This document shows positions 1 to 56,783 of a DNA stretch of 56,783 nucleotides, in pieces. Under the pieces are notes generated by a model that was not told the DNA's origin, did not search any database, and worked only from the letters and a program-made list of their open reading frames with translations. Made by a program: the position numbers and the translations under genes. The DNA comes from an uncultured Bacilli bacterium (GTDB lineage: Bacteria > Bacillota_I > Bacilli_A > RF39 > UBA660). The DNA is taken from contig CANQMM010000002.1 of assembly GCA_947624955.1 (NCBI GenBank), positions 1-56,783 of the forward strand. The letters run 5' to 3'. Within the stretch, counting starts at the first letter, position 1. The number at the start of each line of letters is the position of its first letter.

Positions 1-82
1 TTCCCAAGAAAATCGGGAATTTTATTCTATAACTTGATTTTTTTAAATTTTAGAGAATTTACATTTTAATTCAGTCAAAAAA

Positions 83-598
83 CTACTTAAGGTAGCCATT
101 TTGAATAAATTTAGTATCATTAACAATAATAAAGGCACTATCATCAAGGGAATGGATTAGATTAGTTAATTTCTTTAAAGATTTATTATTGATTTGGATA
201 TAGAGCATTTGTTTTTTGTTACCATCTTCATCTTCTTGTAAATCCATAATGGAAATACCATAACCGTGTTTTCTAATTAAAGCAATATCTTTTTTAGTAA
301 TAGCTTTACTGATAACTTGAACCCCTACTACGCCTTTAACTAAATATTTAGATAGAAATGTCCCAATAAGCGTACCGGAGGCAAAACCACCGGCATAGGA
401 AATGCCAATCCATAAGCTATCTACAGTAGTATTAAGGGCTTCTCTTGCAATATAAAACCAAATAAATACTTCGAAGAAGGCAATTAAACCGGCGACCCAA
501 GTCTTTCCTTTAACCATTACGATTGTTCTAATTGTACCTAAAGAAACATCGAGAATACGAGCAAAGAATATCTTTAAACAAAGTAATGGTAAATTCAT
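83..598 (-). CDS. UPF0316/DUF2179-like small membrane protein
   Basis: ORF 83..652 trimmed to the ATG at 598 (MNLPLLCLKIFF...), which has AAGGA upstream. N-terminal TM helices are followed by a soluble C-terminal domain. Family assigned by motif recall only. Confidence 0.6.
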   Translation of the reverse strand: MNLPLLCLKIFFARILDVSLGTIRTIVMVKGKTWVAGLIAFFEVFIWFYIAREALNTTVDSLWIGISYAGGFASGTLIGTFLSKYLVKGVVGVQVISKAITKKDIALIRKHGYGISIMDLQEDEDGNKKQMLYIQINNKSLKKLTNLIHSLDDSAFIIVNDTKFIQNGYLK

Positions 599-612
599 AT
601 TATCAATCCTTC

Positions 613-864
613 TTATAGCATTTTTAAGACTGCTAGAAGAATAATTATACAAATTGTCAGGATGATAAATAAGTAAGCTTTACTAGAACTTTCTTGATGT
701 TTTTCCGTTTTATATTTAGCCGTATTTTTATTCGAATAGTAATCCCACTTATTTAATTCATTTTGTTTTTGCATTTGTAATTCTTCTATACTCATAGTTT
801 TACCACAATTAGGACAAACTATACCTTTTGAGGGTAAGGCATAACCACAATATTTACAATGCAT
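613..864 (-). CDS. zinc-ribbon protein with C-terminal TM helix
   Basis: CKYCGYALPSKGIVCPNCG (CxxC-x12-CxxC) plus a hydrophobic tail YLFIILTICIIILLAVL. Its ATG overlaps the trmL stop (TAATG). Confidence 0.5.
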   Translation of the reverse strand: MHCKYCGYALPSKGIVCPNCGKTMSIEELQMQKQNELNKWDYYSNKNTAKYKTEKHQESSSKAYLFIILTICIIILLAVLKML

Positions 865-1376
865 TAATCATCATCCTCTAAATAAGTTTTACTTTTATGG
901 GGTTCATCTCTTAATAAGTCATTATAATTTTGTTGCCGTAAGGCTTCATAGACCATTATTGCTACCGTATTAGATAGATTTAAAGCGCGGACTTTGTTAG
1001 TCATTGGAAAACGCATACAGGTTGATAGATGTTCCTTTAAGATAGATTTAGGAATACCCGTACTTTCTTTACCAAAGACAAAGTAAATGTTTTCATCGGG
1101 ATTAGAATAGTCAAACTCCGTTGGAGGTTTATGACCATAACGAGTTAGGAAGTAGAACTTCCCGGTATTTTTACTAAAGAAATCGTCAATATTTTCATAG
1201 ACGGTATAATCACAATTATCGATATAATTAACGCCACTACGCTTAATATATTTATCTTCTAGGGAAAAACCTAAAGGTTTAATTAAATGTAATTTAGTAT
1301 TAGTAGCTACACAAGTACGCATAATATTACCGGTATTACCAGGTATTTCAGGTTCAAATAAAACAACATTTAACAT
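864..1376 (-). CDS. trmL: tRNA (cytidine/uridine-2'-O-)-methyltransferase TrmL (SpoU family)
   Basis: 170 aa. Motifs EPEIPGNTGNIMRTC, FVFGKESTGIP and LNLSNTVAI are typical of TrmL/CspR. Confidence 0.85.
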   Translation of the reverse strand: MLNVVLFEPEIPGNTGNIMRTCVATNTKLHLIKPLGFSLEDKYIKRSGVNYIDNCDYTVYENIDDFFSKNTGKFYFLTRYGHKPPTEFDYSNPDENIYFVFGKESTGIPKSILKEHLSTCMRFPMTNKVRALNLSNTVAIMVYEALRQQNYNDLLRDEPHKSKTYLEDDD

Positions 1377-1377
1377 A

Positions 1378-1929
1378 TTAATGGTTCTTATTGATTTGTT
1401 TAGTTTCTAGTAACTGTGCAAAATCTCCGGCTTGCATAATATTTTCGTCTTCGCGCGTGATGATTGTATCAACGGCGTTATCTTTAAAATAAATTATAGT
1501 AGGTACTTGAGTTATTTTCTTATCAGTTAAATTTAAGGCAGCATTTAATTTATCAAGGTAGTTGTCATCTGCCATCATATCGGTAACATTGATATAATAG
1601 ATGTAGTCTTTAAGATTATAATCATCAATAATCGGTTTTAGTTCTTCTTCTAATTCATATATTTTATTAGATTTAGTATAGCTTACATAGATAAAGTATT
1701 CACTAGCGGTTTCCCCAAATACAGATTCAATTGCTGATAGATCATCGATTTCGTGAACTAAAGTTTTCGTTTGCATTAAATAGCTAGTAGAAATTTTATT
1801 TTCATTAGAGACTTTATACCATTTGAATAGATATAAGCTTAACAGTATTACCGCTAAAATTATTAAACCGACAATGGCATAATTTTTAGGGGGAATTTTA
1901 CTACGTGATAGTTTATTTTGACTTTTCAT
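1378..1929 (-). CDS. membrane-anchored thioredoxin-fold-like protein (no CxxC)
   Basis: N-terminal TM (YAIVGLIILAVILLSLYLF). C-terminal segment with VPTIIYFKDN is typical of the Trx fold, but no active-site cysteines are present. Confidence 0.4.
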   Translation of the reverse strand: MKSQNKLSRSKIPPKNYAIVGLIILAVILLSLYLFKWYKVSNENKISTSYLMQTKTLVHEIDDLSAIESVFGETASEYFIYVSYTKSNKIYELEEELKPIIDDYNLKDYIYYINVTDMMADDNYLDKLNAALNLTDKKITQVPTIIYFKDNAVDTIITREDENIMQAGDFAQLLETKQINKNH

Positions 1930-2002
1930 AACATCTATCCTTTCTTATTTATATTTTAACACATGTATAAATTAAAGTAAATTAATCTAATTAAAAAAAG
2001 AC

Positions 2003-2566
2003 TTAATTGTCTTTTAATAATTTTTGATAATGGTCGAATAACTCTTTAAAACGGGTAAAATGAACGATTTCTCTTTGACGTAAAAATAGTAATGGACCAA
2101 TGACATCTTCGGTGGTTGCTAAATCAATGAGGTTTTCATAAACGGCACGTGCTTTTTGTTCAGCCGCCATATCTTCGGAGATATCGGCTAGAACATCACC
2201 GGTACTAGCAAAGTACATAACATTAAAAGGAACTCCTTCGGCATCAGTTGGGTATAAGCCTTTACCGTGGTCAGCATAGAAACCATCTAAGCCGGCTTCT
2301 TTTAATTCTTCAATAGTTGCGCCTTTAGTTAACTGACGGAACATCGTTGCAATCATTTCGACATGGCCGAGTTCTTCACAAGCGATATCGTTAAGCAATG
2401 CTTTACCTTTTTCATCCGGCATATTGAATTTTTGAGTGAAATATCTTAAAGCAGCTGCAAGTTCACTATTAGAACCACCAAATTGCGTATTGAGAGCTTT
2501 AGCCATTCTTAAATCTTTACTTTTGATATTGATGGGATAATTTAATTTCTTTTCATATTTATACAT
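2003..2566 (-). CDS. cotJC: spore coat protein CotJC / manganese-catalase family
   Basis: Motifs ELAAALRYFTQ, EELGHVEMI and EQKARAVYENL. Start moved to the ATG at 2566 (MYKYEKKL), with GAGG 9 nt upstream. It overlaps the upstream cotJ ORF end. Confidence 0.85.
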   Translation of the reverse strand: MYKYEKKLNYPINIKSKDLRMAKALNTQFGGSNSELAAALRYFTQKFNMPDEKGKALLNDIACEELGHVEMIATMFRQLTKGATIEELKEAGLDGFYADHGKGLYPTDAEGVPFNVMYFASTGDVLADISEDMAAEQKARAVYENLIDLATTEDVIGPLLFLRQREIVHFTRFKELFDHYQKLLKDN

Positions 2567-2969
2567 ATTTGACATCCTCACTTTCCCAAGGCCATGGATT
2601 TTTATACCAAACATATTGCATACTGTTAACATCAGTTAAGCAAAGTGGGCCGAATTTGGTTTCATATTCTTTCTTTAGTTTTTCACTTTCTTTGACATAG
2701 TCTTTGAATAGTAAATATTTCTTTTGTTCTTGAGGATAAATATCTAAATATAAATTTAAATCATTAATGGCAAAATCAAGAGCATAGATCTTTAGTAATA
2801 AAGTCTCTTTTTCATTTTTAGGAACAACTTTGAGCATTGAATAATTTTTGTATGGTTTATATAAATCGGGGAATAAATTTCCTCTTTGAAGTCCTTCTTC
2901 GGGACTATAAAGATTATTTCTTGGCATTTCTAAACCAAAAACACCATAATCTAAATCATTAAATAACAT
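2559..2969 (-). CDS. CotJA-CotJB fusion protein
   Basis: The N-terminal ~45 aa resemble CotJA (YSPEEGLQRGNLFPDLYKPY). The remainder resembles CotJB (LLLKIYALDFAINDLNLYLDIYP ... PWPWE). AGGAGG lies upstream of the ATG. Confidence 0.7.
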   Translation of the reverse strand: MLFNDLDYGVFGLEMPRNNLYSPEEGLQRGNLFPDLYKPYKNYSMLKVVPKNEKETLLLKIYALDFAINDLNLYLDIYPQEQKKYLLFKDYVKESEKLKKEYETKFGPLCLTDVNSMQYVWYKNPWPWESEDVKYV

Positions 2970-3024
2970 AACTACCTCCTAGTGATATAGTATGACACTA
3001 GTCTAGAAGGTATTGGATTATTGC

Positions 3025-5643
3025 CTAAGTATGGAGAATTAATTTATTTTTTCTTAAGTAAAATTTACGAATCCAATCAACGGGGATGACGGAGATGGCT
3101 AAGAATAGGACGATAAAGAATTCTTTAAAGGTTAGACCGTAGGTTCTAAATAAATCACCACCAAAGTAAATGAGATAGGTTTGGACAGTAATTATGAAGA
3201 CAATCACGGTAATAAATACTTTATTTTGATTGATGTTAGCTAAAAGATTAATTCTTTCGGTACGGGCATTAAAGGCATTAAATAATCCGATAAAGATAAA
3301 TAAGGCGAAATAAGCAGTCATTAAGTATTGATTAGCATCGCCAATTCTAATTAGGGCTTTGAATATCGGTAACTTTAGGAAAATAATACAAAGGATTGCG
3401 GAATATAAACCGGTAAATAATATTTCCCCATACATATAGTGATTAATGATGGGCTCGTCTTTTTTCTTAGGTGGTTCTTGCATATATTCTTTTAGAGCTG
3501 GTTCAAAGGAAAAGGCAATGCCGGCAAAGGTATCCATAATCATATTGATCCATAACATTTGAATAATTGTTACCGGAGTATTTACGCCAATAAAAGGGCC
3601 AATAATCGAGATAATCATCGCACACATATTGACAGTTAATTGAAAAATAATAAACTTACGAATACTCTTAAAAATAGTGCGGCCATAGAGAATGGCATTA
3701 CTAATCGATAGAATGTTGTCATCTAGGATAACGATATCCGAAGCTTCTTTACTTACTTCTGTACCACTACCCATGGCAAAACCGACATCGGCTTTTTTGA
3801 GGGCCGGAGCATCATTAACACCATCACCGGTCATTCCGACCACTAAATCTCTAGATTGCAAAAGTTTTACTAAACGGCTTTTATCACTAGGTAAACTCCG
3901 AGCAATGACTTTTAAACGGGGATAGAGTTTAAGGATAGCTTCATCGGACATTTGGGATAAATCTTGACTAGTAATCGCGATATCATCTTGGTTTTGGATA
4001 ATGCCACTTTCAATGGCAATCGATTTAGCAGTATCTAAATCATCGCCGGTTAGCATAATGGTTTGAATACCTGCTTCCGTAACTAATTTAATTCCCTCTT
4101 TAGTTTCTTCGCGGAGTTCATCTTTAATGAAGACTAAGCCAATAAAAGTAAAATTAGTTAAGTCTTGCGTTAGATGATAATTATCGCTATAAGCAAGAGC
4201 AATAACCCGCATTCCCCGACTCGTGGCGTGATGAATTTCTTCTTTTAAACCGGCGGTGTCAATCTTATAGGAGATGGTTCCACTAGGTAGTAAACATTTA
4301 TTACATTTATTTAAAATAATTTCCGGAGCGCCTTTTAAGTAAGTTAGGTAACGATCTTTTTTAATCGTTACTAAGGAGTATTTATCTTTACTGTTAAAAG
4401 GAATTTTGTTGACGATATTTGGCATTATTTCTTGCTGATTTTTGACAAATTTTAGTAAAGCTCGGTCGGTGATATTGCCACCGACAATTTCATCTTGTTC
4501 ATTATATTTACTAGCATTATTATAAATGAGGGACTCGCGGAAGATATGATGTAAAGTATCATAAGCGTAGAGGTCGCTTTCTTTTTTGAAATATTCTTTA
4601 TTACTGCTCATAAAGCCGATAACTTCTAGTTTGCCTTTAGTTAGAGTGCCGGTTTTATCCGTTAACAAGACATTTAGACTGCCAGCAGTTTCAATTCCGA
4701 CTAGTTTACGAACGAGGACATTACTTTTAAGCATCCGTTTCATATTGGAAGATAGGACTAAAGTAATCATCATTGGTAAACCTTCAGGAACAGCTACAAC
4801 GATGATGGTAACGCTTAAAGTTAAGGCATAAAGTAAATGGGAAAACATTAAGCGACCATTTAAAAGGGTCTCTTTAATTAGTGACCAATCGAAATGATTA
4901 GCAATAAAGATGACGGAGAAAAGATAAGATAAAGAAACTAAAAGAGCACCGACATAACCGATTTTACTAATAAATTCGGCAAGTCCTCTTAAACGTAGTT
5001 TTAGGGGACTGTCAGGAGTTACTTCTTGAAGGTCTTTAGCTAAACGACCATACTCCGTGTTAATCCCAACATTTTCGACTAGCATTAAAGCTTCCCCATT
5101 ATAGACCACACTACCCCGGTAGCAATAGTTCTCTCTTTTAATTTTACCGATGACTTTAGTCTTTTCAATTTCTTTGCTTTCCCCATTAAGGGCTGATTCA
5201 TCAACGGATAATTCGCCTTCTATCAGATAACCATCGGCGGGAATTTTATCGCCACTATTTAGAACAATAATGTCGCCGACAACAACATCATCAATTAAGA
5301 TTTCGGTAATTTGGTTATTTCTTTTGACTTTGGTTTTAATTTTACTCGACTCTTCTTGTAAGCGGGCAAAGGCGGCTTCACTACCATATTCGCTGACTGT
5401 GGATACTAAGGAGGCGATTAAAATAGAGGCGACAATACCGATAGTTTCATACCAATCAAAGTCTTGAAATAGAAATAATAATTTGATACCAAGAGCAATT
5501 AAGAGTATACGAATTATGGGGTCTCCTAAAGACTCCATAAATAATTTTAAAAAGCTATTTTTCTTTTGATAATTAATTAGATTAGTGCCATTTTTACGAC
5601 GAGAATTTAGTACTTCTTCATCTGTAAGTCCTGTATTTTTCAT
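3025..5643 (-). CDS. P-type Ca2+-transporting ATPase (P2 type)
   Basis: 872 aa. Motifs DKTGTLT, PEGLP and TGDGVNDAPALKKADVG, with a 10-TM pattern. Confidence 0.85.
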   Translation of the reverse strand: MKNTGLTDEEVLNSRRKNGTNLINYQKKNSFLKLFMESLGDPIIRILLIALGIKLLFLFQDFDWYETIGIVASILIASLVSTVSEYGSEAAFARLQEESSKIKTKVKRNNQITEILIDDVVVGDIIVLNSGDKIPADGYLIEGELSVDESALNGESKEIEKTKVIGKIKRENYCYRGSVVYNGEALMLVENVGINTEYGRLAKDLQEVTPDSPLKLRLRGLAEFISKIGYVGALLVSLSYLFSVIFIANHFDWSLIKETLLNGRLMFSHLLYALTLSVTIIVVAVPEGLPMMITLVLSSNMKRMLKSNVLVRKLVGIETAGSLNVLLTDKTGTLTKGKLEVIGFMSSNKEYFKKESDLYAYDTLHHIFRESLIYNNASKYNEQDEIVGGNITDRALLKFVKNQQEIMPNIVNKIPFNSKDKYSLVTIKKDRYLTYLKGAPEIILNKCNKCLLPSGTISYKIDTAGLKEEIHHATSRGMRVIALAYSDNYHLTQDLTNFTFIGLVFIKDELREETKEGIKLVTEAGIQTIMLTGDDLDTAKSIAIESGIIQNQDDIAITSQDLSQMSDEAILKLYPRLKVIARSLPSDKSRLVKLLQSRDLVVGMTGDGVNDAPALKKADVGFAMGSGTEVSKEASDIVILDDNILSISNAILYGRTIFKSIRKFIIFQLTVNMCAMIISIIGPFIGVNTPVTIIQMLWINMIMDTFAGIAFSFEPALKEYMQEPPKKKDEPIINHYMYGEILFTGLYSAILCIIFLKLPIFKALIRIGDANQYLMTAYFALFIFIGLFNAFNARTERINLLANINQNKVFITVIVFIITVQTYLIYFGGDLFRTYGLTFKEFFIVLFLAISVIPVDWIRKFYLRKNKLILHT

Positions 5644-5691
5644 TGCTTGTCCTCCTAATAAAGTATATGGACAAGTTTAGAAAAAATTACT

Positions 5692-5722
5692 GATAAAAAA
5701 AGAAAAAAGAAGGAATCTTCTT
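5692..5722 (-). terminator. intrinsic terminator after the ABC gene
   Basis: On the minus strand, AAGAAG-attc-CTTCTT is followed by TTTTCTTTTTTT. The stem touches the stop codon. Confidence 0.45.
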
Positions 5723-8268
5723 TATTCAGTTCTTAAAGCGACTACCGGGTCTTTTTTACTAGCAATATGCGCTGGGATAAGTCCGGCGATAAATGTAAGT
5801 AATATAGATATGGCAATTAATATGATAGCTCCAACTAATGGTAATTTAGCTAAGCCACTAATGTCAGTAATACGATAGATAACGGCATTAATTGGAATAT
5901 TTAAGATAATGGTAACAATGATACCTAGAACCCCGGCAAAAGTTCCTTCGATTAAAGTCTCGGCATTGAATACGCGGGAAACATCTTTTTTTCTAGCCCC
6001 GATAGCTCTTAAAATACCAATTTCTTTAGTTCTTTCAATAACAGAAATATAAGTAATAATAGCTATCATAATAGAAGAAACGATTAGGGATATACTAACA
6101 AAGGCGATTAAAATGTAACTGATAGCATTGATGATTGTCGTTACTGAAGACATCATCGCTCCCACAAAGTCGGAATAAATAAGTTTATCGTCTTCATCCC
6201 GGTCACTGTTGAAATCATCGATAATTTCCACAATCTTATCTTTTGATTCAAAATCTTTAGGGTATAATTCAATAGTGTATGGATCATCTAAATCGATGAT
6301 GCCAAACTCTTGAAGATTAGATTCGTAAGTAGCACTTGCGGAAGCAGCGTATTGAATAGCTTCATTTTGCGGTAAGCTGGCTAGATACTGTTGTTGCTCA
6401 ATTGGCAGATTTTCAATATTAAATGGTTCCGTAGAGAAAGGACTGCCAGTTTTAACGTTGATGTCCTTATTACTTAATTGTTCTTTAGCAATCTCGGAGT
6501 TATTGATTTGAGCAGCGGTATACTCCATTAAATCTTTAGTATAACCAATAACGCCCGTTGTAACGGCGGAAGAATCTTCTTTGATTCTTAAGATACCAAC
6601 AACTTTAACATCTAGGGCATTTTGCAAAATATTTTTTAGATATTTTTCATCATTTCTTTTATCAACCCAAACACCACGCGAATTTTTTTGATAATAATCA
6701 GTATTTAAAACTAATTTATATGTAAGACCAATAATATCATCATAATCATAAGAAAGAACATCTTTCTTAGCAATTTCTTCGCCATTCATAATTTTAGTTA
6801 AGACACTTTTTAATTCTTCTTGGTCTAAAAGACCAAGAGAATAAAGGGCATAATCACTGATTTCATTATTTTGATCGGTAACTAAGACGACCTCATCATA
6901 ATTACTAGGTTTTCTACCGGCGATGAGTTCATATTGGGCATCTAAAACATCCTTTTTACTTGGTAATTCAACCCAAGAATTAACCTCGCCCATACCGGTC
7001 ATGGCAACCGAACTAGTCATATCATTACCGATGCCGAGATTTTCAAAGACCGTACTAGGATTTACTTGAACGATTTTACTTTCATAATCAGCTTTGTAAA
7101 TATTTAAATTTAAATTGTAAGTATAACGAATATCACTAACATAATTTTCAATATCGGCATTATTTTCTAGATATTCTTTAAAGGCTTTTAAATCGTTATT
7201 GCGCGTGCTACCAGCGATAGAAGTTAACATATCGCTCATAATATTATTAGAATAAACTTTATCTTTAGCGTGCGTCGGCTTTTCTTCTTCTTGCATCAAA
7301 GCTTGCATTAAAGTTGTTTGGTCCATCGTCGTTTTTTCCAAAGTCAAAGGATAGAGTGATAAGGTATCCGCTTCCACGGTTTCAATATAACTATTTAAAC
7401 CGTGAGATAAGGAAAGAATTAAAGCAATACCAATAATACCGATAGAACCGGCAAAAGCAGTCAGAATAGTCCGACCTTTTTTAGTTAGTAAATTATTTAA
7501 AGATAAGGATAAGGCCGTTTTTAAGCTCATCGAAGTCTTTTTACTTTTAGATTTTTCTATTTCGCTTGATTCTTTTGTTTTTTCTTTACCATCATAAGGA
7601 TTAGTATCATCAATGATTTCCCCATCTTTTAATTTGATGATTCGGGAGGCATACTGATTAGCTAATTCCGGATTATGGGTTACCATAATGACTAGTTTAT
7701 CTTTGGCAACCTTCTTTAATAGTTCCATAATTTGGGTACTAGTTTCAGAATCTAAAGCCCCTGTTGGTTCATCAGCTAAGAGAATATCCGGGTCATTAAT
7801 CAAGGCTCTTGCAATAGCAACTCTTTGCATCTGACCACCCGATAATTGATTAGGATTTTTACTCATATGTTTTTCTAAGCCGACACTTTTTAAAACGGCT
7901 TTAGCTTTTTTTCTTCTTTCAGTTTTGGAAACCCCGGAAAGAGTCAAAGCAAGTTCAACATTTTGTAAAACAGTTTGATGGGTAATTAAATTATAACTTT
8001 GGAAGACAAAACCTACCCGGTGATTACGGTAAGCATCCCAATCACGGTCGGTATACTTTTTAGTACTTACTTCATTGATAATAAGGTCACCGGAATCATA
8101 GTGATCTAAGCCCCCAATGATATTTAATAATGTAGTTTTACCACTGCCGCTAGGTCCGAGAATGGCTGCAAATTCATTCTTACGGAAGTTAACACTAACA
8201 CTGCTTAAAGCTTGTTGTTTAAATTCATTTGTTTCATATGTTTTAGTTATCTTTTTTATTTCAAGCAT
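5722..8268 (-). CDS. MacB-like ABC transporter, fused ATPase + FtsX-type permease
   Basis: Walker A GPSGSGKT, signature LSGGQMQR, Walker B LLADEPT. One TM, then a ~430-aa extracytoplasmic region, then 3 C-terminal TM helices. Confidence 0.85.
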   Translation of the reverse strand: MLEIKKITKTYETNEFKQQALSSVSVNFRKNEFAAILGPSGSGKTTLLNIIGGLDHYDSGDLIINEVSTKKYTDRDWDAYRNHRVGFVFQSYNLITHQTVLQNVELALTLSGVSKTERRKKAKAVLKSVGLEKHMSKNPNQLSGGQMQRVAIARALINDPDILLADEPTGALDSETSTQIMELLKKVAKDKLVIMVTHNPELANQYASRIIKLKDGEIIDDTNPYDGKEKTKESSEIEKSKSKKTSMSLKTALSLSLNNLLTKKGRTILTAFAGSIGIIGIALILSLSHGLNSYIETVEADTLSLYPLTLEKTTMDQTTLMQALMQEEEKPTHAKDKVYSNNIMSDMLTSIAGSTRNNDLKAFKEYLENNADIENYVSDIRYTYNLNLNIYKADYESKIVQVNPSTVFENLGIGNDMTSSVAMTGMGEVNSWVELPSKKDVLDAQYELIAGRKPSNYDEVVLVTDQNNEISDYALYSLGLLDQEELKSVLTKIMNGEEIAKKDVLSYDYDDIIGLTYKLVLNTDYYQKNSRGVWVDKRNDEKYLKNILQNALDVKVVGILRIKEDSSAVTTGVIGYTKDLMEYTAAQINNSEIAKEQLSNKDINVKTGSPFSTEPFNIENLPIEQQQYLASLPQNEAIQYAASASATYESNLQEFGIIDLDDPYTIELYPKDFESKDKIVEIIDDFNSDRDEDDKLIYSDFVGAMMSSVTTIINAISYILIAFVSISLIVSSIMIAIITYISVIERTKEIGILRAIGARKKDVSRVFNAETLIEGTFAGVLGIIVTIILNIPINAVIYRITDISGLAKLPLVGAIILIAISILLTFIAGLIPAHIASKKDPVVALRTE

Positions 8269-8295
8269 TTATAATCATCCTTTTCTGTAGTCTAT

Positions 8296-8324
8296 ATTAT
8301 AGCAAACATTAAGAAATATTACAA
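8296..8324 (-). promoter_or_regulatory. sigma-A-like promoter for the ABC gene
   Basis: Minus strand: TTGTAA, 17 nt spacer, TATAAT with a TGc extended -10 element. Confidence 0.45.
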
Positions 8325-8337
8325 ATAACCACATAAG

Positions 8338-8366
8338 CAAAAAAAATGAACCGAAGTTCATTTTTA
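8338..8366 (-). terminator. intrinsic terminator after the surface-protein gene
   Basis: ATGAAC-cgaa-GTTCAT hairpin flanked by an A-run and a T-run, immediately after the TAA stop. Confidence 0.6.
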
Positions 8367-8963
8367 GATACGATAGAATTTACTCTTGCTACGAGTTACA
8401 GCCATTGTAGTTAAACCAAGGACAGCGCCACCAATTAATACGGCATAGTTAGCAAATGCTCCAGTATCAGGAGTTGGAGCGGTTGGGTCACCATCAATGG
8501 TAAAGTCCGCACATTCTTGATTACCAGTATATTCGTTACCACCTTGCGTATAACTTTTAACATTAATACATACTTTACCACATTCTGTAGCATCAGGATC
8601 TAATCTAACTGTTAAGATACCAATATCAGCATGAGTCTCACTGATACCATTTACATCTTTAGATGTTAAGTTGATATCACCTTGGTGAGTACCATCAGCA
8701 ATAGTAGTAGAACCTACCCATAGAGAACCAATCTCAAATCCTTGGATAGTTAAACCATCGCCAGTTTCCGCAGTAGCTGATAATTTAGTTACTGTTGCTG
8801 AATCGACAGCATCCTTACTCATACGGTAAGTACAAATAGTTGATTCGCCTCTAGCTAATGATGTTTTATCACATTCAACGGTAAATCTAACTTCAGCTTT
8901 GGCAGAAATAGGTAAAATAACTAAAAGCGCAAATAATAGGACAAAACTCGACACTTTTTTCAT
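8364..8963 (-). CDS. secreted cell-wall-anchored protein with non-canonical sorting signal (TPDTG)
   Basis: Signal peptide MKKVSSFVLLFALLVILPISAKA. C-terminus is TPDTG + 21 hydrophobic aa + TRSKSKFYRI. TPDTG is encoded at 8460..8474. Confidence 0.6.
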   Translation of the reverse strand: MKKVSSFVLLFALLVILPISAKAEVRFTVECDKTSLARGESTICTYRMSKDAVDSATVTKLSATAETGDGLTIQGFEIGSLWVGSTTIADGTHQGDINLTSKDVNGISETHADIGILTVRLDPDATECGKVCINVKSYTQGGNEYTGNQECADFTIDGDPTAPTPDTGAFANYAVLIGGAVLGLTTMAVTRSKSKFYRI

Positions 8964-9111
8964 AATACAACCTCATTTCTCTTCTTTATTTTTCCCTTAT
9001 TGTGTATTTATTATAACACAATTTTGCGAAAAATAACTAATTTTGTGATTTTTTTTCAAAAAAGTGTAAATATATGGTATGATATTAAAAGAATAATAAG
9101 TGGTGAAGAGA

Positions 9112-10656
9112 ATGAAAAAGGTTTTATTTCGCATTAAAGGTGATGTACTCTTATTTAAATATAGTAATACGGAATCTAAAGATTTAAAAAAGTTATTAAA
9201 TACCAATGTTATCAGTGATGAAGAATTGTTATTCTCGATGGATTATATCACCGATAATAAAAAAATTGTGGCAAGTTTCATTAAAGATTTAGCCGCTGAG
9301 CAAAATATTACAAAAATAGAAATTCAATCAATTGAATTAGCTAGCTTAATTATCAAAGTATTAAATAAAATTCCAAAAATTGATCTCTTATCAATATTAA
9401 GTGAAGAGACAATTACTTTTGATATCGCCGAAACTATTGTAAACAATGATAATGTGCATATGGTTTCTTGTTACTCTGCTCCCCTATTTATTATCGAATA
9501 CATGGACCGCTACGGGGTTATGTTGGAAAGCCGGAGTGAGTTATTCTTTACAAGCAACTTTATGCAGATTAATAGCTTGGCGCAATATTCCAAGATTTAT
9601 TATAAGAAGAGCATTAAAATACCGGTAGAAATGGAAGAAGATGATTTAGAAGATTTTACAGCTTTTTGTAAGATTAATCGTTATTTAAAGACAATTCATT
9701 TCGAAGCTTGTGATGTCGATAAAATTAAGTCCATTTGTGATATTATCAAAAGTGCCCGCAAGAAAAATATTAAAATCCTAGTTCACGGAAATATTACGAA
9801 CGAAAAAGATGTCAACGTTTTAAGAAGAATTAATAAACAAAATAAAAATAATATGAAGATTAAATTAGTTTATTCGAAAGAATATATTCGGGATAATTAT
9901 CTAAAACAAGTAATTTTTACAACAGCGAAGTATGCAGCGATGATTATCTTAATTATTGTCGGTTGTTCTTTTAGTTTTATTGCCATAAATAACCATAATT
10001 CTAAAAAGAACGTGGAAGGCATTCGCTATACTATCGAAAAAACGATTGCGGAAAATACCGATAATACGGAAATAAAAGAAGAAGGCGAACACGGGCCATC
10101 AGCAATTAAAAGTTTGTTAAGTGTCAATGAAGACACCGTAGGATGGTTAACGGTTAAAGGAACAAGTGTCGATTATCCGGTAGTCCAAACTGTCGATAAT
10201 AGTTACTATTTAAGAAGAAACTTTGATAAGGAAAGTGACTACTCCGGTTGGATTTTTGCTGATTATCAAAATAATATCGAAACTTTGGACCGGAATACAG
10301 TAATTTATGGTCATAATCGTTATTATAGTGATGTTATGTTTGGCTCACTTACTAATCTTTTAAAGAAAGATTGGCAAGAAGATAGTGAAAACTATGTCAT
10401 TACATTCAATACTTTATATAAAGAAATGAAATTTAAAATTTTTTCCGTATACAAAATAAAAAAAACTGATGACTATGTCAAGAAATACTTTAAAAGTGAT
10501 AATGAATTTTTAGATTTTATCGAGATGATAGAAGGACGTAGTGAAATCGATTTTGATGAAGTAATATCAGTTAATGATAAAATTTTAACTCTTTCGACTT
10601 GCTTGCAGAATAATCGAAGATTAGTTGTTCATGCTGTTCTTTTAGCAGATGAATAG
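9112..10656 (+). CDS. class B sortase with long N-terminal cytoplasmic extension
   Basis: C-terminal domain: TVGWLTVKGTSVDYPVVQTVDNSYYL, VIYGHN (His), TLSTC (Cys), RRLVVHA (Arg). One TM at about aa 270-295, preceded by ~270 aa with no recognisable family. ATG at 9112 preferred over GTG at 9100. Confidence 0.75.
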   Translation: MKKVLFRIKGDVLLFKYSNTESKDLKKLLNTNVISDEELLFSMDYITDNKKIVASFIKDLAAEQNITKIEIQSIELASLIIKVLNKIPKIDLLSILSEETITFDIAETIVNNDNVHMVSCYSAPLFIIEYMDRYGVMLESRSELFFTSNFMQINSLAQYSKIYYKKSIKIPVEMEEDDLEDFTAFCKINRYLKTIHFEACDVDKIKSICDIIKSARKKNIKILVHGNITNEKDVNVLRRINKQNKNNMKIKLVYSKEYIRDNYLKQVIFTTAKYAAMIILIIVGCSFSFIAINNHNSKKNVEGIRYTIEKTIAENTDNTEIKEEGEHGPSAIKSLLSVNEDTVGWLTVKGTSVDYPVVQTVDNSYYLRRNFDKESDYSGWIFADYQNNIETLDRNTVIYGHNRYYSDVMFGSLTNLLKKDWQEDSENYVITFNTLYKEMKFKIFSVYKIKKTDDYVKKYFKSDNEFLDFIEMIEGRSEIDFDEVISVNDKILTLSTCLQNNRRLVVHAVLLADE

Positions 10657-10680
10657 TTAGTCTTTTTTGATATAAGATAG

Positions 10681-13600
10681 GTGAAGATAATGGAAATAAT
10701 AGAAACGAGAAAACTTCTAGGACAAATTAATAATTATTTAGAAAATGTAAGTTTGACTCTAAGAGATGAAGATATAGCTAATTTAAAAGAGATTGCTAGT
10801 TTTTTAAAACTTAACATAATCGATAATATGGCAGATACTTTTGAAGGGATGGAACTTGCTAGTTTAGAAATTCTAACGATTATTAGTAGTTATCTAGATG
10901 TTGAAACAATTATTAAAATATTAAGAAGTATTAAACTACGAAAAATATTTAAAGAACAAGAAATCCTCATTTTTTGGCAACGGTTAAAAGAAAATGAACA
11001 AGTTACTTACCTTTTAGATGCTAATTATATTAGTGAAAAAGATTATTTCTTATTACAAGACTTATTAGAAAAGGGGGTTATTTCTTTTGCGGATGTCAAA
11101 GAAAAGATAAGTAAATTTTCCTTAAACTTTAATTTATCTGACGATATAATGCGGAATAATCTCGATTTATTTAGTACTGAGGTCATAGTTAATTATCTAA
11201 ATAAACAGGATTTAGATATTAGCCAAATAGATAAAAAGATTCTAAAGGTAATTCCCGATAATTCCTTAAAGGTTAAAGTAATTTCCCAAGATATTAAAGA
11301 AATATTTAATAGTAGTGATCTACTTGCAAAGCTCGATTACCAAGTACTGGCTAAATTGTACGGCGCCAATAAAATAAGGGAAATGGCAATAAGTAATCCA
11401 AGTAAAGCTTTCTTGGGAGCTTTATATACCTTAGATAAATTTAAATATAAACAATTAATTAATCAAATATTTGAGAGTTTAACTCCGGGAGTAATTATTA
11501 ATAATTGTTATGACTTATTGGATAATAAAGAAAAGATAAAGAAAGACTACTCTCTCTTACTTAAATTTGCCGAAAAGGTTATCGCGGAAATCGTTACGGA
11601 AGAATTCACCGAAGAAGAAATCGTTATGCTATTAAGGAGTCAGGAGTTTGTCGAAGCGATAAGTCCGGAGTTATTAAAACAAATAATGACTATTTTAAAT
11701 TTTAGTACGGTATTTAATCTCTTACAAAATAATCTTATCTATAGTAAATCTTTGAAGATTAAGTGTTTCACTAGGGGTGATGATAAATCTTTAGTTAAAG
11801 GTTTTTTAGATACAGTTAAATTCTATGCGAAGTTAGATAAGGGCATGGGCTATAAATTATTATCAATGCTCGATTATGAAGATGTCATTAACTATTTAAA
11901 AAAGCCTTATATTTTAAGTAATTTAAATGAAGAAGAAATAGTTAGTTTATTATGTATTAAGAATATCAATATTGAAAAATTATTTAATGAAGAAGGATTT
12001 AAAGGGCGAGTTACACGAGAACTATTAATTAACTATATCAATGAAATGTGGAATATTAGTGTCGATTTAGACTTAATTAAAAATCCGGAATTATTTAAAT
12101 TATTGTTTAATATAGATGATGAAGCGTATAACCAATTGAATTTAGCCGATATTAAATATCTATTTACGACGATTTATAATAAAGAAAATTTAGCACTTTA
12201 CAAATCGAATATTAGCGTATTAAGTTATAAGACGATCATCATTGCTTATAAAATGTTAGGAATAAGTAATACTTTAAATATCTTATTTAATAGTAAAGAT
12301 AGTTTAACCCTCGAGGATGTTAGAGAATATCACGATTTATATCTAAAAGATAAACTAGATAAATATTTAGAAAATGATGGAGCTGTACTTAATAACTTGG
12401 AAGATAAAATGATCAAGTTATTGGAGGTGTATGAGAAACCTTTAGAAGAAAAGGATACTACTCAAGGCCGCATTAAAACGGTTATTAATGGCTTAACTAG
12501 TTATGGCGTAGATTATCAACGCTTAGTGAAAATGATGAATCGCTATATCGATTACCGGAAGATCAATCAAAGTGTTGCTGAAGAAGAAATTAAAGATAGT
12601 ATTAGCACTATTAAAGAAGAGATATTAAATAGTTATCAGAATAAATGGCATCAAGAATTTATGAAGAAAGCGATCAATATTTTAAAACTTAAAAAGAGTG
12701 TTTATCAAAAGAATATTAAAAATGTCAATAAAGAATGGTTATTGAATATTAAGTTAAAACTTTTATATAGTATTTTACAAAATAAAACCCGCTTAGAAGG
12801 ATTATTTAAAAGTAATCTAAATGAGGGGAAAAAACTTGAAGAATTAAAGGAAGAACTTAAGAAAAGAAATGTATCTTTAGATGATTATCTAGAAAATATT
12901 CTCTTACCTTTAAGCGATAAAAAACTCGATATTTATAAGTATTTAAATATGGAAATACCGGATAATTACGAGAAATATCTAGAAACTATCGCGGCAAGAG
13001 AAAATTTACAACGTTTAAATAAATATTTAATTAAGTTTAGTTATATTTATGAAGAACAAGAGTTAAAAAAGATTGCCTTAAATATTATCAATGGTGATGA
13101 GCAGGTACCTAGTAAAATCCGTAAGGATGTCAAAGCTTGTCAAGAGATTGTTCGTAATATTAATTTTGAAATCTACTATAATGAACGGAATAAAGAATTT
13201 GAACTTTCGAATATCATCAATGCTTATCAAGATAGTTTATCCGATGATTACTATCAAAAGTATGTTTTAATTGAAGAGTTAGTAGATTATACTAAGCACT
13301 TTGTGAAAAGTTATTTTCGTAAAAGTTTTGTTTATCAATATTATTATGATAAATTTGATAACTACGAAGATGAAGATATTATGTCTGAGGATTTAAAAGA
13401 TTATGAAATTAAAAAGCAAATATTTAGAATTAATGATTTAGAGAATATTCTTGCCGGAGTCGATATTCAAGAAGCAGAAAAAGTAGATGAAGAGTTGATT
13501 GAAGGACTTAATAAGATTAATTATTGGCCAGTGGCGATGACAGGTTTAATTAGTAATGGGGAATTTTACTTGAATAATTATCACGAAGTAGAAAGTTATT

Positions 13601-14406
13601 TAAAAGCAAATAATTATGATATAAGTAAGATTTGTAAAGAAGATTTAATTAAAATTAAACAAACATTAATAAAGAAGAAACCTTGGGGAATGATTAAAAG
13701 TTTTTATCAAAGAATTACGGAAGAAGATATATTAAATGCTTATAGTCAACTATTAAAAAACAATCAGAAGATGATTGGCAATTTACATATTAGCAGGGAT
13801 AACTATAATGTTAGCGATATGCAAGGATGGCATATAGTTGAAGAACTATTAGCACTTTATAACAGTGAAAAAAATGTAGTAAATTGCCACGAATTATTAG
13901 CAAGAATAGCTGATACGAAAGTGACTTATTATTTAGTCAGACATAAGCAAGAAAAAGTCGGCATTGTAGAGAGTGAAATTTTCGGTAACTCCGTAATTTT
14001 AAAGAAAGATATTGGATCAATCAGCAAAGAAGTAATGAACGATTTAGCAAAAGAAATACTCGTTAATTATTTAGATATCGATTATGTTTATTATGAGGAA
14101 GACCTAATCACACGTGAGGGATTTTACAAGGTCAATAAAACTAATGTCTATTACGGAGATTATTGCCAATTGAATAGTTCAGTTTATCAAATGGACAGTT
14201 TATTTATTAATCAAAGTTTATTAAAAATGCTTAAGCTAAATTATGGCTTTAACCGCGATTCAATGACTTTTGAAGAACCAGAATGGGAAGATTTTACGAA
14301 GATAGAATTCGATAATTATAATGTAGCTATTTATCAGGACGATAAAGTGACAGTTAAAATTAATCAGGAAAATGCATATTTTAAAAAATTACAATCAGAC
14401 AATTGA
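10681..14406 (+). CDS. large (1241 aa) hypothetical cytoplasmic protein
   Basis: Uninterrupted ORF 25 nt downstream of the sortase gene on the same strand. No signal peptide, TM helix or sorting signal, and no family recognised. GTG at 10681 or ATG at 10690. Confidence 0.6.
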   Translation: MKIMEIIETRKLLGQINNYLENVSLTLRDEDIANLKEIASFLKLNIIDNMADTFEGMELASLEILTIISSYLDVETIIKILRSIKLRKIFKEQEILIFWQRLKENEQVTYLLDANYISEKDYFLLQDLLEKGVISFADVKEKISKFSLNFNLSDDIMRNNLDLFSTEVIVNYLNKQDLDISQIDKKILKVIPDNSLKVKVISQDIKEIFNSSDLLAKLDYQVLAKLYGANKIREMAISNPSKAFLGALYTLDKFKYKQLINQIFESLTPGVIINNCYDLLDNKEKIKKDYSLLLKFAEKVIAEIVTEEFTEEEIVMLLRSQEFVEAISPELLKQIMTILNFSTVFNLLQNNLIYSKSLKIKCFTRGDDKSLVKGFLDTVKFYAKLDKGMGYKLLSMLDYEDVINYLKKPYILSNLNEEEIVSLLCIKNINIEKLFNEEGFKGRVTRELLINYINEMWNISVDLDLIKNPELFKLLFNIDDEAYNQLNLADIKYLFTTIYNKENLALYKSNISVLSYKTIIIAYKMLGISNTLNILFNSKDSLTLEDVREYHDLYLKDKLDKYLENDGAVLNNLEDKMIKLLEVYEKPLEEKDTTQGRIKTVINGLTSYGVDYQRLVKMMNRYIDYRKINQSVAEEEIKDSISTIKEEILNSYQNKWHQEFMKKAINILKLKKSVYQKNIKNVNKEWLLNIKLKLLYSILQNKTRLEGLFKSNLNEGKKLEELKEELKKRNVSLDDYLENILLPLSDKKLDIYKYLNMEIPDNYEKYLETIAARENLQRLNKYLIKFSYIYEEQELKKIALNIINGDEQVPSKIRKDVKACQEIVRNINFEIYYNERNKEFELSNIINAYQDSLSDDYYQKYVLIEELVDYTKHFVKSYFRKSFVYQYYYDKFDNYEDEDIMSEDLKDYEIKKQIFRINDLENILAGVDIQEAEKVDEELIEGLNKINYWPVAMTGLISNGEFYLNNYHEVESYLKANNYDISKICKEDLIKIKQTLIKKKPWGMIKSFYQRITEEDILNAYSQLLKNNQKMIGNLHISRDNYNVSDMQGWHIVEELLALYNSEKNVVNCHELLARIADTKVTYYLVRHKQEKVGIVESEIFGNSVILKKDIGSISKEVMNDLAKEILVNYLDIDYVYYEEDLITREGFYKVNKTNVYYGDYCQLNSSVYQMDSLFINQSLLKMLKLNYGFNRDSMTFEEPEWEDFTKIEFDNYNVAIYQDDKVTVKINQENAYFKKLQSDN

Positions 14407-14418
14407 TTGTAATTTTTT
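14383..14418. terminator. bidirectional hairpin shared by two convergent, overlapping gene ends
   Basis: AAAAAATTACAATC-agacaatt-GATTGTAATTTTTT (14-bp stem) with A/T runs on both sides. It spans both stop codons. Confidence 0.55.
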
Positions 14419-15489
14419 TAAGAAGATATCTTGATTAGCTTTAATTCTTGCACTATGGGGATTTATTGCTAGAGCAATCCCCGCAAAAGCATAAGCTTTA
14501 TAATAATCTTGTAGATTGTAATAGTCGATACTCAAGACATCGTAAATAGTTTCATTATAACTATAAGATTCACAAATATAAGTTTTGGGTTTTTCTTTAA
14601 TTGCTAAAGCTTTCTCTAAATAGTTAATACTTTGAGGGAAATTATTCACATGATAGTAATAAATACCTAGTTCGGTATAAGCTTCGCGTAAGTAAGGCGC
14701 TTCTTGAATGGCTTTTTCATACCACATTATAGCTTCTTCCGGACGATTTAGTGATAGATAACAGCGCGCCATATAACGCATAGAAGCAGCACGCTCATCA
14801 GCCCAAGTTGCACTAGATAACGTTAAATGATAATGCAGGGTATCGATACTTTCTTGCCATCTTTGATAAAACATATACTCTCTTCCTAAGTAGTGAACAT
14901 TGCGATCGTTTTGGGGATTTTCTTTAACGGACAATTCAAGTAATGGTAAATAAGAACTCCGCGATTTTTCTTTATCCGGATAGTGATTTAAGGTAATAGT
15001 AGAACAATAAGTTAGATAAACATTATGACCTTCATTAATTTTTAAAACTTCGTGGACAGGATTAACCCAAGAATATAGTTTGGGAGCATGAATTTTTTGA
15101 ATATAGAAACTAGTTCCGGGATTACCTTGCTCATCAAAATTCCAAATATAGTTGTAGGCAAGTAAGTTGGTCTCGGGAGTCCAACTTTTTTCAAGTTCTT
15201 CTCGCCATCCAGGAGTAAAGACTTCATCTAAATCAGTACAAACACAAATATCACAGTCATCATCGACTAAAGCTAAAGAAGCGTTACGAGCCGCATCAAA
15301 CCGCCAAGGATTAAATTGTTTTACTTGCACTACTACTCCCCTATTTTTTAATTTTTCAACTGTATCATCAGTAGAACCAGTATCGAGGACAAATATTTTA
15401 TCAGCTTCTTGCATAGAATCGACCCAACGGTCGACAAACTGACTTTCATTTTTGGCTATAGCATAAACGCATACTTTATATTTATTCAT
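14395..15489 (-). CDS. family-2-like glycosyltransferase with C-terminal TPR repeats
   Basis: N-terminus is CVYAIAKNESQFVDRWVDSM ... FVLDTGSTDDT ... CTDLDE (DxD-like). The C-terminal half is TPR-like (YLGREYMFYQRWQESI, ARCYLSLNRPEEAIMWYEKAI). Confidence 0.7.
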   Translation of the reverse strand: MNKYKVCVYAIAKNESQFVDRWVDSMQEADKIFVLDTGSTDDTVEKLKNRGVVVQVKQFNPWRFDAARNASLALVDDDCDICVCTDLDEVFTPGWREELEKSWTPETNLLAYNYIWNFDEQGNPGTSFYIQKIHAPKLYSWVNPVHEVLKINEGHNVYLTYCSTITLNHYPDKEKSRSSYLPLLELSVKENPQNDRNVHYLGREYMFYQRWQESIDTLHYHLTLSSATWADERAASMRYMARCYLSLNRPEEAIMWYEKAIQEAPYLREAYTELGIYYYHVNNFPQSINYLEKALAIKEKPKTYICESYSYNETIYDVLSIDYYNLQDYYKAYAFAGIALAINPHSARIKANQDIFLKKLQSIV

Positions 15490-15599
15490 TAAATCACCTA
15501 TTTAAATATATGTAGAGGAAAAAATTTATTGCTATCTGGGGTTTAGTTTAGTCATATTATTAGTTTGTTCATAACTTATAGAGAAAGGAGAAAAATTAG

Positions 15600-16508
15600 A
15601 TGAATAATAGCTTATATTGTCAAGCTAAAGCTAAAGTAGATGCTTACGCCCAAAATCATCAAGGCGGTGGCTGCTGCTGTTGTTATGGACCAACGGGTCC
15701 AACAGGACCTACGGGACCAGCTGCAGCAACAATTACTGTAAGATCAACGACAACAGGGCTTCCAGGTACTGGTGCTACCGTAACTAATGGTGGTACAGCT
15801 AATAACGTATTATTAGACTTTGTTATTCCGCGTGGAGATGTTGGTCCTACCGGACCTACAGGACCTACTGGTCCTCAAGGATTAACAGGGGCACAAGGGT
15901 TACAAGGAGTTGCCGGAGCGACCGGACCTACGGCGCCTCAAGGTGCGACTGGTCCTACGGGGCCTGCCGGATTAGCGGGTGCTGTCGGTGCAACGGGACC
16001 TACTGGACCTCAAGGAGAGATTGGTCCTACTGGACCTATAGGATTAACTGGGGCTGTTGGTGAAACTGGTGCAACAGGACCTACGGGGCCTCAAGGAGAA
16101 ATCGGACCTACCGGACCTCAAGGATTACAAGGGGTTGCTGGAGCAACTGGGCCTACGGGACCTACCGGACCTCAAGGTGAAGTTGGACCTACGGGACCTA
16201 TAGGATTAACTGGTGCTGTTGGCGAAACTGGTGCAACAGGACCTACGGGTCCTCAAGGTGAAGTTGGACCTACCGGGCCACAGGGAGAAATCGGGCCTAC
16301 CGGACCTCAAGGAGAAATTGGACCTACTGGTCCGCAAGGTGAAGTTGGACCAACTGGGCCACAAGGAGAAGCAGTAACTCTAGCTATTGGAACAGTTACA
16401 ACTGGTGCTCCAGGTACTGATGCTGCTGCAACTATTACAGGTACAGCTCCTAACTACATTTTAAATTTAACAATACCTAGTGGGCCTACTGGACCTGCTG
16501 CTGCTTAA
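15600..16508 (+). CDS. collagen-like triple-helix repeat protein (BclA-like, probable spore/exosporium surface protein)
   Basis: 59 consecutive Gly-X-Y triplets (mostly [12 protein letters not shown]). A short GPT x3 tract follows a CCCC motif. AGGAG RBS is present. Confidence 0.9.
15843..16373 (+). repeat. coding Gly-X-Y 9-bp periodic repeat with larger internal ~165-bp duplications
   Basis: Hand-parsed 59 triplets. The block [20 protein letters not shown](I/V)GPTGPQG occurs twice (about 16040 and 16205). Confidence 0.85.
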
Positions 16509-16516
16509 TAAAAAAT

Positions 16517-16556
16517 AAACTGAATAGATTAAATATTTTCTATTCAGTTTTTTATT
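16517..16556. terminator. bidirectional intrinsic terminator
   Basis: AAACTGAATAG-loop-CTATTCAGTTT followed by TTTTT. It lies between convergent genes. Confidence 0.7.
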
Positions 16557-16558
16557 GA

Positions 16559-17668
16559 TTAATTAATAGAACACGTATAACCACGGGATGTAAAATCCTC
16601 TTGATAATCATTTATAGTATAACCTTGTACTGGAGTATACATAATATCACTAGTAAAGATATTGGCTTCATCATTAAATATGTAGTTACCTTGATTAAGG
16701 AATCTTTCTTTATATGAATTATAAATTTCTTTATCTGAGAAAATAAACTCATTATAACGACGGTGCTTAATATAAGAATCAGCAGAAAATGATACTTCAA
16801 AATGTTCAATAAATTGGTAATCTTTTTCTTGATATTCGGTAGCACAGCTTAGAGTTGTTAATTGGTCGATAACGGTTAATTTAGCTTTCTTTCTAGTAGG
16901 ATTATTATATTCGTCTGTTATTAAAATAAATATATCATATTCACCAACAATTTGGTTATTAACTAAAGTATTATCACTTTCAAATTGGTAATAACAATTG
17001 GAAAAATCATTGCAGGAGGTGATAAAATCATTTGGACTAAATTCTTGCCCTAATTCAATGATAACATCTTTAACTTCAACCTCTGGGCTAGTTGTATCAG
17101 TTACTATCGCTTTACCTTCCTTAGTAACGTTTTGATAGGTAACTTTAAAAGTATACTCCCCTACTACATTAGGATTTATTGCACTATAATCGACATTATA
17201 AGCCATTTCATCGATAGATTCTTTATCTACGTAAGATGAAACAGTGGTTGGTACTTCACTACCTAATTCTATAGTTAAAGTTTTTAATGGAAGAATATCA
17301 ATTGTACTTTGTTTTTTGAAATAATAATAAGTACCACCAATTATGGCTATTACAACAATAGCGATAATCGAAGTAATAGTGCTGGATTTTTTACTTTGTC
17401 TAACTTTTTTTTGTTTAGTTTTTTCTTTTTGCTTTTGGGATTGTAAATATTTTTGATGACGGTCAGCAACATCTATAGGAAATGGCAAGGGATTATTAGT
17501 GGGAGTGATAGTTTCATTATCAATCGTAGCAATAGTAATAACACCATCAGTTTTGTTCATTTCATCAGTGCTTTTAATAAAGATTTCTTCAGATTTAGCT
17601 ACTGGTGCGGCATTTTGTAGTTCAACTTCTGATGGTTGTGGTGCTTTTTTCTTATGAAATAAACCCAT
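16559..17668 (-). CDS. single-pass membrane protein with extracellular Ig-like repeats
   Basis: Lys-rich cytoplasmic N-terminus and TM ITSIIAIVVIAIIGGTYYYF. Two similar segments (VGEYTFKVTYQN..., VGEYDIFILITDEYNN...) resemble bacterial Ig-like domains. Confidence 0.5.
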   Translation of the reverse strand: MGLFHKKKAPQPSEVELQNAAPVAKSEEIFIKSTDEMNKTDGVITIATIDNETITPTNNPLPFPIDVADRHQKYLQSQKQKEKTKQKKVRQSKKSSTITSIIAIVVIAIIGGTYYYFKKQSTIDILPLKTLTIELGSEVPTTVSSYVDKESIDEMAYNVDYSAINPNVVGEYTFKVTYQNVTKEGKAIVTDTTSPEVEVKDVIIELGQEFSPNDFITSCNDFSNCYYQFESDNTLVNNQIVGEYDIFILITDEYNNPTRKKAKLTVIDQLTTLSCATEYQEKDYQFIEHFEVSFSADSYIKHRRYNEFIFSDKEIYNSYKERFLNQGNYIFNDEANIFTSDIMYTPVQGYTINDYQEDFTSRGYTCSIN

Positions 17669-17721
17669 TTTTTGGACCCCTTTTCTATAATAAAATAATA
17701 CTCTATTTTAAGTTTTTTTTC

Positions 17722-17757
17722 AACTAAAAGAAAAACTCCTACAAAGTAGGAGGTTTT
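17722..17757 (-). terminator. intrinsic terminator overlapping the stop of the Lys/Pro-rich gene
   Basis: Minus strand: AAAACCTCCTAC-ttt-GTAGGAGTTTT followed by TCTTTTAG. Confidence 0.5.
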
Positions 17758-19517
17758 GGTAAATCTTCTTGATTCTTTAGCTTACGACGTAATTTGGCTG
17801 TATCGATTAATACTTGATGTTTACCAAGAGATATTTTCAAGACTAGGTTACCAGCTTTAGGTACATCTTTTTTTACATATTCGGTTGGTGTTTCTTCAGG
17901 TTCAATTACGTGCCCTTCGGCAGGATTAGGTTGAAGTTTATATTCTTTGAAACCATAGCCTTCAGAAGTTCTTGTTATCTCCCCAAATTGGGTAGTTGCC
18001 AATTCTTTAGCAAAACGAGTTACTAATTGATTATAAGCATTTTGGTCAACACTTTTTAAAATCTTACCGCTTTCCAAACGCTCGACAATTAATTGGCTTC
18101 CCATAGCTGGTCTAACTAAATATTGGTCTTTTAATTCAGGATCTGATAATCTTTCGAGAATATCAGCAGAAGCGTCCAAATCGAGAATGGTAAGTTTTGA
18201 ACCATCTAAATAATTGGCTTTACTAAAGCTTAAAGTTTTATATAATTGCTCTGTTTCTTCTAGTGAGATTTGTCCATTATTTTTTAATGTAGTTAATTGG
18301 TCGATAACGTGTTGTTTTTCTTCATTTTTCATATGATAAACTAGAACATAAACCTTATTTGGCTCAATTTTTAAATCATCACTAGTTTCAGATGGCTTCG
18401 GAGGCTCCGTTGGTTTTGGAGGCTCCGTTGGTTTTGGAGGCTCCGTTGGCTTTGGTGGCTCTTTTGGTTTTGGTGGTTCTGGTTGTTTTGGTGGCTCCGG
18501 TTCTGGCATTTTGAAATATCCATCTTTATCCTTATTTCCCCCAAAAGCGTGAGTATTATAAAGTAAATAATCAATATCTGTTGCTTTACCAGTCGCAATT
18601 AAATTACTAATATGATCGTAGGCAAGCTGATTACTTAAGCTATAAATATTATGTAAATCAATCATAGATATCCACGTTCTAGCCACACTATCATCACATT
18701 TTACATTGTCAAAAATATTTTTTAAAACTTCATATTGCTCTTTATCAAATTCCCAACACATACAAATTTTTGATGGCCAACTGTTAAGGATCCTTTTTTT
18801 CGTTTCCGGATTTAAATCCCCATTAAATGAAAGGGCAATTGGCTTATTATCTTTTTTACGATTAAAATTTAATAATTCAAATAATTCTTTAGAAGCTTTG
18901 ATATCTATTGGTTTTCTTTCTTTGTAAGCCTTAATCAAATAGTTTATATATCCCATAATATTTGTGGCTTCGAGAGAATCCAAGTAATATACAACTTTAA
19001 TTTTGTCATCGCCCTTTTTAGGTGGCTCTGTTGGTTTTGGTGGTTGCGGTTGTTTTGGTGGTTGTGGTGGTTCTGTATTACCGCTTTTTTTAGCTTTCTT
19101 CTTACTTTTCTTATCTTTTTTACTTTTTGGTTTGTTAAAAGTTATTTGGAAAGCGCCAAAATTCCACCATGGATTTTTATTCTTCTTACGTTCAGCTTTT
19201 TCAGCAGCTTTTTCAGCCTTGTTCTCAGCTTTTTCTTCTTCTCTTTCTACTACTTTAGCAGCAGATTTTGGATTGACATTAATAACATTAGCAAAGAATT
19301 TACGAACTTTAGAATTTTCCCGTTTTCTTTGTCTATGTCTTTTAATTGATTCTTTTCTTGAAATTTTTTGTTCTTTTTCTTTTTGTAATTTCTCTTTATT
19401 TTTACGGATTTTATCTTTAATTTTTATCCATAAAGCTTTAGGTAAATTCCAAATGATTCTCCCGGCATCACCGATTGTTACTTGGTCTGGTTTTACCTTT
19501 ATTGTTTCTTCTTCCAT
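17739..19517 (-). CDS. Lys/Pro-rich two-domain hypothetical protein
   Basis: 592 aa with a highly basic N-terminus. Two proline-rich linkers (PPQPPKQPQPPKPTEPPK and EPPKQPEPPKPKEPPKPTEPPKPTEPPKPTEPPKP) are each followed by a globular segment. No signal peptide or TM helix. Confidence 0.6.
   Translation of the reverse strand: MEEETIKVKPDQVTIGDAGRIIWNLPKALWIKIKDKIRKNKEKLQKEKEQKISRKESIKRHRQRKRENSKVRKFFANVINVNPKSAAKVVEREEEKAENKAEKAAEKAERKKNKNPWWNFGAFQITFNKPKSKKDKKSKKKAKKSGNTEPPQPPKQPQPPKPTEPPKKGDDKIKVVYYLDSLEATNIMGYINYLIKAYKERKPIDIKASKELFELLNFNRKKDNKPIALSFNGDLNPETKKRILNSWPSKICMCWEFDKEQYEVLKNIFDNVKCDDSVARTWISMIDLHNIYSLSNQLAYDHISNLIATGKATDIDYLLYNTHAFGGNKDKDGYFKMPEPEPPKQPEPPKPKEPPKPTEPPKPTEPPKPTEPPKPSETSDDLKIEPNKVYVLVYHMKNEEKQHVIDQLTTLKNNGQISLEETEQLYKTLSFSKANYLDGSKLTILDLDASADILERLSDPELKDQYLVRPAMGSQLIVERLESGKILKSVDQNAYNQLVTRFAKELATTQFGEITRTSEGYGFKEYKLQPNPAEGHVIEPEETPTEYVKKDVPKAGNLVLKISLGKHQVLIDTAKLRRKLKNQEDLPKPPTL
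18395..18505 (-). repeat. 18-bp tandem coding repeat (EPPKPT units)
   Basis: Plus strand: ggaggctccgttggtttt repeated about 6 times, with the first 3 nearly identical. A second shorter tract lies at about 19020..19080. Confidence 0.8.
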
Positions 19518-19519
19518 AT

Positions 19520-19777
19520 TTATTCCCCCATTTCGGCAAGTTCTTTGATATAATCAACTGCCCATATTAAATCTTCTTCATTAGTTATGTCCGCTAATGT
19601 TTCATAACCTTCCGCATCTTTTACAATATATGATGCATATATATCAACGGTATCGCTAGCATTTGGTATGCCATAAAAAGCAAAATCTTTCCCGTTGAAA
19701 TTCGTTCTTTCCACTAATTCAGCTTCTTTTATTTGTCCATCGTTAGTACGAACGTTAAATTTCTGTCCATCCATCAT
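19520..19777 (-). CDS. DUF1292-family small acidic protein
   Basis: Pattern DGQIKEAELVERTNFNGKDFAFYGIP ... VDIYASYIV ... LADITNEEDL fits DUF1292. AAGGGGA lies 6 nt before the ATG at 19777. Its stop is 2 nt from the next ATG. Confidence 0.65.
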   Translation of the reverse strand: MMDGQKFNVRTNDGQIKEAELVERTNFNGKDFAFYGIPNASDTVDIYASYIVKDAEGYETLADITNEEDLIWAVDYIKELAEMGE

Positions 19778-20933
19778 CACAAATCCCCTTTCTTGCGTCT
19801 ATATTATCACAAATTTCGTCATTTGGCAAATAATGTTCGATAGTGCTCACTATTTGAGTATCGGAAATTATCTCATATAGTTGGCGACCTTTAGTGAAAA
19901 GATTAAGGAAAGTTAGGAGATAAATGATAAATACGATGATGGCTGCACTTAAAATAGTTGTTAAATTTAGTGTAAAATAAGTGTTAACTAGATAGAGGTA
20001 TACAGGAGCTGCTAATAAGATAAAATAAAGAATAAAATTACGAATGAATAGTTTAAAACAGAGAAAATGCGGATGATGATAGGTAGTTATTTTGGTACTA
20101 ACGAGGGCTTTACCTAAACTTTTTCCTTTAAATAAGCATGGAAGGAATAAATAGTATAAACTATAAATAATTAGAAATAGATATCTTACCTGAAGATGAT
20201 TTAAAAAATTACTAACTCTTTGAATTTTAGTGATATAGATAATGATAAAGATACTAAAGAATGCTAGTGCATCAATAAAGAAAGCCATTACTCTTCTTAA
20301 AAAGGATACTTCTTTACCCATTTCATAAGCGGTATTATCGATTTCATCACGAGATGGCAAGATTTTCATTACGATGGGCGCCAAGAGATAACCAAATAGG
20401 GAACCCAAAGTATTAAAGAATAAATCATCGACATCAAATAAGCGATAGTTTCTAGGATAAATAAAGAATATGCCAGTTAGTTGTGTTACTTCTAAGAAAA
20501 GAGATAAACTAAATGCTAGGAAGATTGTCTTAGATAGGGAGCATTTAAAATAATAACGCAGATAAATACCTAAAGGAACCGTAAGTAAAATATTATAAGC
20601 TGTCGTATAAAAGATGGGATTTTTAATTATTTGGCCAATGCTCAAGCTATTTAACTTAATTGTGTACCATAAATCAGTTAGAGAATTAAATAATTTCCAT
20701 TGATATTTAGCCATACTTAAATTAGCTACCGCTGATCTACTAGGTAGCGGCATTATTACTAAGAAGAAGACATTTAAAAGGTATAAAACGAAAGAGTAAA
20801 CTATTAAGACACGTAATTTATGAATAGAACCATATTTATGATATTGTTTCAGTATATAAGGAATGGTAATTAAGATAGCGAGAAAGGGAAAAATTAGTAA
20901 AGCATATTTAATGGGAATTAGATAAACACTCAT
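19755..20933 (-). CDS. VanZ-like / RDD-domain fusion membrane protein
   Basis: The N-terminal half is multi-TM and VanZ-like (FDVDDLFFNTLGSLFGYLL). The C-terminal half is RDD-like (LRRVMAFFIDALAFF ... GKSLGKALV). Confidence 0.6.
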   Translation of the reverse strand: MSVYLIPIKYALLIFPFLAILITIPYILKQYHKYGSIHKLRVLIVYSFVLYLLNVFFLVIMPLPSRSAVANLSMAKYQWKLFNSLTDLWYTIKLNSLSIGQIIKNPIFYTTAYNILLTVPLGIYLRYYFKCSLSKTIFLAFSLSLFLEVTQLTGIFFIYPRNYRLFDVDDLFFNTLGSLFGYLLAPIVMKILPSRDEIDNTAYEMGKEVSFLRRVMAFFIDALAFFSIFIIIYITKIQRVSNFLNHLQVRYLFLIIYSLYYLFLPCLFKGKSLGKALVSTKITTYHHPHFLCFKLFIRNFILYFILLAAPVYLYLVNTYFTLNLTTILSAAIIVFIIYLLTFLNLFTKGRQLYEIISDTQIVSTIEHYLPNDEICDNIDARKGICDDGWTEI

Positions 20934-20938
20934 AATAC

Positions 20939-21214
20939 TTATTTATTGGTAAACCAATAGTAATTTCTTTCGGCTAAGGTAGCTGATAAATCTTCTAAGT
21001 CTTCATCAGCATAATCAACGCTTTCTAATTCTTCTTCAACTAACATAAGTAATTCCTGAAGGGATGTACACTTCTCATAAGGAATATGATTTAATTTTAA
21101 CAATTCGATTTCTGATTTACTCAAGTACAAGTTTTTATTAACTTTAGTTAGTAAACGATCTTTTAAGTGTAAACTACTCGAGACATCAGCAATATACGAT
21201 TGGGGTACTGTCAT
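20939..21214 (-). CDS. small acidic hypothetical protein
   Basis: ORF trimmed to the ATG at 21214 (MTVPQSYI...), which has AAGAGGA upstream. Confidence 0.4.
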   Translation of the reverse strand: MTVPQSYIADVSSSLHLKDRLLTKVNKNLYLSKSEIELLKLNHIPYEKCTSLQELLMLVEEELESVDYADEDLEDLSATLAERNYYWFTNK

Positions 21215-21289
21215 AATAATCCTCTTTTCAATAAGTATTATAACTCTTAAGTAAATAAAAAACACAAATATTTATGTATTTATGTTTTA

Positions 21290-22006
21290 TTAACATTGTT
21301 CAATAATGAGATTTAAATGATGTATATGACAGTAAGACAGTAATTGACAATAGATAACTACAGCATCAGGATTATACTTTTCATAGAGGTAGTAGATATT
21401 CGTATATTTTTTAAATTTAGATAATTTTACGGGATGATTATAATGATGGTGTTGTGAACTTAAAAAATTTTGGGGAAGAGAAAGATTAAAGGGATTGTAA
21501 ATAATATCGGGAGTTTTAGTTTTAAGAAGATGGCGACTAGCAAAAAACTGTTTAATTATAGGTAAGAAATTAGTTGTAGATAGTTCTAGATTATAAAAAG
21601 TAGCTATAGAGGTAAGTTGGTGGAGAAGATAATATTTAATTATTAAATTAAATTTAGTAAAGATATTGATAGAGGGATTTAGTTTAGTTATCAGATTAGA
21701 AATATCACTGATATGGGGGTTCTTAGGTAAATTGAAACTTGTAAAGTGGGTAGTATTCTTTAAATTAGTGGTTAGTAATTCAAATAAGTATGGGGATAAA
21801 GTATTCGGGCTGTTGATGATAAGGGTAGAATGATTAGTTAAGTTCAAAAGACATTGTTCATAGATATAGCAATAATTATAAGGATAGTTAGGATGAACTT
21901 TGGATTCGGTTAATTGATAATTAATTAGAGGGAGTTTAATAGTAGAGGTAACAAGATAGTTAAAAGATAAATCAGCATAATTAGTTAGGGATACTTTAAG
22001 AGGCAT
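21290..22006 (-). CDS. hypothetical protein, glycine-free, possible partner of the DUF2229 protein
   Basis: 238-aa ORF overlapping the upstream gene by 11 nt. It has no Gly or Trp and a single Arg. It shares the same extreme G-poor coding strand as the upstream gene. Confidence 0.4.
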   Translation of the reverse strand: MPLKVSLTNYADLSFNYLVTSTIKLPLINYQLTESKVHPNYPYNYCYIYEQCLLNLTNHSTLIINSPNTLSPYLFELLTTNLKNTTHFTSFNLPKNPHISDISNLITKLNPSINIFTKFNLIIKYYLLHQLTSIATFYNLELSTTNFLPIIKQFFASRHLLKTKTPDIIYNPFNLSLPQNFLSSQHHHYNHPVKLSKFKKYTNIYYLYEKYNPDAVVIYCQLLSYCHIHHLNLIIEQC

Positions 22007-22874
22007 TTAATTCACCTGCTTTTTGGAGATTTATACATTTAGTAATAAAATCAGTTAAAGACTCATTACTAGGATAGAAATAGGTTGGCAGTTTTATCTT
22101 GGTGCTAAGGTAATGGAATGTTTGATTAACTAGGAAACAGTTATCTTCTAAAAGAAAGATGACTCCATCAAGATTATTTAAATTTGATTCAAGAGATTTA
22201 TAAATTTCTTTAAGAAAGGTATCGGTGAGATGATGGGAAAAGTGAATATCTTGGAGTTTATTATAGCGGTAGTCATAGTAATCTGTAAAGATGAAGGCCA
22301 CATCAGGGAAATTTAGTTGGGATAAGAAAGCATTTTGATCAGTATAGAATAAGGATACTACTAAAATTTTGGGTAAGTCACTTAAAAGACTATTCTTAGC
22401 AGTAGTATATTTATTTTGGTAAAATAATTCTTCATTATTTTTGGCTACTTGATAGGCATTGATGATTTGATGATAAGGGATTTTTAATTGATTACCTAAA
22501 GAGATAATCCCGGTTAGTTCATCTTGCCGTTTATCGATATCTATTTTGTAAGAAAGAATTTTAATTTCGGGATAGAGAGCACCTACAATATCTTTTAGAT
22601 TCGAAATGATGGGACATAAGGTTTCGGATTTCTTTAAGGAGACGAGGTGGGGAATGAGAATAAAGTCACAATGGGGAGAAAGTAATTCTATTTGATAAAG
22701 AAACTCTTTTAAATGAGAGCAGGTATCTTGGGGAATTAAAAAATTTTCGGAAGGAGTAAATTCCGTATCGGGAATGATGGTTTCAATTTTTAATTCTTTA
22801 AAGAATACTTGATAAAAGGAAAGATATTTATAATAGATTAGGGATTTAGGAATACCTACTTTGATTTTTTTAAT
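21996..22874 (-). CDS. DUF2229-like (acyl-CoA dehydratase activase-related) protein, apparent ATT start
   Basis: Hand translation shows the frame is open from the TGA at 22881-22883 to the stop at 21996. N-terminus is (I)KKIKVGIPKSLIYYKYLSFYQVFFKELKIETII ... CSHLK ... DFILIPHLVSLKKSETLCP. There is no in-frame ATG/GTG/TTG until codon ~192. ATT at 22874 is preceded by GAGGTGA + 6 nt. Confidence 0.6.
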   Translation of the reverse strand: MKKIKVGIPKSLIYYKYLSFYQVFFKELKIETIIPDTEFTPSENFLIPQDTCSHLKEFLYQIELLSPHCDFILIPHLVSLKKSETLCPIISNLKDIVGALYPEIKILSYKIDIDKRQDELTGIISLGNQLKIPYHQIINAYQVAKNNEELFYQNKYTTAKNSLLSDLPKILVVSLFYTDQNAFLSQLNFPDVAFIFTDYYDYRYNKLQDIHFSHHLTDTFLKEIYKSLESNLNNLDGVIFLLEDNCFLVNQTFHYLSTKIKLPTYFYPSNESLTDFITKCINLQKAGELNAS

Positions 22875-22921
22875 AAAAAATCACCTCAATATAATTTATT
22901 GGGTGAATGATTATTTAATGA

Positions 22922-24151
22922 CTATTTATGATTATTTTCTAATAAGTGCTTGACAGCATTGATGACACCGAGACGACCATATTCGTAAGTTAAACTGCCT
23001 TGTTGATAAGCAATATATGGCGGACGAATTGGGCCATCACAAGATAGTTCGATGGAAGATCCTTGAGTAAAGGAGCCAGAGGCCATAATTACTTGGTCAT
23101 CATAACCGGGCATATCCCATGGAATTGGTAGTGAATTAGAATCGATTGGGGAAGATATTTGAATTCCTTCGACATAGTGGATTAAATCTTCAGGATTATG
23201 GAAAATGATATTTTCTACGATATCTGCCCTTTCTTCGTTGTATTTTGGTTCGACATCATAACCTAGTTCACTAAGTAAAGCGCTAGTAAATACTGCGGTC
23301 TTTAAGCTACTAGCTACAACACTGGAAGCCATAAAAAGTCCTTCTAAGATTTCTTTGTTGGTATTAAGAGATGGTCCAACTTCTCTACCCTCGCCCGGTA
23401 AAGTTAGGCGTTCAGCCACTAACTCGATTAAGTCGTGACGCCCGACAACATAAGCACCGTTACTAGCGATACCGCCGCCCAAATTTTTAATTAAGGAACC
23501 AACGGCAATGTCGGCACCAACAGCAATTGGATTTTTGGTACCTACTAGTTCACAATAACAGTTATCAACCATAATGATTACGTCTTGATCAACTTTGCGG
23601 ATAGCAGCAATTACGGCTTGTAATTTTTCAATCGTAATACTTTTTCTAGTGGAATAACCTTTACTTCTTTGAATTTCGATAACTTTAATTTTTTGCTTTT
23701 TTAAAGTCTCCGTAATTTTGGAAATATCAAATTCATTGTCGACTAAATCAATTTGGGCATAGTTAATATGGAAACTTTTTAAAGAACTAGGATTATCTTT
23801 GATACCGATTACTTCGTGAAGGGTGTCATATGGTGTTCCCGTAATACTTAGTAAGGTATCGCCGGGACGCAAAAGGGCGAATAAGGTTACGGTTAGAGCG
23901 TGAGAACCGGATATAAATTGCGTCCGAACTAGGGCATCTTCCGCATCAAAGATTTCTGCATAGATTTTTTCAATGGTATCTCTACCTAGGTCATTGTAAC
24001 CATAACCGGTAGTCGAATGAAAGTGGGCTTCTGTTACGGCTTGATGCTGAAAAGCCGCTAGGACTTTTTCACTATTAATGAGACAGTCTTCATCAATTTT
24101 AATTAAAATAGGGCGAATTAATTCATCAACTTGCGAAATTTTATCTAGCAT
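22922..24151 (-). CDS. PLP-dependent YnbB / aluminium-resistance (Met-gamma-lyase-like) family protein
   Basis: Motifs TTGYGYNDLGRD, ISGSHAL and GSLIKNLGGG. ATG at 24151 (MLDKISQV) has GGAGGTG upstream. Confidence 0.75.
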   Translation of the reverse strand: MLDKISQVDELIRPILIKIDEDCLINSEKVLAAFQHQAVTEAHFHSTTGYGYNDLGRDTIEKIYAEIFDAEDALVRTQFISGSHALTVTLFALLRPGDTLLSITGTPYDTLHEVIGIKDNPSSLKSFHINYAQIDLVDNEFDISKITETLKKQKIKVIEIQRSKGYSTRKSITIEKLQAVIAAIRKVDQDVIIMVDNCYCELVGTKNPIAVGADIAVGSLIKNLGGGIASNGAYVVGRHDLIELVAERLTLPGEGREVGPSLNTNKEILEGLFMASSVVASSLKTAVFTSALLSELGYDVEPKYNEERADIVENIIFHNPEDLIHYVEGIQISSPIDSNSLPIPWDMPGYDDQVIMASGSFTQGSSIELSCDGPIRPPYIAYQQGSLTYEYGRLGVINAVKHLLENNHK

Positions 24152-24875
24152 TATTAACACCTCCATCAAGACGAATGATAGCATCATTCATATAAGTAAA
24201 TTGGGTCGAAACGGCAAAGACGACGGAAGCAATTTCTTCCGGGGTAGCAAAATGCTTTAACAAGATTTTTGATTCTTCTTTTTCTTGATAAATTGGACTC
24301 ATTGCGTTAGTAGACGGCGTTGCAATCCAACCGGGAGCAACAGCATTTACTCGGGTTTGTGGACTTAGAGCAATAGCTAAATTATGAGTTAAACTGATAA
24401 GGGCCGATTTAGAAGCATCATATTCTAGGGTAAGTGGGGAATATGTATCGAGGCCATTAGTGGAAGCGATGTTAGTAACTGCTGAGTTATTAGATAAGAT
24501 ACTAGTTAATTCTTTTGTAAGGATGAAAGGAGCGATAGTATTAACAGATAGAATTTTAGAAAAGTTAGAGATATCTTTTTCGTTAAATTCTTCTTCAACT
24601 GTATAGGCAGCATTATTGATAAGAACATCTAAACTAGAGTATTTTTCTTTAATTAGTTTAGTAAAATTAAAAGTCTCTGCTTCCCTACTTAAATCAACTT
24701 TAAAGATATCGACATTAATATGATAGGTACTCATAAGTTCTTCTCTAGCTTTTTTAGCTAAATCTTCTTTTGTATGATAAGTTATAATTAAATCATACCC
24801 GGCCTTGGCAAATTCTTTAGATATGGCTAGTCCTAAGGAATGATGCCCACCAGTAATTAAAGTTAATTTTTGCAT
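24141..24875 (-). CDS. short-chain dehydrogenase/reductase
   Basis: Motifs TGGHHSLG, NNAA and YDASK. ATG at 24875 (MQKLTLITGG) follows AAAGGTGA. Confidence 0.8.
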   Translation of the reverse strand: MQKLTLITGGHHSLGLAISKEFAKAGYDLIITYHTKEDLAKKAREELMSTYHINVDIFKVDLSREAETFNFTKLIKEKYSSLDVLINNAAYTVEEEFNEKDISNFSKILSVNTIAPFILTKELTSILSNNSAVTNIASTNGLDTYSPLTLEYDASKSALISLTHNLAIALSPQTRVNAVAPGWIATPSTNAMSPIYQEKEESKILLKHFATPEEIASVVFAVSTQFTYMNDAIIRLDGGVNNAR

Positions 24876-25003
24876 AAAATCACCTTTAAGCATTATAACA
24901 TATTAGTTTTATTTTATAAATTGTAAAGTTATGATAAAAGACGAACCGTTATGGCTCGCCTTAGCTAGCCCACCAACAATTGAGGTGGACCTAATTATTC
25001 ATA

Positions 25004-25156
25004 ATGAAGGAAACATATTAGTTTTTAATTCTATCCTTAATTATTCTTATCATCCTTTTACTTATAGCATTACTTTTCGTAATTTTAAATTTAAAATACC
25101 TAACTCAGCAACGATTTAGGTGGAACCCTAATATTAGGCTACACTCAATATGTTAA
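25004..25156 (+). pseudogene. decayed copy of the small hydrophobic-peptide ORF (in-frame TAG at codon 6)
   Basis: ATG AAG GAA ACA TAT TAG is followed by FLILSLIILIILLLIALLFVIL. The DNA aligns with 25336..25400 of the intact copy. Confidence 0.3.
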
Positions 25157-25190
25157 AATTGAATATTCCTTTTACGAAGTTTCCTTCATG
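25090..25190 (-). ncRNA. candidate small RNA, copy A
   Basis: Bounded by a consensus promoter (25196..25224) and by hairpin ACCTAA/TTAGGT followed by a U-rich tail on the minus strand. It is a direct repeat of copy B. Confidence 0.3.
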
Positions 25191-25195
25191 TAAAT

Positions 25196-25224
25196 ATTAT
25201 ACTCTTGTTTTAAAGTATTTACAA
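25196..25224 (-). promoter_or_regulatory. sigma-A-like promoter (sRNA copy A)
   Basis: Minus strand: TTGTAA, 17 nt spacer, TATAAT. The spacer is part of the palindrome ACTCTTGT..ACAAGAGT. Confidence 0.45.
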
Positions 25225-25227
25225 GAG

Positions 25228-25256
25228 TTGATTTACTTAAAGTAGAATGTTATATT
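25228..25256 (+). promoter_or_regulatory. sigma-A-like promoter for the small-peptide mRNA
   Basis: TTGATT, 17 nt spacer, TATATT with a TGt extended -10. It is back-to-back with the minus-strand promoter (3 nt between the -35 boxes). Confidence 0.45.
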
Positions 25257-25317
25257 TTAAGTAGGAACATTTAATAGTTGGGTGATTGCCAAATCTCTTT
25301 TGAGAGGAGGCGATAAT

Positions 25318-25401
25318 ATGAACAAGAAGGATTTTTTAATTCTGTCCTTAATCTTCTTGATCTTCCTATTAATATTATTACTTTTTATAGTTTTAATATA
25401 A
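25318..25401 (+). CDS. 27-aa hydrophobic peptide (candidate type I toxin)
   Basis: Not in the supplied ORF track because it is too short. Sequence MNKKDFLILSLIFLIFLLILLLFIVLI. Strong SD GAGAGGAGG lies 7 nt before the ATG. Confidence 0.45.
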   Translation: MNKKDFLILSLIFLIFLLILLLFIVLI

Positions 25402-25512
25402 AAAAATCACCTAACTCAAGCAACTTGATTTAGGTGAACACCAAAAATTATTGGCAACATCCAACAAGTGAAAATTGAATGTTCCTTTTTATTTTATGAA
25501 GTTTCCTTCAAT
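25400..25512 (-). ncRNA. candidate antisense small RNA, copy B
   Basis: Promoter at 25519..25547. The minus-strand terminator is TCACCTAA..TTAGGTGA (13 bp with 1 mismatch) + 7 U, ending at the stop codon of the peptide ORF. The 5' end has a GAAG-GAAA-CTTC hairpin, as in copy A. Confidence 0.35.
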
Positions 25513-25518
25513 AAATAC

Positions 25519-25547
25519 ATTTTATCATAAAATAATTATTTTGTAAA
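25519..25547 (-). promoter_or_regulatory. sigma-A-like promoter (sRNA copy B)
   Basis: Minus strand: TTTACA, 17 nt spacer, TAAAAT with a TGa extended -10. It starts 8 nt after the stop of the upstream gene. Confidence 0.4.
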
Positions 25548-25554
25548 TTTTAAC

Positions 25555-26124
25555 TTATTGATGCGGTTTTAATTTAAAGTATAAAGTTACATCGTCTTTA
25601 TCGGATACACAAGAAGAATATTGTGCCAAACGCCAATTGGATAACTCACCTTCTAAAGCTTTAGCTTCTTTACTAGGTTTTAATGCACGAATAAATTCTT
25701 TAATTCCCTGTCTTAAACCTAGAATCCAAGATAAGAGAGCAAGATCAATTAAAACTGCTAAAAAATTTTTGGCAGGAAAGACAAAAGTAGTAAATATTAA
25801 ATAAATCATTGTCCAAACAACATTTGATTTTTGGCCTTTAAAAATGGTATCGTACATTTTTTTAAAGAAATCACGGGCTTTATTTACTTCCGCTTTTTCT
25901 TGAGTATTCAATTCAATTATTCTAACTACTTTAAGATAATTAGTAGTTGCGGTATTAGCATCGCTTAACTTAACATATTTATCGGTTATTTTAGAAGTTA
26001 TATCATCTAAGGTAATTTCACTTTTAAAATGAATTCCCAATTCACTAACAGGAGTAGCATTAGCAATCGTAGCTATTCGAAAAGCTGTGACGTTATTAGT
26101 TTCGAATATTTCCTCAGTTTCCAT
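25555..26124 (-). CDS. hypothetical membrane protein (2 TM)
   Basis: 189-aa ORF with AAGGAGG upstream and a central hydrophobic hairpin VVWTMIYLIFTTFVF / FLAVLIDLALLSWILGL. No family recognised. Confidence 0.5.
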   Translation of the reverse strand: METEEIFETNNVTAFRIATIANATPVSELGIHFKSEITLDDITSKITDKYVKLSDANTATTNYLKVVRIIELNTQEKAEVNKARDFFKKMYDTIFKGQKSNVVWTMIYLIFTTFVFPAKNFLAVLIDLALLSWILGLRQGIKEFIRALKPSKEAKALEGELSNWRLAQYSSCVSDKDDVTLYFKLKPHQ

Positions 26125-26201
26125 AGAGTGCCTCCTTAAATATTTATGACAAATTATAACAAATTAGGGGATACTTAGCAAGAGTTTATACTCAATAATC
26201 T

Positions 26202-26750
26202 TTAATCATCTTCGATATCAGGTATTTTTTTATCGTCAATAATTTTAGATTTCTTGAGAACCGAAATGATTTTATTTTGATTTTCCACTAGTTTTTCCAA
26301 ACGGTCATAGAGTTGCTCTAAGATTAATTCACTTTTTAAATCAGTGTGATAATCGTTTTGGTTACGAATAGTATCTTTTTTTGCTTGCCGGTTTTGACTC
26401 ATCATAATAATGGGAGCTTGTAGAGCAGCAATACAAGATAAAAGTAAATTTAATAAAATAAAGGGGAAAGGATCGATAGCTTTATTTACTAAGATCATAC
26501 CGTTGATAATAATCCAAAAAAGGAGAAAACAACTAAAACAAATAATAAAAGTCCAACTACCAAATATTGCCGATAGTTTATCGGCAGCTTTATCGCCAAA
26601 GGTCATTTTAGCATCACTTTCTTTATCGACATCGATAGAGATAGGATTATTCAGTAACAAATCGATTATTTCTTCTTCATCTTTTTCTTCTAGATTTTGA
26701 TTTAACAACATTTTTACTATTTCTTTTTTATTTTTTTCCATATTTTTCAC
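26202..26750 (-). CDS. DUF1003-family membrane protein
   Basis: Motifs FGDKAADKLSAIFGSWTFI and LQAPIIMMSQNRQ, with a C-terminal coiled-coil segment. Confidence 0.65.
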   Translation of the reverse strand: MKNMEKNKKEIVKMLLNQNLEEKDEEEIIDLLLNNPISIDVDKESDAKMTFGDKAADKLSAIFGSWTFIICFSCFLLFWIIINGMILVNKAIDPFPFILLNLLLSCIAALQAPIIMMSQNRQAKKDTIRNQNDYHTDLKSELILEQLYDRLEKLVENQNKIISVLKKSKIIDDKKIPDIEDD

Positions 26751-26819
26751 TTAGCCTTTCCTATATATTATAACACTCACGCATAAAAAAAGTAGAATAG
26801 TTTAATTCTACTTAATTAC

Positions 26820-27263
26820 TTAGTAATTACGACTCTGAAAAGATTTAATAATGGTACCGGTTAGAGCATCGATATAGTATTCATATTCCATACTTTGGTA
26901 ATCAAAATCGACCTCGTAAACGGTTTTACCATATTTATAATCTAGCTCAATATCAATGTCGTAGACATTATTTTTACTCATAGATGCATCATTGAGGGCA
27001 ATATCTAAAGCTTGGTCTTTAGTTATATAATTTTGATTATCCGGTGTTGAATTAAAGTAATCATCTTCATCGATGTCTTTACTAGGGACAAAATTATTGA
27101 CCCGGTCACGGGATAAGTCGTGGATATCTTCTCTTTCTTCGTGAAATTCGATGATGAAAAAAATCCCAAACCCAATTAATAAAACGATTACGATTACGAG
27201 TAAAATAATTATATTTTTTAAATTTTTATTTTCTTTTTCCACAGATAACCCTTCTTTCTCCAA
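26820..27263 (-). CDS. membrane-anchored PepSY-domain protein
   Basis: N-terminal TM. C-terminal ITKDQALDIALNDA ... YEVDFDYQSMEYEYYIDALTGTII is PepSY-like. Confidence 0.6.
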   Translation of the reverse strand: MEKEGLSVEKENKNLKNIIILLVIVIVLLIGFGIFFIIEFHEEREDIHDLSRDRVNNFVPSKDIDEDDYFNSTPDNQNYITKDQALDIALNDASMSKNNVYDIDIELDYKYGKTVYEVDFDYQSMEYEYYIDALTGTIIKSFQSRNY

Positions 27264-27281
27264 GTAGATTATAACACAGAT

Positions 27282-29255
27282 TTACTTTTTAAGCATTTTT
27301 ATGTATTCACAAATTAGGTTAGCTGTGGCTTGTTTACCGATGCGAGAATCGATACATAAATCATAGTTATCGACTTTTCCCCAAGTTTGACCGGAAATGG
27401 TTTGATAGTAACTAGCACGATTTTTATCTGATTTATTAATATTTTTTAAAGCTTTAGTAGGGGTATCGTGATACATTTCGACGATGTTTTTTACGCGGTA
27501 ATCTTGGGGAGCATAAATGAATATTTTAAGGACATCAGGGTTATCACGCAAAACATAGTCGGCTGCTCGCCCTACTATAACACACGAACCTTCTTGAGCA
27601 ATCTTTTTGATGATCTTTTCTTGGGCAGCGATAGCATATTTTACCGGCGATGTTGTTAGATATAGGTCATGTAAGTGGTCTTGACTACGATTAATATCCG
27701 AGATAAATTCTTGAGCTAAGCCACTTTCTTCAGCGGCTAAAGCAGTAACTTCTTTATAGTAGTAAGGGATATTTAACTTTTGAGCAACCAACTCGCCGAT
27801 GGCTTTCCCTTGGCTTCCGTGCATTCTAGCAATTGTAATGATAACTCCTTTTTTAGACGGTTTAAGATATGAGGATGATGTTTCTTCTTCGGAAGGAGTA
27901 AGATTTTTAAAAAAGTTACTGATTAATATAATCGTTACAATCATTCCGAGTACATCAGCTATCGGGGCAGCTATTAAAGCACCTTGAATGCCATAGTATT
28001 TGGGTAAAATGATTACTAAAGGTACAAAGAAGATAATGTCTCTTGCAAGAGAGACAGCAGCAGCTTTAAAAGGTTCACCTACAGCTTGAAAGAAAATAGA
28101 AGTTAATTTAATTAAGCAAGTAAGCGTTACTAACATTAGAAATAAACGGAAAGTTAAAACGGCAAATTCCATATATAATTCTTCGTTAGTACCAAATATT
28201 TTAATGATAACACTTGGACAAAGTTCAAAGATGATAGTTGATACAATACCAACAATAAGGGAGATACTAACTACTTTTTTGAAGGTTTCTTTAACGCGCT
28301 TTATATTTTTGGCGCCATAGTTATAACCGAGAATTGGTTGCGCTCCTAAAATAATACCGACAATAATATTGATAACGATTGAGAATACTTTCATTGTAAT
28401 ACCGATTACAGCGATAGGAATATCAGAACCATATTTACTCTGGGCTCCATACTTAGCTAACATAATATTACAAACTAGCGAAATTATTACAATACTCATT
28501 TGGGTAATAAAGGTAGAGATGCCTAATTTGATAACATTTTGAAAATTTTGGAAATCGATTTTAAAACTTTCTTTACATAATTTAAAAGTTTTAGTTTTAG
28601 TGTAATAAATTAGGGATAAGATGAGAGTGGCAATTTGACCGATAATGGTTGCATAAGCTGCGCCCTTTATTCCTAAATGGAAAGTAAAAATAAATATGGG
28701 GTCTAAGATGATATTGATAATGGCACCTACGGCCGTAGTTGCCATAGAAAATCCGGGAGAACCATCGGCTCTAATAACGGCGTTCATACTATTACCTAAC
28801 ATATAAACGGGAATAGCAGCGAGGATGATAGTGTAATAATCGCGAGCGAGTCCGATACTTTGGCTACTAGCACCAAATAGATATAATAATTGGTCTTTAA
28901 AAATAAATCCTAAGATTAAGAAAATAATGCTAATAATAAAAGTAATTAAGATACTATTACCAATGGATTTATGGGCATTTTCCGTATCTTGTCTACCTTG
29001 ACACAAAGATAAATAGGCGGCCGCTCCATCACCAAAAGCCCAAGCAAAAGCAACAGCGATGATAGTAATGGGATACACTACTCCGGTAGCGGCATTACCT
29101 AAATAACCTAATTCGCTATTACCAATAAATATTTGGTCCACTATATTATATAGGGAACTTATGAGTAATGATAAAATACACGGTATAGAAAATTTGAATA
29201 GTAGTTTGGATATTTTTTCGGTTCCTAAAAATTGATTGTTTTCTTGATTTTTCAT
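27282..29255 (-). CDS. MATE-family efflux transporter fused to a cytidylate-kinase-like domain
   Basis: About 450 aa with 12 TM and a MATE pattern (LISSLYNIVDQIFIG). The C-terminal ~185 aa are ITIARMHGSQGKAIGELVAQKLNIPYYYKE ... CVIVGRAADYVL (cytidylate_kin2-like). Confidence 0.75.
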   Translation of the reverse strand: MKNQENNQFLGTEKISKLLFKFSIPCILSLLISSLYNIVDQIFIGNSELGYLGNAATGVVYPITIIAVAFAWAFGDGAAAYLSLCQGRQDTENAHKSIGNSILITFIISIIFLILGFIFKDQLLYLFGASSQSIGLARDYYTIILAAIPVYMLGNSMNAVIRADGSPGFSMATTAVGAIINIILDPIFIFTFHLGIKGAAYATIIGQIATLILSLIYYTKTKTFKLCKESFKIDFQNFQNVIKLGISTFITQMSIVIISLVCNIMLAKYGAQSKYGSDIPIAVIGITMKVFSIVINIIVGIILGAQPILGYNYGAKNIKRVKETFKKVVSISLIVGIVSTIIFELCPSVIIKIFGTNEELYMEFAVLTFRLFLMLVTLTCLIKLTSIFFQAVGEPFKAAAVSLARDIIFFVPLVIILPKYYGIQGALIAAPIADVLGMIVTIILISNFFKNLTPSEEETSSSYLKPSKKGVIITIARMHGSQGKAIGELVAQKLNIPYYYKEVTALAAEESGLAQEFISDINRSQDHLHDLYLTTSPVKYAIAAQEKIIKKIAQEGSCVIVGRAADYVLRDNPDVLKIFIYAPQDYRVKNIVEMYHDTPTKALKNINKSDKNRASYYQTISGQTWGKVDNYDLCIDSRIGKQATANLICEYIKMLKK

Positions 29256-29297
29256 TATAATTTCCTCCTTTTAATTTTTGCTGATCAGTATTTTGGG

Positions 29298-29335
29298 CAA
29301 AAAAAGATGCGTAAAACAGTCTTGTTTTTACGCAT
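29298..29335 (-). terminator. intrinsic terminator between the AAA-ATPase gene and the MATE fusion gene (possible attenuator)
   Basis: Minus strand: ATGCGTAAAA-9 nt-TTTTACGCAT followed by CTTTTTTTG. It lies only ~42 nt upstream of the MATE start. Confidence 0.6.
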
Positions 29336-29404
29336 TTCAGCTGGATCAGACTTCTTAAGTTTACAACTTTTTAATTTTTTTTGCAAATGTTTTTGCAAAA
29401 TTTT

Positions 29405-30136
29405 TTATTCATCAAATAGTTTATGTTGCATTCCTTCCGGGTCTTTTAAATACATTTGGTAAATAGAATATATTTCCGTATCTTGGTAGTTAATTTCTTG
29501 AAAATTATTATTTAAATCTAATATCTTGCCATCACGATAACTTATTAAAATTGGTGAATGCGTAGCAATAATAAATTGACTACCCTTTTTGACAAGTTCA
29601 TCTATCAAACACAGCAAACTTAATTGACGTCCCGGGGAGAGGGCCGCTTCCGGTTCATCTAAGATATATAAACCATTACCGGTAAATTTTTCTCTTACGA
29701 GTTGCAAAAACGATTCTCCGTGGGAGCATTTATGTAAGTTCCCACCATATACCTCGTATAAATCTAAGTAGTTGTCCTCAGCAAGACGTTCTACTTCCGT
29801 AGAAAAATTATAGAAACTTTCAGCCCGAAGAAAGAATTTGGTTTTAGGTAGCGAATAAGTACTTAGAGTTAAATAACGAAATAAGGCGGAGGTGGTATTG
29901 TTCGTTTGATAATTAAAGTTTTGAGTACCGCCTTCGGCCGGCAATTTTAAAGCGACAGCTAAAGCTTCAATAAAAGTCGACTTCCCTACTCCATTCTCCC
30001 CGATTAAGAAAGTGACGGGGGATGTCAGTTCGAGTTCTGTAAAATTTTGAATAACCGGAATATTAAAGGGATAGTGATCAAAACTGATAACGTCATCCCG
30101 ATTTAAAGTTATTTTGCGGACAAATAAATTATTCAT
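29405..30136 (-). CDS. AAA/ABC-like ATPase (stand-alone)
   Basis: Walker A GENGVGKST and Walker B LYILDEPEAALSP, plus ATHSP. ATG at 30136 has AAAGGAG 9 nt upstream. Confidence 0.7.
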   Translation of the reverse strand: MNNLFVRKITLNRDDVISFDHYPFNIPVIQNFTELELTSPVTFLIGENGVGKSTFIEALAVALKLPAEGGTQNFNYQTNNTTSALFRYLTLSTYSLPKTKFFLRAESFYNFSTEVERLAEDNYLDLYEVYGGNLHKCSHGESFLQLVREKFTGNGLYILDEPEAALSPGRQLSLLCLIDELVKKGSQFIIATHSPILISYRDGKILDLNNNFQEINYQDTEIYSIYQMYLKDPEGMQHKLFDE

Positions 30137-30172
30137 AGATAACAACTCCTTTGATGGGTACGAGATTAGATC

Positions 30173-30835
30173 TTACTCGGTAAATTTATGACTCATTAGA
30201 ACATACTGCATTAACTCTTCATCAGTAATAGTATCATCTAAAGTGATTGTAATCCAATGGGTTTTATTCATATGATAAGCCGGATAAAAGCCCGGAAGTT
30301 TAACTAGTTCCGTTATCTTATCGGGGTCGAGTTTAAGATTAATTATTTCGACAGCACCTTTACCTTGTTTAATTTTACTTTTATCGATGCGCATAACTAG
30401 ACCATACCATTTCTTAGTTTTGGGATTACGGAAGATGCCGGAATCGTCGGACTTTTCCCAAGGAAATTCCGGTAAATCGGCATACTTATCATAAATCATT
30501 TGACAAAGGCGATTAGCTTGATTACTGTAAAAATAGGTTGTCGTCGTACATTCTTTTTTAATCGATTGTAAAAGTTTAGTAAGTTCTTCGCGAATAGAAT
30601 TAACAAATTCGCCCTGAATATTTTCATTACGATAATTAGTGTATTCAGCATTAAAAGTTAAATCATAGATATGGGAGGTAATTTCATTATGACTAATTAT
30701 GATATCGATACGAAAGGTATCGCCTAAAATATTTTGCGAATAAAGATAATCATCTTTTATTTTCGTAAAACCATAAGGAATTAACTTGTTATATAAGATT
30801 GTACTTTTTTTAAAGATATCTTTTTCCATATTCAT
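30173..30835 (-). CDS. MmcQ/YjbR-family protein with N-terminal extension
   Basis: C-terminal KKWYGLVMRI ... INLKLDP ... PGFYPAYHMNKTHWITI. Confidence 0.65.
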   Translation of the reverse strand: MNMEKDIFKKSTILYNKLIPYGFTKIKDDYLYSQNILGDTFRIDIIISHNEITSHIYDLTFNAEYTNYRNENIQGEFVNSIREELTKLLQSIKKECTTTTYFYSNQANRLCQMIYDKYADLPEFPWEKSDDSGIFRNPKTKKWYGLVMRIDKSKIKQGKGAVEIINLKLDPDKITELVKLPGFYPAYHMNKTHWITITLDDTITDEELMQYVLMSHKFTE

Positions 30836-30849
30836 ACAGCACCTATTAG

Positions 30850-32226
30850 TTAATAACTATAATTTTGGAATAATTTATAAACGACATTATAAACTACGGT
30901 TCCTAATATTTTACTATCTTTAATCTCATTTAAATTTTGTAAAATACGCCGGTAATCCGCTTCGGAAAGTTGATGACCTTTGAGAGATTTCAACTCATTT
31001 ATTTGGCGGATGGTTAAACCAAAGTAATGGGCTTCGTTCTTAATGTCTTCCCTACTTAAAGAATTAAAGTCTTGAGCGGAAATAAACTCTTGATTAGAAT
31101 TGACATTCATCCCTTCTAGGATGATTGACATACCATAATTAATGAAGGTTGGTAGAAGTGTTTTAAAATCTTGATTATTAAAAAGACAAAGGAATAATTT
31201 TTCGTTAAAGGCATCATCAGAAATAGCACTTATTAAAGCACTTTTATCTTCAATTAAATTATTTTGATAGAGAAGATCATATAAATCAAAGACTGTGGTT
31301 ATATCAGCGATTAAAGTCTTTCTTTCCCATTTACTCACAATATCGAGAACTTCAACATATAATTTTTTACTTTTATTATTCGGTAAATTTAAGGTTTGAC
31401 CCATAAATGGTTGGTCATTTTTCCATCTAGTGGCCGCATTGGCAGCAAGTTCGCTAATAAAATCCGGTATTAAGTAAGTTTCACTAAGGGTGTCTTTAAC
31501 TAAAGTAGCATCGGCAATATTATCGATATTTTTAAGGGAAAAAGCAATGGTCAGTAAGCCCTTTAGTTCGGTGCTGGTGGCAATTTGGTCTTGGTCTTGA
31601 ACTTGGGTAATCGTATCAAATAGTTGTTCACTACCTAAATGATTATAGACTTTTAATATGGGGTTATCTACCACAGCATCTAAAGATGCCGGAATGGGAT
31701 AGTCAGCTTTAGTTAAAGAGGTATCAACAATAGCGGCAAGAGCAGCATAGGGATAGAGATACACTAAAGAGATTAGATAAAAGGATATTACTCCTAAGAT
31801 GATATTTAAGATTTTGATGTCTTTTGATGGCTGATATTCTTTAAAAGAGGTCTTGTGAATTTTCTTGAAGAGCCAACGTTTAATAAAATGATTAATGGGT
31901 GAAAGAAGGCTATAAATTAAGAGAAAACTACTTAAGCCGATTAATATAGTGGCAAGGAAGTTGGCTAAGTTATCAAGGGATGCACTCTTCGGCCATTCCT
32001 CTTGGGTAATCTTTAAGACATTTTTTAATAGACTACTTAGTTTAGTCGTAACATTAGCACTAAATAAATTAATGGCTAATCTAGTTAAGATAATACTCCC
32101 AATAAAAGTAATTAAGGTTGTAAGTGTATTATAGATATTTTGGGTAGTGGACGTCCGGTATGCCTTATATAAGTAGATACCCAAAATTAGTAAAAAGATA
32201 ATGAATATGGCAACAGTTATTAACAT
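30850..32226 (-). CDS. hypothetical membrane protein
   Basis: 458 aa with about 4 N-terminal TM helices followed by a soluble helical domain. The N-terminus is faintly CvpA-like. No firm family. Confidence 0.45.
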   Translation of the reverse strand: MLITVAIFIIFLLILGIYLYKAYRTSTTQNIYNTLTTLITFIGSIILTRLAINLFSANVTTKLSSLLKNVLKITQEEWPKSASLDNLANFLATILIGLSSFLLIYSLLSPINHFIKRWLFKKIHKTSFKEYQPSKDIKILNIILGVISFYLISLVYLYPYAALAAIVDTSLTKADYPIPASLDAVVDNPILKVYNHLGSEQLFDTITQVQDQDQIATSTELKGLLTIAFSLKNIDNIADATLVKDTLSETYLIPDFISELAANAATRWKNDQPFMGQTLNLPNNKSKKLYVEVLDIVSKWERKTLIADITTVFDLYDLLYQNNLIEDKSALISAISDDAFNEKLFLCLFNNQDFKTLLPTFINYGMSIILEGMNVNSNQEFISAQDFNSLSREDIKNEAHYFGLTIRQINELKSLKGHQLSEADYRRILQNLNEIKDSKILGTVVYNVVYKLFQNYSY

Positions 32227-32239
32227 AATAATTTCCTTT

Positions 32240-34054
32240 CTATCGATTACTAATTAAATTAATATATTCTTGAATAATATTACTAGTTTTACTTTTAGCA
32301 ATCGTCTCTTTAGCTAACGTGATATTATCCGTGATGATATTATCGACATTCAATTTGATCATTTTTTGCATATTTTCTTCAGTATTGACGGTCCAAACAT
32401 AGAGTTCTTTACCGGTATTATGCACTTTTTGGACTAAATTACGAGTAACGCTAGTCGCTTCGATACTAAAGCTATCAGCAGCATCTAGAGAGGTGATATC
32501 ACCATAAGCTAAACTCATAACATAAACGGTTTTAACGTTTTTTTCATAAGCTTTAATGTTTTCTAAGACCGCATATACTTGCGAGGTTACAACACATTTG
32601 TCAGTAAAGTCATACTGTTTGATGATATCGACCACCGATTTTTCAAAGTCGGTTTCTTTACCCGTAGGTTTTAACTCAATATTTAATTTGATATTATGGT
32701 CTTGAGCAAATTCGATGACTTCAGATAACAAGGGAATTCTTTCACCGGCGAAGTCTTTACTAAAGAAGCTACCGGCATCAAGAGTGGCAATTTCTTCGTA
32801 AGTGGTTTCCCAAGTATTTTTATTCACTCCGGTCGTCCGTTTTAAATTAGTGTCGTGAAGGACCACCAACTTACCGTCTTTCGTCTGTTGGACGTCAAGT
32901 TCAATATAATCAGCACCTAATTCTTGAGCACCAATAAAGGCCGCCATCGTATTTTCCGGGTAATAAGCGGAAGCTCCGCGGTGCGCAGTAACCTCCATCG
33001 TCCGTACATATTCAATATTAAAATTATATTTGCCGTGGAGAAGCGAATAAGTGAATATCGTTCCACAAACAATCGTGATAAAAGCAATGCCAACTTTGAA
33101 GATATTAAACAAACGATTTTGTTTTTTAATTTCCCGGTGATTAACCGGAATATGGATGATTGGTTCTTTTTTCTGCGTTTTATGAAAATAGTAAAGAAAA
33201 CTAATCGTCGCATAACTGATAGGTGGCTCTAAAAGTGTGTAAGCAATAAAAGAAAGAGCGATGAAAAGCCAAATGAGGGTAATGGTTAAATTACCTAATA
33301 TATTATTACCGAGGACTTTATTAAATAAGATAATAAGGGCAATGCCAATCAAGATGAATAATACATAAAGGATTGAGGTAGTTATTTGCACTAAGATAAT
33401 AGTTAAAAAATCAGAGATTTTATTTTTTTTACTCATCTGAATACTTTGCCCGCGAGCTTCTTTAAAGTTTTTATCTTCCAAGATAAAGTAATGCAGAGAA
33501 TAAATCCACCGGAATAAAAGAAAACATAAAAGAATGACAACTATGACATAAAGGCATATCAACACTTTATTACTAACGATATAATCCATAATGAATTCCG
33601 GAATTTGAATAGTAGAAATAAAACTAGAGGAGATACCAAAATGTAAGAAAGGAATTAAGAATAGGACTAAAAATGCTAGCAAGATATTTTGGGGTTTAAA
33701 GACTTTAGGGAGTTTTTTTAAAGCCGTAAGAAATGCTTCTTTAGCGGTTATTTTTTCTTTTTGATAAGAACAATCTAAGATGATGATTAACGAACTGATA
33801 TCAATTAATGAGTAAATGGTCATCAGGATAAGAAGAAGGATTATCATAAAGATACTAAAAGGATGGAAGAGAAACGAAAAGATGTTTTCGAATGTTAAAT
33901 AAGTATAACCGGTTAGGTGCATCGTCAAGTTAAATATTCCTAAAAATAAAGGAATAAAAATAATGACGGAAATAAGCTTGTAAACTAATTCAAAGTTAAT
34001 TAAAGCACGTTTATTATATGATAACATTTGTAAAGTTTTTTTAATTTTTGACAT
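32240..34054 (-). CDS. glycerophosphodiester phosphodiesterase with N-terminal multi-TM domain
   Basis: GDPD motifs HRGASAYYPENT and ELDVQQTKDGKLVVLHD, preceded by a polytopic region of ~330 aa. Confidence 0.85.
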   Translation of the reverse strand: MSKIKKTLQMLSYNKRALINFELVYKLISVIIFIPLFLGIFNLTMHLTGYTYLTFENIFSFLFHPFSIFMIILLLILMTIYSLIDISSLIIILDCSYQKEKITAKEAFLTALKKLPKVFKPQNILLAFLVLFLIPFLHFGISSSFISTIQIPEFIMDYIVSNKVLICLYVIVVILLCFLLFRWIYSLHYFILEDKNFKEARGQSIQMSKKNKISDFLTIILVQITTSILYVLFILIGIALIILFNKVLGNNILGNLTITLIWLFIALSFIAYTLLEPPISYATISFLYYFHKTQKKEPIIHIPVNHREIKKQNRLFNIFKVGIAFITIVCGTIFTYSLLHGKYNFNIEYVRTMEVTAHRGASAYYPENTMAAFIGAQELGADYIELDVQQTKDGKLVVLHDTNLKRTTGVNKNTWETTYEEIATLDAGSFFSKDFAGERIPLLSEVIEFAQDHNIKLNIELKPTGKETDFEKSVVDIIKQYDFTDKCVVTSQVYAVLENIKAYEKNVKTVYVMSLAYGDITSLDAADSFSIEATSVTRNLVQKVHNTGKELYVWTVNTEENMQKMIKLNVDNIITDNITLAKETIAKSKTSNIIQEYINLISNR

Positions 34055-34117
34055 ATAGAACTCCTATTTAATAATCTCAATATGATTATATAAATTATTT
34101 AATATTTTAGCAATAGA

Positions 34118-35740
34118 TTAATCATAAATTACCTCGATATAAGAAGGATATTTCTTTAAAAGTTCCCGAACAAAAAGGGAGGGATTTTTTCGGCTAACAA
34201 TTAAATAGTTAGCGGTCTGCGTTCTAGTTAAAGCCACATAAAAGAGACGGCGTTCTTCATCGAAGGGAAATTGCTCTTTAGTTAAGGTAACATATTTTAA
34301 AAGTTGGGGATTAGTTAGTTGGGAAGGAAAGCCGGTGGGACGATCAGTTAAATTAATCAGAATCACTACCCTACTTTCTAAGCCTTTAGCTTTATGGGCA
34401 GTTAGATAGCGAGCTAAGAATTTACCATCTTTTAAAATACTCCCATCCGGTAGGATTTGATATTCTTTGGGTAAAATCTGAATATCTTGATTATTTCGAC
34501 CAATGACAAATAATTCGTTTACCGATAACTCCTCTAAATATTTAATTAAAGTTTGGGCTTCATTATTAGTGAAGATGATTTTTAGGGGCTTAGGTAGACT
34601 AGTTAAACTTTTTAGTTCTTTAGGAATTTGATGGGGATTTTGCATAACAAAATCGCCGGCAACATTAATTAATTCTTGGGGATTACGATAGGTATTAATA
34701 ATATTCGTCGTACAAGCATAGGGAAAATATTTTTTAAAATTTAAGAATAGACTTAAATCACAACCGGTAAAACGATAAATCGATTGAAAATCATCCCCAA
34801 CAACGAGCAGCTTGGCGTTAGTTTGTTTTATAATACTTTGAATAAGTTTAAAGCGCGTTAAGGATGTATCTTGATATTCATCGATAATAATATATTTAAA
34901 TTTTTTATAGCAATATTCTTTTTGAATAAGTTGGGTAGCGAGATTAATCATATCATTAAAATCTAATTCTTTTTTACTTTTTAATTCTTGTTCATAGAGG
35001 TTATAGATAAGAAATATTAATTTTAATAATTGATGTTGTTGATAAGAAAAATTAGATTGAAAGAAGGTATTAAAATCCGAATACTTAAAGCAATTAGCTT
35101 TAAATAAGTTAATAAAAGTAATAATTAGATTTTGGAGTTCGAGATAAGAGTATTTTTTTAGGAATTTAGCACAATATTGGGAATGCGTAGCAAAAAATTC
35201 CTTTATTAGATATTCTAAAGTATTGGGATGGGCAATGGTGTAGTTAGAGTCATAACATTTGATGATTTCTAAAGCAAGTTTATGAAAAGTGTAAACCTCT
35301 AAATGATAATTATAATATTTTTGTAACTTTTCTTTTAAATTATTAGTTGTATTATTAGTGAAGGAAATACATAGAATATCGGTTTCTTGATAATTTAAAT
35401 AAGCAATTAAGTAACGGATTTTGCCAATCATCGTTAAGGTCTTACCACTACCGGCACCGGCATTGATGAGAAGATAATCTTCATCCATTAGGATGGCTTG
35501 ACGCTGATAAATATCGAGAGAATGACCATTGATATTGGAAAGTAAATAATCGGTTTTGGCAATTTCGGAAGAAAAATAACAAGCATTATATTCCGTAATA
35601 CTTTCATGTAATTCTTTTGCTTTTCGGCGAGATAACCCCCGAGATAGTTTTATTTTAGTTCGTTCATTAATATATTTTATAAGACAATCCCCCTTATGGG
35701 GAAGTAATCTTATTGTAAAGCATTCAAGAAAAAAAGACAA
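34118..35740 (-). CDS. UvrD/Rep-family (helicase IV-like) DNA helicase; start uncertain
   Basis: Motifs NAGAGSGKT, IIIDEYQDTS, VVGDDFQSIYRFTG and HKAKGLE. The track start is a TTG without SD. An in-frame ATA at 35680 is preceded by AAGGGGGA + 7 nt. Confidence 0.7.
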   Translation of the reverse strand: MSFFLECFTIRLLPHKGDCLIKYINERTKIKLSRGLSRRKAKELHESITEYNACYFSSEIAKTDYLLSNINGHSLDIYQRQAILMDEDYLLINAGAGSGKTLTMIGKIRYLIAYLNYQETDILCISFTNNTTNNLKEKLQKYYNYHLEVYTFHKLALEIIKCYDSNYTIAHPNTLEYLIKEFFATHSQYCAKFLKKYSYLELQNLIITFINLFKANCFKYSDFNTFFQSNFSYQQHQLLKLIFLIYNLYEQELKSKKELDFNDMINLATQLIQKEYCYKKFKYIIIDEYQDTSLTRFKLIQSIIKQTNAKLLVVGDDFQSIYRFTGCDLSLFLNFKKYFPYACTTNIINTYRNPQELINVAGDFVMQNPHQIPKELKSLTSLPKPLKIIFTNNEAQTLIKYLEELSVNELFVIGRNNQDIQILPKEYQILPDGSILKDGKFLARYLTAHKAKGLESRVVILINLTDRPTGFPSQLTNPQLLKYVTLTKEQFPFDEERRLFYVALTRTQTANYLIVSRKNPSLFVRELLKKYPSYIEVIYD

Positions 35741-35792
35741 GTTATATGTGCTAGATATTATATATGTTATAATGATATAAAGAAGGGATTAG

Positions 35793-36959
35793 ATGAAATA
35801 TTTAGTTTGGTTTTTATTATTATTAATACCGTTAAATGTATGGGCTTTGGAGATCAATTCGCAAAATGCCGTATTATATAATTTAAATGATGGCGAAATT
35901 CTTTTTGAAAAAGGCAAAGATGAAAAGGTCAAGATTGCGAGTTTGACAAAGATTATGACGGCGATCGTAGCAATCGAAAATATCGATAATTTAAATAAAG
36001 TTGTTCGCGTACCGGAAGAAGGCTTAAGAGGTTTAAGAGAAGCTAATGCTTCGGTAGCCGGATTTAAAGTTAATGATTATGTAACTTACTTAGATTTATT
36101 ATATGCGATGTTATTACCTAGTGGGGCGGATGCCGTGCAAACCCTTACTTACTATATTGCGGGCGGCAATGACGAGTTTGTGCAATTGATGAATGAAAAG
36201 GCCCAAGAATTAGGTCTTCAAAATACCCATTTTGCTAATCCGACAGGATTAAATAGTGATAATCACTACTCGACAGTAGAAGATGTTAGTAAAATGCTTA
36301 GGTATGCATTAGAAAATGAAACGTTTAAAGAAATCTTTACCACAAGAGAATATCGCACTACTAATGGGTTAAAATTAATTAGTACAATGCAAAATTATCA
36401 AAATAAATTTGGGATTGATACGAGCATAATTCTTGGAAGCAAGACAGGATTTACCGATGAGTCCGGTTATTGTTTAGCAAGTATGGCCATTGCTAATGGA
36501 GTTAAATATTTATTAGTTACTACGGGTGCCGATACAACGAGTAATTATCCTTTACACGTTAAAGATGCTATCGATATTTATGAGTATTACATTAATAATT
36601 ATCATTATTTACCAATAACCGAAAAGAACCAAGTATTATATGAAATAAATAGTAAGTATAGTGTGAATAAATATCAAGTAAAAGCTACCGAAAATATCTA
36701 TAAGTATGTTCCGGTGGAGATAGACCAAGAGGATATCGAGTACGAGTATCAAGGAGTCGAGGTAGTTTCCCCATTTACTAAAAAGGGAACAATTGGAAAC
36801 TTAAAAATTATTTTAGATGATGAAGTAATCGAAGAGATGACCGTTAGCTATGATGGCAGTTTAAAATTTTCTTGGAAGGTTTTCTTCTTTCATAATATCA
36901 TTTATGTAATTTTAGCCCTAGCCGGGATTTTGTTAATTAGAAGATTGTTAAAACGATAA
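35793..36959 (+). CDS. D-alanyl-D-alanine carboxypeptidase (PBP5-type)
   Basis: Signal peptide, SxxK (ASLTK), KTG (SKTGFT), and a C-terminal membrane anchor. Confidence 0.85.
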   Translation: MKYLVWFLLLLIPLNVWALEINSQNAVLYNLNDGEILFEKGKDEKVKIASLTKIMTAIVAIENIDNLNKVVRVPEEGLRGLREANASVAGFKVNDYVTYLDLLYAMLLPSGADAVQTLTYYIAGGNDEFVQLMNEKAQELGLQNTHFANPTGLNSDNHYSTVEDVSKMLRYALENETFKEIFTTREYRTTNGLKLISTMQNYQNKFGIDTSIILGSKTGFTDESGYCLASMAIANGVKYLLVTTGADTTSNYPLHVKDAIDIYEYYINNYHYLPITEKNQVLYEINSKYSVNKYQVKATENIYKYVPVEIDQEDIEYEYQGVEVVSPFTKKGTIGNLKIILDDEVIEEMTVSYDGSLKFSWKVFFFHNIIYVILALAGILLIRRLLKR

Positions 36960-36998
36960 ATTTATAGTACAATAATAACAGAATATGGGTGGTCAAGT

Positions 36999-39347
36999 GT
37001 GAATACATTAAGTGATTTAGAATTAAAGAAAATCGATGCGTATTTTAGGGCAGCTAATTATTTAACGGCAGGTCAGTTATACTTGTTAGATAATCCGTTA
37101 CTTAAAAGACCTTTAAAAGAAGAGGACATTAAAAAGAAAATCGTCGGGCATTGGGGAACTTGTCCGGGACAGAATTTTGTTTATGTCCATTTAAATAGGA
37201 TTATTAAAAAGTATGATTTAAATATGATATATGTATCAGGTCCAGGTCATGGCGGGAATGCGATTGTCGCAAATACCTACTTAGAGCACACTTATAGTGA
37301 AGTTTATCCGAATATCACTTATGATGAAGCCGGATTAAAGAAATTATTTAAACAGTTTTCTTTTCCGGGAGGCATACCTAGTCACGTTGCTCCGGAGACT
37401 CCGGGGAGTATCAATGAAGGTGGCGAACTCGGTTATAGTCTAGCACACGCATTTGGGGCGGTATTTGATAATCCGGATTTAATTGCCACTTGTGTAGTTG
37501 GGGATGGTGAAGCCGAAACCGGTCCTTTAGCAACATCTTGGCATTCAAATAAGTTCTTAAATCCGATTACTGATGGTGTGGTCTTACCTATTTTACATTT
37601 AAATGGTTATAAGATAAGTAATCCGACTATATTTTCCCGAATTAGTGAAGAAGAAATTGCCGATTTCTTTAAAGGATGCGGTTGGAAGCCTTATTTTGTC
37701 GAAGGCGATTATCCTTTACAAATGCACGAGTTGATGGCAAGTACACTAGATAAAATCATTGAAGAAATTAAAGATATCAAAGAAAATGCTAAGAGAAATA
37801 ATGATGCAACAAGACCTCGATGGCCGATGATTATCTTGCGAACTCCAAAAGGATGGACAGGACCTAAAGAAGTCGATGGGAAAGAAATCGAAAATACTTT
37901 TAGAGCCCATCAAGTACCAATAATGATGGATAAAGAAGAACATTTAGCTATTTTAGAAAAATGGCTTAGAAGCTATCGTCCGGAAGAATTATTTGATGAA
38001 AATGGAACGTTAATTAAAGAATTACAAGAACTTGCGCCGACCGGAGAGCGAAGAATGGGCGCTAATCCGCACGCGAATGGGGGAAAATTACTAAAGGAAT
38101 TAAAGACTCCGGATTTTAAAGATTATGCCGTTAAGGTAGATTATCCCGGTAGTGTTGAAGCGCAGGATATGTTAGTACTTGGGGAATATTTGCGAGATGT
38201 CATCAAACTTAATGATGAAGAGAAAAATTTCCGGATATTTGGACCGGATGAGACGATGAGCAATCGTTTAAGTAAAGTATTTGAAACGACTACACGAGTT
38301 TGGAATGCCCAAAAATTAGATAGTGATGAGTTTTTAAATACGAGTGGACGAGTTATGGACTCGATGCTTAGTGAACATTTATGTGAAGGATGGTTAGAGG
38401 GTTATCTACTAACCGGACGTCACGGAATATTTGCTAGTTATGAAGCTTTCATTCGAATTATCGATTCGATGTTTGCCCAACACGCAAAATGGTTAAAGGT
38501 GACAAGAGAATTACCGTGGCGGAAAGATATTGCTTCTTTAAACTATATTTTAACGAGTAATGTCTGGCAACAAGACCATAATGGTTTTACCCATCAAGAC
38601 CCCGGATTTTTAGATCACGTAGCCAATAAGAAAGCAGATATAGTCAGAATGTATTTACCACCGGACGCCAACTGCCTACTTTCTTGTGCGGACCATTGTA
38701 TTAAAACGAAGAATTATGTCAATGTAATTGTCGCTTCGAAACATCCAAGACCACAATGGCTTTCTATGAAGCAAGCAGTTAAGCATTGTACATTGGGACT
38801 TAGTATTTGGGATTTTGCTAGTAGTGACCAAAATGACGAACCGGATGTCATTTTAGTAAGTTGTGGGGATACACCAACGTTAGAAATGATGGCAACGGAA
38901 AGTATTCTAAGAAATAATACGGATATTAAAATTCGCTTTATCAATGTAGTTGACTTATTTAAATTACAACCTAAAACTCGCCATCCACACGGTTTAAGTG
39001 ATGCGGAATTTGATACTTTATTTACGAAAGATAAACCAATTATCTTCGCCTTCCACGGTTACCCTACCCTAATCCACGAACTCCTCTATGAAAGGCATAA
39101 TAAAAATATTAGTGTGCACGGCTACCTAGAGGAAGGAACGATTACTACACCATTTGACATGCGGGTACAAAATGAGATTGATAGATTTCATTTAGTTAAA
39201 GATGTAATTAGAATGTGTCCAAAATTACAAGAACACGCGGCTTATTTAAATCAAATGATGGATGAATTATTAATTAAACACGAAGCTTATATAAGAGAAT
39301 ATGGTATCGATATGCCGGAAGTTAGAGACTTTAAGTGGACTAAATAA
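36999..39347 (+). CDS. xfp: xylulose-5-P/fructose-6-P phosphoketolase
   Basis: 782 aa. Motifs [27 protein letters not shown] and [20 protein letters not shown] start. Confidence 0.9.
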
Positions 39348-39370
39348 AATCACTCGAGATGAGTGATTTT
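39346..39370. terminator. bidirectional intrinsic terminator
   Basis: AAAATCACTC-gagat-GAGTGATTTT lies between convergent genes and overlaps both stops. Confidence 0.65.
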
Positions 39371-39863
39371 AATATACTTTGAAGATTGGAAAATTTAGCG
39401 GATTATATGATAAGTAAGTAAATAAGATAATGAGAGCAATAAAGATTACGAAAGAGATGCGTTCTAATTTAATATTGTATGGTTTTTTCAAGATGTAGTA
39501 TCCAAGCCACTGCGCTAAAGCAATCGAGATAGTAAATATTAAAATAGTCAGTGGTAAATTATCTTGCATCTTTAAAATATAGAAATAAACGGGTGTAAAA
39601 ATCAAGTCGACAATAACCATACAAGCAATACTAGATAGAAGATTAGTAAAGACTAAATTATATGTTTGTTTAGGATAGATAAAATGAGCAATAACCGTCC
39701 ATAAGATATAAGCACTCAAAATCATCTTGTTATGTTCCCAAATACTTTCATTTACCGGAGCGATGATGCTCGTTAAAAATGAAGGAGCTAGTTTATAGAG
39801 AGAATGCAATAAAGTACTTAAAATAAGAATCGCAAATACACCAATAATTTGTTTTTTCTTCAT
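39369..39863 (-). CDS. hypothetical integral membrane protein (about 5 TM)
   Basis: 164-aa hydrophobic ORF with a GGTGG-type SD. No family confidently recognised. Confidence 0.5.
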   Translation of the reverse strand: MKKKQIIGVFAILILSTLLHSLYKLAPSFLTSIIAPVNESIWEHNKMILSAYILWTVIAHFIYPKQTYNLVFTNLLSSIACMVIVDLIFTPVYFYILKMQDNLPLTILIFTISIALAQWLGYYILKKPYNIKLERISFVIFIALIILFTYLSYNPLNFPIFKVY

Positions 39864-39907
39864 ACAACCACCTATTATTAGTGTATTGTTAATAGTTATA
39901 AATATGC

Positions 39908-42900
39908 TTATAATTTTTTGATTTCATCTTGTAAAATAGAATATAAATAGATATTAACTTTTTTATTAGTTAGTTTAGTAATATATTTTTGGTAACCGGC
40001 AAGTTGCGAAAGATATTTTTCGTCATCAATATTATTTAATTTATAATCGATAATATCGATATAGTCAGGATATTCTAATAGTAAGTCGATGATACCGTGC
40101 ATCGTCGTGTTATCTTCTTCATAGATAAATTCATATTCGTGATATATTTTAGCTTCTTGGATGTTAGATAAAAGTGGTTGTTTTAAGAAATTGGTTACTT
40201 TGGCCCGTACTAGGGAGTCAGGTATTAATTCGGGATTAAAATGTTGAAAATCTAAGTACTCTAAGATAGCGTGAATTTTTAAACCGAGATTAAGATTATC
40301 TTTAGTTTCCTTAGTAATCGGTGTGGTAATCTTTTTCGAAAAACTAGTTTCATTAACTTCTTCCATAGGAAGATTAAGCTCTTGAACCTCTAATTTACTT
40401 GAACTTGCGGCTTCTATCTCTAAAGGTTTTAGAGAATATAGATAATCTTTAGTTAGGGATAAACTTGATATATTTACCGGAGTAATATAAGGTTTTAGTG
40501 TGGGATAGATAGAATATAGAATGTCCGCAAAAGAATGATATTTAAGACGAGTGACATAATTTATGACTAAGTCCGATGAACTATAAGGCGTTTTAGAAGG
40601 AGCCGGTAAAAGGATAATCATCGCTTCTCTTGCTCTAGTTAACCCAACATAAAACAAACGTATTTTTTCGGAGATTTCTTCTTGATTATAATTATTTTTA
40701 ACTAATTCGCGAGTAATTAAGTCGGCAATGCCTTCTTTAAAAATAGGAACAACAATGCCATACTTTGAATTATAGAGAAATTTATCTTTAATATCCGCGA
40801 TATTAAACTTTTTAGCTAAGCCACTAAAATAACAGATAGGAAACTCTAAACCTTTAGATTTATGAATAGTCATAATTTTAACCGCATCAGAACTTAGATT
40901 GCTAGTTTGATATTTGAGATTTAATTCTTCAGTACTAATAGTTTCTAAATAAGTAATAAATTCCGTAATCGTATAGCCATTACTTGCGAGTTCTTTAGCA
41001 TAAGTCAATAATTTATTAACCCGGGCAATATTAGCTTCAATCTCCCCTATTTTAATAATTTGTTGATAATAATTGGTCTTTGTAATTACCGCTTCTAATA
41101 TTTGGTTAACAGTTAACTCATTTAGATTATGAGCAAGGTTACTAAAACAAGTGAAGATAGGATTATGATAGAAATCATTGGTTTGATACCACTTAAATAT
41201 CTGATCATCCGGAATTTCATAAAGGAAACTACGAGCAACAGACGTTAAACAATAACGAAATTCGGTATCGAAATTTTTTGTAGATATTTTATTAAGTAAG
41301 ATAAGAGCATTTTTAATAATTAAAATCACAATCGCATCTGTTAAGTTTTCATCTTTGTAGATTGTTAAAGGTATATGGAGATATTCAAATATCTGTTTAT
41401 ATAAATCAAAGTTAGTCGCTCGGTCCATTAAAATAGCAAAATCACTATAACTAAGCGGCCGTAATTGTTTGATATCTTTATCATATACTTGGTAGTTATT
41501 TTGAATTTTGTCTTGGATATCTTTAGCAATAGTAAATATTTCAATTTCCGCATCGGTATAATCAGGATTTGGTTCATAAGTTTTAATTTGCATATTATAG
41601 TTAGTATTAGGTAATAGTTGGGTATCATAATCTAAATTACCATAGACCATTTGATGCGATGTTAAATAGTCAGCACCACCGATTAAATCATCCATTACGC
41701 GATTAAAGATTAAATTAATATTCGATAGGACTTCCTTTCTGGAGCGGAAATTCTTTAATAAATCGATTTTACATCCCAAATGATTTTGACTGTATTCAGA
41801 ATATTTATTTTTAAAGATATAAGGATTAGCATTACGAAAACGATAAATAGATTGTTTTATATCCCCGACCATATAAACATTATTATGCGCGATATAACTA
41901 ATAAAAGTTTCTTGGATATCATTAGTATCTTGATATTCATCAATCATTATTTCGTGAAAAGCATTAGTTAATTCTTCGCGAGCGCTAGGAAAATCCCGAA
42001 CGATTTGGATAGCTAAAAGAGCGATATCTTGGAAGTCATATACTTCGTTAGTAGTTTTATATTCTTGGAGCTTTTGGAAATATTCCGTTAAAATATCGAT
42101 GATAACCATAGTTATTTCTTGAGCATCTAAAAGATCTTTTTTAATATCGAGTAAACTACCGTAATCGGTTAACTCTTTAAAAGGTTTAATAAGAGGAGAT
42201 AAGATGGTTTCTTTATACTCTTTTACTTCATCAGAACTATTCCGTGGAAGAGGTGGTAACTTAAAGCTTGCGGCCGCGATTAAATCATTTAGATTAGAAG
42301 CATTTAATAAAGGAATAATACTCGCTTTTAGCTTATGATAATAATCGGCAGGTACCAAGTATTGAAAGTTATCGATACTCAAAGAAATCTCCGCGACTTT
42401 ATCTTGTAGAAGGTGAAAGTATTCATTTATTAAGTCATCGAGATGTTTTTCTTGATAAAAGTTGGCAATATAAGTGGCTAAATACTCTTCTTTATTAGGT
42501 AAGAGTTCTAAAGAAGAAGCAATTTTAAGAAGCGATTTAATAAGGGTTTTATCATCTTTAACACAGAAATTATTGATTAAATTACTAAAAGCGGAAGTAG
42601 GATTTTCATAATAGTGATTAAATACTTCGTCCATTATTTCTTGTTTTTTAATTGTAATGATTGACTCATCAGTAATAGCAATGTCAGAAGAGATATTTAA
42701 AAGATAGTGATATTTTTTAACTACCGACAAAGCAAAACTATCGAAAGTGGTAATATAAGCGGCATCGATTAGTTCAAGTTCGTCTTTAAGTTGGGAATGT
42801 TCTTTAATATTTTTCCGAATACGGTCTTTCATTTCTTGGGCAGCAGCATTAGTAAAGGTTAAGATAAGAAGCTGATTGATGTGGATACCTTCTTGTAATA

Positions 42901-43018
42901 AACGAAGAACTCGCGAACTTAAAACCGCTGTCTTACCACTACCGGCACCGGCACTCACTATAATATTAGAACCGGATAAATCGATGGCTTGTTGTTGTTC
43001 TTTAGTCCATTTTGGCAT
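39908..43018 (-). CDS. addA: ATP-dependent helicase/nuclease subunit A (AddA-like, compact)
   Basis: Motifs SAGAGSGKT, IDEYQDTN and VGDIKQSIYRFR, plus a C-terminal RecB-type nuclease GIIDLL ... IIDYK. ATG at 43018 (MPKWTKEQQ) overlaps the addB end. Confidence 0.8.
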   Translation of the reverse strand: MPKWTKEQQQAIDLSGSNIIVSAGAGSGKTAVLSSRVLRLLQEGIHINQLLILTFTNAAAQEMKDRIRKNIKEHSQLKDELELIDAAYITTFDSFALSVVKKYHYLLNISSDIAITDESIITIKKQEIMDEVFNHYYENPTSAFSNLINNFCVKDDKTLIKSLLKIASSLELLPNKEEYLATYIANFYQEKHLDDLINEYFHLLQDKVAEISLSIDNFQYLVPADYYHKLKASIIPLLNASNLNDLIAAASFKLPPLPRNSSDEVKEYKETILSPLIKPFKELTDYGSLLDIKKDLLDAQEITMVIIDILTEYFQKLQEYKTTNEVYDFQDIALLAIQIVRDFPSAREELTNAFHEIMIDEYQDTNDIQETFISYIAHNNVYMVGDIKQSIYRFRNANPYIFKNKYSEYSQNHLGCKIDLLKNFRSRKEVLSNINLIFNRVMDDLIGGADYLTSHQMVYGNLDYDTQLLPNTNYNMQIKTYEPNPDYTDAEIEIFTIAKDIQDKIQNNYQVYDKDIKQLRPLSYSDFAILMDRATNFDLYKQIFEYLHIPLTIYKDENLTDAIVILIIKNALILLNKISTKNFDTEFRYCLTSVARSFLYEIPDDQIFKWYQTNDFYHNPIFTCFSNLAHNLNELTVNQILEAVITKTNYYQQIIKIGEIEANIARVNKLLTYAKELASNGYTITEFITYLETISTEELNLKYQTSNLSSDAVKIMTIHKSKGLEFPICYFSGLAKKFNIADIKDKFLYNSKYGIVVPIFKEGIADLITRELVKNNYNQEEISEKIRLFYVGLTRAREAMIILLPAPSKTPYSSSDLVINYVTRLKYHSFADILYSIYPTLKPYITPVNISSLSLTKDYLYSLKPLEIEAASSSKLEVQELNLPMEEVNETSFSKKITTPITKETKDNLNLGLKIHAILEYLDFQHFNPELIPDSLVRAKVTNFLKQPLLSNIQEAKIYHEYEFIYEEDNTTMHGIIDLLLEYPDYIDIIDYKLNNIDDEKYLSQLAGYQKYITKLTNKKVNIYLYSILQDEIKKL

Positions 43019-45356
43019 TCTTCTCACCTTCTTTCAAAAATTCGAGATTTTTATATTCTTGTAATTTTAAGATATTTTCTTCTTTGCGAAAGCAGATATC
43101 TTTAAATTCACAGAAAGCACAACCGTGGTTAATCTTCCCTATTTGTTTAGGATTAATGGCAAAGTCAGCATTGGTGATATTAGCAATAGCATTATCGATT
43201 TTTTGAGAAACTAAGTCGATTAATCTGTCCATCGTTTTTGAATCGAGTACTTTAGAGTATTTATAAAAACCGGTAGCTGAGGTTTTTAAACCACGAATAA
43301 TCTGCGAGTCTTGATAATTATTATCAAACCTTTGTAAGATAGAGGTATCGGCATTGCTATAGCCCTGAAGAAGCAGATTTTTAGTCTTTAATTCTTCATA
43401 AGTATGGTTATGGTCATTTAATATTTCATTATTTAAGATTTTTTGGAGATAAAAGCCCGCTACTTTAACATTTTTTAATTTATTGGAATGCTTGGCTAAA
43501 AATAAGTAAACCGGGAGTTGCATTTCAATACCATAATAACTATGGTTAAGGTTTAGTTCGGGATTTCCGGTTTTATAATCGATGATGGCAATGACCGTAG
43601 CATCATCGTACTCGTGATATTTGACTTTATCGATAAAACCTTTAAAAGTTATTTTGATATTGCCGGCATAATTGATAACAATCTTTTCTTCGTGAAGTTC
43701 ACTATCTAGTTCGCTATACATATTTTGGTCATTAATCGTCGCAATAATAAAGCGCAATTCTTCTTTTAGTTTTTTTAAGAAGAACTCTTCTTTTTTGCTG
43801 TAAGTATCTTTAGCGTGCCGAAGGGCATCATCCCATAAAGTATCAAAGGGAGTTTCCGCGATAAAGGATTTTTCTAAGACTTCGTGGAAGATTATCCCGA
43901 TCGTTTGCATAAAAGTATCTTCATAAATATTGAGTTTTAAGATGTTATTAAGATAATAGCGAAAACTACAACGGTAATAAGTATCCATACTGGAATAAGA
44001 TAAAGTAAGACCATCTTGTAGATAACTAGCTAAGTCACTAGCTAAGATTTGTTTGTAGCTATTATCATAAGTATTGTAAGGTAAGTCGGGATAGTTACTA
44101 CTTAAAAGGTCTTGATAAGGATTAGTTATCCCATATTTATGGAAATTATCGTAGGACTTAGCAAGATAGAGTTCATTATATAAATGCGAGTTAGTAAAGT
44201 TATCATTGATTACTTTAGTTAGGGGATAATTTAATTCTTCGTTAAGACTAGATAAATAACAAGGATTGCCTTCATAAGTTTCTTTGGTTGTAATAAAGAC
44301 ATTTTGCGTACTAATAATCTTTTGGTAGGCATTAATTCTTTCAATTTTATTAAGTTCGTGACAATCTAGTAAACCTAGTTCGGTTAGTTCGCTATTATTT
44401 AAAAACTCTTCATCTTTATGAATACGGGGAATGCTTCCTTGATTAAAATTAAGTAAAAAGACATACTCATCATCTTGAATATTTAAAGAGTTAAAGTTAC
44501 ATTCGGTAACAGCATTTTTAAGAGGTTTATTTTTAAGATAAGTATTTTTTAAATCACTAATAATTAGGGGTTTAATCTCTTCTAAATTGGGAATAGAGAT
44601 ATATTGATTATAGAGATTAATGAGTTCCTCATTAAGGGGATTAGCTTCTTGGAAGACGCTTGTAGGGTCAGCTAAATTTTCGAGAAACTTTTGAGCAGGT
44701 ACAGTACCAAAAAGACTATTTTTTTCTAGAAGATTATAAGGAATTTTAAAAATCGTAAATAAACGTTTAATAATTGGATAGTAATCTTCGGTTAAATTAG
44801 TTAAATAGATTTTATTAATAGCGATACCGGATTTTATTAGTTCAATTATTTTATTAGCAACAAAGGTTACTTCTTCTTCGATGGTAGGTAAAGAATAAAT
44901 ATTGTGGATAAATTGGTTTTGACTAACAGTTTTTTCTTCTTCGACATCGGTAATAGATTTTAGATAAGTAAGCAATTTAGATTTATCTTGACTAGTAAAG
45001 TCCCCATAAAATATAACGGTATTATTTTTTAGAAAATCTGGGAATAAAGGATTAATTATGAGGAGATTATGATTTAGTAAATCTTGTTTAATCTTAACTA
45101 AGAAATTTAATTTTGAACTTTGATATGTTTTATCTTCAATATAATAAAGATTAGCTAAATAGATTTTAGCAACTTGATAATTAAGATGATATTTATTCAT
45201 CAAGTATAATAGTGTTTGGATATCATAATCATAAAACAATTCTTTTTTAAATTCTTTTAAGGTATAAAATTTATGAGGTTGTAAGGGTTGCTTACTGAGT
45301 TTTTTGATTAAGTCTTGCTTATTATTCTCGACAAGATATATTTTTTGATTATGCAT
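43002..45356 (-). CDS. addB: helicase/nuclease subunit B (AddB/RexB-like, compact, no Walker A seen)
   Basis: C-terminal nuclease motif GFIDKV ... IIDYKTG flanked by Cys (YYRCSF and GCAFCEFKDIC = C-x2-C-x5-C). It sits directly upstream of addA. Confidence 0.7.
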   Translation of the reverse strand: MHNQKIYLVENNKQDLIKKLSKQPLQPHKFYTLKEFKKELFYDYDIQTLLYLMNKYHLNYQVAKIYLANLYYIEDKTYQSSKLNFLVKIKQDLLNHNLLIINPLFPDFLKNNTVIFYGDFTSQDKSKLLTYLKSITDVEEEKTVSQNQFIHNIYSLPTIEEEVTFVANKIIELIKSGIAINKIYLTNLTEDYYPIIKRLFTIFKIPYNLLEKNSLFGTVPAQKFLENLADPTSVFQEANPLNEELINLYNQYISIPNLEEIKPLIISDLKNTYLKNKPLKNAVTECNFNSLNIQDDEYVFLLNFNQGSIPRIHKDEEFLNNSELTELGLLDCHELNKIERINAYQKIISTQNVFITTKETYEGNPCYLSSLNEELNYPLTKVINDNFTNSHLYNELYLAKSYDNFHKYGITNPYQDLLSSNYPDLPYNTYDNSYKQILASDLASYLQDGLTLSYSSMDTYYRCSFRYYLNNILKLNIYEDTFMQTIGIIFHEVLEKSFIAETPFDTLWDDALRHAKDTYSKKEEFFLKKLKEELRFIIATINDQNMYSELDSELHEEKIVINYAGNIKITFKGFIDKVKYHEYDDATVIAIIDYKTGNPELNLNHSYYGIEMQLPVYLFLAKHSNKLKNVKVAGFYLQKILNNEILNDHNHTYEELKTKNLLLQGYSNADTSILQRFDNNYQDSQIIRGLKTSATGFYKYSKVLDSKTMDRLIDLVSQKIDNAIANITNADFAINPKQIGKINHGCAFCEFKDICFRKEENILKLQEYKNLEFLKEGEKNAKMD

Positions 45357-45431
45357 AATACCACCTACTAGCTAAATATATTTTATCATAGTTTTTCAAT
45401 AATAAAAAAATATCTTTTGGGAAGATATTGG

Positions 45432-45629
45432 TTAACGGTTCATTAATTTAATTAAGACTATCATCAAGATAACAAAACCGATGCCGATTAAGGTAATGGT
45501 TGCAAATTGTTCACCAAACATTTTAGCAAGAAAATTAAAAATGGTATCATAGATTCCAATAAAGAAATCTTTGATGTCAGCAAAAGCATCAATAAATTCA
45601 TCTTTAATGGTCGTTAAAAATCTACTCAT
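45432..45629 (-). CDS. small membrane protein
   Basis: Trimmed to MSRFLTTIKDEF... with GGTGA upstream. C-terminal TM ITLIGIGFVILMIVLI. Confidence 0.35.
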   Translation of the reverse strand: MSRFLTTIKDEFIDAFADIKDFFIGIYDTIFNFLAKMFGEQFATITLIGIGFVILMIVLIKLMNR

Positions 45630-45659
45630 ATTAGTCACCATAATAATTATAATATGGTA

Positions 45660-45688
45660 TTGATTTTTATTCAATAATTTGTTAAACT
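45660..45688 (+). promoter_or_regulatory. sigma-A-like promoter for tRNA-His
   Basis: TTGATT, 17 nt spacer, TAAACT with a TGt extended -10, about 12 nt before the tRNA 5' end. Confidence 0.45.
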
Positions 45689-45700
45689 AACATTACTTAT

Positions 45701-45777
45701 GGCGGTGTTGGTGAAGTGGTTAACACACCAGATTGTGGCTCTGGCATGCGTGGGTTCGATCCCCACATACCGCCCCA
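45701..45777 (+). tRNA. tRNA-His (anticodon GTG) with encoded G-1 and CCA
   Basis: Hand-folded. Acceptor GCGGTGT/ATACCGC, anticodon stem CCAGA/TCTGG with loop TTGTGGC, T-arm GTGGG-TTCGATC-CCCAC. An extra 5' G pairs with discriminator C. CCA is present. Confidence 0.9.
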
Positions 45778-45995
45778 TTTTTGAATTATACACACCCTTG
45801 TGTGTCGAAGAGTTAAAAGTTCGTAATAGGAATATTATGGACTTTTTCTTTGGAGACATTTTTCAGTTCATGATTATATCTAAAAAAAATTAATTTACTT
45901 TATTTCGTATAAGTGATTAAAATTAAATTTATTTTATGATAAAATCTTAATAGATAGATTAATTTGTGTGGAGTTAAAGAAAGGGTTAAAATTAT

Positions 45996-46343
45996 ATGAA
46001 TCGAAATTATGTGGAAAGTTGGTTAAAGAATTTAAAAGATTATTGGTTCAATAAAGAGATCGATAGAGCTGTTTCCTTATTTAAAAATACTAGCTTTTAT
46101 CAAGAGACACCATTTATGAAACCATATACGACACTTGAAGAAATTAATGAAGAATGGCAACACGTCATAAATGAAGATATTCAAAATATAGAAATTAATA
46201 TTTTAGCTATTGATGATTATACGGTAATAGCCCATTGGATTTTAAAACAAAATAATCAAGATTTTGATGGAATATATGAAATTAAATTTAATGAAAAATT
46301 AGAATGTATTTATTTTAAGAGTTGGGAAATGACGGATAAGTAA
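45996..46343 (+). CDS. hypothetical protein (NTF2/SnoaL-like?)
   Basis: 115-aa ORF with an AAAGGG SD. The fold guess rests only on size and pattern. Confidence 0.4.
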   Translation: MNRNYVESWLKNLKDYWFNKEIDRAVSLFKNTSFYQETPFMKPYTTLEEINEEWQHVINEDIQNIEINILAIDDYTVIAHWILKQNNQDFDGIYEIKFNEKLECIYFKSWEMTDK

Positions 46344-46472
46344 CCGTCCTTTTATTGAATGTCTAGGTTATGATAAAATGATATTAGAGTTATTTGCGGA
46401 GTTGAACTTATGGTTAGTTCTAGGCGCTTTTTAATGTAAGAAATAAAATAGATAAAGAAAGGAATAGATAAT

Positions 46473-47201
46473 ATGGAAAATAAAGTGGTTTTAGTAACCG
46501 GGAGTGCAAGAGGCATTGGTAGAGCAACAGTAATTGAATTTGCTTCTAGAGGATATAATGTGGTAATTAATTATATTGAAAGTAAAGAAGAAGCTAATAA
46601 ATTGAAAAACGATATAGAAAGAGATTTTAATGTAAAAGCATTAGTAATTGGGGCAGACGTGGCAGATGAAAAGCAAGTTAAAAATATGGTAGATACTATC
46701 ATAAAAGAATTTGGTAGAATTGATGTTTTAGTTAATAATGCTGGCATTGTCTTTGATAGAGAGTTTAAAGATATTACGGTTGATGAATTTAAAAGGACTT
46801 TGGAGGTAAATGTTTTAGGAGCATTTATTGTATCAAGAGAAGTAGCAAAATATATGCAAAAAGGTAGTGCCATAGTAAACGTATCATCAACTAATGGAAC
46901 AAAAACGATATCTCCGGAATGTTTAGATTATAATATTTCCAAAGTAGGATTACAAAGTCTTACAAGAGATTTAGCATTTCAGTTTAAACCAAATATAAGA
47001 GTAAATGCTATTGCAATTGGATGGGCGGATACGGATATGAATAAAGACTTACCTCAAGATTATATCGATGAGGAAACAGCGAAAATATATTTGGAAAGAT
47101 TTGCTAATCCAAAAGAAATTGCTAAGACGATATACTTTTTAGCAAGTGATGATGCTAGTTATATCAATAGTGAGATATTGACAATTGATGGCGGTTATTA
47201 A
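46473..47201 (+). CDS. SDR family oxidoreductase (FabG-like)
   Basis: Motifs TGSARGIG, NNAG and YNISK, with a C-terminal TIDGG. Confidence 0.8.
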   Translation: MENKVVLVTGSARGIGRATVIEFASRGYNVVINYIESKEEANKLKNDIERDFNVKALVIGADVADEKQVKNMVDTIIKEFGRIDVLVNNAGIVFDREFKDITVDEFKRTLEVNVLGAFIVSREVAKYMQKGSAIVNVSSTNGTKTISPECLDYNISKVGLQSLTRDLAFQFKPNIRVNAIAIGWADTDMNKDLPQDYIDEETAKIYLERFANPKEIAKTIYFLASDDASYINSEILTIDGGY

Positions 47202-47215
47202 AAGGGGATAAGATA

Positions 47216-47252
47216 AAAGCAACAATAGGAATTTTATTGTTGCTTATTTTTT
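47216..47252 (+). terminator. intrinsic terminator after the SDR gene
   Basis: AAAGCAACAATA-ggaatt-TTATTGTTGCTT followed by ATTTTTT. It overlaps the 3' end of the convergent gene. Confidence 0.65.
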
Positions 47253-47932
47253 AATTTGTTATCAATGTTCGTTTTGATATTTAGAAGAATTTCTCGTGGA
47301 GTTTTAATATCAGGGAAGGCTTTTAATAAGCGACGATGGAGATAATTCTTTTGCGAAATAATCTCCCTTACTCGTTTAGTAATAGCTTCAGTGTAATCTT
47401 TTTCAGCGGATTTAATTTCATTACGAATGCTTTTAATGATAAAGAAAGAAATAATATTATCAGCAATGTATATTACTGATAAAATAATAACAATTGTCAA
47501 TAATACCGGATAAGATATTTTATTTAATATATTAGTAAAGAAGGGATTAATAATATTGACAATAATTAAACCGAGAATGCCAAAAGGAATAAGGGTCTCT
47601 AAACAGATACGACCATTAATATTATATTTTCGGTCACTATAATCCCACCACCGGGCTTTAAATATCTTTTCTAAAAGATAGCTAGTAAAATATTCTAGAA
47701 CTGAACAAATGAGCATTGCCATAATAAATAGCGTAAATGGTTGATTAGAATACTTATTTAAAAATAGTAAAATTAGAAGGCAGCCATGACCATATATTGG
47801 ACAGATTGGACCGATTAAAAATCCCCTATTGATTAATTTATGATCTTTGACAAAAGTAAAGCCGACTTCAAGTAACCACCCGATAAAAGCATATATGAAA
47901 AATAATGCAATATATAAAACTACTTTATCCAT
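47234..47932 (-). CDS. putative ABC-transporter type IV (CmpB/DUF1113-like) membrane protein
   Basis: Motifs FFIYAFIGWLLEV, GPICPIYG and RWWDYS. Confidence 0.6.
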   Translation of the reverse strand: MDKVVLYIALFFIYAFIGWLLEVGFTFVKDHKLINRGFLIGPICPIYGHGCLLILLFLNKYSNQPFTLFIMAMLICSVLEYFTSYLLEKIFKARWWDYSDRKYNINGRICLETLIPFGILGLIIVNIINPFFTNILNKISYPVLLTIVIILSVIYIADNIISFFIIKSIRNEIKSAEKDYTEAITKRVREIISQKNYLHRRLLKAFPDIKTPREILLNIKTNIDNKLKNKQQ

Positions 47933-47985
47933 AATATCACCTACATATAAATTATATCAAAATATTTAAAAAAAAGAAAAAACAA

Positions 47986-50900
47986 TTATTTTTTCTTAAT
48001 TAAGAATTTATCACAAGATGCTAGAACTGCTGGTAACAAGAGTAAGATCAATAATGTAGAGCAAATACTTCCTTCCGAAATAGTCATACATATCTTAGCA
48101 GTAATCGCAGAAGCAAAATAACCAACGATTAGAGTAACGATAATTAAGATTGAGGCACTTGTGGTAATAGTATGGATGGAATTATTATAAGCACTAATTA
48201 ATGAATCTTTAATACTTTGCGTCGCACGAGCTTCCTCATAATAAGATGTATATAAAATAGCATAGTCAATGGTTGCACCCATTAAGATACTTTGAACAAT
48301 GAGGATAGATATAAAGTAAACATCGCCACCGAAGGAAAGAATACCCATTGTTAAGAAAACAGCACACTGAATTAGCAATACTAAAACGATTGGAATTAAA
48401 AGAGATTTAAAGGTAAAGGCTACAACAACGAAGATAAATATCATAGTGAGGATAGTAATTAGATTTAATTCACCTTGGAATGTTTTACTCATTTCATAAG
48501 CCATTGGTGAATCACCCGCGATAAAGCCACTAATATTATGACTTTGTAAATCTTGTTCTAATGATTCTATAAAATTAAAGGTTTCCTCTCCTTCCGGAGT
48601 TAATTTAGAATTAATAACTAGACGAGAATACTCTTGACCTACGAGTAATTCCTTAGCATCTTTGATAGTATCTTGAGAGTTGATAATATCGTTTCTTCTT
48701 TCTTCATCGATAAAATCTTGAAAACGTTCATCATTTAAGATAGTCGTATTTAAATAATTAACAAACTCTTCAATAGTTAAGCGATAATCAGGATCGTATT
48801 CCTTTTCACTACCGTAATAGATATAGACTAATTCGATTAAGTTAGGATCGAGGTCATCTGCCAAAGGTGAAAGCGTTTGGTAAGCTTGAGTACTTGTATA
48901 AGTCGTGTGATTTAAAGCAGCATTAATGATGGCATTAACGCTATTTAAACGCGTAATGGTAGAGGCATCAAATGATTGATTATAGGTAGGATTTTTAGCA
49001 ACATCTGTAAGTAAGAAATTAATAAACTCCCGATAAGATAATTTATCTTGATAAGATTTTACTTGGGTATCGTATAGCGAATATAGTAAAGCGGTCTTAT
49101 CCGAAGGGATATTTAAGATAGACGCTACTTGAGTAGAGGATAATGGCTGGTTACTAAGTGTTAATTGCATTACGGTATTTAATAAAGTTAACTTAGAAAT
49201 AGTTGGTGTATCCAATGCAGCTTTTTGATTAGTAATTAAGAAGTTTACGAATTCGACAGGAGACAAACTTGGGTTTTCTTTACTTACTAAACCAATTAAG
49301 TTGTAGATAAAGTTGATGTTATGAACATCTTCTTGCATTAACTCGGCAAGGGCTTCTTTAGAAAATTTAGTCGGATTACTCATTAAGATAGAATTATTAG
49401 CAAGCATTTCAATACTTGCGGTATCGACATTAGCTAAATATGTTGTATTTTGTTTTAGATAGATAATCGTACTTACTATTTCGTTGATAGTATATTCTTT
49501 GGTATTGGGACTAGCTAAAAGTAAAATTTTTTGGACTAGGTCGGTATCGAGACCAAAGAGATTAGCTAATTCTTGAGCATTTAAGGATTTAGTAATCAAT
49601 TCTTGATTAGTAAAGGTGGTCAAAAGACGAAGATTTTCTTTAGTTGTGGTATCAAAAGAGGCATTATATTGGGAATTAGGTAAAACTTTTTGATTAAGGA
49701 AACTAATAAATTCCGGTAATGGTATATTAGTAGTTAAATGCTTAGAATGATAATAAGTAAGTAAATCTTGGACATTATTTTCGCTAATATTGAGCATAGT
49801 AGCAATTTCTTTAGTGGAATGCTTTTGATCGATTAAAGATTCATCGACGAAGTTTTGTAAACGGTCGATATCTTTGCGCATGGATTCTGTTAGATGGGAA
49901 GCCATTTCTGGATTATCATAGACATCGCTTTTAATAAATTTAATTAAATTAGCTAAAGTTACTTGGGATGTTGGTTGATTGTGATAATAAGTATAATAGA
50001 TGATTTTAGTTAAGTAATCCTCAATCGTAATTTCACTACCTAAATCTTGTAGTTGAGGATTTAATTCATCATAAGTTAAAGTTTCATTAATGGTGTTACC
50101 ATAGCAAAGGAGTTCATCAATTTGTTCATTATCTCCGAGTTCTTGGCAATATTCAGCAACTTTTTCTTCTTCACTATTGGGATAAATGATAGCCATTTGA
50201 TTATTGAGCGTAAAGACTTGATCGATTTCATCAGCTCCGGAGTTAGTATAAACAATACCTAGATTGCCTTTTAAAAAGAAAGAGACAACAAAGATAACGA
50301 TAAACAGAATGGAAGCTAGATGACGAACTTTAAAACTGATTTTACCTAAAAAGTCTAATTTAATAATTGGGCATTTTTTACTTGTCTTTTGAATTAAATT
50401 ATCGCAAAGTAAGATTAAACCTGGTAGACAAGTAAAGATACTAACTAAACTTAATAAGACCCCTTTAGCTAAAACTAATCCTAAGTCGCGACCGATGGTA
50501 AAGCTCATAAAGATTAAAGCGAGTAAGCCGACAATGGTGGTAACTGAACTACTAGAAATCGATTGAAAAGCGTGTGACATGGCATTTTTCATCGCCTTTA
50601 CTTTATCTTTTTCTTGAGCCCTTTCTTGACGGTAACGGTTCATTAACATAATGGAATAATCCATCGATAAAGCCATTTGCAAGATAGCAGCAATCGAACT
50701 AGTAATATTAGATACAGATGGGAAAATAATATTCGTTCCGCTATTAAGCATGACGGCAATAAATATGGTAATCAAGAATAAGAATGGTTCGATATAAGAT
50801 TCAGACATAATGATTAAGATGATGGTAGCACTACCAACAGCTAGAGCAATAATATAAAATGGTAAAACACTTTTATTATAGTTAGTAGCATTACCGGAGG

Positions 50901-51309
50901 TATCGACTAGAGATTCCGCAAATTGTGTAGTTACGGCATCATAGACATCACTTACCTCTTGGGAGTCTTCTTCCCCATCGATGGTTAACGTAAAAAGAAC
51001 ATAATTATCTTTTTCTTCTTGGGTAACGTCCGTGACATTATCTAAGTTAGTTAAATAGGCATTAGCTTCTTGGATTTCGTCATCGTTCAAATCTTTTAAC
51101 ATCAGATTCAGCGTGCTAGTGTTTTCGGCAAATTCACTTTCCATAATGTCCAATCCCTGGCGGGTAGATGAAGTACTTGGCAAGTATTTAGCCATATCAT
51201 AATTAATTTTAACTTTCGTTGAAATAAATACAGAAATAATCGCTAAGATGCTGAAAGTTATTAATAAGTAATTTCTTTTTTCAACAATAAAATCGGTAAT
51301 TTTTCGCAT
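47986..51309 (-). CDS. MMPL/RND-superfamily transporter with large repeat-containing ectodomain
   Basis: Two 6-TM bundles (MALSMDYSIMLMNRYRQER and MGATIDYAILYTSYYEE) separated by ~500 aa containing about 6 helical repeats. ATG at 51309 has an AAGGGG SD. Confidence 0.8.
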   Translation of the reverse strand: MRKITDFIVEKRNYLLITFSILAIISVFISTKVKINYDMAKYLPSTSSTRQGLDIMESEFAENTSTLNLMLKDLNDDEIQEANAYLTNLDNVTDVTQEEKDNYVLFTLTIDGEEDSQEVSDVYDAVTTQFAESLVDTSGNATNYNKSVLPFYIIALAVGSATIILIIMSESYIEPFLFLITIFIAVMLNSGTNIIFPSVSNITSSIAAILQMALSMDYSIMLMNRYRQERAQEKDKVKAMKNAMSHAFQSISSSSVTTIVGLLALIFMSFTIGRDLGLVLAKGVLLSLVSIFTCLPGLILLCDNLIQKTSKKCPIIKLDFLGKISFKVRHLASILFIVIFVVSFFLKGNLGIVYTNSGADEIDQVFTLNNQMAIIYPNSEEEKVAEYCQELGDNEQIDELLCYGNTINETLTYDELNPQLQDLGSEITIEDYLTKIIYYTYYHNQPTSQVTLANLIKFIKSDVYDNPEMASHLTESMRKDIDRLQNFVDESLIDQKHSTKEIATMLNISENNVQDLLTYYHSKHLTTNIPLPEFISFLNQKVLPNSQYNASFDTTTKENLRLLTTFTNQELITKSLNAQELANLFGLDTDLVQKILLLASPNTKEYTINEIVSTIIYLKQNTTYLANVDTASIEMLANNSILMSNPTKFSKEALAELMQEDVHNINFIYNLIGLVSKENPSLSPVEFVNFLITNQKAALDTPTISKLTLLNTVMQLTLSNQPLSSTQVASILNIPSDKTALLYSLYDTQVKSYQDKLSYREFINFLLTDVAKNPTYNQSFDASTITRLNSVNAIINAALNHTTYTSTQAYQTLSPLADDLDPNLIELVYIYYGSEKEYDPDYRLTIEEFVNYLNTTILNDERFQDFIDEERRNDIINSQDTIKDAKELLVGQEYSRLVINSKLTPEGEETFNFIESLEQDLQSHNISGFIAGDSPMAYEMSKTFQGELNLITILTMIFIFVVVAFTFKSLLIPIVLVLLIQCAVFLTMGILSFGGDVYFISILIVQSILMGATIDYAILYTSYYEEARATQSIKDSLISAYNNSIHTITTSASILIIVTLIVGYFASAITAKICMTISEGSICSTLLILLLLPAVLASCDKFLIKKK

Positions 51310-51476
51310 GGTAATTTCCCCTTTCTTAAGGAACAAACTGCATTATAACAAGATTACAATAATTAAGTAAATAGCAAATTATTAAATATTGTCTAAATTT
51401 TGACAATGTATATATTTTTGTTCAAAAATATGTTATAATGAGCACACATATTAATGTATGCAAGGAGAGATAAAAA

Positions 51477-52031
51477 ATGAAAGTAAAAGTTTTAAATTCT
51501 TCATCAAGAAAAACTAGAGAAAGAATTAAAAAGTCATTTGCGCTATTAATGAAAGAAAAACAAAGCTTAAATAGAATAACGGTTACGGATTTAGTTAAGG
51601 AAGCGGATATTACTAGAAGTGCTTTTTATACGCATTATGATAATATTTACGATGTTGCTAAGGATTTACAAGATGAAACATTTCACGTATTACTTACCGA
51701 TATTGATAAGTTATATACTTTAGAAAATATCGATGAATACTTTGATGAGATATTTGCTTATATTAAGAAAAACGAAGAGATCTATTCGATGATTCTCGCA
51801 AGTAACGACCCATTATTTTTTACCGAAAGGCTTGGGGAATTATTAACTACTAAATTGATTGGCTTATTAGGTCTTGATACTTCTAAGAATAATTTAAAAT
51901 TACGAATTATTTTATTTATCGATGGGAGTACGAGCATTTTAATTAGAAAATTTAGAGGAGAAATACAAGTTTCTTTAGAAGAAATCAACCAAAATATGAA
52001 AGATAACTTTAAGTTATTATTTATGAATTAA
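51477..52031 (+). CDS. TetR/AcrR-family transcriptional regulator
   Basis: N-terminal HTH ITVTDLVKEADITRSAFYTHY. Divergent from the MMPL gene and co-directional with the paralogue triplet. Confidence 0.75.
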   Translation: MKVKVLNSSSRKTRERIKKSFALLMKEKQSLNRITVTDLVKEADITRSAFYTHYDNIYDVAKDLQDETFHVLLTDIDKLYTLENIDEYFDEIFAYIKKNEEIYSMILASNDPLFFTERLGELLTTKLIGLLGLDTSKNNLKLRIILFIDGSTSILIRKFRGEIQVSLEEINQNMKDNFKLLFMN

Positions 52032-52091
52032 ATATTGCCAAATGACGATATTTATACTATAATAACTCCTTGTTTTAAAGGGGTGGCATAA

Positions 52092-53588
52092 ATGGATGAT
52101 GATTCAATTGAAAAATTAATGAATGGCGATGTAGACTTTTTAGATGATTTTTCCGCTCTTAGTCGAACTATTTTAGCGGGACAAATCAGGAGAAGCCCCA
52201 ATGCTAATGAAATTATTAGAAGTTTTATTTCCCTAATAATCGATAAACTACCCTATTTTTGTTTCAATTTAATATATGATAATGCGGAATTTGATAATGA
52301 GTTAAGATATTTATTAAATTACTATATTAAATATAATGATATTGAAGAATTTGAGTTTAGAGGAATGTTATTTAATACTCCCGCTGGTAAAGATTATGCT
52401 CTAGATAATATGGAGTTATTATGTAAAGATGAAAATATGTTAAATATCATATTTGAATTTATCTTTAGAGATATGGATAAAAATATGGACTTAGTTAAAT
52501 TATTTTATTTACATAGCGACTTACATATTAGATATTTATTTATGAAGTATATAGTGGAACATCATCCAGAATTAATAAATGTTATTTATGATGATTTTAT
52601 GAAATATTTAACTAGTTATACTTTTCTTGAAGGAGAACAACTGATGATTGAGCCGGAACTGATGGCAGAAGCCGATATTAGTGATTTAGCTGTAGCAGTT
52701 TTAAAATCGCCTTTAGATAGAGATATATGGGCAAAATTAAAAACTTATATTTTAGAAAAATACCGAGAGAACTCTCTAGCTCGGAATTTGTTGGAACCGG
52801 AAGCTGATTATAAAGAAGATAATTCATTTACTTTCGTTAACTCTCCGGAATTAGTGGATGAATTTAAGCAAGATGCTGATAGATTATTTTTAACTTCATC
52901 TAATTACCGATTTACAATTTTTACAGATTACGTAGGAACTTTATCGAAGGATGTAAGAAAGAAGTATGAGGAATTTATTAAATGTTTCTATCGAAAAGAA
53001 CGACCATACAACCTGCAGTACGATATCGAGATGGTTTATGAACATTATTTAGGTAGCAAGTTGGAAAGCTACGTTGATAAGTATTTAGGATTAAGTAAAA
53101 GTAAAGTTACAAGATTTATTGGTAGTGGAACTTGTGCGTGTTGTTATCAAATTGGGGATTTTGCTTTTAAATTACTTTTACATAAATGGTCGAGAGAAGA
53201 AGAAGTTTGCCCGAATTCTTACTTAATTGTCAAAAATTATGAAGCAGATTATGTAAGAGATAAATGGGGAGTTATTCGTGCGGGGATTGAGGTGCAACCT
53301 TATTTACATCGGGGAATGGATGCCGTACCATTTGCGGTTTTAGACTTTTGGAAAGCGGAGTTAGCTAAACAAGGGTATTACTGTATGGATATGTTAGTTA
53401 AAAAGGGGAAAGTGGAAAATTGTCGCTTACTAAACAGCTACCTCGATGCTGATTGTGATGATCCGGGAAGTTTGCCAGATACTTTTAAAGAATATCCAGT
53501 GGTGTTAATTGATCGGGACTTAGTTTTTAAATTAGGATATACACCAACCTATGTTAGAGTAAGTGGTGGATATTATAGCGGATATTAA
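52092..53588 (+). CDS. uncharacterised helical-domain + kinase-like-domain protein, paralogue 1
   Basis: 498 aa with AAAGGGGTGG SD. Shares NMDLVKLFYLH, DADRLF, GSGTCACCYQIGDFAFKL and LLNSYLDADCDDPGSLP ... VVLIDRDLVFKL with the next two genes. Confidence 0.7.
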   Translation: MDDDSIEKLMNGDVDFLDDFSALSRTILAGQIRRSPNANEIIRSFISLIIDKLPYFCFNLIYDNAEFDNELRYLLNYYIKYNDIEEFEFRGMLFNTPAGKDYALDNMELLCKDENMLNIIFEFIFRDMDKNMDLVKLFYLHSDLHIRYLFMKYIVEHHPELINVIYDDFMKYLTSYTFLEGEQLMIEPELMAEADISDLAVAVLKSPLDRDIWAKLKTYILEKYRENSLARNLLEPEADYKEDNSFTFVNSPELVDEFKQDADRLFLTSSNYRFTIFTDYVGTLSKDVRKKYEEFIKCFYRKERPYNLQYDIEMVYEHYLGSKLESYVDKYLGLSKSKVTRFIGSGTCACCYQIGDFAFKLLLHKWSREEEVCPNSYLIVKNYEADYVRDKWGVIRAGIEVQPYLHRGMDAVPFAVLDFWKAELAKQGYYCMDMLVKKGKVENCRLLNSYLDADCDDPGSLPDTFKEYPVVLIDRDLVFKLGYTPTYVRVSGGYYSGY

Positions 53589-53604
53589 AAATAGAGGGAT
53601 GAAA

Positions 53605-55017
53605 ATGACAAGTTTAGAAAGACTTAAAAATGGAGATGTAACAGTACTTGATAGTTATCCATTTAATAATTTTGATTATTTAGCTTTAATGATTAGGCAA
53701 AGAAGTGATGCAACAGAGATAGTTAGAGGATTTATTAAGAAAGTGCGGGATACTAAACCGGTGTTTTGTTTTCATATTATCTATGATCAAGAAGAATTTA
53801 AAGACGATTTGCAGTATTTATTAGATAATTGTTTGGATTTTGCACAAATAAGAAGCGAGGAATTAGAAGCTATGCTTTATCAAACAAGTGTGGGAAAACC
53901 ATATATTAAAAGACATCTTCTAGAATTAGAAAAAGATGAAGAAAAACTGAGAATAGTTTTTGGCTTTATAATGCGCAATTTAGAACAAAATATGGATTTA
54001 TTAAAGATATTTTATTTGCATCAAAATTTACATGTGAGATTCTTGTTTATGAAATTTATAGTTAATGAACAGCCAGAGATGTTAGATATTATATATGATG
54101 ATATTATGAAATATCTATTTATCCAGTATGATGATGGTAGTATAGAGTTAATGAGGGATGAGGATATATGTGATTTAGCTAAAGCAATACTGCTAGCAAA
54201 TCTAGATAAAAAGATTTGGTTAAGATTAAAAGAATATATTTTAACGGCATATCCGAAAAACTCATTAGCTTATAAACTATTATTTAATGGTTTCCATATG
54301 GAGGGAAAGCTATTGGCAAAAGATCTTGTAACAAATAGAATCTTAGAAAAAGAATTTACGGATGATGCGGACCGACTATTTACTTCTTCTCGAAAAGGAA
54401 AACTCTTGATTTTTGATGGTTATAAAGATTATTTAACTGAGGAAATTAGACAGCAATTTGCTAGTTTTTTACGAACTTTTACACGACCAGATTTGTCAAC
54501 TTTCCCGGGGGATGATGTATACCGAATTTACAAAGCTGATTTAGGATGTAAATTAGAAGAATATGTGGAGACTTACTTAGATTTAAGTAAGAACAGAACT
54601 ACTGGTTTTATTGGATCAGGTACTTGTGCTTATTGCTACCGGATTGGCGATTATGTTTTGAAATTAATTATGCGGAAGTATATACAAGACCCAATGGACC
54701 TTCGGTCATACTTAATAATTAAAACGTTTGAAGAAACCTATGTAAGAGACGAATCAGGAATAATAACCGCCGGTTTAGAAGTTCAGCCGTTGCTAACAAA
54801 ACAAATTAGTGAGGTGCCTAGTGATGCGTATTCGCGTTTATTAGCGAGTTTTAAGGATGAAGAATTATTATGTCAAGACGTTATACCCCGTAATTTTATG
54901 TTACTAGATAGTTATTTGGACGCCGATTGTGATGATCCGGAAAGTTTACCAAAATGGTTTAAACAATATCCAATGGTTTTAGTAGACAAGGATTTAGTAT
55001 TTAAATTAAAAAAATAA
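53605..55017 (+). CDS. uncharacterised helical-domain + kinase-like-domain protein, paralogue 2
   Basis: ATG at 53605 (MTSLERLKNGDV) has GAGGG 6 nt upstream. Motifs GSGTCAYCYRIGDYVLKL, QDVIPRNFMLL and VLVDKDLVFKL. Confidence 0.7.
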   Translation: MTSLERLKNGDVTVLDSYPFNNFDYLALMIRQRSDATEIVRGFIKKVRDTKPVFCFHIIYDQEEFKDDLQYLLDNCLDFAQIRSEELEAMLYQTSVGKPYIKRHLLELEKDEEKLRIVFGFIMRNLEQNMDLLKIFYLHQNLHVRFLFMKFIVNEQPEMLDIIYDDIMKYLFIQYDDGSIELMRDEDICDLAKAILLANLDKKIWLRLKEYILTAYPKNSLAYKLLFNGFHMEGKLLAKDLVTNRILEKEFTDDADRLFTSSRKGKLLIFDGYKDYLTEEIRQQFASFLRTFTRPDLSTFPGDDVYRIYKADLGCKLEEYVETYLDLSKNRTTGFIGSGTCAYCYRIGDYVLKLIMRKYIQDPMDLRSYLIIKTFEETYVRDESGIITAGLEVQPLLTKQISEVPSDAYSRLLASFKDEELLCQDVIPRNFMLLDSYLDADCDDPESLPKWFKQYPMVLVDKDLVFKLKK

Positions 55018-55042
55018 CTTGGAGAAAGGAGGAAAGAGGAAA

Positions 55043-56506
55043 ATGGAATCTAGTGATAAGCTTTTACTAAAAGACCCCTTTGAAAGATTAAAAGAGGGAG
55101 ATGTCGATTACTTTATCAATTTAAGCGTAGGAGATATATTTATTTTAATAAGAATGCTCAAACAAGTAGACAAAGAAGAAAGAAAAGAAATTATTAAAGG
55201 CTTTATTGATAAAGCTTTGGATATTAAGCCAAAATATTGTTTTGATTTAGTTTTTGATGAAAAAGATTTTCAAGAAGAAACTATTTATTTAATTACTAAT
55301 TATATAGAAAGTGAATATTTAGATGAAGCCTATAAGGGGGATTATATAAATTATTTTAAAGCTTTATTAAGTAAGGAATTTATTGAAGATAATTTAGAGA
55401 AGCTAGAAAAGGTATGTGAGCGTTTATTTACTTTGGTTTTAGGATATATTCTAGATAATTTTAGCGAATGTAATGCTTTAGTGATGCATTTTGCTTGGCA
55501 TCCGAACTTGCATATTAGATCTTTATTTATGAAATTAATTGTTCAGCAATATCCTAATTTGTTAGGAGTCATTTATGAAGATTTATTAAGCGTTCTTGTT
55601 ATTAATGATGGAGATAAAACTATATTGATGGACCAAGATGATATTAGTAATTTAGCAGTGGCAATATTTAATAGTAGTTTAGATAAAAGTCTATGGTGGA
55701 AATTAAGGCAATATATTTTAGATAACTACCCCACTAATTCTTTAGGCGGTTATTTATTAGAAAAATATCCGGCTTATGATGAAGAAGAAGGATATACGGA
55801 TTTAAAAGAAAGACCGGAGGCATTAGAAGAATTTAAAAGAGATGCCGACTTATATTTTTTAACTTCGGCACGTCATAAATATTATATATATCTTGAACAA
55901 AGTGAGAGTTTATCCAATAATGTTTGCCGGAAATTAGAAATTTTATTGAGTCATTATGGAGCTCGATCTTTATACCATCCGGATATAGAAAGAATCTATA
56001 AGTATGGTTTAGGGCAAAAATTAGAGGAGTTAACGGAAAAGTATTTAGATTTAAGTAAAAGTAAAATAACTAGATTTATTGGGTCAGGTACTTGTGCAAG
56101 TTGTTATCAAATTGGGGATTATGCAATTAAGTTAGTATCACAAAAATATTCTCGGGAAGAAACACTGGTTCCTCGGTCTTATCTAATACTTCCTACCTTT
56201 GAAGAAGAATACGTACGCAATGCAAATAACTGTGTACTAGCAGGGATCGAGGTACAAAGACTACTGACAAGATCAGCTATTGGCATACCATCATCAGTTT
56301 TACTTTTCTTTAAAGAAGAATTGCGAAAACAAGGTTATCGTTTAGGAGATACATTAATTAATGGTCAAGCTGGAGATAATTGTATGCTTCTCGATAGTTA
56401 CTTAGATGCCGATTGTGAGGACCCGGAAAGTTTACCAAATACTTTTAAGGAATACCCTTTAGTTTTAATTGACCGTGACCAAGTATATAAACTTTCTTAT
56501 AACTAA
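55043..56506 (+). CDS. uncharacterised helical-domain + kinase-like-domain protein, paralogue 3
   Basis: ATG at 55043 (MESSDKLL) has GGAGG upstream. Motifs GSGTCASCYQIGDYAIKL, GDTLINGQAGDNCMLL and LVLIDRDQVYKL. Confidence 0.7.
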   Translation: MESSDKLLLKDPFERLKEGDVDYFINLSVGDIFILIRMLKQVDKEERKEIIKGFIDKALDIKPKYCFDLVFDEKDFQEETIYLITNYIESEYLDEAYKGDYINYFKALLSKEFIEDNLEKLEKVCERLFTLVLGYILDNFSECNALVMHFAWHPNLHIRSLFMKLIVQQYPNLLGVIYEDLLSVLVINDGDKTILMDQDDISNLAVAIFNSSLDKSLWWKLRQYILDNYPTNSLGGYLLEKYPAYDEEEGYTDLKERPEALEEFKRDADLYFLTSARHKYYIYLEQSESLSNNVCRKLEILLSHYGARSLYHPDIERIYKYGLGQKLEELTEKYLDLSKSKITRFIGSGTCASCYQIGDYAIKLVSQKYSREETLVPRSYLILPTFEEEYVRNANNCVLAGIEVQRLLTRSAIGIPSSVLLFFKEELRKQGYRLGDTLINGQAGDNCMLLDSYLDADCEDPESLPNTFKEYPLVLIDRDQVYKLSYN

Positions 56507-56520
56507 GAAGACAGTAATAT

Positions 56521-56550
56521 AAAAAATACTCCAAAGTAAGGAGTATTTAG
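56521..56550. terminator. hairpin terminator between paralogue 3 and tRNA-Glu
   Basis: AAAAAATACTCC-aaagtaa-GGAGTATTT. The U-run is good on the minus strand (tRNA-Glu) and weaker on the plus strand. Confidence 0.45.
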
Positions 56551-56558
56551 TAACAAAC

Positions 56559-56633
56559 TGGTAGCCTATAAGGGAATTGAACCCTTGTCTTCTCCGTGAG
56601 AGGGAGATGTCTTAACCTCTTGACTAATAGGCC
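56559..56633 (-). tRNA. tRNA-Glu (anticodon CTC) with encoded CCA
   Basis: Hand-folded on the minus strand. Acceptor GGCCTAT/ATAGGCT (G1-U72), D-arm GTCAAGAGGTTAAGAC (Glu-like), anticodon stem TCTCC/GGAGA with loop CTCTCAC, T-arm AAGGG-TTCAATT-CCCTT. Confidence 0.8.
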
Positions 56634-56638
56634 ATAAG

Positions 56639-56660
56639 GTAATGTCTTTAAAGACATTAC
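56639..56660. other. perfect 22-nt palindrome in the tRNA-Glu 5' leader
   Basis: GTAATGTCTTTAAAGACATTAC lies 5 nt upstream of the tRNA and just downstream of the predicted -10. Confidence 0.6.
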
Positions 56661-56662
56661 TA

Positions 56663-56691
56663 ATTCTAACATAAATTATTAGGAGTTGCAA
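56663..56691 (-). promoter_or_regulatory. sigma-A-like promoter for tRNA-Glu
   Basis: Minus strand: TTGCAA, 17 nt spacer, TAGAAT with a TGt extended -10. Confidence 0.45.
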
Positions 56692-56722
56692 TAAATTTAA
56701 ATAATTTTTTAATTTTATACAA

Positions 56723-56757
56723 TACATAATGACCCCAGGTTATTATGTATTTTTTTA
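56723..56757 (+). terminator. hairpin + T-run near the window edge
   Basis: TACATAAT-11 nt-ATTATGTA followed by TTTTTTT. The transcript it serves is unclear because the window ends. Confidence 0.35.
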
Positions 56758-56783
56758 TTATAGGTAGTATAATAACGGGTCAG

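Follow-up and report, generated by a model that had tools for sequence, protein, structure and literature searches.

What is encoded next to gene 25555..26124 in the genome of this uncultured Bacilli bacterium, where a small unit occurs once in an intact and once in a decayed form? The window, i.e., the whole stretch of 56,783 nt that was analyzed, received a first-pass annotation in which the locus was proposed to be a candidate new type I toxin-antitoxin (TA) family represented by one intact and one decayed copy. Every testable sequence-level prediction of that proposal held, and the locus is fairly probably a member of a previously unannotated, chromosomally encoded type I TA-like family of uncultured gut Bacilli.

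Organization of the intact unit and of the upstream copies

The window contains one intact unit (copy B, ~25228-25550) and one decayed copy (copy A, ~25004-25224), and blastn of the window revealed no further copies of the unit within it. The module, of ~290 bp, combines a membrane-peptide gene with a convergent gene for a predicted small antisense RNA. The parts of copy B are as follows:

25228..25256, plus strand: promoter of the peptide mRNA, TTGATT-17-TATATT, TG-extended (promoter scan)
25263..25495, plus strand: predicted peptide mRNA of ~235 nt, comprising 5' UTR, ORF and 3' UTR (ends placed from the promoter position and the T-run)
25263..25292, plus strand: 5' arm of a long-range helix, AGGAACATTTAAT and TTGGGTGATTGCCAA (RNAduplex, covariation)
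25302..25310, plus strand: Shine-Dalgarno (SD) sequence GAGAGGAGG, 7 nt 5' of the ATG (read from the sequence)
25318..25401, plus strand: gene for a 27-aa hydrophobic peptide, candidate toxin, MNKKDFLILSLIFLIFLLILLLFIVLI (ORF translation, purifying selection)
25399-25401, plus strand: stop codon TAA of the peptide ORF
25400..25437, minus strand: intrinsic terminator of sRNA B, hairpin 25407-25437 and 7-U tract 25406..25400 (compensatory changes in homologues)
25400..25512, minus strand: predicted antisense sRNA B of ~113 nt, candidate antitoxin (fold z = -6.2; covariance-model match 25388-25516, 111.7 bits)
25451..25486, plus strand: 3' arm of the long-range helix, TTGGCAACATCCAAC, 8-nt bulge AAGTGAAA (25466-25473) and ATTGAATGTTCCT
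25486-25495, plus strand: conserved T-run closing the predicted peptide mRNA
25519..25547, minus strand: promoter of sRNA B, TTTACA-17-TGnTAAAAT (promoter scan, conserved position)

The 27-aa ORF, its strong SD and its near-consensus promoter, as well as the TG-containing promoter on the opposite strand (25547..25519), had all been described in the first-pass annotation and were recovered here. The strong minus-strand terminator that it had placed next to the stop codon has hairpin arms of 14 nt each (25407-25420 and 25424-25437) that are 93% complementary, and its 7-U tract, present on the minus strand only, shares 2 nt with the TAA. From 5' to 3', sRNA B comprises a first hairpin, GAAGGAAACUUC (25509..25498), an A-rich linker, hairpin 2, hairpin 3 and the terminator. 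The predicted mRNA and sRNA overlap at 25400-25495, in line with the earlier suggestion that a minus-strand RNA would be complementary to the 3' UTR of the peptide mRNA; the predicted complementarity is complete, its limits being the stop codon on one side and the U-run at the mRNA end on the other, and the same layout is found in all intact homologues. Compared with shuffled sequences, both the mRNA (z = -6.6) and sRNA B (z = -6.2) have marked predicted folds, and the 5' and 3' ends of the mRNA are paired.

Upstream of the intact unit, the following features were identified:

24962..24989, strand not assigned: third partial copy, a terminator-like hairpin 5' of copy A (79% identical to the copy A terminator)
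25004..25096, plus strand: remnant of peptide gene A in a frame matching copy B, with a TAG at codon 6 (25019-25021)
25080..25195, minus strand: sRNA A, orphan antitoxin candidate (covariance-model match 87.6 bits; fold z = -2.4)
25176-25187: 5' hairpin of copy A, GAAGTTTCCTTC, the same as in copy B
25196..25224, minus strand: promoter of sRNA A, TTGTAA-17-TATAAT (promoter scan; identical in the relative L026)

Over ~190 nt, copies A and B are ~75-80% identical (blastn E = 4e-26), and the minus-strand promoter, shared 5' hairpin, early TAG, lost stop codon and weaker terminator of copy A are as first reported. The codon-6 TAG is also present in L026, the closest relative. The remnant has no promoter, no 5' UTR arm, no properly spaced SD and no stop codon: the SD nearest to its ATG, GAGGTGGA (24981-24988), is 15 nt away, and a plus-strand promoter was found neither by eye around 24977-25005 nor by promoter scan. 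Relative to sRNA B, sRNA A has a weaker fold, terminator and U-tract. As judged from its sequence, copy A is a decayed module that retains the sRNA gene only. As all recovered copies have almost the same 5' ~45 nt in their sRNA, the product of copy A might contribute to the antitoxin dosage. For the hairpin at 24962-24989, the predicted minus-strand folding energy is -14.4 kcal/mol.

The promoters of sRNA A and of the peptide mRNA lie back to back, 3 nt apart, as had been noticed before. The palindrome ACTCTTGT/ACAAGAGT described around them is not kept in L026; it is probably incidental, and its candidacy as a functional element was rejected on that ground.

Distribution, conservation and decay of the family

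A scan with an exact pattern located the unit at 43 loci in 37 species-level (species-representative) genomes of uncultured gut Bacilli, and matches were also obtained on 43 metagenome contigs, many of them from the human gut. A covariance model raised the number of sRNA copies to 59, often in tandem arrays of two or three with a period of 340-420 nt. Several diverged copies are present per genome, at tandem and dispersed sites. The first-pass annotation had suggested nucleotide and covariance-model searches for co-occurrence of the ORF and the sRNA, and the two are found together, at fixed spacing, in 44 of the 59 copies (37 species-level genomes). A hydrophobic ORF lies ~158 nt 5' of the motif in 33 of the 46 pattern matches and in most of the extra copies. 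About three quarters of the copies keep the whole set, i.e., plus-strand promoter, strong ribosome-binding site (RBS), ORF of 25-33 residues and minus-strand RNA of ~115 nt with its promoter and terminator. In the other ~25%, as in copy A of the window, the sRNA has been kept and the ORF or its start lost; in these sRNA-only copies the promoter, hairpins and terminator are still intact.

Both promoters are conserved in position. The plus-strand promoter occupies the same place in 32 of 33 intact homologous modules, with its -10 element ending 6-9 nt 5' of the conserved GGAAC 5' end. On the minus strand, TTGnnn-17-TGnTAnnnT, with a spacer of variable sequence, keeps its place in 45 of 46 copies; the TGn element is present in 36 of 46, and the distance from the end of the -10 element to the hairpin is 8-10 nt in 45 of 46 (10 nt in 36 of them).

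The peptides of the family, 25-33 aa long, have a charged N-terminus followed by a hydrophobic stretch of ~20 residues, as expected of a single-helix membrane peptide. In the two main peptide classes dN/dS is 0.18 (the class that includes the window peptide) and 0.27, and variability at codon positions follows the order 3 > 1 > 2, indicating that the ORF is translated; shifted frames fail this selection test. An SD of the GGAGG type precedes the ORF in 33/33 intact homologues and is predicted to be mostly base-paired (mean unpaired probability 0.18). Searches of Pfam and NCBIfam yielded no match for the window peptide at E <= 1, nor for five other members at E <= 10. Among 5.8 billion protein clusters, queried with an artificial 46-aa upstream-extended translation of the 27-aa peptide, only 10 unnamed, mis-extended ORFs matched. 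As the peptide matches no known toxin family, it is called a toxin by analogy alone.

The sRNA is conserved as a structure. Its hairpins and its terminator covary, one terminator pair having changed from CG to UA in 13 sequences. Hairpin 2 has 23, 11 and 40 U.G pairs at three positions, which would be A.C mismatches on the opposite strand; its richness in U.G pairs makes it specific to the minus strand. In hairpin 1, the double compensatory change GAAG/CTTC to GAGA/TCTC occurs in copies outside the selection by the search pattern. The near-identity of the 5' ~45 nt across peptide classes is partly an artefact of that exact-match pattern, and the statistics (Wilcoxon tests and shuffles) overstate independence because the homologues share phylogeny. 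An Rfam scan of 24000-27000 at E <= 10 returned chance eukaryotic matches only, and one at gathering thresholds of the window and five loci returned only tRNAs and T-boxes. With neither RNA nor protein models matching it, the family is invisible to current annotation.

The module edges are sharp, and the surroundings vary. Flanking genes are not conserved, the neighbor differing at every locus, and homology to L026 stops just past the sRNA promoter. For the 189-aa neighbor encoded at 25555..26124, an exact-protein look-up returned six contigs, all 100% identical over the locus and hence uninformative for comparison. No match was obtained in similarity searches of plasmid, phage and viral-contig collections.

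A long-range helix in the mRNA and a possible mode of control

A helix of ~27 bp, maintained by compensatory changes in 44/44 modules, joins the 5' end of the mRNA to its 3' UTR; its 3' arm lies within the region complementary to the antisense RNA. The first-pass annotation had missed this helix, proposing instead that a plus-strand hairpin and T-run at 25455-25495 could end the mRNA; the T-run is indeed conserved, and the ‘hairpin’ is better regarded as the 3' arm. RNAduplex gives -33.7 kcal/mol for the arms in the window and a mean of -34.8 kcal/mol for cognate arms over 33 modules, vs. -28.3 kcal/mol for non-cognate arms and -28.3 kcal/mol for the opposite strand, and the plus strand is favored over the minus strand in 31 of the 33. 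Helix LR1 shows compensatory changes at three pairs (AU to GC or UA). RNAalifold, applied to the concatenated arms, recovered LR1 only because indels misaligned LR2, which was scored per sequence instead. LR2 is present in 44/44 modules, with 42 distinct arm pairs that amount to 565 Watson-Crick and 61 G.U pairs, and it is kept even in the divergent member L047:3247, whose arm sequences are different. The bulge at 25466-25473 in the 3' arm is the complement of the loop of sRNA hairpin 2. The mRNA would have to pass the terminator hairpin of the sRNA and to end at a U-run preceded by a weak local hairpin or by the long-range helix, which is unusual for an intrinsic terminator and speaks against the type I TA-like reading.

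Two modes of antitoxin action were considered and found no support. When the 3' UTR was blocked in silico, the unpaired probability of the mRNA 5' end rose from 0.06 to 0.47, while the SD was still occluded (0.18 vs. 0.15); as SD accessibility is unchanged, the data do not support an sRNA that controls translation directly, and the idea of an SR4-like structural switch was dropped. Likewise, no conserved pairing of the sRNA with the translation start region, of the Fst/SprA1 type, was found by RNAduplex of the sRNA against the 5' part of the mRNA: the duplexes are long and loose, with a mean z of only -1.8.

Other readings of the locus have to be weighed against these data. Gram-positive bacteria have many small hydrophobic proteins that are not toxins, and the peptide, which is under purifying selection and unlike any known toxin family, might be a benign small membrane protein, a regulator or a subunit of a membrane complex, that is tuned by a cis-antisense RNA and belongs to no addiction module. 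However, the module is found in several diverged copies per genome, in tandem and dispersed, with no conserved partner gene alongside; it often loses its ORF while the antisense RNA stays; its RBS is occluded and its mRNA locked from end to end. Selfish type I modules typically show such traits, which one would not expect of a housekeeping membrane subunit, and a benign role appears rather unlikely. The sRNA-only copies, with their intact promoter, hairpins and terminator, and the near-identical sRNA 5' regions across peptide classes could also mean that the sRNA is the primary functional gene, a trans-acting regulator of the clade, and the peptide gene a passenger overlapping its 3' end. We hold this to be quite improbable: the search pattern itself imposes part of the 5' conservation, pairing with the mRNA 5' UTR puts a constraint on the same bases, and the 5' UTR of intact modules covaries with the sRNA-complementary region, which ties the two genes together functionally.

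The first-pass annotation itself had offered as an alternative that the repeat merely represents the 3' UTR of gene 25555..26124 with its terminator, together with an intergenic repeat, to which can be added a non-coding mobile or recombinogenic, MITE-like element with a fortuitous ORF. The inverted repeats that flank the ORF, the multiple copies of the unit with their sharp edges relative to L026, and the position of the sRNA terminator, which follows gene 25555..26124 on the same strand, would fit such proposals. Nevertheless, the 189-aa neighbor is absent from 43/43 genome loci, the adjacent gene differs from locus to locus and L026 homology ends at the sRNA promoter, which refutes the alternative of the first-pass annotation; the dN/dS values and the 3 > 1 > 2 variability are those of a coding sequence, the promoters are conserved and lie outside the inverted repeats, and nothing was found in the plasmids, phages and viral contigs searched. 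Moreover, G.U pairs make the helices strand-specific, which implies that they act at the RNA level. Taken together, these points leave non-coding explanations with hardly any likelihood.

Under the preferred, type I TA-like reading, the ~235-nt mRNA would be the toxin message and the convergent ~115-nt RNA the antitoxin. Unbound, the panhandle-shaped mRNA would be stable because both of its ends are paired, and poorly translated because the SD is occluded. First contact would probably be made by the loop of sRNA hairpin 2 on the 8-nt bulge that is open in the panhandle, after which ~100 bp of zippering between the sRNA and the 3' UTR would displace the 5' UTR and expose the 5' end of the mRNA. 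The resulting long duplex would be a substrate for RNase III, so that the mRNA would be degraded, as with RatA, SR4, SR5 and SR6 of B. subtilis. If sRNA synthesis stopped, the more stable mRNA would outlast the sRNA and the peptide would be made.

A bolder scenario, of a kind undescribed for any type I system, is put forward tentatively and is rather unlikely: the 5' UTR and the sRNA, which are near-copies of each other, would compete for one 3' arm in a three-way interplay, with ORF-less sRNAs serving as shared antitoxins. As the long-range helix lies directly before the only plus-strand U-run, closure of the panhandle could both terminate and stabilize the toxin mRNA. If this were true, the sRNA, as a mimic of the 5' UTR, would choose between a sealed, long-lived and silent mRNA and an opened, rapidly degraded one. 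The widespread ORF-less copies might then act as shared ‘anti-addiction’ antitoxins across paralogous modules, a role made possible by the 5' ~45 nt common to the sRNAs of all peptide classes.

The hosts of the family are dozens of uncultured, small-genome gut Bacilli of humans and livestock, for whose annotation this study supplies covariance-model and peptide seeds. The peptides could become parts for counter-selection or kill switches, and the panhandle mRNA, with an antisense RNA directed at one arm and a possible loop-bulge contact, provides a test case ready for a heterologous host.

Comparison with known type I systems

In its general kind, the locus resembles a type I TA system as far as can be read from sequence: a small coding peptide, an antisense RNA gene, a structured mRNA and tandem or decayed copies are all present. 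The architecture of type I families of Gram-positive bacteria in which the antisense RNA overlaps the 3' end of the message has been summarized (PMC8594479) and is matched by the module; two other reports deal with the SR4 and SR6 antitoxin systems (PMC3834814, PMC5848175). As in the module, the convergent toxin mRNA and ~100-nt sRNA overlap at their 3' ends in txpA/RatA, bsrG/SR4, bsrE/SR5 and yonT/SR6 of B. subtilis (PMC8594479). These systems also share with the module a small hydrophobic peptide, an SD occluded by mRNA structure, and an antitoxin that is expected to work mainly through decay of the mRNA in a long duplex. The resemblance is architectural only, and neither the peptide nor the RNA shows similarity at the sequence or profile level. 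In contrast to the B. subtilis systems, the overlap in the module is confined to the 3' UTR and 2 nt of the stop codon and excludes the ORF, the region targeted by the sRNA is itself the pairing partner of the mRNA 5' end, and the modules are not located on prophages or plasmids in the collections searched.

The group of Fst/RNA II (par of pAD1), SprA1/SprA1AS and Lpt has in common with the module its convergent promoters, a toxin mRNA of ~230 nt and a stem-loop that sequesters the SD. An intramolecular helix that sequesters and stabilizes the extreme 5' end of the mRNA is likewise shared (5'-UH; PMC7472228), as is an N-terminal Lys/Asp pair ahead of the hydrophobic helix. Fst toxins are defined by a PXXXG(C) motif within their hydrophobic domain and by a C-terminal tail that is charged (PMC7472228). 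Unlike Fst, the module has no PXXXG motif, the window peptide being devoid of Pro and Gly, its class 1 peptides have no charged C-terminal tail, and no match to the Fst models of Pfam or NCBIfam was found. Direct repeats of the DRa/DRb kind, which would make the 5' end of the sRNA complementary to the translation start, are also absent; the ORF is flanked by an inverted repeat instead, and the sRNA is therefore similar to the 5' UTR, not complementary to it. Finally, Fst has a shared bidirectional terminator, whereas the module terminator has its U-tract on the minus strand only, and the sRNA is ~115 nt long in the module and ~40 nt in the Fst group.

In hok/sok and aapA1/IsoA1, the full-length toxin mRNA is kept closed, and is poorly translated, through a long-range helix between its 5' and 3' ends; PMC8594479 cites Franch et al. 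1997 on this point. The window peptide has no HOK_GEF match and no homology to Hok, and the host clade is different. Long-distance 5'-3' pairing is all that these systems share with the module: their antisense RNAs bind the 5' region after 3' processing has opened the mRNA, whereas that of the module is complementary to the 3' arm.

A peptide gene and a convergent antisense RNA gene

The contents attributed to positions 24985-25550 in the first-pass annotation, namely an ORF, a Shine-Dalgarno sequence (SD), promoters on both strands and a terminator hairpin, are all present. The intact unit (copy B, ~25228-25550) comprises:

25228-25256, plus strand: TG-extended peptide promoter TTGATT-17-TATATT (promoter scan)
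25302-25310, plus strand: SD of the peptide ORF, GAGAGGAGG (read from sequence)
25318..25401, plus strand: peptide ORF, product MNKKDFLILSLIFLIFLLILLLFIVLI (read from sequence)
25407-25420 and 25424-25437, minus strand: terminator hairpin of the predicted antisense RNA (sRNA B), 14-nt arms, 93% complementary
25547..25519, minus strand: sRNA B promoter TTTACA-17-TAAAAT with TG (promoter scan)

Promoter and terminator hairpin of sRNA B are separated by ~110 nt, and two of the seven U residues that follow the hairpin fall within the peptide stop codon. Relatives were sought with two blocks common to both copies in the window (GAATRTTCC, a gap of 0-12 nt, and TTTTAYGAAGTTTCCTTC). This exact pattern occurs at 43 loci in 37 species-representative genomes, and a covariance model built on 46 sRNA copies detected 59 copies at E <= 3e-8 in the window and the 43 genome loci, including 12 that fall outside the pattern.

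In 33 of 46 pattern matches, 10 of the 12 additional copies and 32 of the 43 metagenome matches that could be assessed, the search motif is preceded at a fixed distance by a hydrophobic ORF, 25-33 codons long and equipped with a GGAGG-type SD. The peptides include class 1 (M[NS]KKDFLI.SL...LLF.VL., 27 aa), to which the window peptide belongs, and class 2 (MKKR.F.IK.LRYISIILLLL...VIKK, 30 aa); a few, such as MTKREKALYAIISLLFILIFIILFK, fall outside both. Within the classes, dN/dS values are 0.18 and 0.27 and variable codon sites rank third > first > second position, while shifted frames contain stops or yield ratios of 0.7-3.7. On these comparative grounds, the peptide ORF is a gene.

The antisense RNA is, on comparative grounds, also a gene. 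A minus-strand promoter with a TTGnnn -35 box and a TAnnnT-type -10 box is kept in position in 45 of 46 copies, at a spacing of 16-17 nt (17 nt in all but two) and with a TGn extension in 36, although the spacer sequence varies freely. The end of its -10 box and the 5' hairpin are 8-10 nt apart in 45 of 46 copies, 36 of them at 10 nt. The predicted folding energy of the sRNA lies well below that of shuffled controls (z = -6.2), and covariation supports the structure. The terminator stem carries compensatory changes (e.g., at one pair, UA in place of CG in 13 sequences), and three positions of hairpin 2 hold U.G pairs (in 23, 11 and 40 sequences) that would be A.C mismatches if read on the plus strand; in class 1 the predicted energy of this hairpin is ~-10 kcal/mol on the minus strand vs. 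~-2.5 on the plus strand. The invariance of hairpin 1 among pattern matches follows from the construction of the pattern, but three copies found only by the model show a double compensatory change in it (GAAG/CTTC to GAGA/TCTC).

Distribution, decay and genomic setting

Metagenome-assembled genomes (MAGs) labelled uncultured Bacilli make up most of the module-bearing genomes. Labels besides this one are Erysipelotrichales/Erysipelotrichaceae, Firmicutes, Tenericutes and Mycoplasma sp., with 'Clostridium sp. CAG:433', 'Firmicutes bacterium CAG:822' and Candidatus Caccenecus also represented. Hosts, where record titles make them evident, are goat, roe deer and human (Hadza), and the exact pattern is also found on 43 metagenome contigs, many labelled human gut. 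Two short class 1 contigs (CAZWKF010000062.1, locus L015, 9 kb; CAZVIQ010000054.1, locus L037, 5 kb) come from MAGs labelled Muribaculaceae (Bacteroidota), for which binning contamination seems a likelier cause than cross-phylum spread. Viral contigs gave no match to the exact pattern, and plasmids and phages no blastn match to the unit.

Tandem arrays of two or three units with a 340-420-nt period occur at loci L033, L014, L049, L042, L037, L020 and L047. Two or three copies several kb or more apart are also seen on single long contigs (ODYI01000102.1, 134 kb, L084, L087 and L092; ERZ1673738.9, 324 kb, L056 and L085), so that the family is both tandem and dispersed within one genome. The 56.8-kb window holds, by blastn, no copy beyond the intact one and its upstream neighbor (copy A, ~25004-25224).

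The earlier description of copy A as a decayed duplicate holds: it aligns with copy B at 75-80% identity (blastn E = 4e-26), and its ORF frame has TAG as codon 6 and has lost its stop codon. Copy A has no plus-strand promoter, no 5' UTR arm, no SD at proper spacing and no open frame. In contrast, its sRNA gene is retained (87.6 bits with the covariance model), with the promoter TTGTAA-17-TATAAT and the GAAGTTTCCTTC hairpin. About one quarter of the copies elsewhere have likewise kept the sRNA and lost the ORF or its start, an asymmetry that a harmful peptide and a protective RNA would be expected to produce. Further features lie in or near copy A:

24897-24910 and 25012-25025: 14-nt exact repeat AACATATTAGTTTT
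24940-24960, minus strand: second terminator-like hairpin, GGCGAGCC-AUAA-GGUUCGUC then UUUUAU
24962-24989: third terminator-like fragment, upstream of copy A
25002-25014: left edge of copy A, with 11-nt ATGAAGGAAAC, an inverted copy of the sRNA 5' end

The inverted copy and the third fragment point to past rearrangement among tandem units, and the inverted copy and the 14-nt repeat look like recombination scars of such former units. The hairpin at 24940-24960, which separates the module remnants from the promoter of a dehydrogenase gene, may insulate that gene from read-through of the copy A sRNA.

The first-pass annotation had also considered that the repeat might simply be the 3' UTR and terminator of the gene at 25555..26124. 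This explanation does not hold, since flanking ORFs across all loci are unrelated (220 clusters among 267 ORFs), which argues that the unit is autonomous and not the UTR of any gene. Contigs with an identical neighboring protein are 100% identical over the locus and bring no comparative information. The closest relative, locus L026 (MAG, isolate label 'Lapin'), is a near-orthologue with the same flanking dehydrogenase (84% amino-acid identity), the same decayed-plus-intact pair and the same TAG. Homology stops just past the -35 box of the sRNA B promoter, with other genes beyond, and to judge from gene order the module is located at a rearrangement or island junction.

Past this synteny break (window 25550-25560, L026 2090-2130), genes for a 189-aa protein, DUF1003, PepSY and MatE follow in the window, and histidine kinase, response regulator and ABC permease genes in L026. 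The 189-aa protein (25555-26124, minus strand) has a hydrophobic segment and no Pfam or NCBIfam match; its recorded occurrences are limited to six short, identical metagenome contigs, and none of the 43 related genome loci has it. A 657-aa ORF (27282-29255, minus strand) has MatE (efflux) and cytidylate-kinase-like (PF13189) Pfam matches in the precomputed annotation of contig L001, an unusual fusion. At L047, a T-box leader unrelated to the module (3745-3957, plus strand, 141 bits) lies ~60 nt from the sRNA copy at 3556-3690 and ~380 nt from that at 3247-3364, placing modules among ordinary housekeeping operons.

A long-range mRNA helix and a possible mode of action

A feature absent from the first description is a panhandle between the two ends of the mRNA. 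In the minimum-energy fold of the plus-strand RNA, the first 30 nt (25263-25292) pair with 25451-25486, a 3' UTR segment immediately preceding a T-run, and the predicted folding energy lies well below that of shuffled controls (z = -6.6). Of 33 intact modules, 32 keep the plus-strand promoter in position, with 6-9 nt between the end of its -10 box and GGAAC, so that the mRNA is expected to start at the first paired base. Given this pairing, the 5' UTR is an inverted near-copy of part of the 3' UTR and hence a direct near-copy of the antisense RNA.

A duplex of ~27 bp forms in every intact module (mean -34.8 kcal/mol); cognate arms pair more strongly than non-cognate ones (means of -34.8 vs. 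-28.3 kcal/mol), and the plus-strand duplex is stronger than the minus-strand one (-28.3) in 31 of 33 modules. In helix half LR1, G.U pairs are frequent and three pairs show compensatory changes from AU to GC or UA. All 44 modules retain the other half, LR2, and do so with 42 distinct arm pairs (565 Watson-Crick and 61 G.U pairs). It persists even in L047:3247, whose arms are of unrelated sequence. Relatedness among the sequences makes the statistics indicative rather than exact; the pattern of compensation is in itself unambiguous.

The mRNA by itself would have both ends sealed to each other, and the SD is mostly paired in the predicted structure (mean unpaired probability 0.18). The sRNA would be perfectly complementary to the 3' UTR, and first contact might plausibly involve its hairpin-2 loop facing an 8-nt open bulge of the panhandle. 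When the 3' UTR is modelled as occupied, the mRNA 5' end is predicted to be unpaired more often (probability up from 0.06 to 0.47), but SD accessibility is unchanged, which favors action of the sRNA through mRNA decay rather than a translational switch. The long sRNA/mRNA duplex could be an RNase III substrate, and the exposed 5' end a substrate of an RNase J-type enzyme. Such decay routes are reported for 3'-overlapping antitoxins of B. subtilis (PMC3834814, PMC5848175, PMC8594479). No convincing case was found for sRNA pairing with the start region, as in the Fst/SprA1 type.

Relation to known systems

Rfam gave no family match at E <= 10 for 24000-27000, nor a family matching the module at the gathering threshold for the window and five loci. 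Pfam/NCBIfam had none for the window peptide at E <= 1 or for five other members at E <= 10, and 5.8 billion protein clusters yielded only 10 matches, all unnamed, N-terminally mis-extended ORFs. The first-pass proposal of a candidate type I toxin-antitoxin family is supported, and sequence comparison points to a new, widely distributed, unannotated family of type I toxin-antitoxin-like modules. Both genes, for the peptide and for the antisense RNA, are very probably real; by analogy, they fairly likely act as toxin and antitoxin. The family should be of moderate to high interest to RNA and toxin-antitoxin specialists.

The module has the same layout as the Gram-positive 3'-overlap families TxpA/RatA and BsrE/G/H. 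With par/Fst it shares an mRNA helix sequestering the extreme 5' end, but it lacks the defining features of Fst, i.e., the PXXXG motif, the DRa/DRb direct repeats and the bidirectional terminator (PMC7472228). Long-distance pairing between the 5' and 3' ends is also common to hok and aapA1, from which the module differs in its antisense binding site.

Follow-up and report, generated by a model that had tools for sequence, protein, structure and literature searches.

Three consecutive genes towards the end of the analysed window (the whole stretch of 56,783 nucleotides from an uncultured Bacilli bacterium) encode proteins that belong to a small, unnamed family of uncultured gut Bacilli. Each protein is cytoplasmic and consists of a helical solenoid of approximately 235 aa followed by a C-terminal module of approximately 250 aa, the last 160 or so residues of which form a predicted minimal protein-kinase-like (PKL) core. 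On balance, and with modest confidence, we favour ATP-dependent phosphotransfer, preferably to a protein or peptide substrate, as the function of these solenoid-PKL proteins, and since all catalytic residues are present they probably represent a new, unusually minimal kinase family (Table 1).

Organisation and origin of the gene triplet

RBS inspection and independent gene calls defined three consecutive open reading frames (paralogues 1, 2 and 3) with intergenic gaps of 16 and then 25 nt. Their pairwise identity is 40–44% from end to end, and the conserved blocks listed in the original prediction were recovered, which bears out its claim of a homologous, co-directional triplet. The proposed 16–25 nt spacing applies between the paralogues but not between the TetR gene and paralogue 1, where the 60 nt interval carries a promoter-like site that agrees with the consensus at 11 of 12 positions. 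The triplet is operon-like, with this site as a promoter of its own.

Table 1. Features of the triplet and its flanks (residue numbers refer to paralogue 1)
Feature	Position	Strand	Remarks
MMPL/RND-type transporter, 1116 aa	47986–51336	-	Pfam MMPL, E 6.8e-44; divergent from TetR
Palindrome TAAATATTGTC-N8-GACAATGTATA	51383–51412		MMPL/TetR divergent promoter region; strand not assigned
TetR-family regulator	51477–52031	+	Pfam TetR_C_8, E 9.5e-7; 60 nt upstream of paralogue 1
Palindrome TAAATATTGCC-AAAT-GACGATATTTA (52029–52054) and promoter-like TTGCCA-17-TATAAT (52035–52063)	52029–52063	+	Before paralogue 1
Paralogue 1	52092–53588	+	498 aa; slowest-evolving copy; orthologue of single-copy P0002
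N-terminal all-helical solenoid (aa 1–235)	52092–52796	+	About 17 short helices; AF2 pLDDT 92–93
Beta-hairpin and helical linker module (aa 236–335)	52797–53096	+	Co-conserved with the kinase-like core
Predicted minimal protein-kinase-like core (aa 336–498)	53097–53585	+	Foldseek kinase matches, ~160–195 aligned columns
Glycine loop to beta3 lysine (G346 ... V358-x-K360)	53127–53171	+	Holds the lineage-specific C348/C351 pair
E400, strand beta5 (IEVQ motif)	53289–53291	+	Strand 395–403 in the AF2 model
Catalytic-loop equivalent D433 ... N443	53388–53420	+	D-x9-N in paralogue 1
Family-hallmark insert, beta7-beta8 (LxSYxDADxxNPExLPxWFKEYP)	53430–53498	+	~20 residues
Putative metal-binding motif D474-R-D476	53511–53519	+	DFG-Asp equivalent and second acidic residue at +2
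Paralogue 2	53605–55017	+	470 aa; fast-evolving; lacks G428; AGAGGG RBS 6 nt before ATG at 53605
Paralogue 3	55043–56506	+	487 aa; fast-evolving; AAGGAGG RBS upstream of ATG at 55043
tRNA-Glu(CTC) (56559–56633) and its hairpin/T-run (56548–56524)	56524–56633	-	Convergent; bounds the 3' end of the triplet

Among 1.84 billion representative proteins the family has only 223 identified relatives, which come almost exclusively from MAGs of uncultured gut Bacilli/'Tenericutes', and the 65 other loci carry one copy each. Phage, plasmid and IMG/VR searches yielded no homologues; the family is not mobile. Searches of Pfam, NCBIfam, PADLOC and PDB sequences returned no match and HMM searches of Pfam and PDB found nothing, in agreement with the earlier statement that no Pfam family could be named. 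Paralogue 1 is 56% identical to P0002, the single-copy gene of the closest relative, with which it formed a sister pair in 91 of 100 NJ bootstraps, while the clade comprising P0002 and all three paralogues was recovered in 99 of 100. The three genes arose by tandem duplication, specific to this lineage, of a chromosomal gene that is normally present once; the branches of paralogues 2 and 3 are approximately twice as long, and their roughly twofold faster divergence relative to copy 1 suggests sub- or neo-functionalisation.

Structural evidence for a minimal kinase-like core

In the AF2 model (pLDDT 92.1, pTM 0.86) the core comprises strands beta1 to beta5, a single helix (414–426), and the catalytic and metal loops, after which the chain ends. 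The 50 PDB matches that Foldseek listed are without exception kinases (among them CDK7, ACVR2A, CDK12, TGFBR2, SRPK, PKR, Rio2, PknB, WbdD and AceK), most with a probability of 0.95–1.00 and E 0.007–0.07, at an RMSD of 5–9 A and with no single PDB match at E <= 1e-3. In BFVD, an independent library, kinases account for most of the 50 matches listed, including the best (E 9e-4), and the listed matches include phage RIO-, ABC1-, APH- and ChoK-like proteins. None of the sequence-profile methods linked the family to kinases significantly: when the family was compared by hhalign with PKA, CDK2 and PknB, only the segment from the glycine loop to the beta3 lysine aligned, and this non-significantly (P 0.012–0.08), in a register that equates G346, C351 and K360 with PKA G52, V57 and K72. 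The PKL fold originally proposed for the C-domain is supported by the kinase matches of the Foldseek searches, together with conserved catalytic residues that lie on the strands and loops where such a fold would place them. The description of this domain as very small holds for the core of about 160 aa (residues 336–498), but the C-terminal module that is conserved reaches back to about residue 247, and divergent family members give their best profile match over positions ~247–486.

Helix C and helix F, which are 'universal core' helices of the superfamily (Scheeff & Bourne 2005, PMC1261164), are missing at their canonical positions in the AF2 model. Their roles may be assumed by E400 on beta5, a candidate partner of K360, and by the helices preceding beta1, while the linker module (aa 236–335) is a candidate stand-in for the missing C-lobe helices. 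The N-domain alone retrieved only alpha-solenoids from the PDB by Foldseek (an Integrator subunit, ZYG11B, PUF proteins and importins, E 0.2–2), with a PI3KC3 complex chain among these weak matches, and is modelled as an ARM/HEAT/PUF-like solenoid. It would serve as a substrate-docking surface, and a protein or peptide substrate is favoured.

Conservation of the catalytic residues

All motifs named in the original prediction were found (FIGSGTCAxCYxIGDyaxKL, GY...D...N..LL / QDVIPRNFMLL, DADC(D/E)DP(E/G)SLP and VLIDRD/VLVDKD), and its lysine, asparagine and metal-binding aspartate proved invariant or nearly so among 187 unique family sequences. G346, K360 and N443 are present in all 187, D474 in 186, D476 in 185 and E400 as Glu in 184, while position 433 is always acidic (D in 175, E in 12). 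K360, E400, D433, N443, D474 and D476 are still invariant at 17% overall identity, and the catalytic set is retained in all three window copies. In the AF2 model K360 lies on strand 357–362, D433 and N443 between helix 414–426 and strand 444–446, and D474 directly after strand 470–472. The G346 glycine loop and K360 would hold ATP, D433 and N443 would constitute the catalytic loop, and D474 and D476 would bind Mg2+; with all catalytic residues retained, ATP-dependent phosphotransfer would be the most likely activity.

The insert between beta7 and beta8 is likewise conserved. In alignment A2 (62 sequences) L447, Y450, P462 and P469 never vary and D452, F465 and K466 hardly do; alignment A3, which is more diverse, has F465 and P469 as invariant positions and L447, Y450, A453, P462 and K466 as near-invariant ones. 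The HRD/HGD histidine is absent from the family. The catalytic-loop insertions that had been listed as unusual in paralogues 1 and 3 turned out to be the family norm, as D-x9-N spacing occurs in 166 of the 187 sequences; D-x4-N is found in several lineages including paralogue 2, where a derived 5-residue deletion restores it in the three-paralogue alignment (hmmalign places this loop without a gap).

Gene neighbourhood and alternative activities

The TetR gene upstream of the triplet and the divergent MMPL gene are present in the window as predicted. The palindrome in the MMPL/TetR promoter region is a probable TetR operator, and its half-site recurs in the palindrome that overlaps the -35 element before paralogue 1. 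This TetR-operator-like sequence over the triplet promoter suggests control in this genome only, where the promoter may be under the neighbouring TetR. In the closest relative (locus L067) a 78% identical TetR orthologue and the only family gene lie 3 kb apart, with convergent genes between them; the palindrome upstream of that TetR is conserved, but the one before paralogue 1 is not. No MMPL homologue was found in loci L001–L065, and approximately 60 other family loci show neither TetR/MMPL linkage nor any conserved neighbours, which does not support the proposed module as a family property.

The TetR and MMPL neighbours, with the half-site common to their promoter region and that of the triplet, would fit small-molecule kinases similar to choline, aminoglycoside or macrolide kinases, acting on a metabolite, lipid or antibiotic and forming here, with the TetR-regulated MMPL exporter, a detoxification or resistance module. 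Triplication would then widen the substrate range, tandem expansion being typical of substrate-diversifying enzymes. The I-D-R-D sequence is similar to the ID(F)E metal motif of choline/aminoglycoside-type kinases in having a second acidic residue at +2, and phage APH-like and ChoK-like proteins are among the BFVD matches listed. Nevertheless, we consider this explanation unlikely, given that TetR and MMPL are missing from approximately 60 other loci, that in the closest relative the TetR gene lies apart and the second palindrome is not conserved, that 62 members gave no match to Pfam APH, choline-kinase or other kinase families at a permissive E <= 10, and that ARM/HEAT-like solenoids more often serve macromolecular ligands.

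Slightly less probable is a PKL fold devoted to another nucleotide-dependent reaction or to none, for example AMPylation (as SelO), glutamylation (as SidJ), or a nucleotide-gated scaffold or pseudokinase with the solenoid as effector. This would be consistent with the atypical core, which lacks helix C, helix F and the HRD histidine, with the 5-residue catalytic-loop insertion and with the conserved ~20-residue insert beside the metal loop; furthermore, PKL folds with conserved 'kinase' residues can perform non-kinase reactions, according to two published accounts (PMC6858067; KINtaro, PMC10870513). However, the full K/D/N/D set, with the catalytic Asp as D or E, is conserved as a phosphotransferase needs, and a pure scaffold would not retain all these residues over such divergence. 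Since every catalytic residue is kept in all three copies, their sequences make an active enzyme more likely than a pseudokinase.

There is very little likelihood that the kinase resemblance is spurious, reflecting an unrelated alpha/beta fold with chance motif matches. While the PDB Foldseek E values are only ~1e-2 with the high RMSD given above, and profile methods do not tie the family to kinases, the listed PDB matches (50 of 50) and most of those from BFVD belong to kinases of many different families, five independent invariant residues follow one another as expected of a kinase and lie on the matching secondary-structure elements, and the sole local hhalign alignment joins the glycine loop to the beta3 lysine in the correct register.

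Cysteines are frequent in the catalytic domain as a whole (84% of members have C373 and 52% have C351), and C348, C351 and C455 are present in all three window paralogues. The 'strictly conserved' CxxC and third cysteine of the original prediction hold within the triplet but not in the family, where only 8 of 187 sequences carry the C348/C351 pair, which the sister orthologue P0002 lacks; Thr occupies position 348 in 143 sequences, and Cys occupies position 455 in 88. All three cysteines coincide in only six alignment rows, and two of these represent one sequence, paralogue 2, given with different starts. Redox- or metal-switched regulators, with these residues as metal ligands or joined in a disulphide, are the least credible reading despite the cysteines of the triplet, considering the rarity of the pair, the absence of co-variation of the Cys positions as a set, and the non-significant hhalign register, which pairs position 351, occupied by V or A in 66 members, with the hydrophobic beta2 Val of PKA.

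Comparison with known systems

Several kinase groups resemble the family in part. A. fulgidus Rio2 (PDB 1zao) ranks 18th in the PDB Foldseek search and a phage RIO-like protein is among the BFVD matches listed; as in the RIO/Bud32 type, the family has a small core, helices ahead of beta1 and neither an activation loop nor substrate-binding subdomains. RIO kinases, however, retain helix C and helix F and lack both the beta7-beta8 insert and the solenoid, and the family has no Pfam RIO1 match. AceK, the isocitrate dehydrogenase kinase/phosphatase (PDB 6k5l, 3lc6), similarly places a helical N-domain (~300 aa) before a C-terminal PKL domain and takes second and fourth place when the full-length protein is searched with Foldseek. 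These alignments extend to as many as 515 columns, the long ones at an RMSD of ~25 A. Conversely, hhalign gave E. coli AceK a probability of 0.2%, the family N-domain alone finds solenoids rather than AceK, and host bacteria and context differ, with no aceBA near the family genes. APH/ChoK kinases share the acidic residue at +2 (IDFE, compared with IDRD), whereas their Brenner-type HxDxxxxN histidine and large helical C-lobe are absent from the family. Actin-fragmin kinase is comparable by its catalytic-loop insertion alone, that of the family being 5 residues and missing in some members. Fusion of an alpha-solenoid to a PKL module is also seen in PI3K/PI4K (helical and kinase domains) and SCYL/Vps15 (kinase and HEAT), an architectural analogy only, as these proteins are eukaryotic, far larger and not among the catalytic-domain matches listed.

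Eukaryotic-type kinases (CDK7, ACVR2A, PKR, PknB; Pfam Pkinase) have no detectable sequence relationship to the family, which lacks helix C, the activation segment and the HRD motif, as well as helices F–I because the chain ends 8–24 residues after the metal-binding Asp. They are nevertheless its best structural matches, with a common glycine loop, beta3 Lys, catalytic-loop Asp/Asn and metal-binding Asp after beta8, and they share D-x4-N spacing with paralogue 2, whereas most family members carry the 5-residue insertion.

The gene triplet and its surroundings

Paralogues 1, 2 and 3 are 40–44% identical over a full-length alignment, and every block and motif quoted for them in the original prediction is present. 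Their genes are separated by 16 and 25 nt; the TetR-family gene, which had been assigned a spacing in this same range, in fact lies 60 nt from paralogue 1, and this gap holds a promoter-like site (TTGCCA-17-TATAAT) that agrees with the consensus at 11 of 12 positions. The 3' boundary of the triplet is formed by a convergent tRNA-Glu and its hairpin. The remaining window is an ordinary low-GC Firmicutes chromosome, encoding among others an AddAB-like helicase-nuclease, a phosphoketolase, a D-Ala-D-Ala carboxypeptidase, a P-type ATPase and a sortase, and no riboswitch or RNA leader was matched by Rfam in the window or in eight other loci carrying a family gene.

Features of the window. The three paralogue genes are based on RBS inspection and on independent gene calls for the same locus in four other assemblies.
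Feature	Position	Strand or orientation	Details
Sortase-domain protein and following ORF	9100-14406	+	518 aa; 1241-aa ORF without Pfam match
MatE-type transporter/cytidylate-kinase-like ORF	27282-29255	-	PF13189 (cytidylate-kinase-like domain)
tRNA-His(GTG)	45702-45777	+	6 kb upstream of triplet
CmpB-type membrane protein	47234-47932	-	PF06541, E 1e-51
MMPL transporter	47986-51336	-	1116 aa; divergent from TetR; E 6.8e-44
Site A (palindrome)	51383-51412		TAAATATTGTC-N8-GACAATGTATA; in the divergent promoter region of MMPL/TetR, overlapping a TTGACA
TetR-family gene	51477-52031		upstream of paralogue 1; Pfam TetR_C_8, E 9.5e-7
Site B (palindrome)	52029-52054		TAAATATTGCC-AAAT-GACGATATTTA; overlapping the -35 of the promoter-like site ahead of paralogue 1
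Paralogue 1	52092-53588	co-directional with paralogues 2, 3	498 aa
Paralogue 2	53605-55017	co-directional with paralogues 1, 3	470 aa
Paralogue 3	55043-56506	co-directional with paralogues 1, 2	487 aa
tRNA-Glu(CTC)	56559-56633	-	immediately downstream of triplet

Several further features of the window were recorded. The MMPL transporter is unusually long, its two membrane bundles being separated by a hydrophilic stretch of ~500 residues with apparent repeated helix-turn-helix-like segments (e.g. STKEIATMLNISENNVQDLL, NAQELANLFGLDTDLVQKILL and STQVASILNIPSDKTALLYSL); weak Pfam HTH matches fall in this stretch. The adjoining gene encodes a CmpB-type membrane protein, a homologue of which (34% identical) is located near the family gene of the sister genome (locus L067, 3026-3568); this pair is left over from local synteny shared by the window and L067, the two closest relatives. 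The ORF that follows the sortase-domain protein, in a low-GC stretch with strongly positive GC skew (0.23–0.29), is possibly a sortase-anchored surface protein, while the joining of a MatE-type transporter domain and a cytidylate-kinase-like domain in one ORF is an unusual pairing. A tRNA is also found 2–4 kb upstream of the single family gene in loci L008–L010.

A family of hypothetical proteins in uncultured gut Bacilli

No Pfam family had been named for either domain, and none was matched by the three paralogues, by 62 relatives or by 10 very divergent relatives; NCBIfam, scanned with the three window proteins, likewise gave no match. The kinase families Pkinase, RIO1, APH, Kdo, ABC1, Choline_kinase and AceK_kinase were matched by none of these 62+10 members in Pfam, nor was any NCBIfam kinase family matched by the three window proteins, and these kinase negatives hold at the most permissive E-value settings (1 to 10). 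Furthermore, hmmsearch of PDB sequences with three different profiles gave no meaningful match; photosystem II CP47 was matched repeatedly but weakly over 'FxxxPVVLIDKD' (E 0.7), and this was set aside as a chance motif match.

Sixty-four family clusters were found in a 5.8-billion-protein index, from which an uninformative search with a C-domain-only profile returned one protein, and exhaustive scoring of 1.84 billion representatives identified 223 proteins at E <= 1e-3; every named family protein is annotated as 'hypothetical protein'. Scanning one genome per GTDB species located 59 loci, nearly all belonging to gut MAGs of uncultured organisms that bear the label Bacilli, Tenericutes, Mycoplasmatota or Erysipelotrichaceae, with rabbit, goat, sheep, deer and human as host animals. 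Four family-bearing MAGs (L017, L020, L046 and L065) are labelled Ignavibacteriales or Muribaculaceae, which is likely to reflect mis-binning or mislabelling since these labels conflict with the otherwise Bacilli-only distribution. A mobile or defence origin was rejected, as no homologues were found in phage genomes, plasmids or IMG/VR and PADLOC gave no defence-system match for the three window proteins. In the accessible text of the literature no publication describing the family was found, and the family may be listed in the tables of the 2026 preprint 10.64898/2026.09.18.752743 or in KINtaro.

Application of the family HMM to all ORFs of 65 fetched loci revealed exactly one family gene per locus, compared to which the tandem array is confined to the window. 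Two family genes, unlinked and on separate contigs (L009 and L059), are present in one MAG (Lapin-032__bin83), with 45% and 31% identity to paralogue 1; genomes with more than one copy thus exist outside the window, though not as tandem arrays. In a distance tree, the three paralogues and P0002, the single family protein of L067, form one clade (99/100 bootstraps), within which paralogue 1 and P0002, 56% identical, are sisters (91/100), while the branches of paralogues 2 and 3 are approximately twice as long. Judged from these distances, the triplet is therefore a lineage-specific expansion in which two copies are fast-evolving.

Predicted fold

The AlphaFold2 model of paralogue 1, based on a 62-sequence alignment, has a pLDDT of 92.1 and a pTM of 0.86. 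The protein-kinase-like (PKL) fold that had been proposed for the C-domain was upheld by Foldseek, since with the full-length model kinases account for 50/50 among the PDB matches listed (including CDK7, ACVR2A, CDK12, TGFBR2, SRPK1/2, PKR, GSK3, PknB, Rio2, WbdD and AceK) and for most among the matches listed from the independent BFVD library, where they rank first (best E 9e-4) and are accompanied by phage RIO-like, ABC1-like and APH-like proteins. Most PDB matches have a probability of 0.95–1.00, an E value of 0.007–0.07 and ~160–195 aligned columns, each being individually weak; the strength of the case that the model makes for a kinase fold is thus the unanimity across kinase families and not any single match.

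The N-domain (aa 1–250), modelled separately (pLDDT 93), had only alpha-solenoids as its best matches, namely an Integrator subunit, ZYG11B/ZER1, PUF proteins, importins and a condensin II subunit, in weak matches (E 0.2–2, TM up to 0.45). Additionally, isolated members give sub-threshold, weak solenoid matches in Pfam (Cnd1 and FANCI solenoid, E ~0.08). The N-domain is thus probably a repeat domain of the ARM/HEAT/PUF-like kind, with no one relative singled out. The layout of a helical domain plus a kinase is held in common with AceK, to which the Foldseek alignments are long but geometrically poor; homology to AceK was rejected, with an hhalign probability of 0.2% and no retrieval of AceK by the N-domain Foldseek search.

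Catalytic residues

Conservation was assessed in 187 unique family sequences (numbering of paralogue 1). G346, K360 and N443 are present in 187/187, E400 in 184, D474 in 186 and D476 in 185, while D433 is Asp in 175 and Glu in 12. In a 42-sequence alignment reaching down to 17% identity, the only invariants are K360, E400, D433, N443, F465, P469, V471, D474 and D476. In the model these residues occupy the positions that a kinase requires: strands 340–345, 349–354 and 357–362 form the glycine loop/beta3 region with G346 and K360, the latter on the third strand, two residues past a conserved Val/Ala (VxK or AxK motif); D433 and N443, the counterparts of the catalytic-loop Asp and Asn, are located between the sole helix (414–426) and strand 444–446; and D474, the putative metal-binding Asp equivalent to that of DFG, immediately follows strand 470–472. 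Conservation of the Lys, Asp, Asn and Asp positions (K360, D433 as D/E, N443 and D474) was thereby confirmed, whereas that of three Cys positions was not.

The original prediction had ascribed insertions in the catalytic loop to paralogues 1 and 3. The reverse holds, since a D-x9-N spacing is found in 166/187 sequences and is the norm of the family, so that the canonical D-x4-N of paralogue 2, evident in the three-paralogue alignment although hmmalign instead places this paralogue without a gap, is on sequence grounds a derived deletion of five residues; D-x4-N also occurs in the short-loop members P0076, P0106, P0115 and L055. Retention of all catalytic residues in all three window copies argues for active enzymes rather than pseudokinases.

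When compared by hhalign to PKA, or to an alignment of PKA, CDK2 and PknB, the family yields a single local alignment, which spans the segment between the glycine loop and the beta3 Lys. Its register (G346 = G52, C351 = V57 and K360 = K72 of PKA) is correct, but the alignment is not significant (P 0.012–0.08), and the profile-profile link to these kinases was rejected.

Departures from the kinase core

Helix C is part of the universal PKL core, and helix F closes it (Scheeff & Bourne 2005, PMC1261164). No helix is predicted between strand 3 (357–362) and strand 4 (384–389), a segment of only ~12 residues in divergent members. E400 and E369 are candidate substitutes for the helix-C Glu in the model, of which E400, located on strand 5, may be the replacement. 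In the N-lobe sheet of kinases, strand 5 neighbours strand 3. The chain ends 8–24 residues past D474, where only short strands are predicted, leaving no helix F, activation segment or G–I helices. A highly conserved insert of ~20 residues, LxSYxDADxxNPExLPxWFKEYP, lies between strands 7 and 8.

In the most divergent subfamily, where the best profile stretch is 247–486, conservation of the core extends to the helices before strand 1 (residues ~250–335). On the basis of the model, helices 252–334 may replace the missing C-lobe helices, possibly through circular permutation. With regard to the C-termini, many family members end in ...KQLxxxY with the Tyr terminal or near-terminal (e.g. P0045 and P0065), paralogue 1 has a GGYYSGY tail (aa 483–498), and paralogues 2 and 3 stop right after the last core strand; from its sequence, the Tyr tail might serve for autophosphorylation or as a pseudosubstrate.

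Cysteine positions

A strictly conserved CxxC with a possible role in redox or metal control had been proposed, but the C348/C351 pair occurs in only 8/187 sequences and is lacking from the sister orthologue P0002, position 348 being Thr in 143/187. Position 351 corresponds, by the non-significant hhalign register, to a hydrophobic beta2 position and is Val or Ala in 66 members, while C455 is Cys in 88/187. The frequent Cys positions (57, 351, 373, 440, 444 and 455) do not co-vary as a set, and a Cys4 metal site formed by C373, C440, C444 and C455 was rejected for this reason. Given the rarity of CxxC and the lack of Cys co-variation, redox or metal control is not supported beyond, at most, the window lineage.

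Gene neighbourhood and the TetR/MMPL genes

A module with the TetR and MMPL genes had also been envisaged. As a property of the family this was not supported: loci L001–L065 contain neither MMPL homologues nor a TetR orthologue (one weak TetR-family match, E 1e-5, in L056), and no recurrent neighbour was found in 61 non-redundant loci (up to five genes on each side, clustered). The biggest neighbour cluster comprises 14 loci with scattered positions, and the examples inspected have housekeeping surroundings such as mur/fts genes, glmS, uvrA and sporulation genes. The sole orthologous TetR (78% identical) is encoded in L067, 3 kb from the family gene and separated from it by convergent membrane-protein genes. 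In L067 (5869-7853) two genes come after the family gene, one of the exo/endonuclease-phosphatase family and one for Abi_2 (abortive infection), an arrangement not seen in the other loci.

In the window, sites A and B have the half-site TAAATATTGYC in common, and both lie over a -35 element. No other palindrome of this half-site is present within the 56.8 kb, where the exact 11-mer occurs three times in all, and the spacers of the two sites differ (8 nt in site A versus 4 nt in site B). Site A is kept before the orthologous TetR in L067, while the right half of site B is not conserved before the family gene there. Both sites are probable TetR operators, and TetR control of the triplet is plausible from sequence for this genome only, although such putative control says little about the function of the triplet.

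Interpretation

On balance, we consider it probable that the triplet belongs to a new lineage-restricted PKL family, triplicated and diverged here, in which an ARM/HEAT-like solenoid would present its substrate, for which a protein or peptide is the likeliest candidate, to a minimal, catalytically complete kinase core. The activity, the substrate and the roles of E400 and the linker helices are what we infer. More tentatively, the family may constitute a distinct, unrecognised PKL branch with a rebuilt, solenoid-fused core, lacking helix C (with E400 instead) and helix F and drawing helices ~250–335 from the N-terminal side, in effect circularly permuted.

A small-molecule kinase tied to the TetR/MMPL genes would be in keeping with the two putative operators, and is unlikely in view of the unlinked loci elsewhere in the family. 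Non-kinase chemistry or a nucleotide-gated scaffold, to which the absent helices might point, is quite unlikely beside a catalytic set retained in every copy. A spurious fold match, as the individual weakness of the matches could suggest, is very improbable considering their unanimity, and a Cys-based switch, for which the CxxC of the window could speak, is the least credible of all, that pair being so rare.

If active, the solenoid-bearing family with its minimal core would be a kinase-like enzyme that none of the sequence-based annotation resources tried can see; as its core dispenses with two helices deemed universal, it would help to define the true minimal requirements of the kinase fold. 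It would also provide a first entry point to the function of a conserved protein specific to this lineage of uncultured gut Bacilli/'Tenericutes', organisms that are known from metagenomes only. In the case of a rebuilt core, an active protein would rank with the smallest functional kinase cores known, and would be a signalling enzyme confined to a lineage of uncultured gut Bacilli with reduced genomes. An ordinary minimal kinase would represent a smaller gain, namely a new Pfam-type family and a correct annotation for ~200 hypothetical proteins. The triplet itself is a natural divergence experiment, with one conservative and two fast copies, one of the latter carrying a canonical-length loop.

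The PKL superfamily itself is well known, and new PKL families are still emerging from structure-based screens, for instance one on the oral microbiome (bioRxiv 10.64898/2026.09.18.752743), which lowers the surprise of a further one. The surprise is raised by a family unseen by the sequence resources tried, with two helices of the universal core absent at their canonical positions, an unusual solenoid fusion and a narrow, uncultured range.
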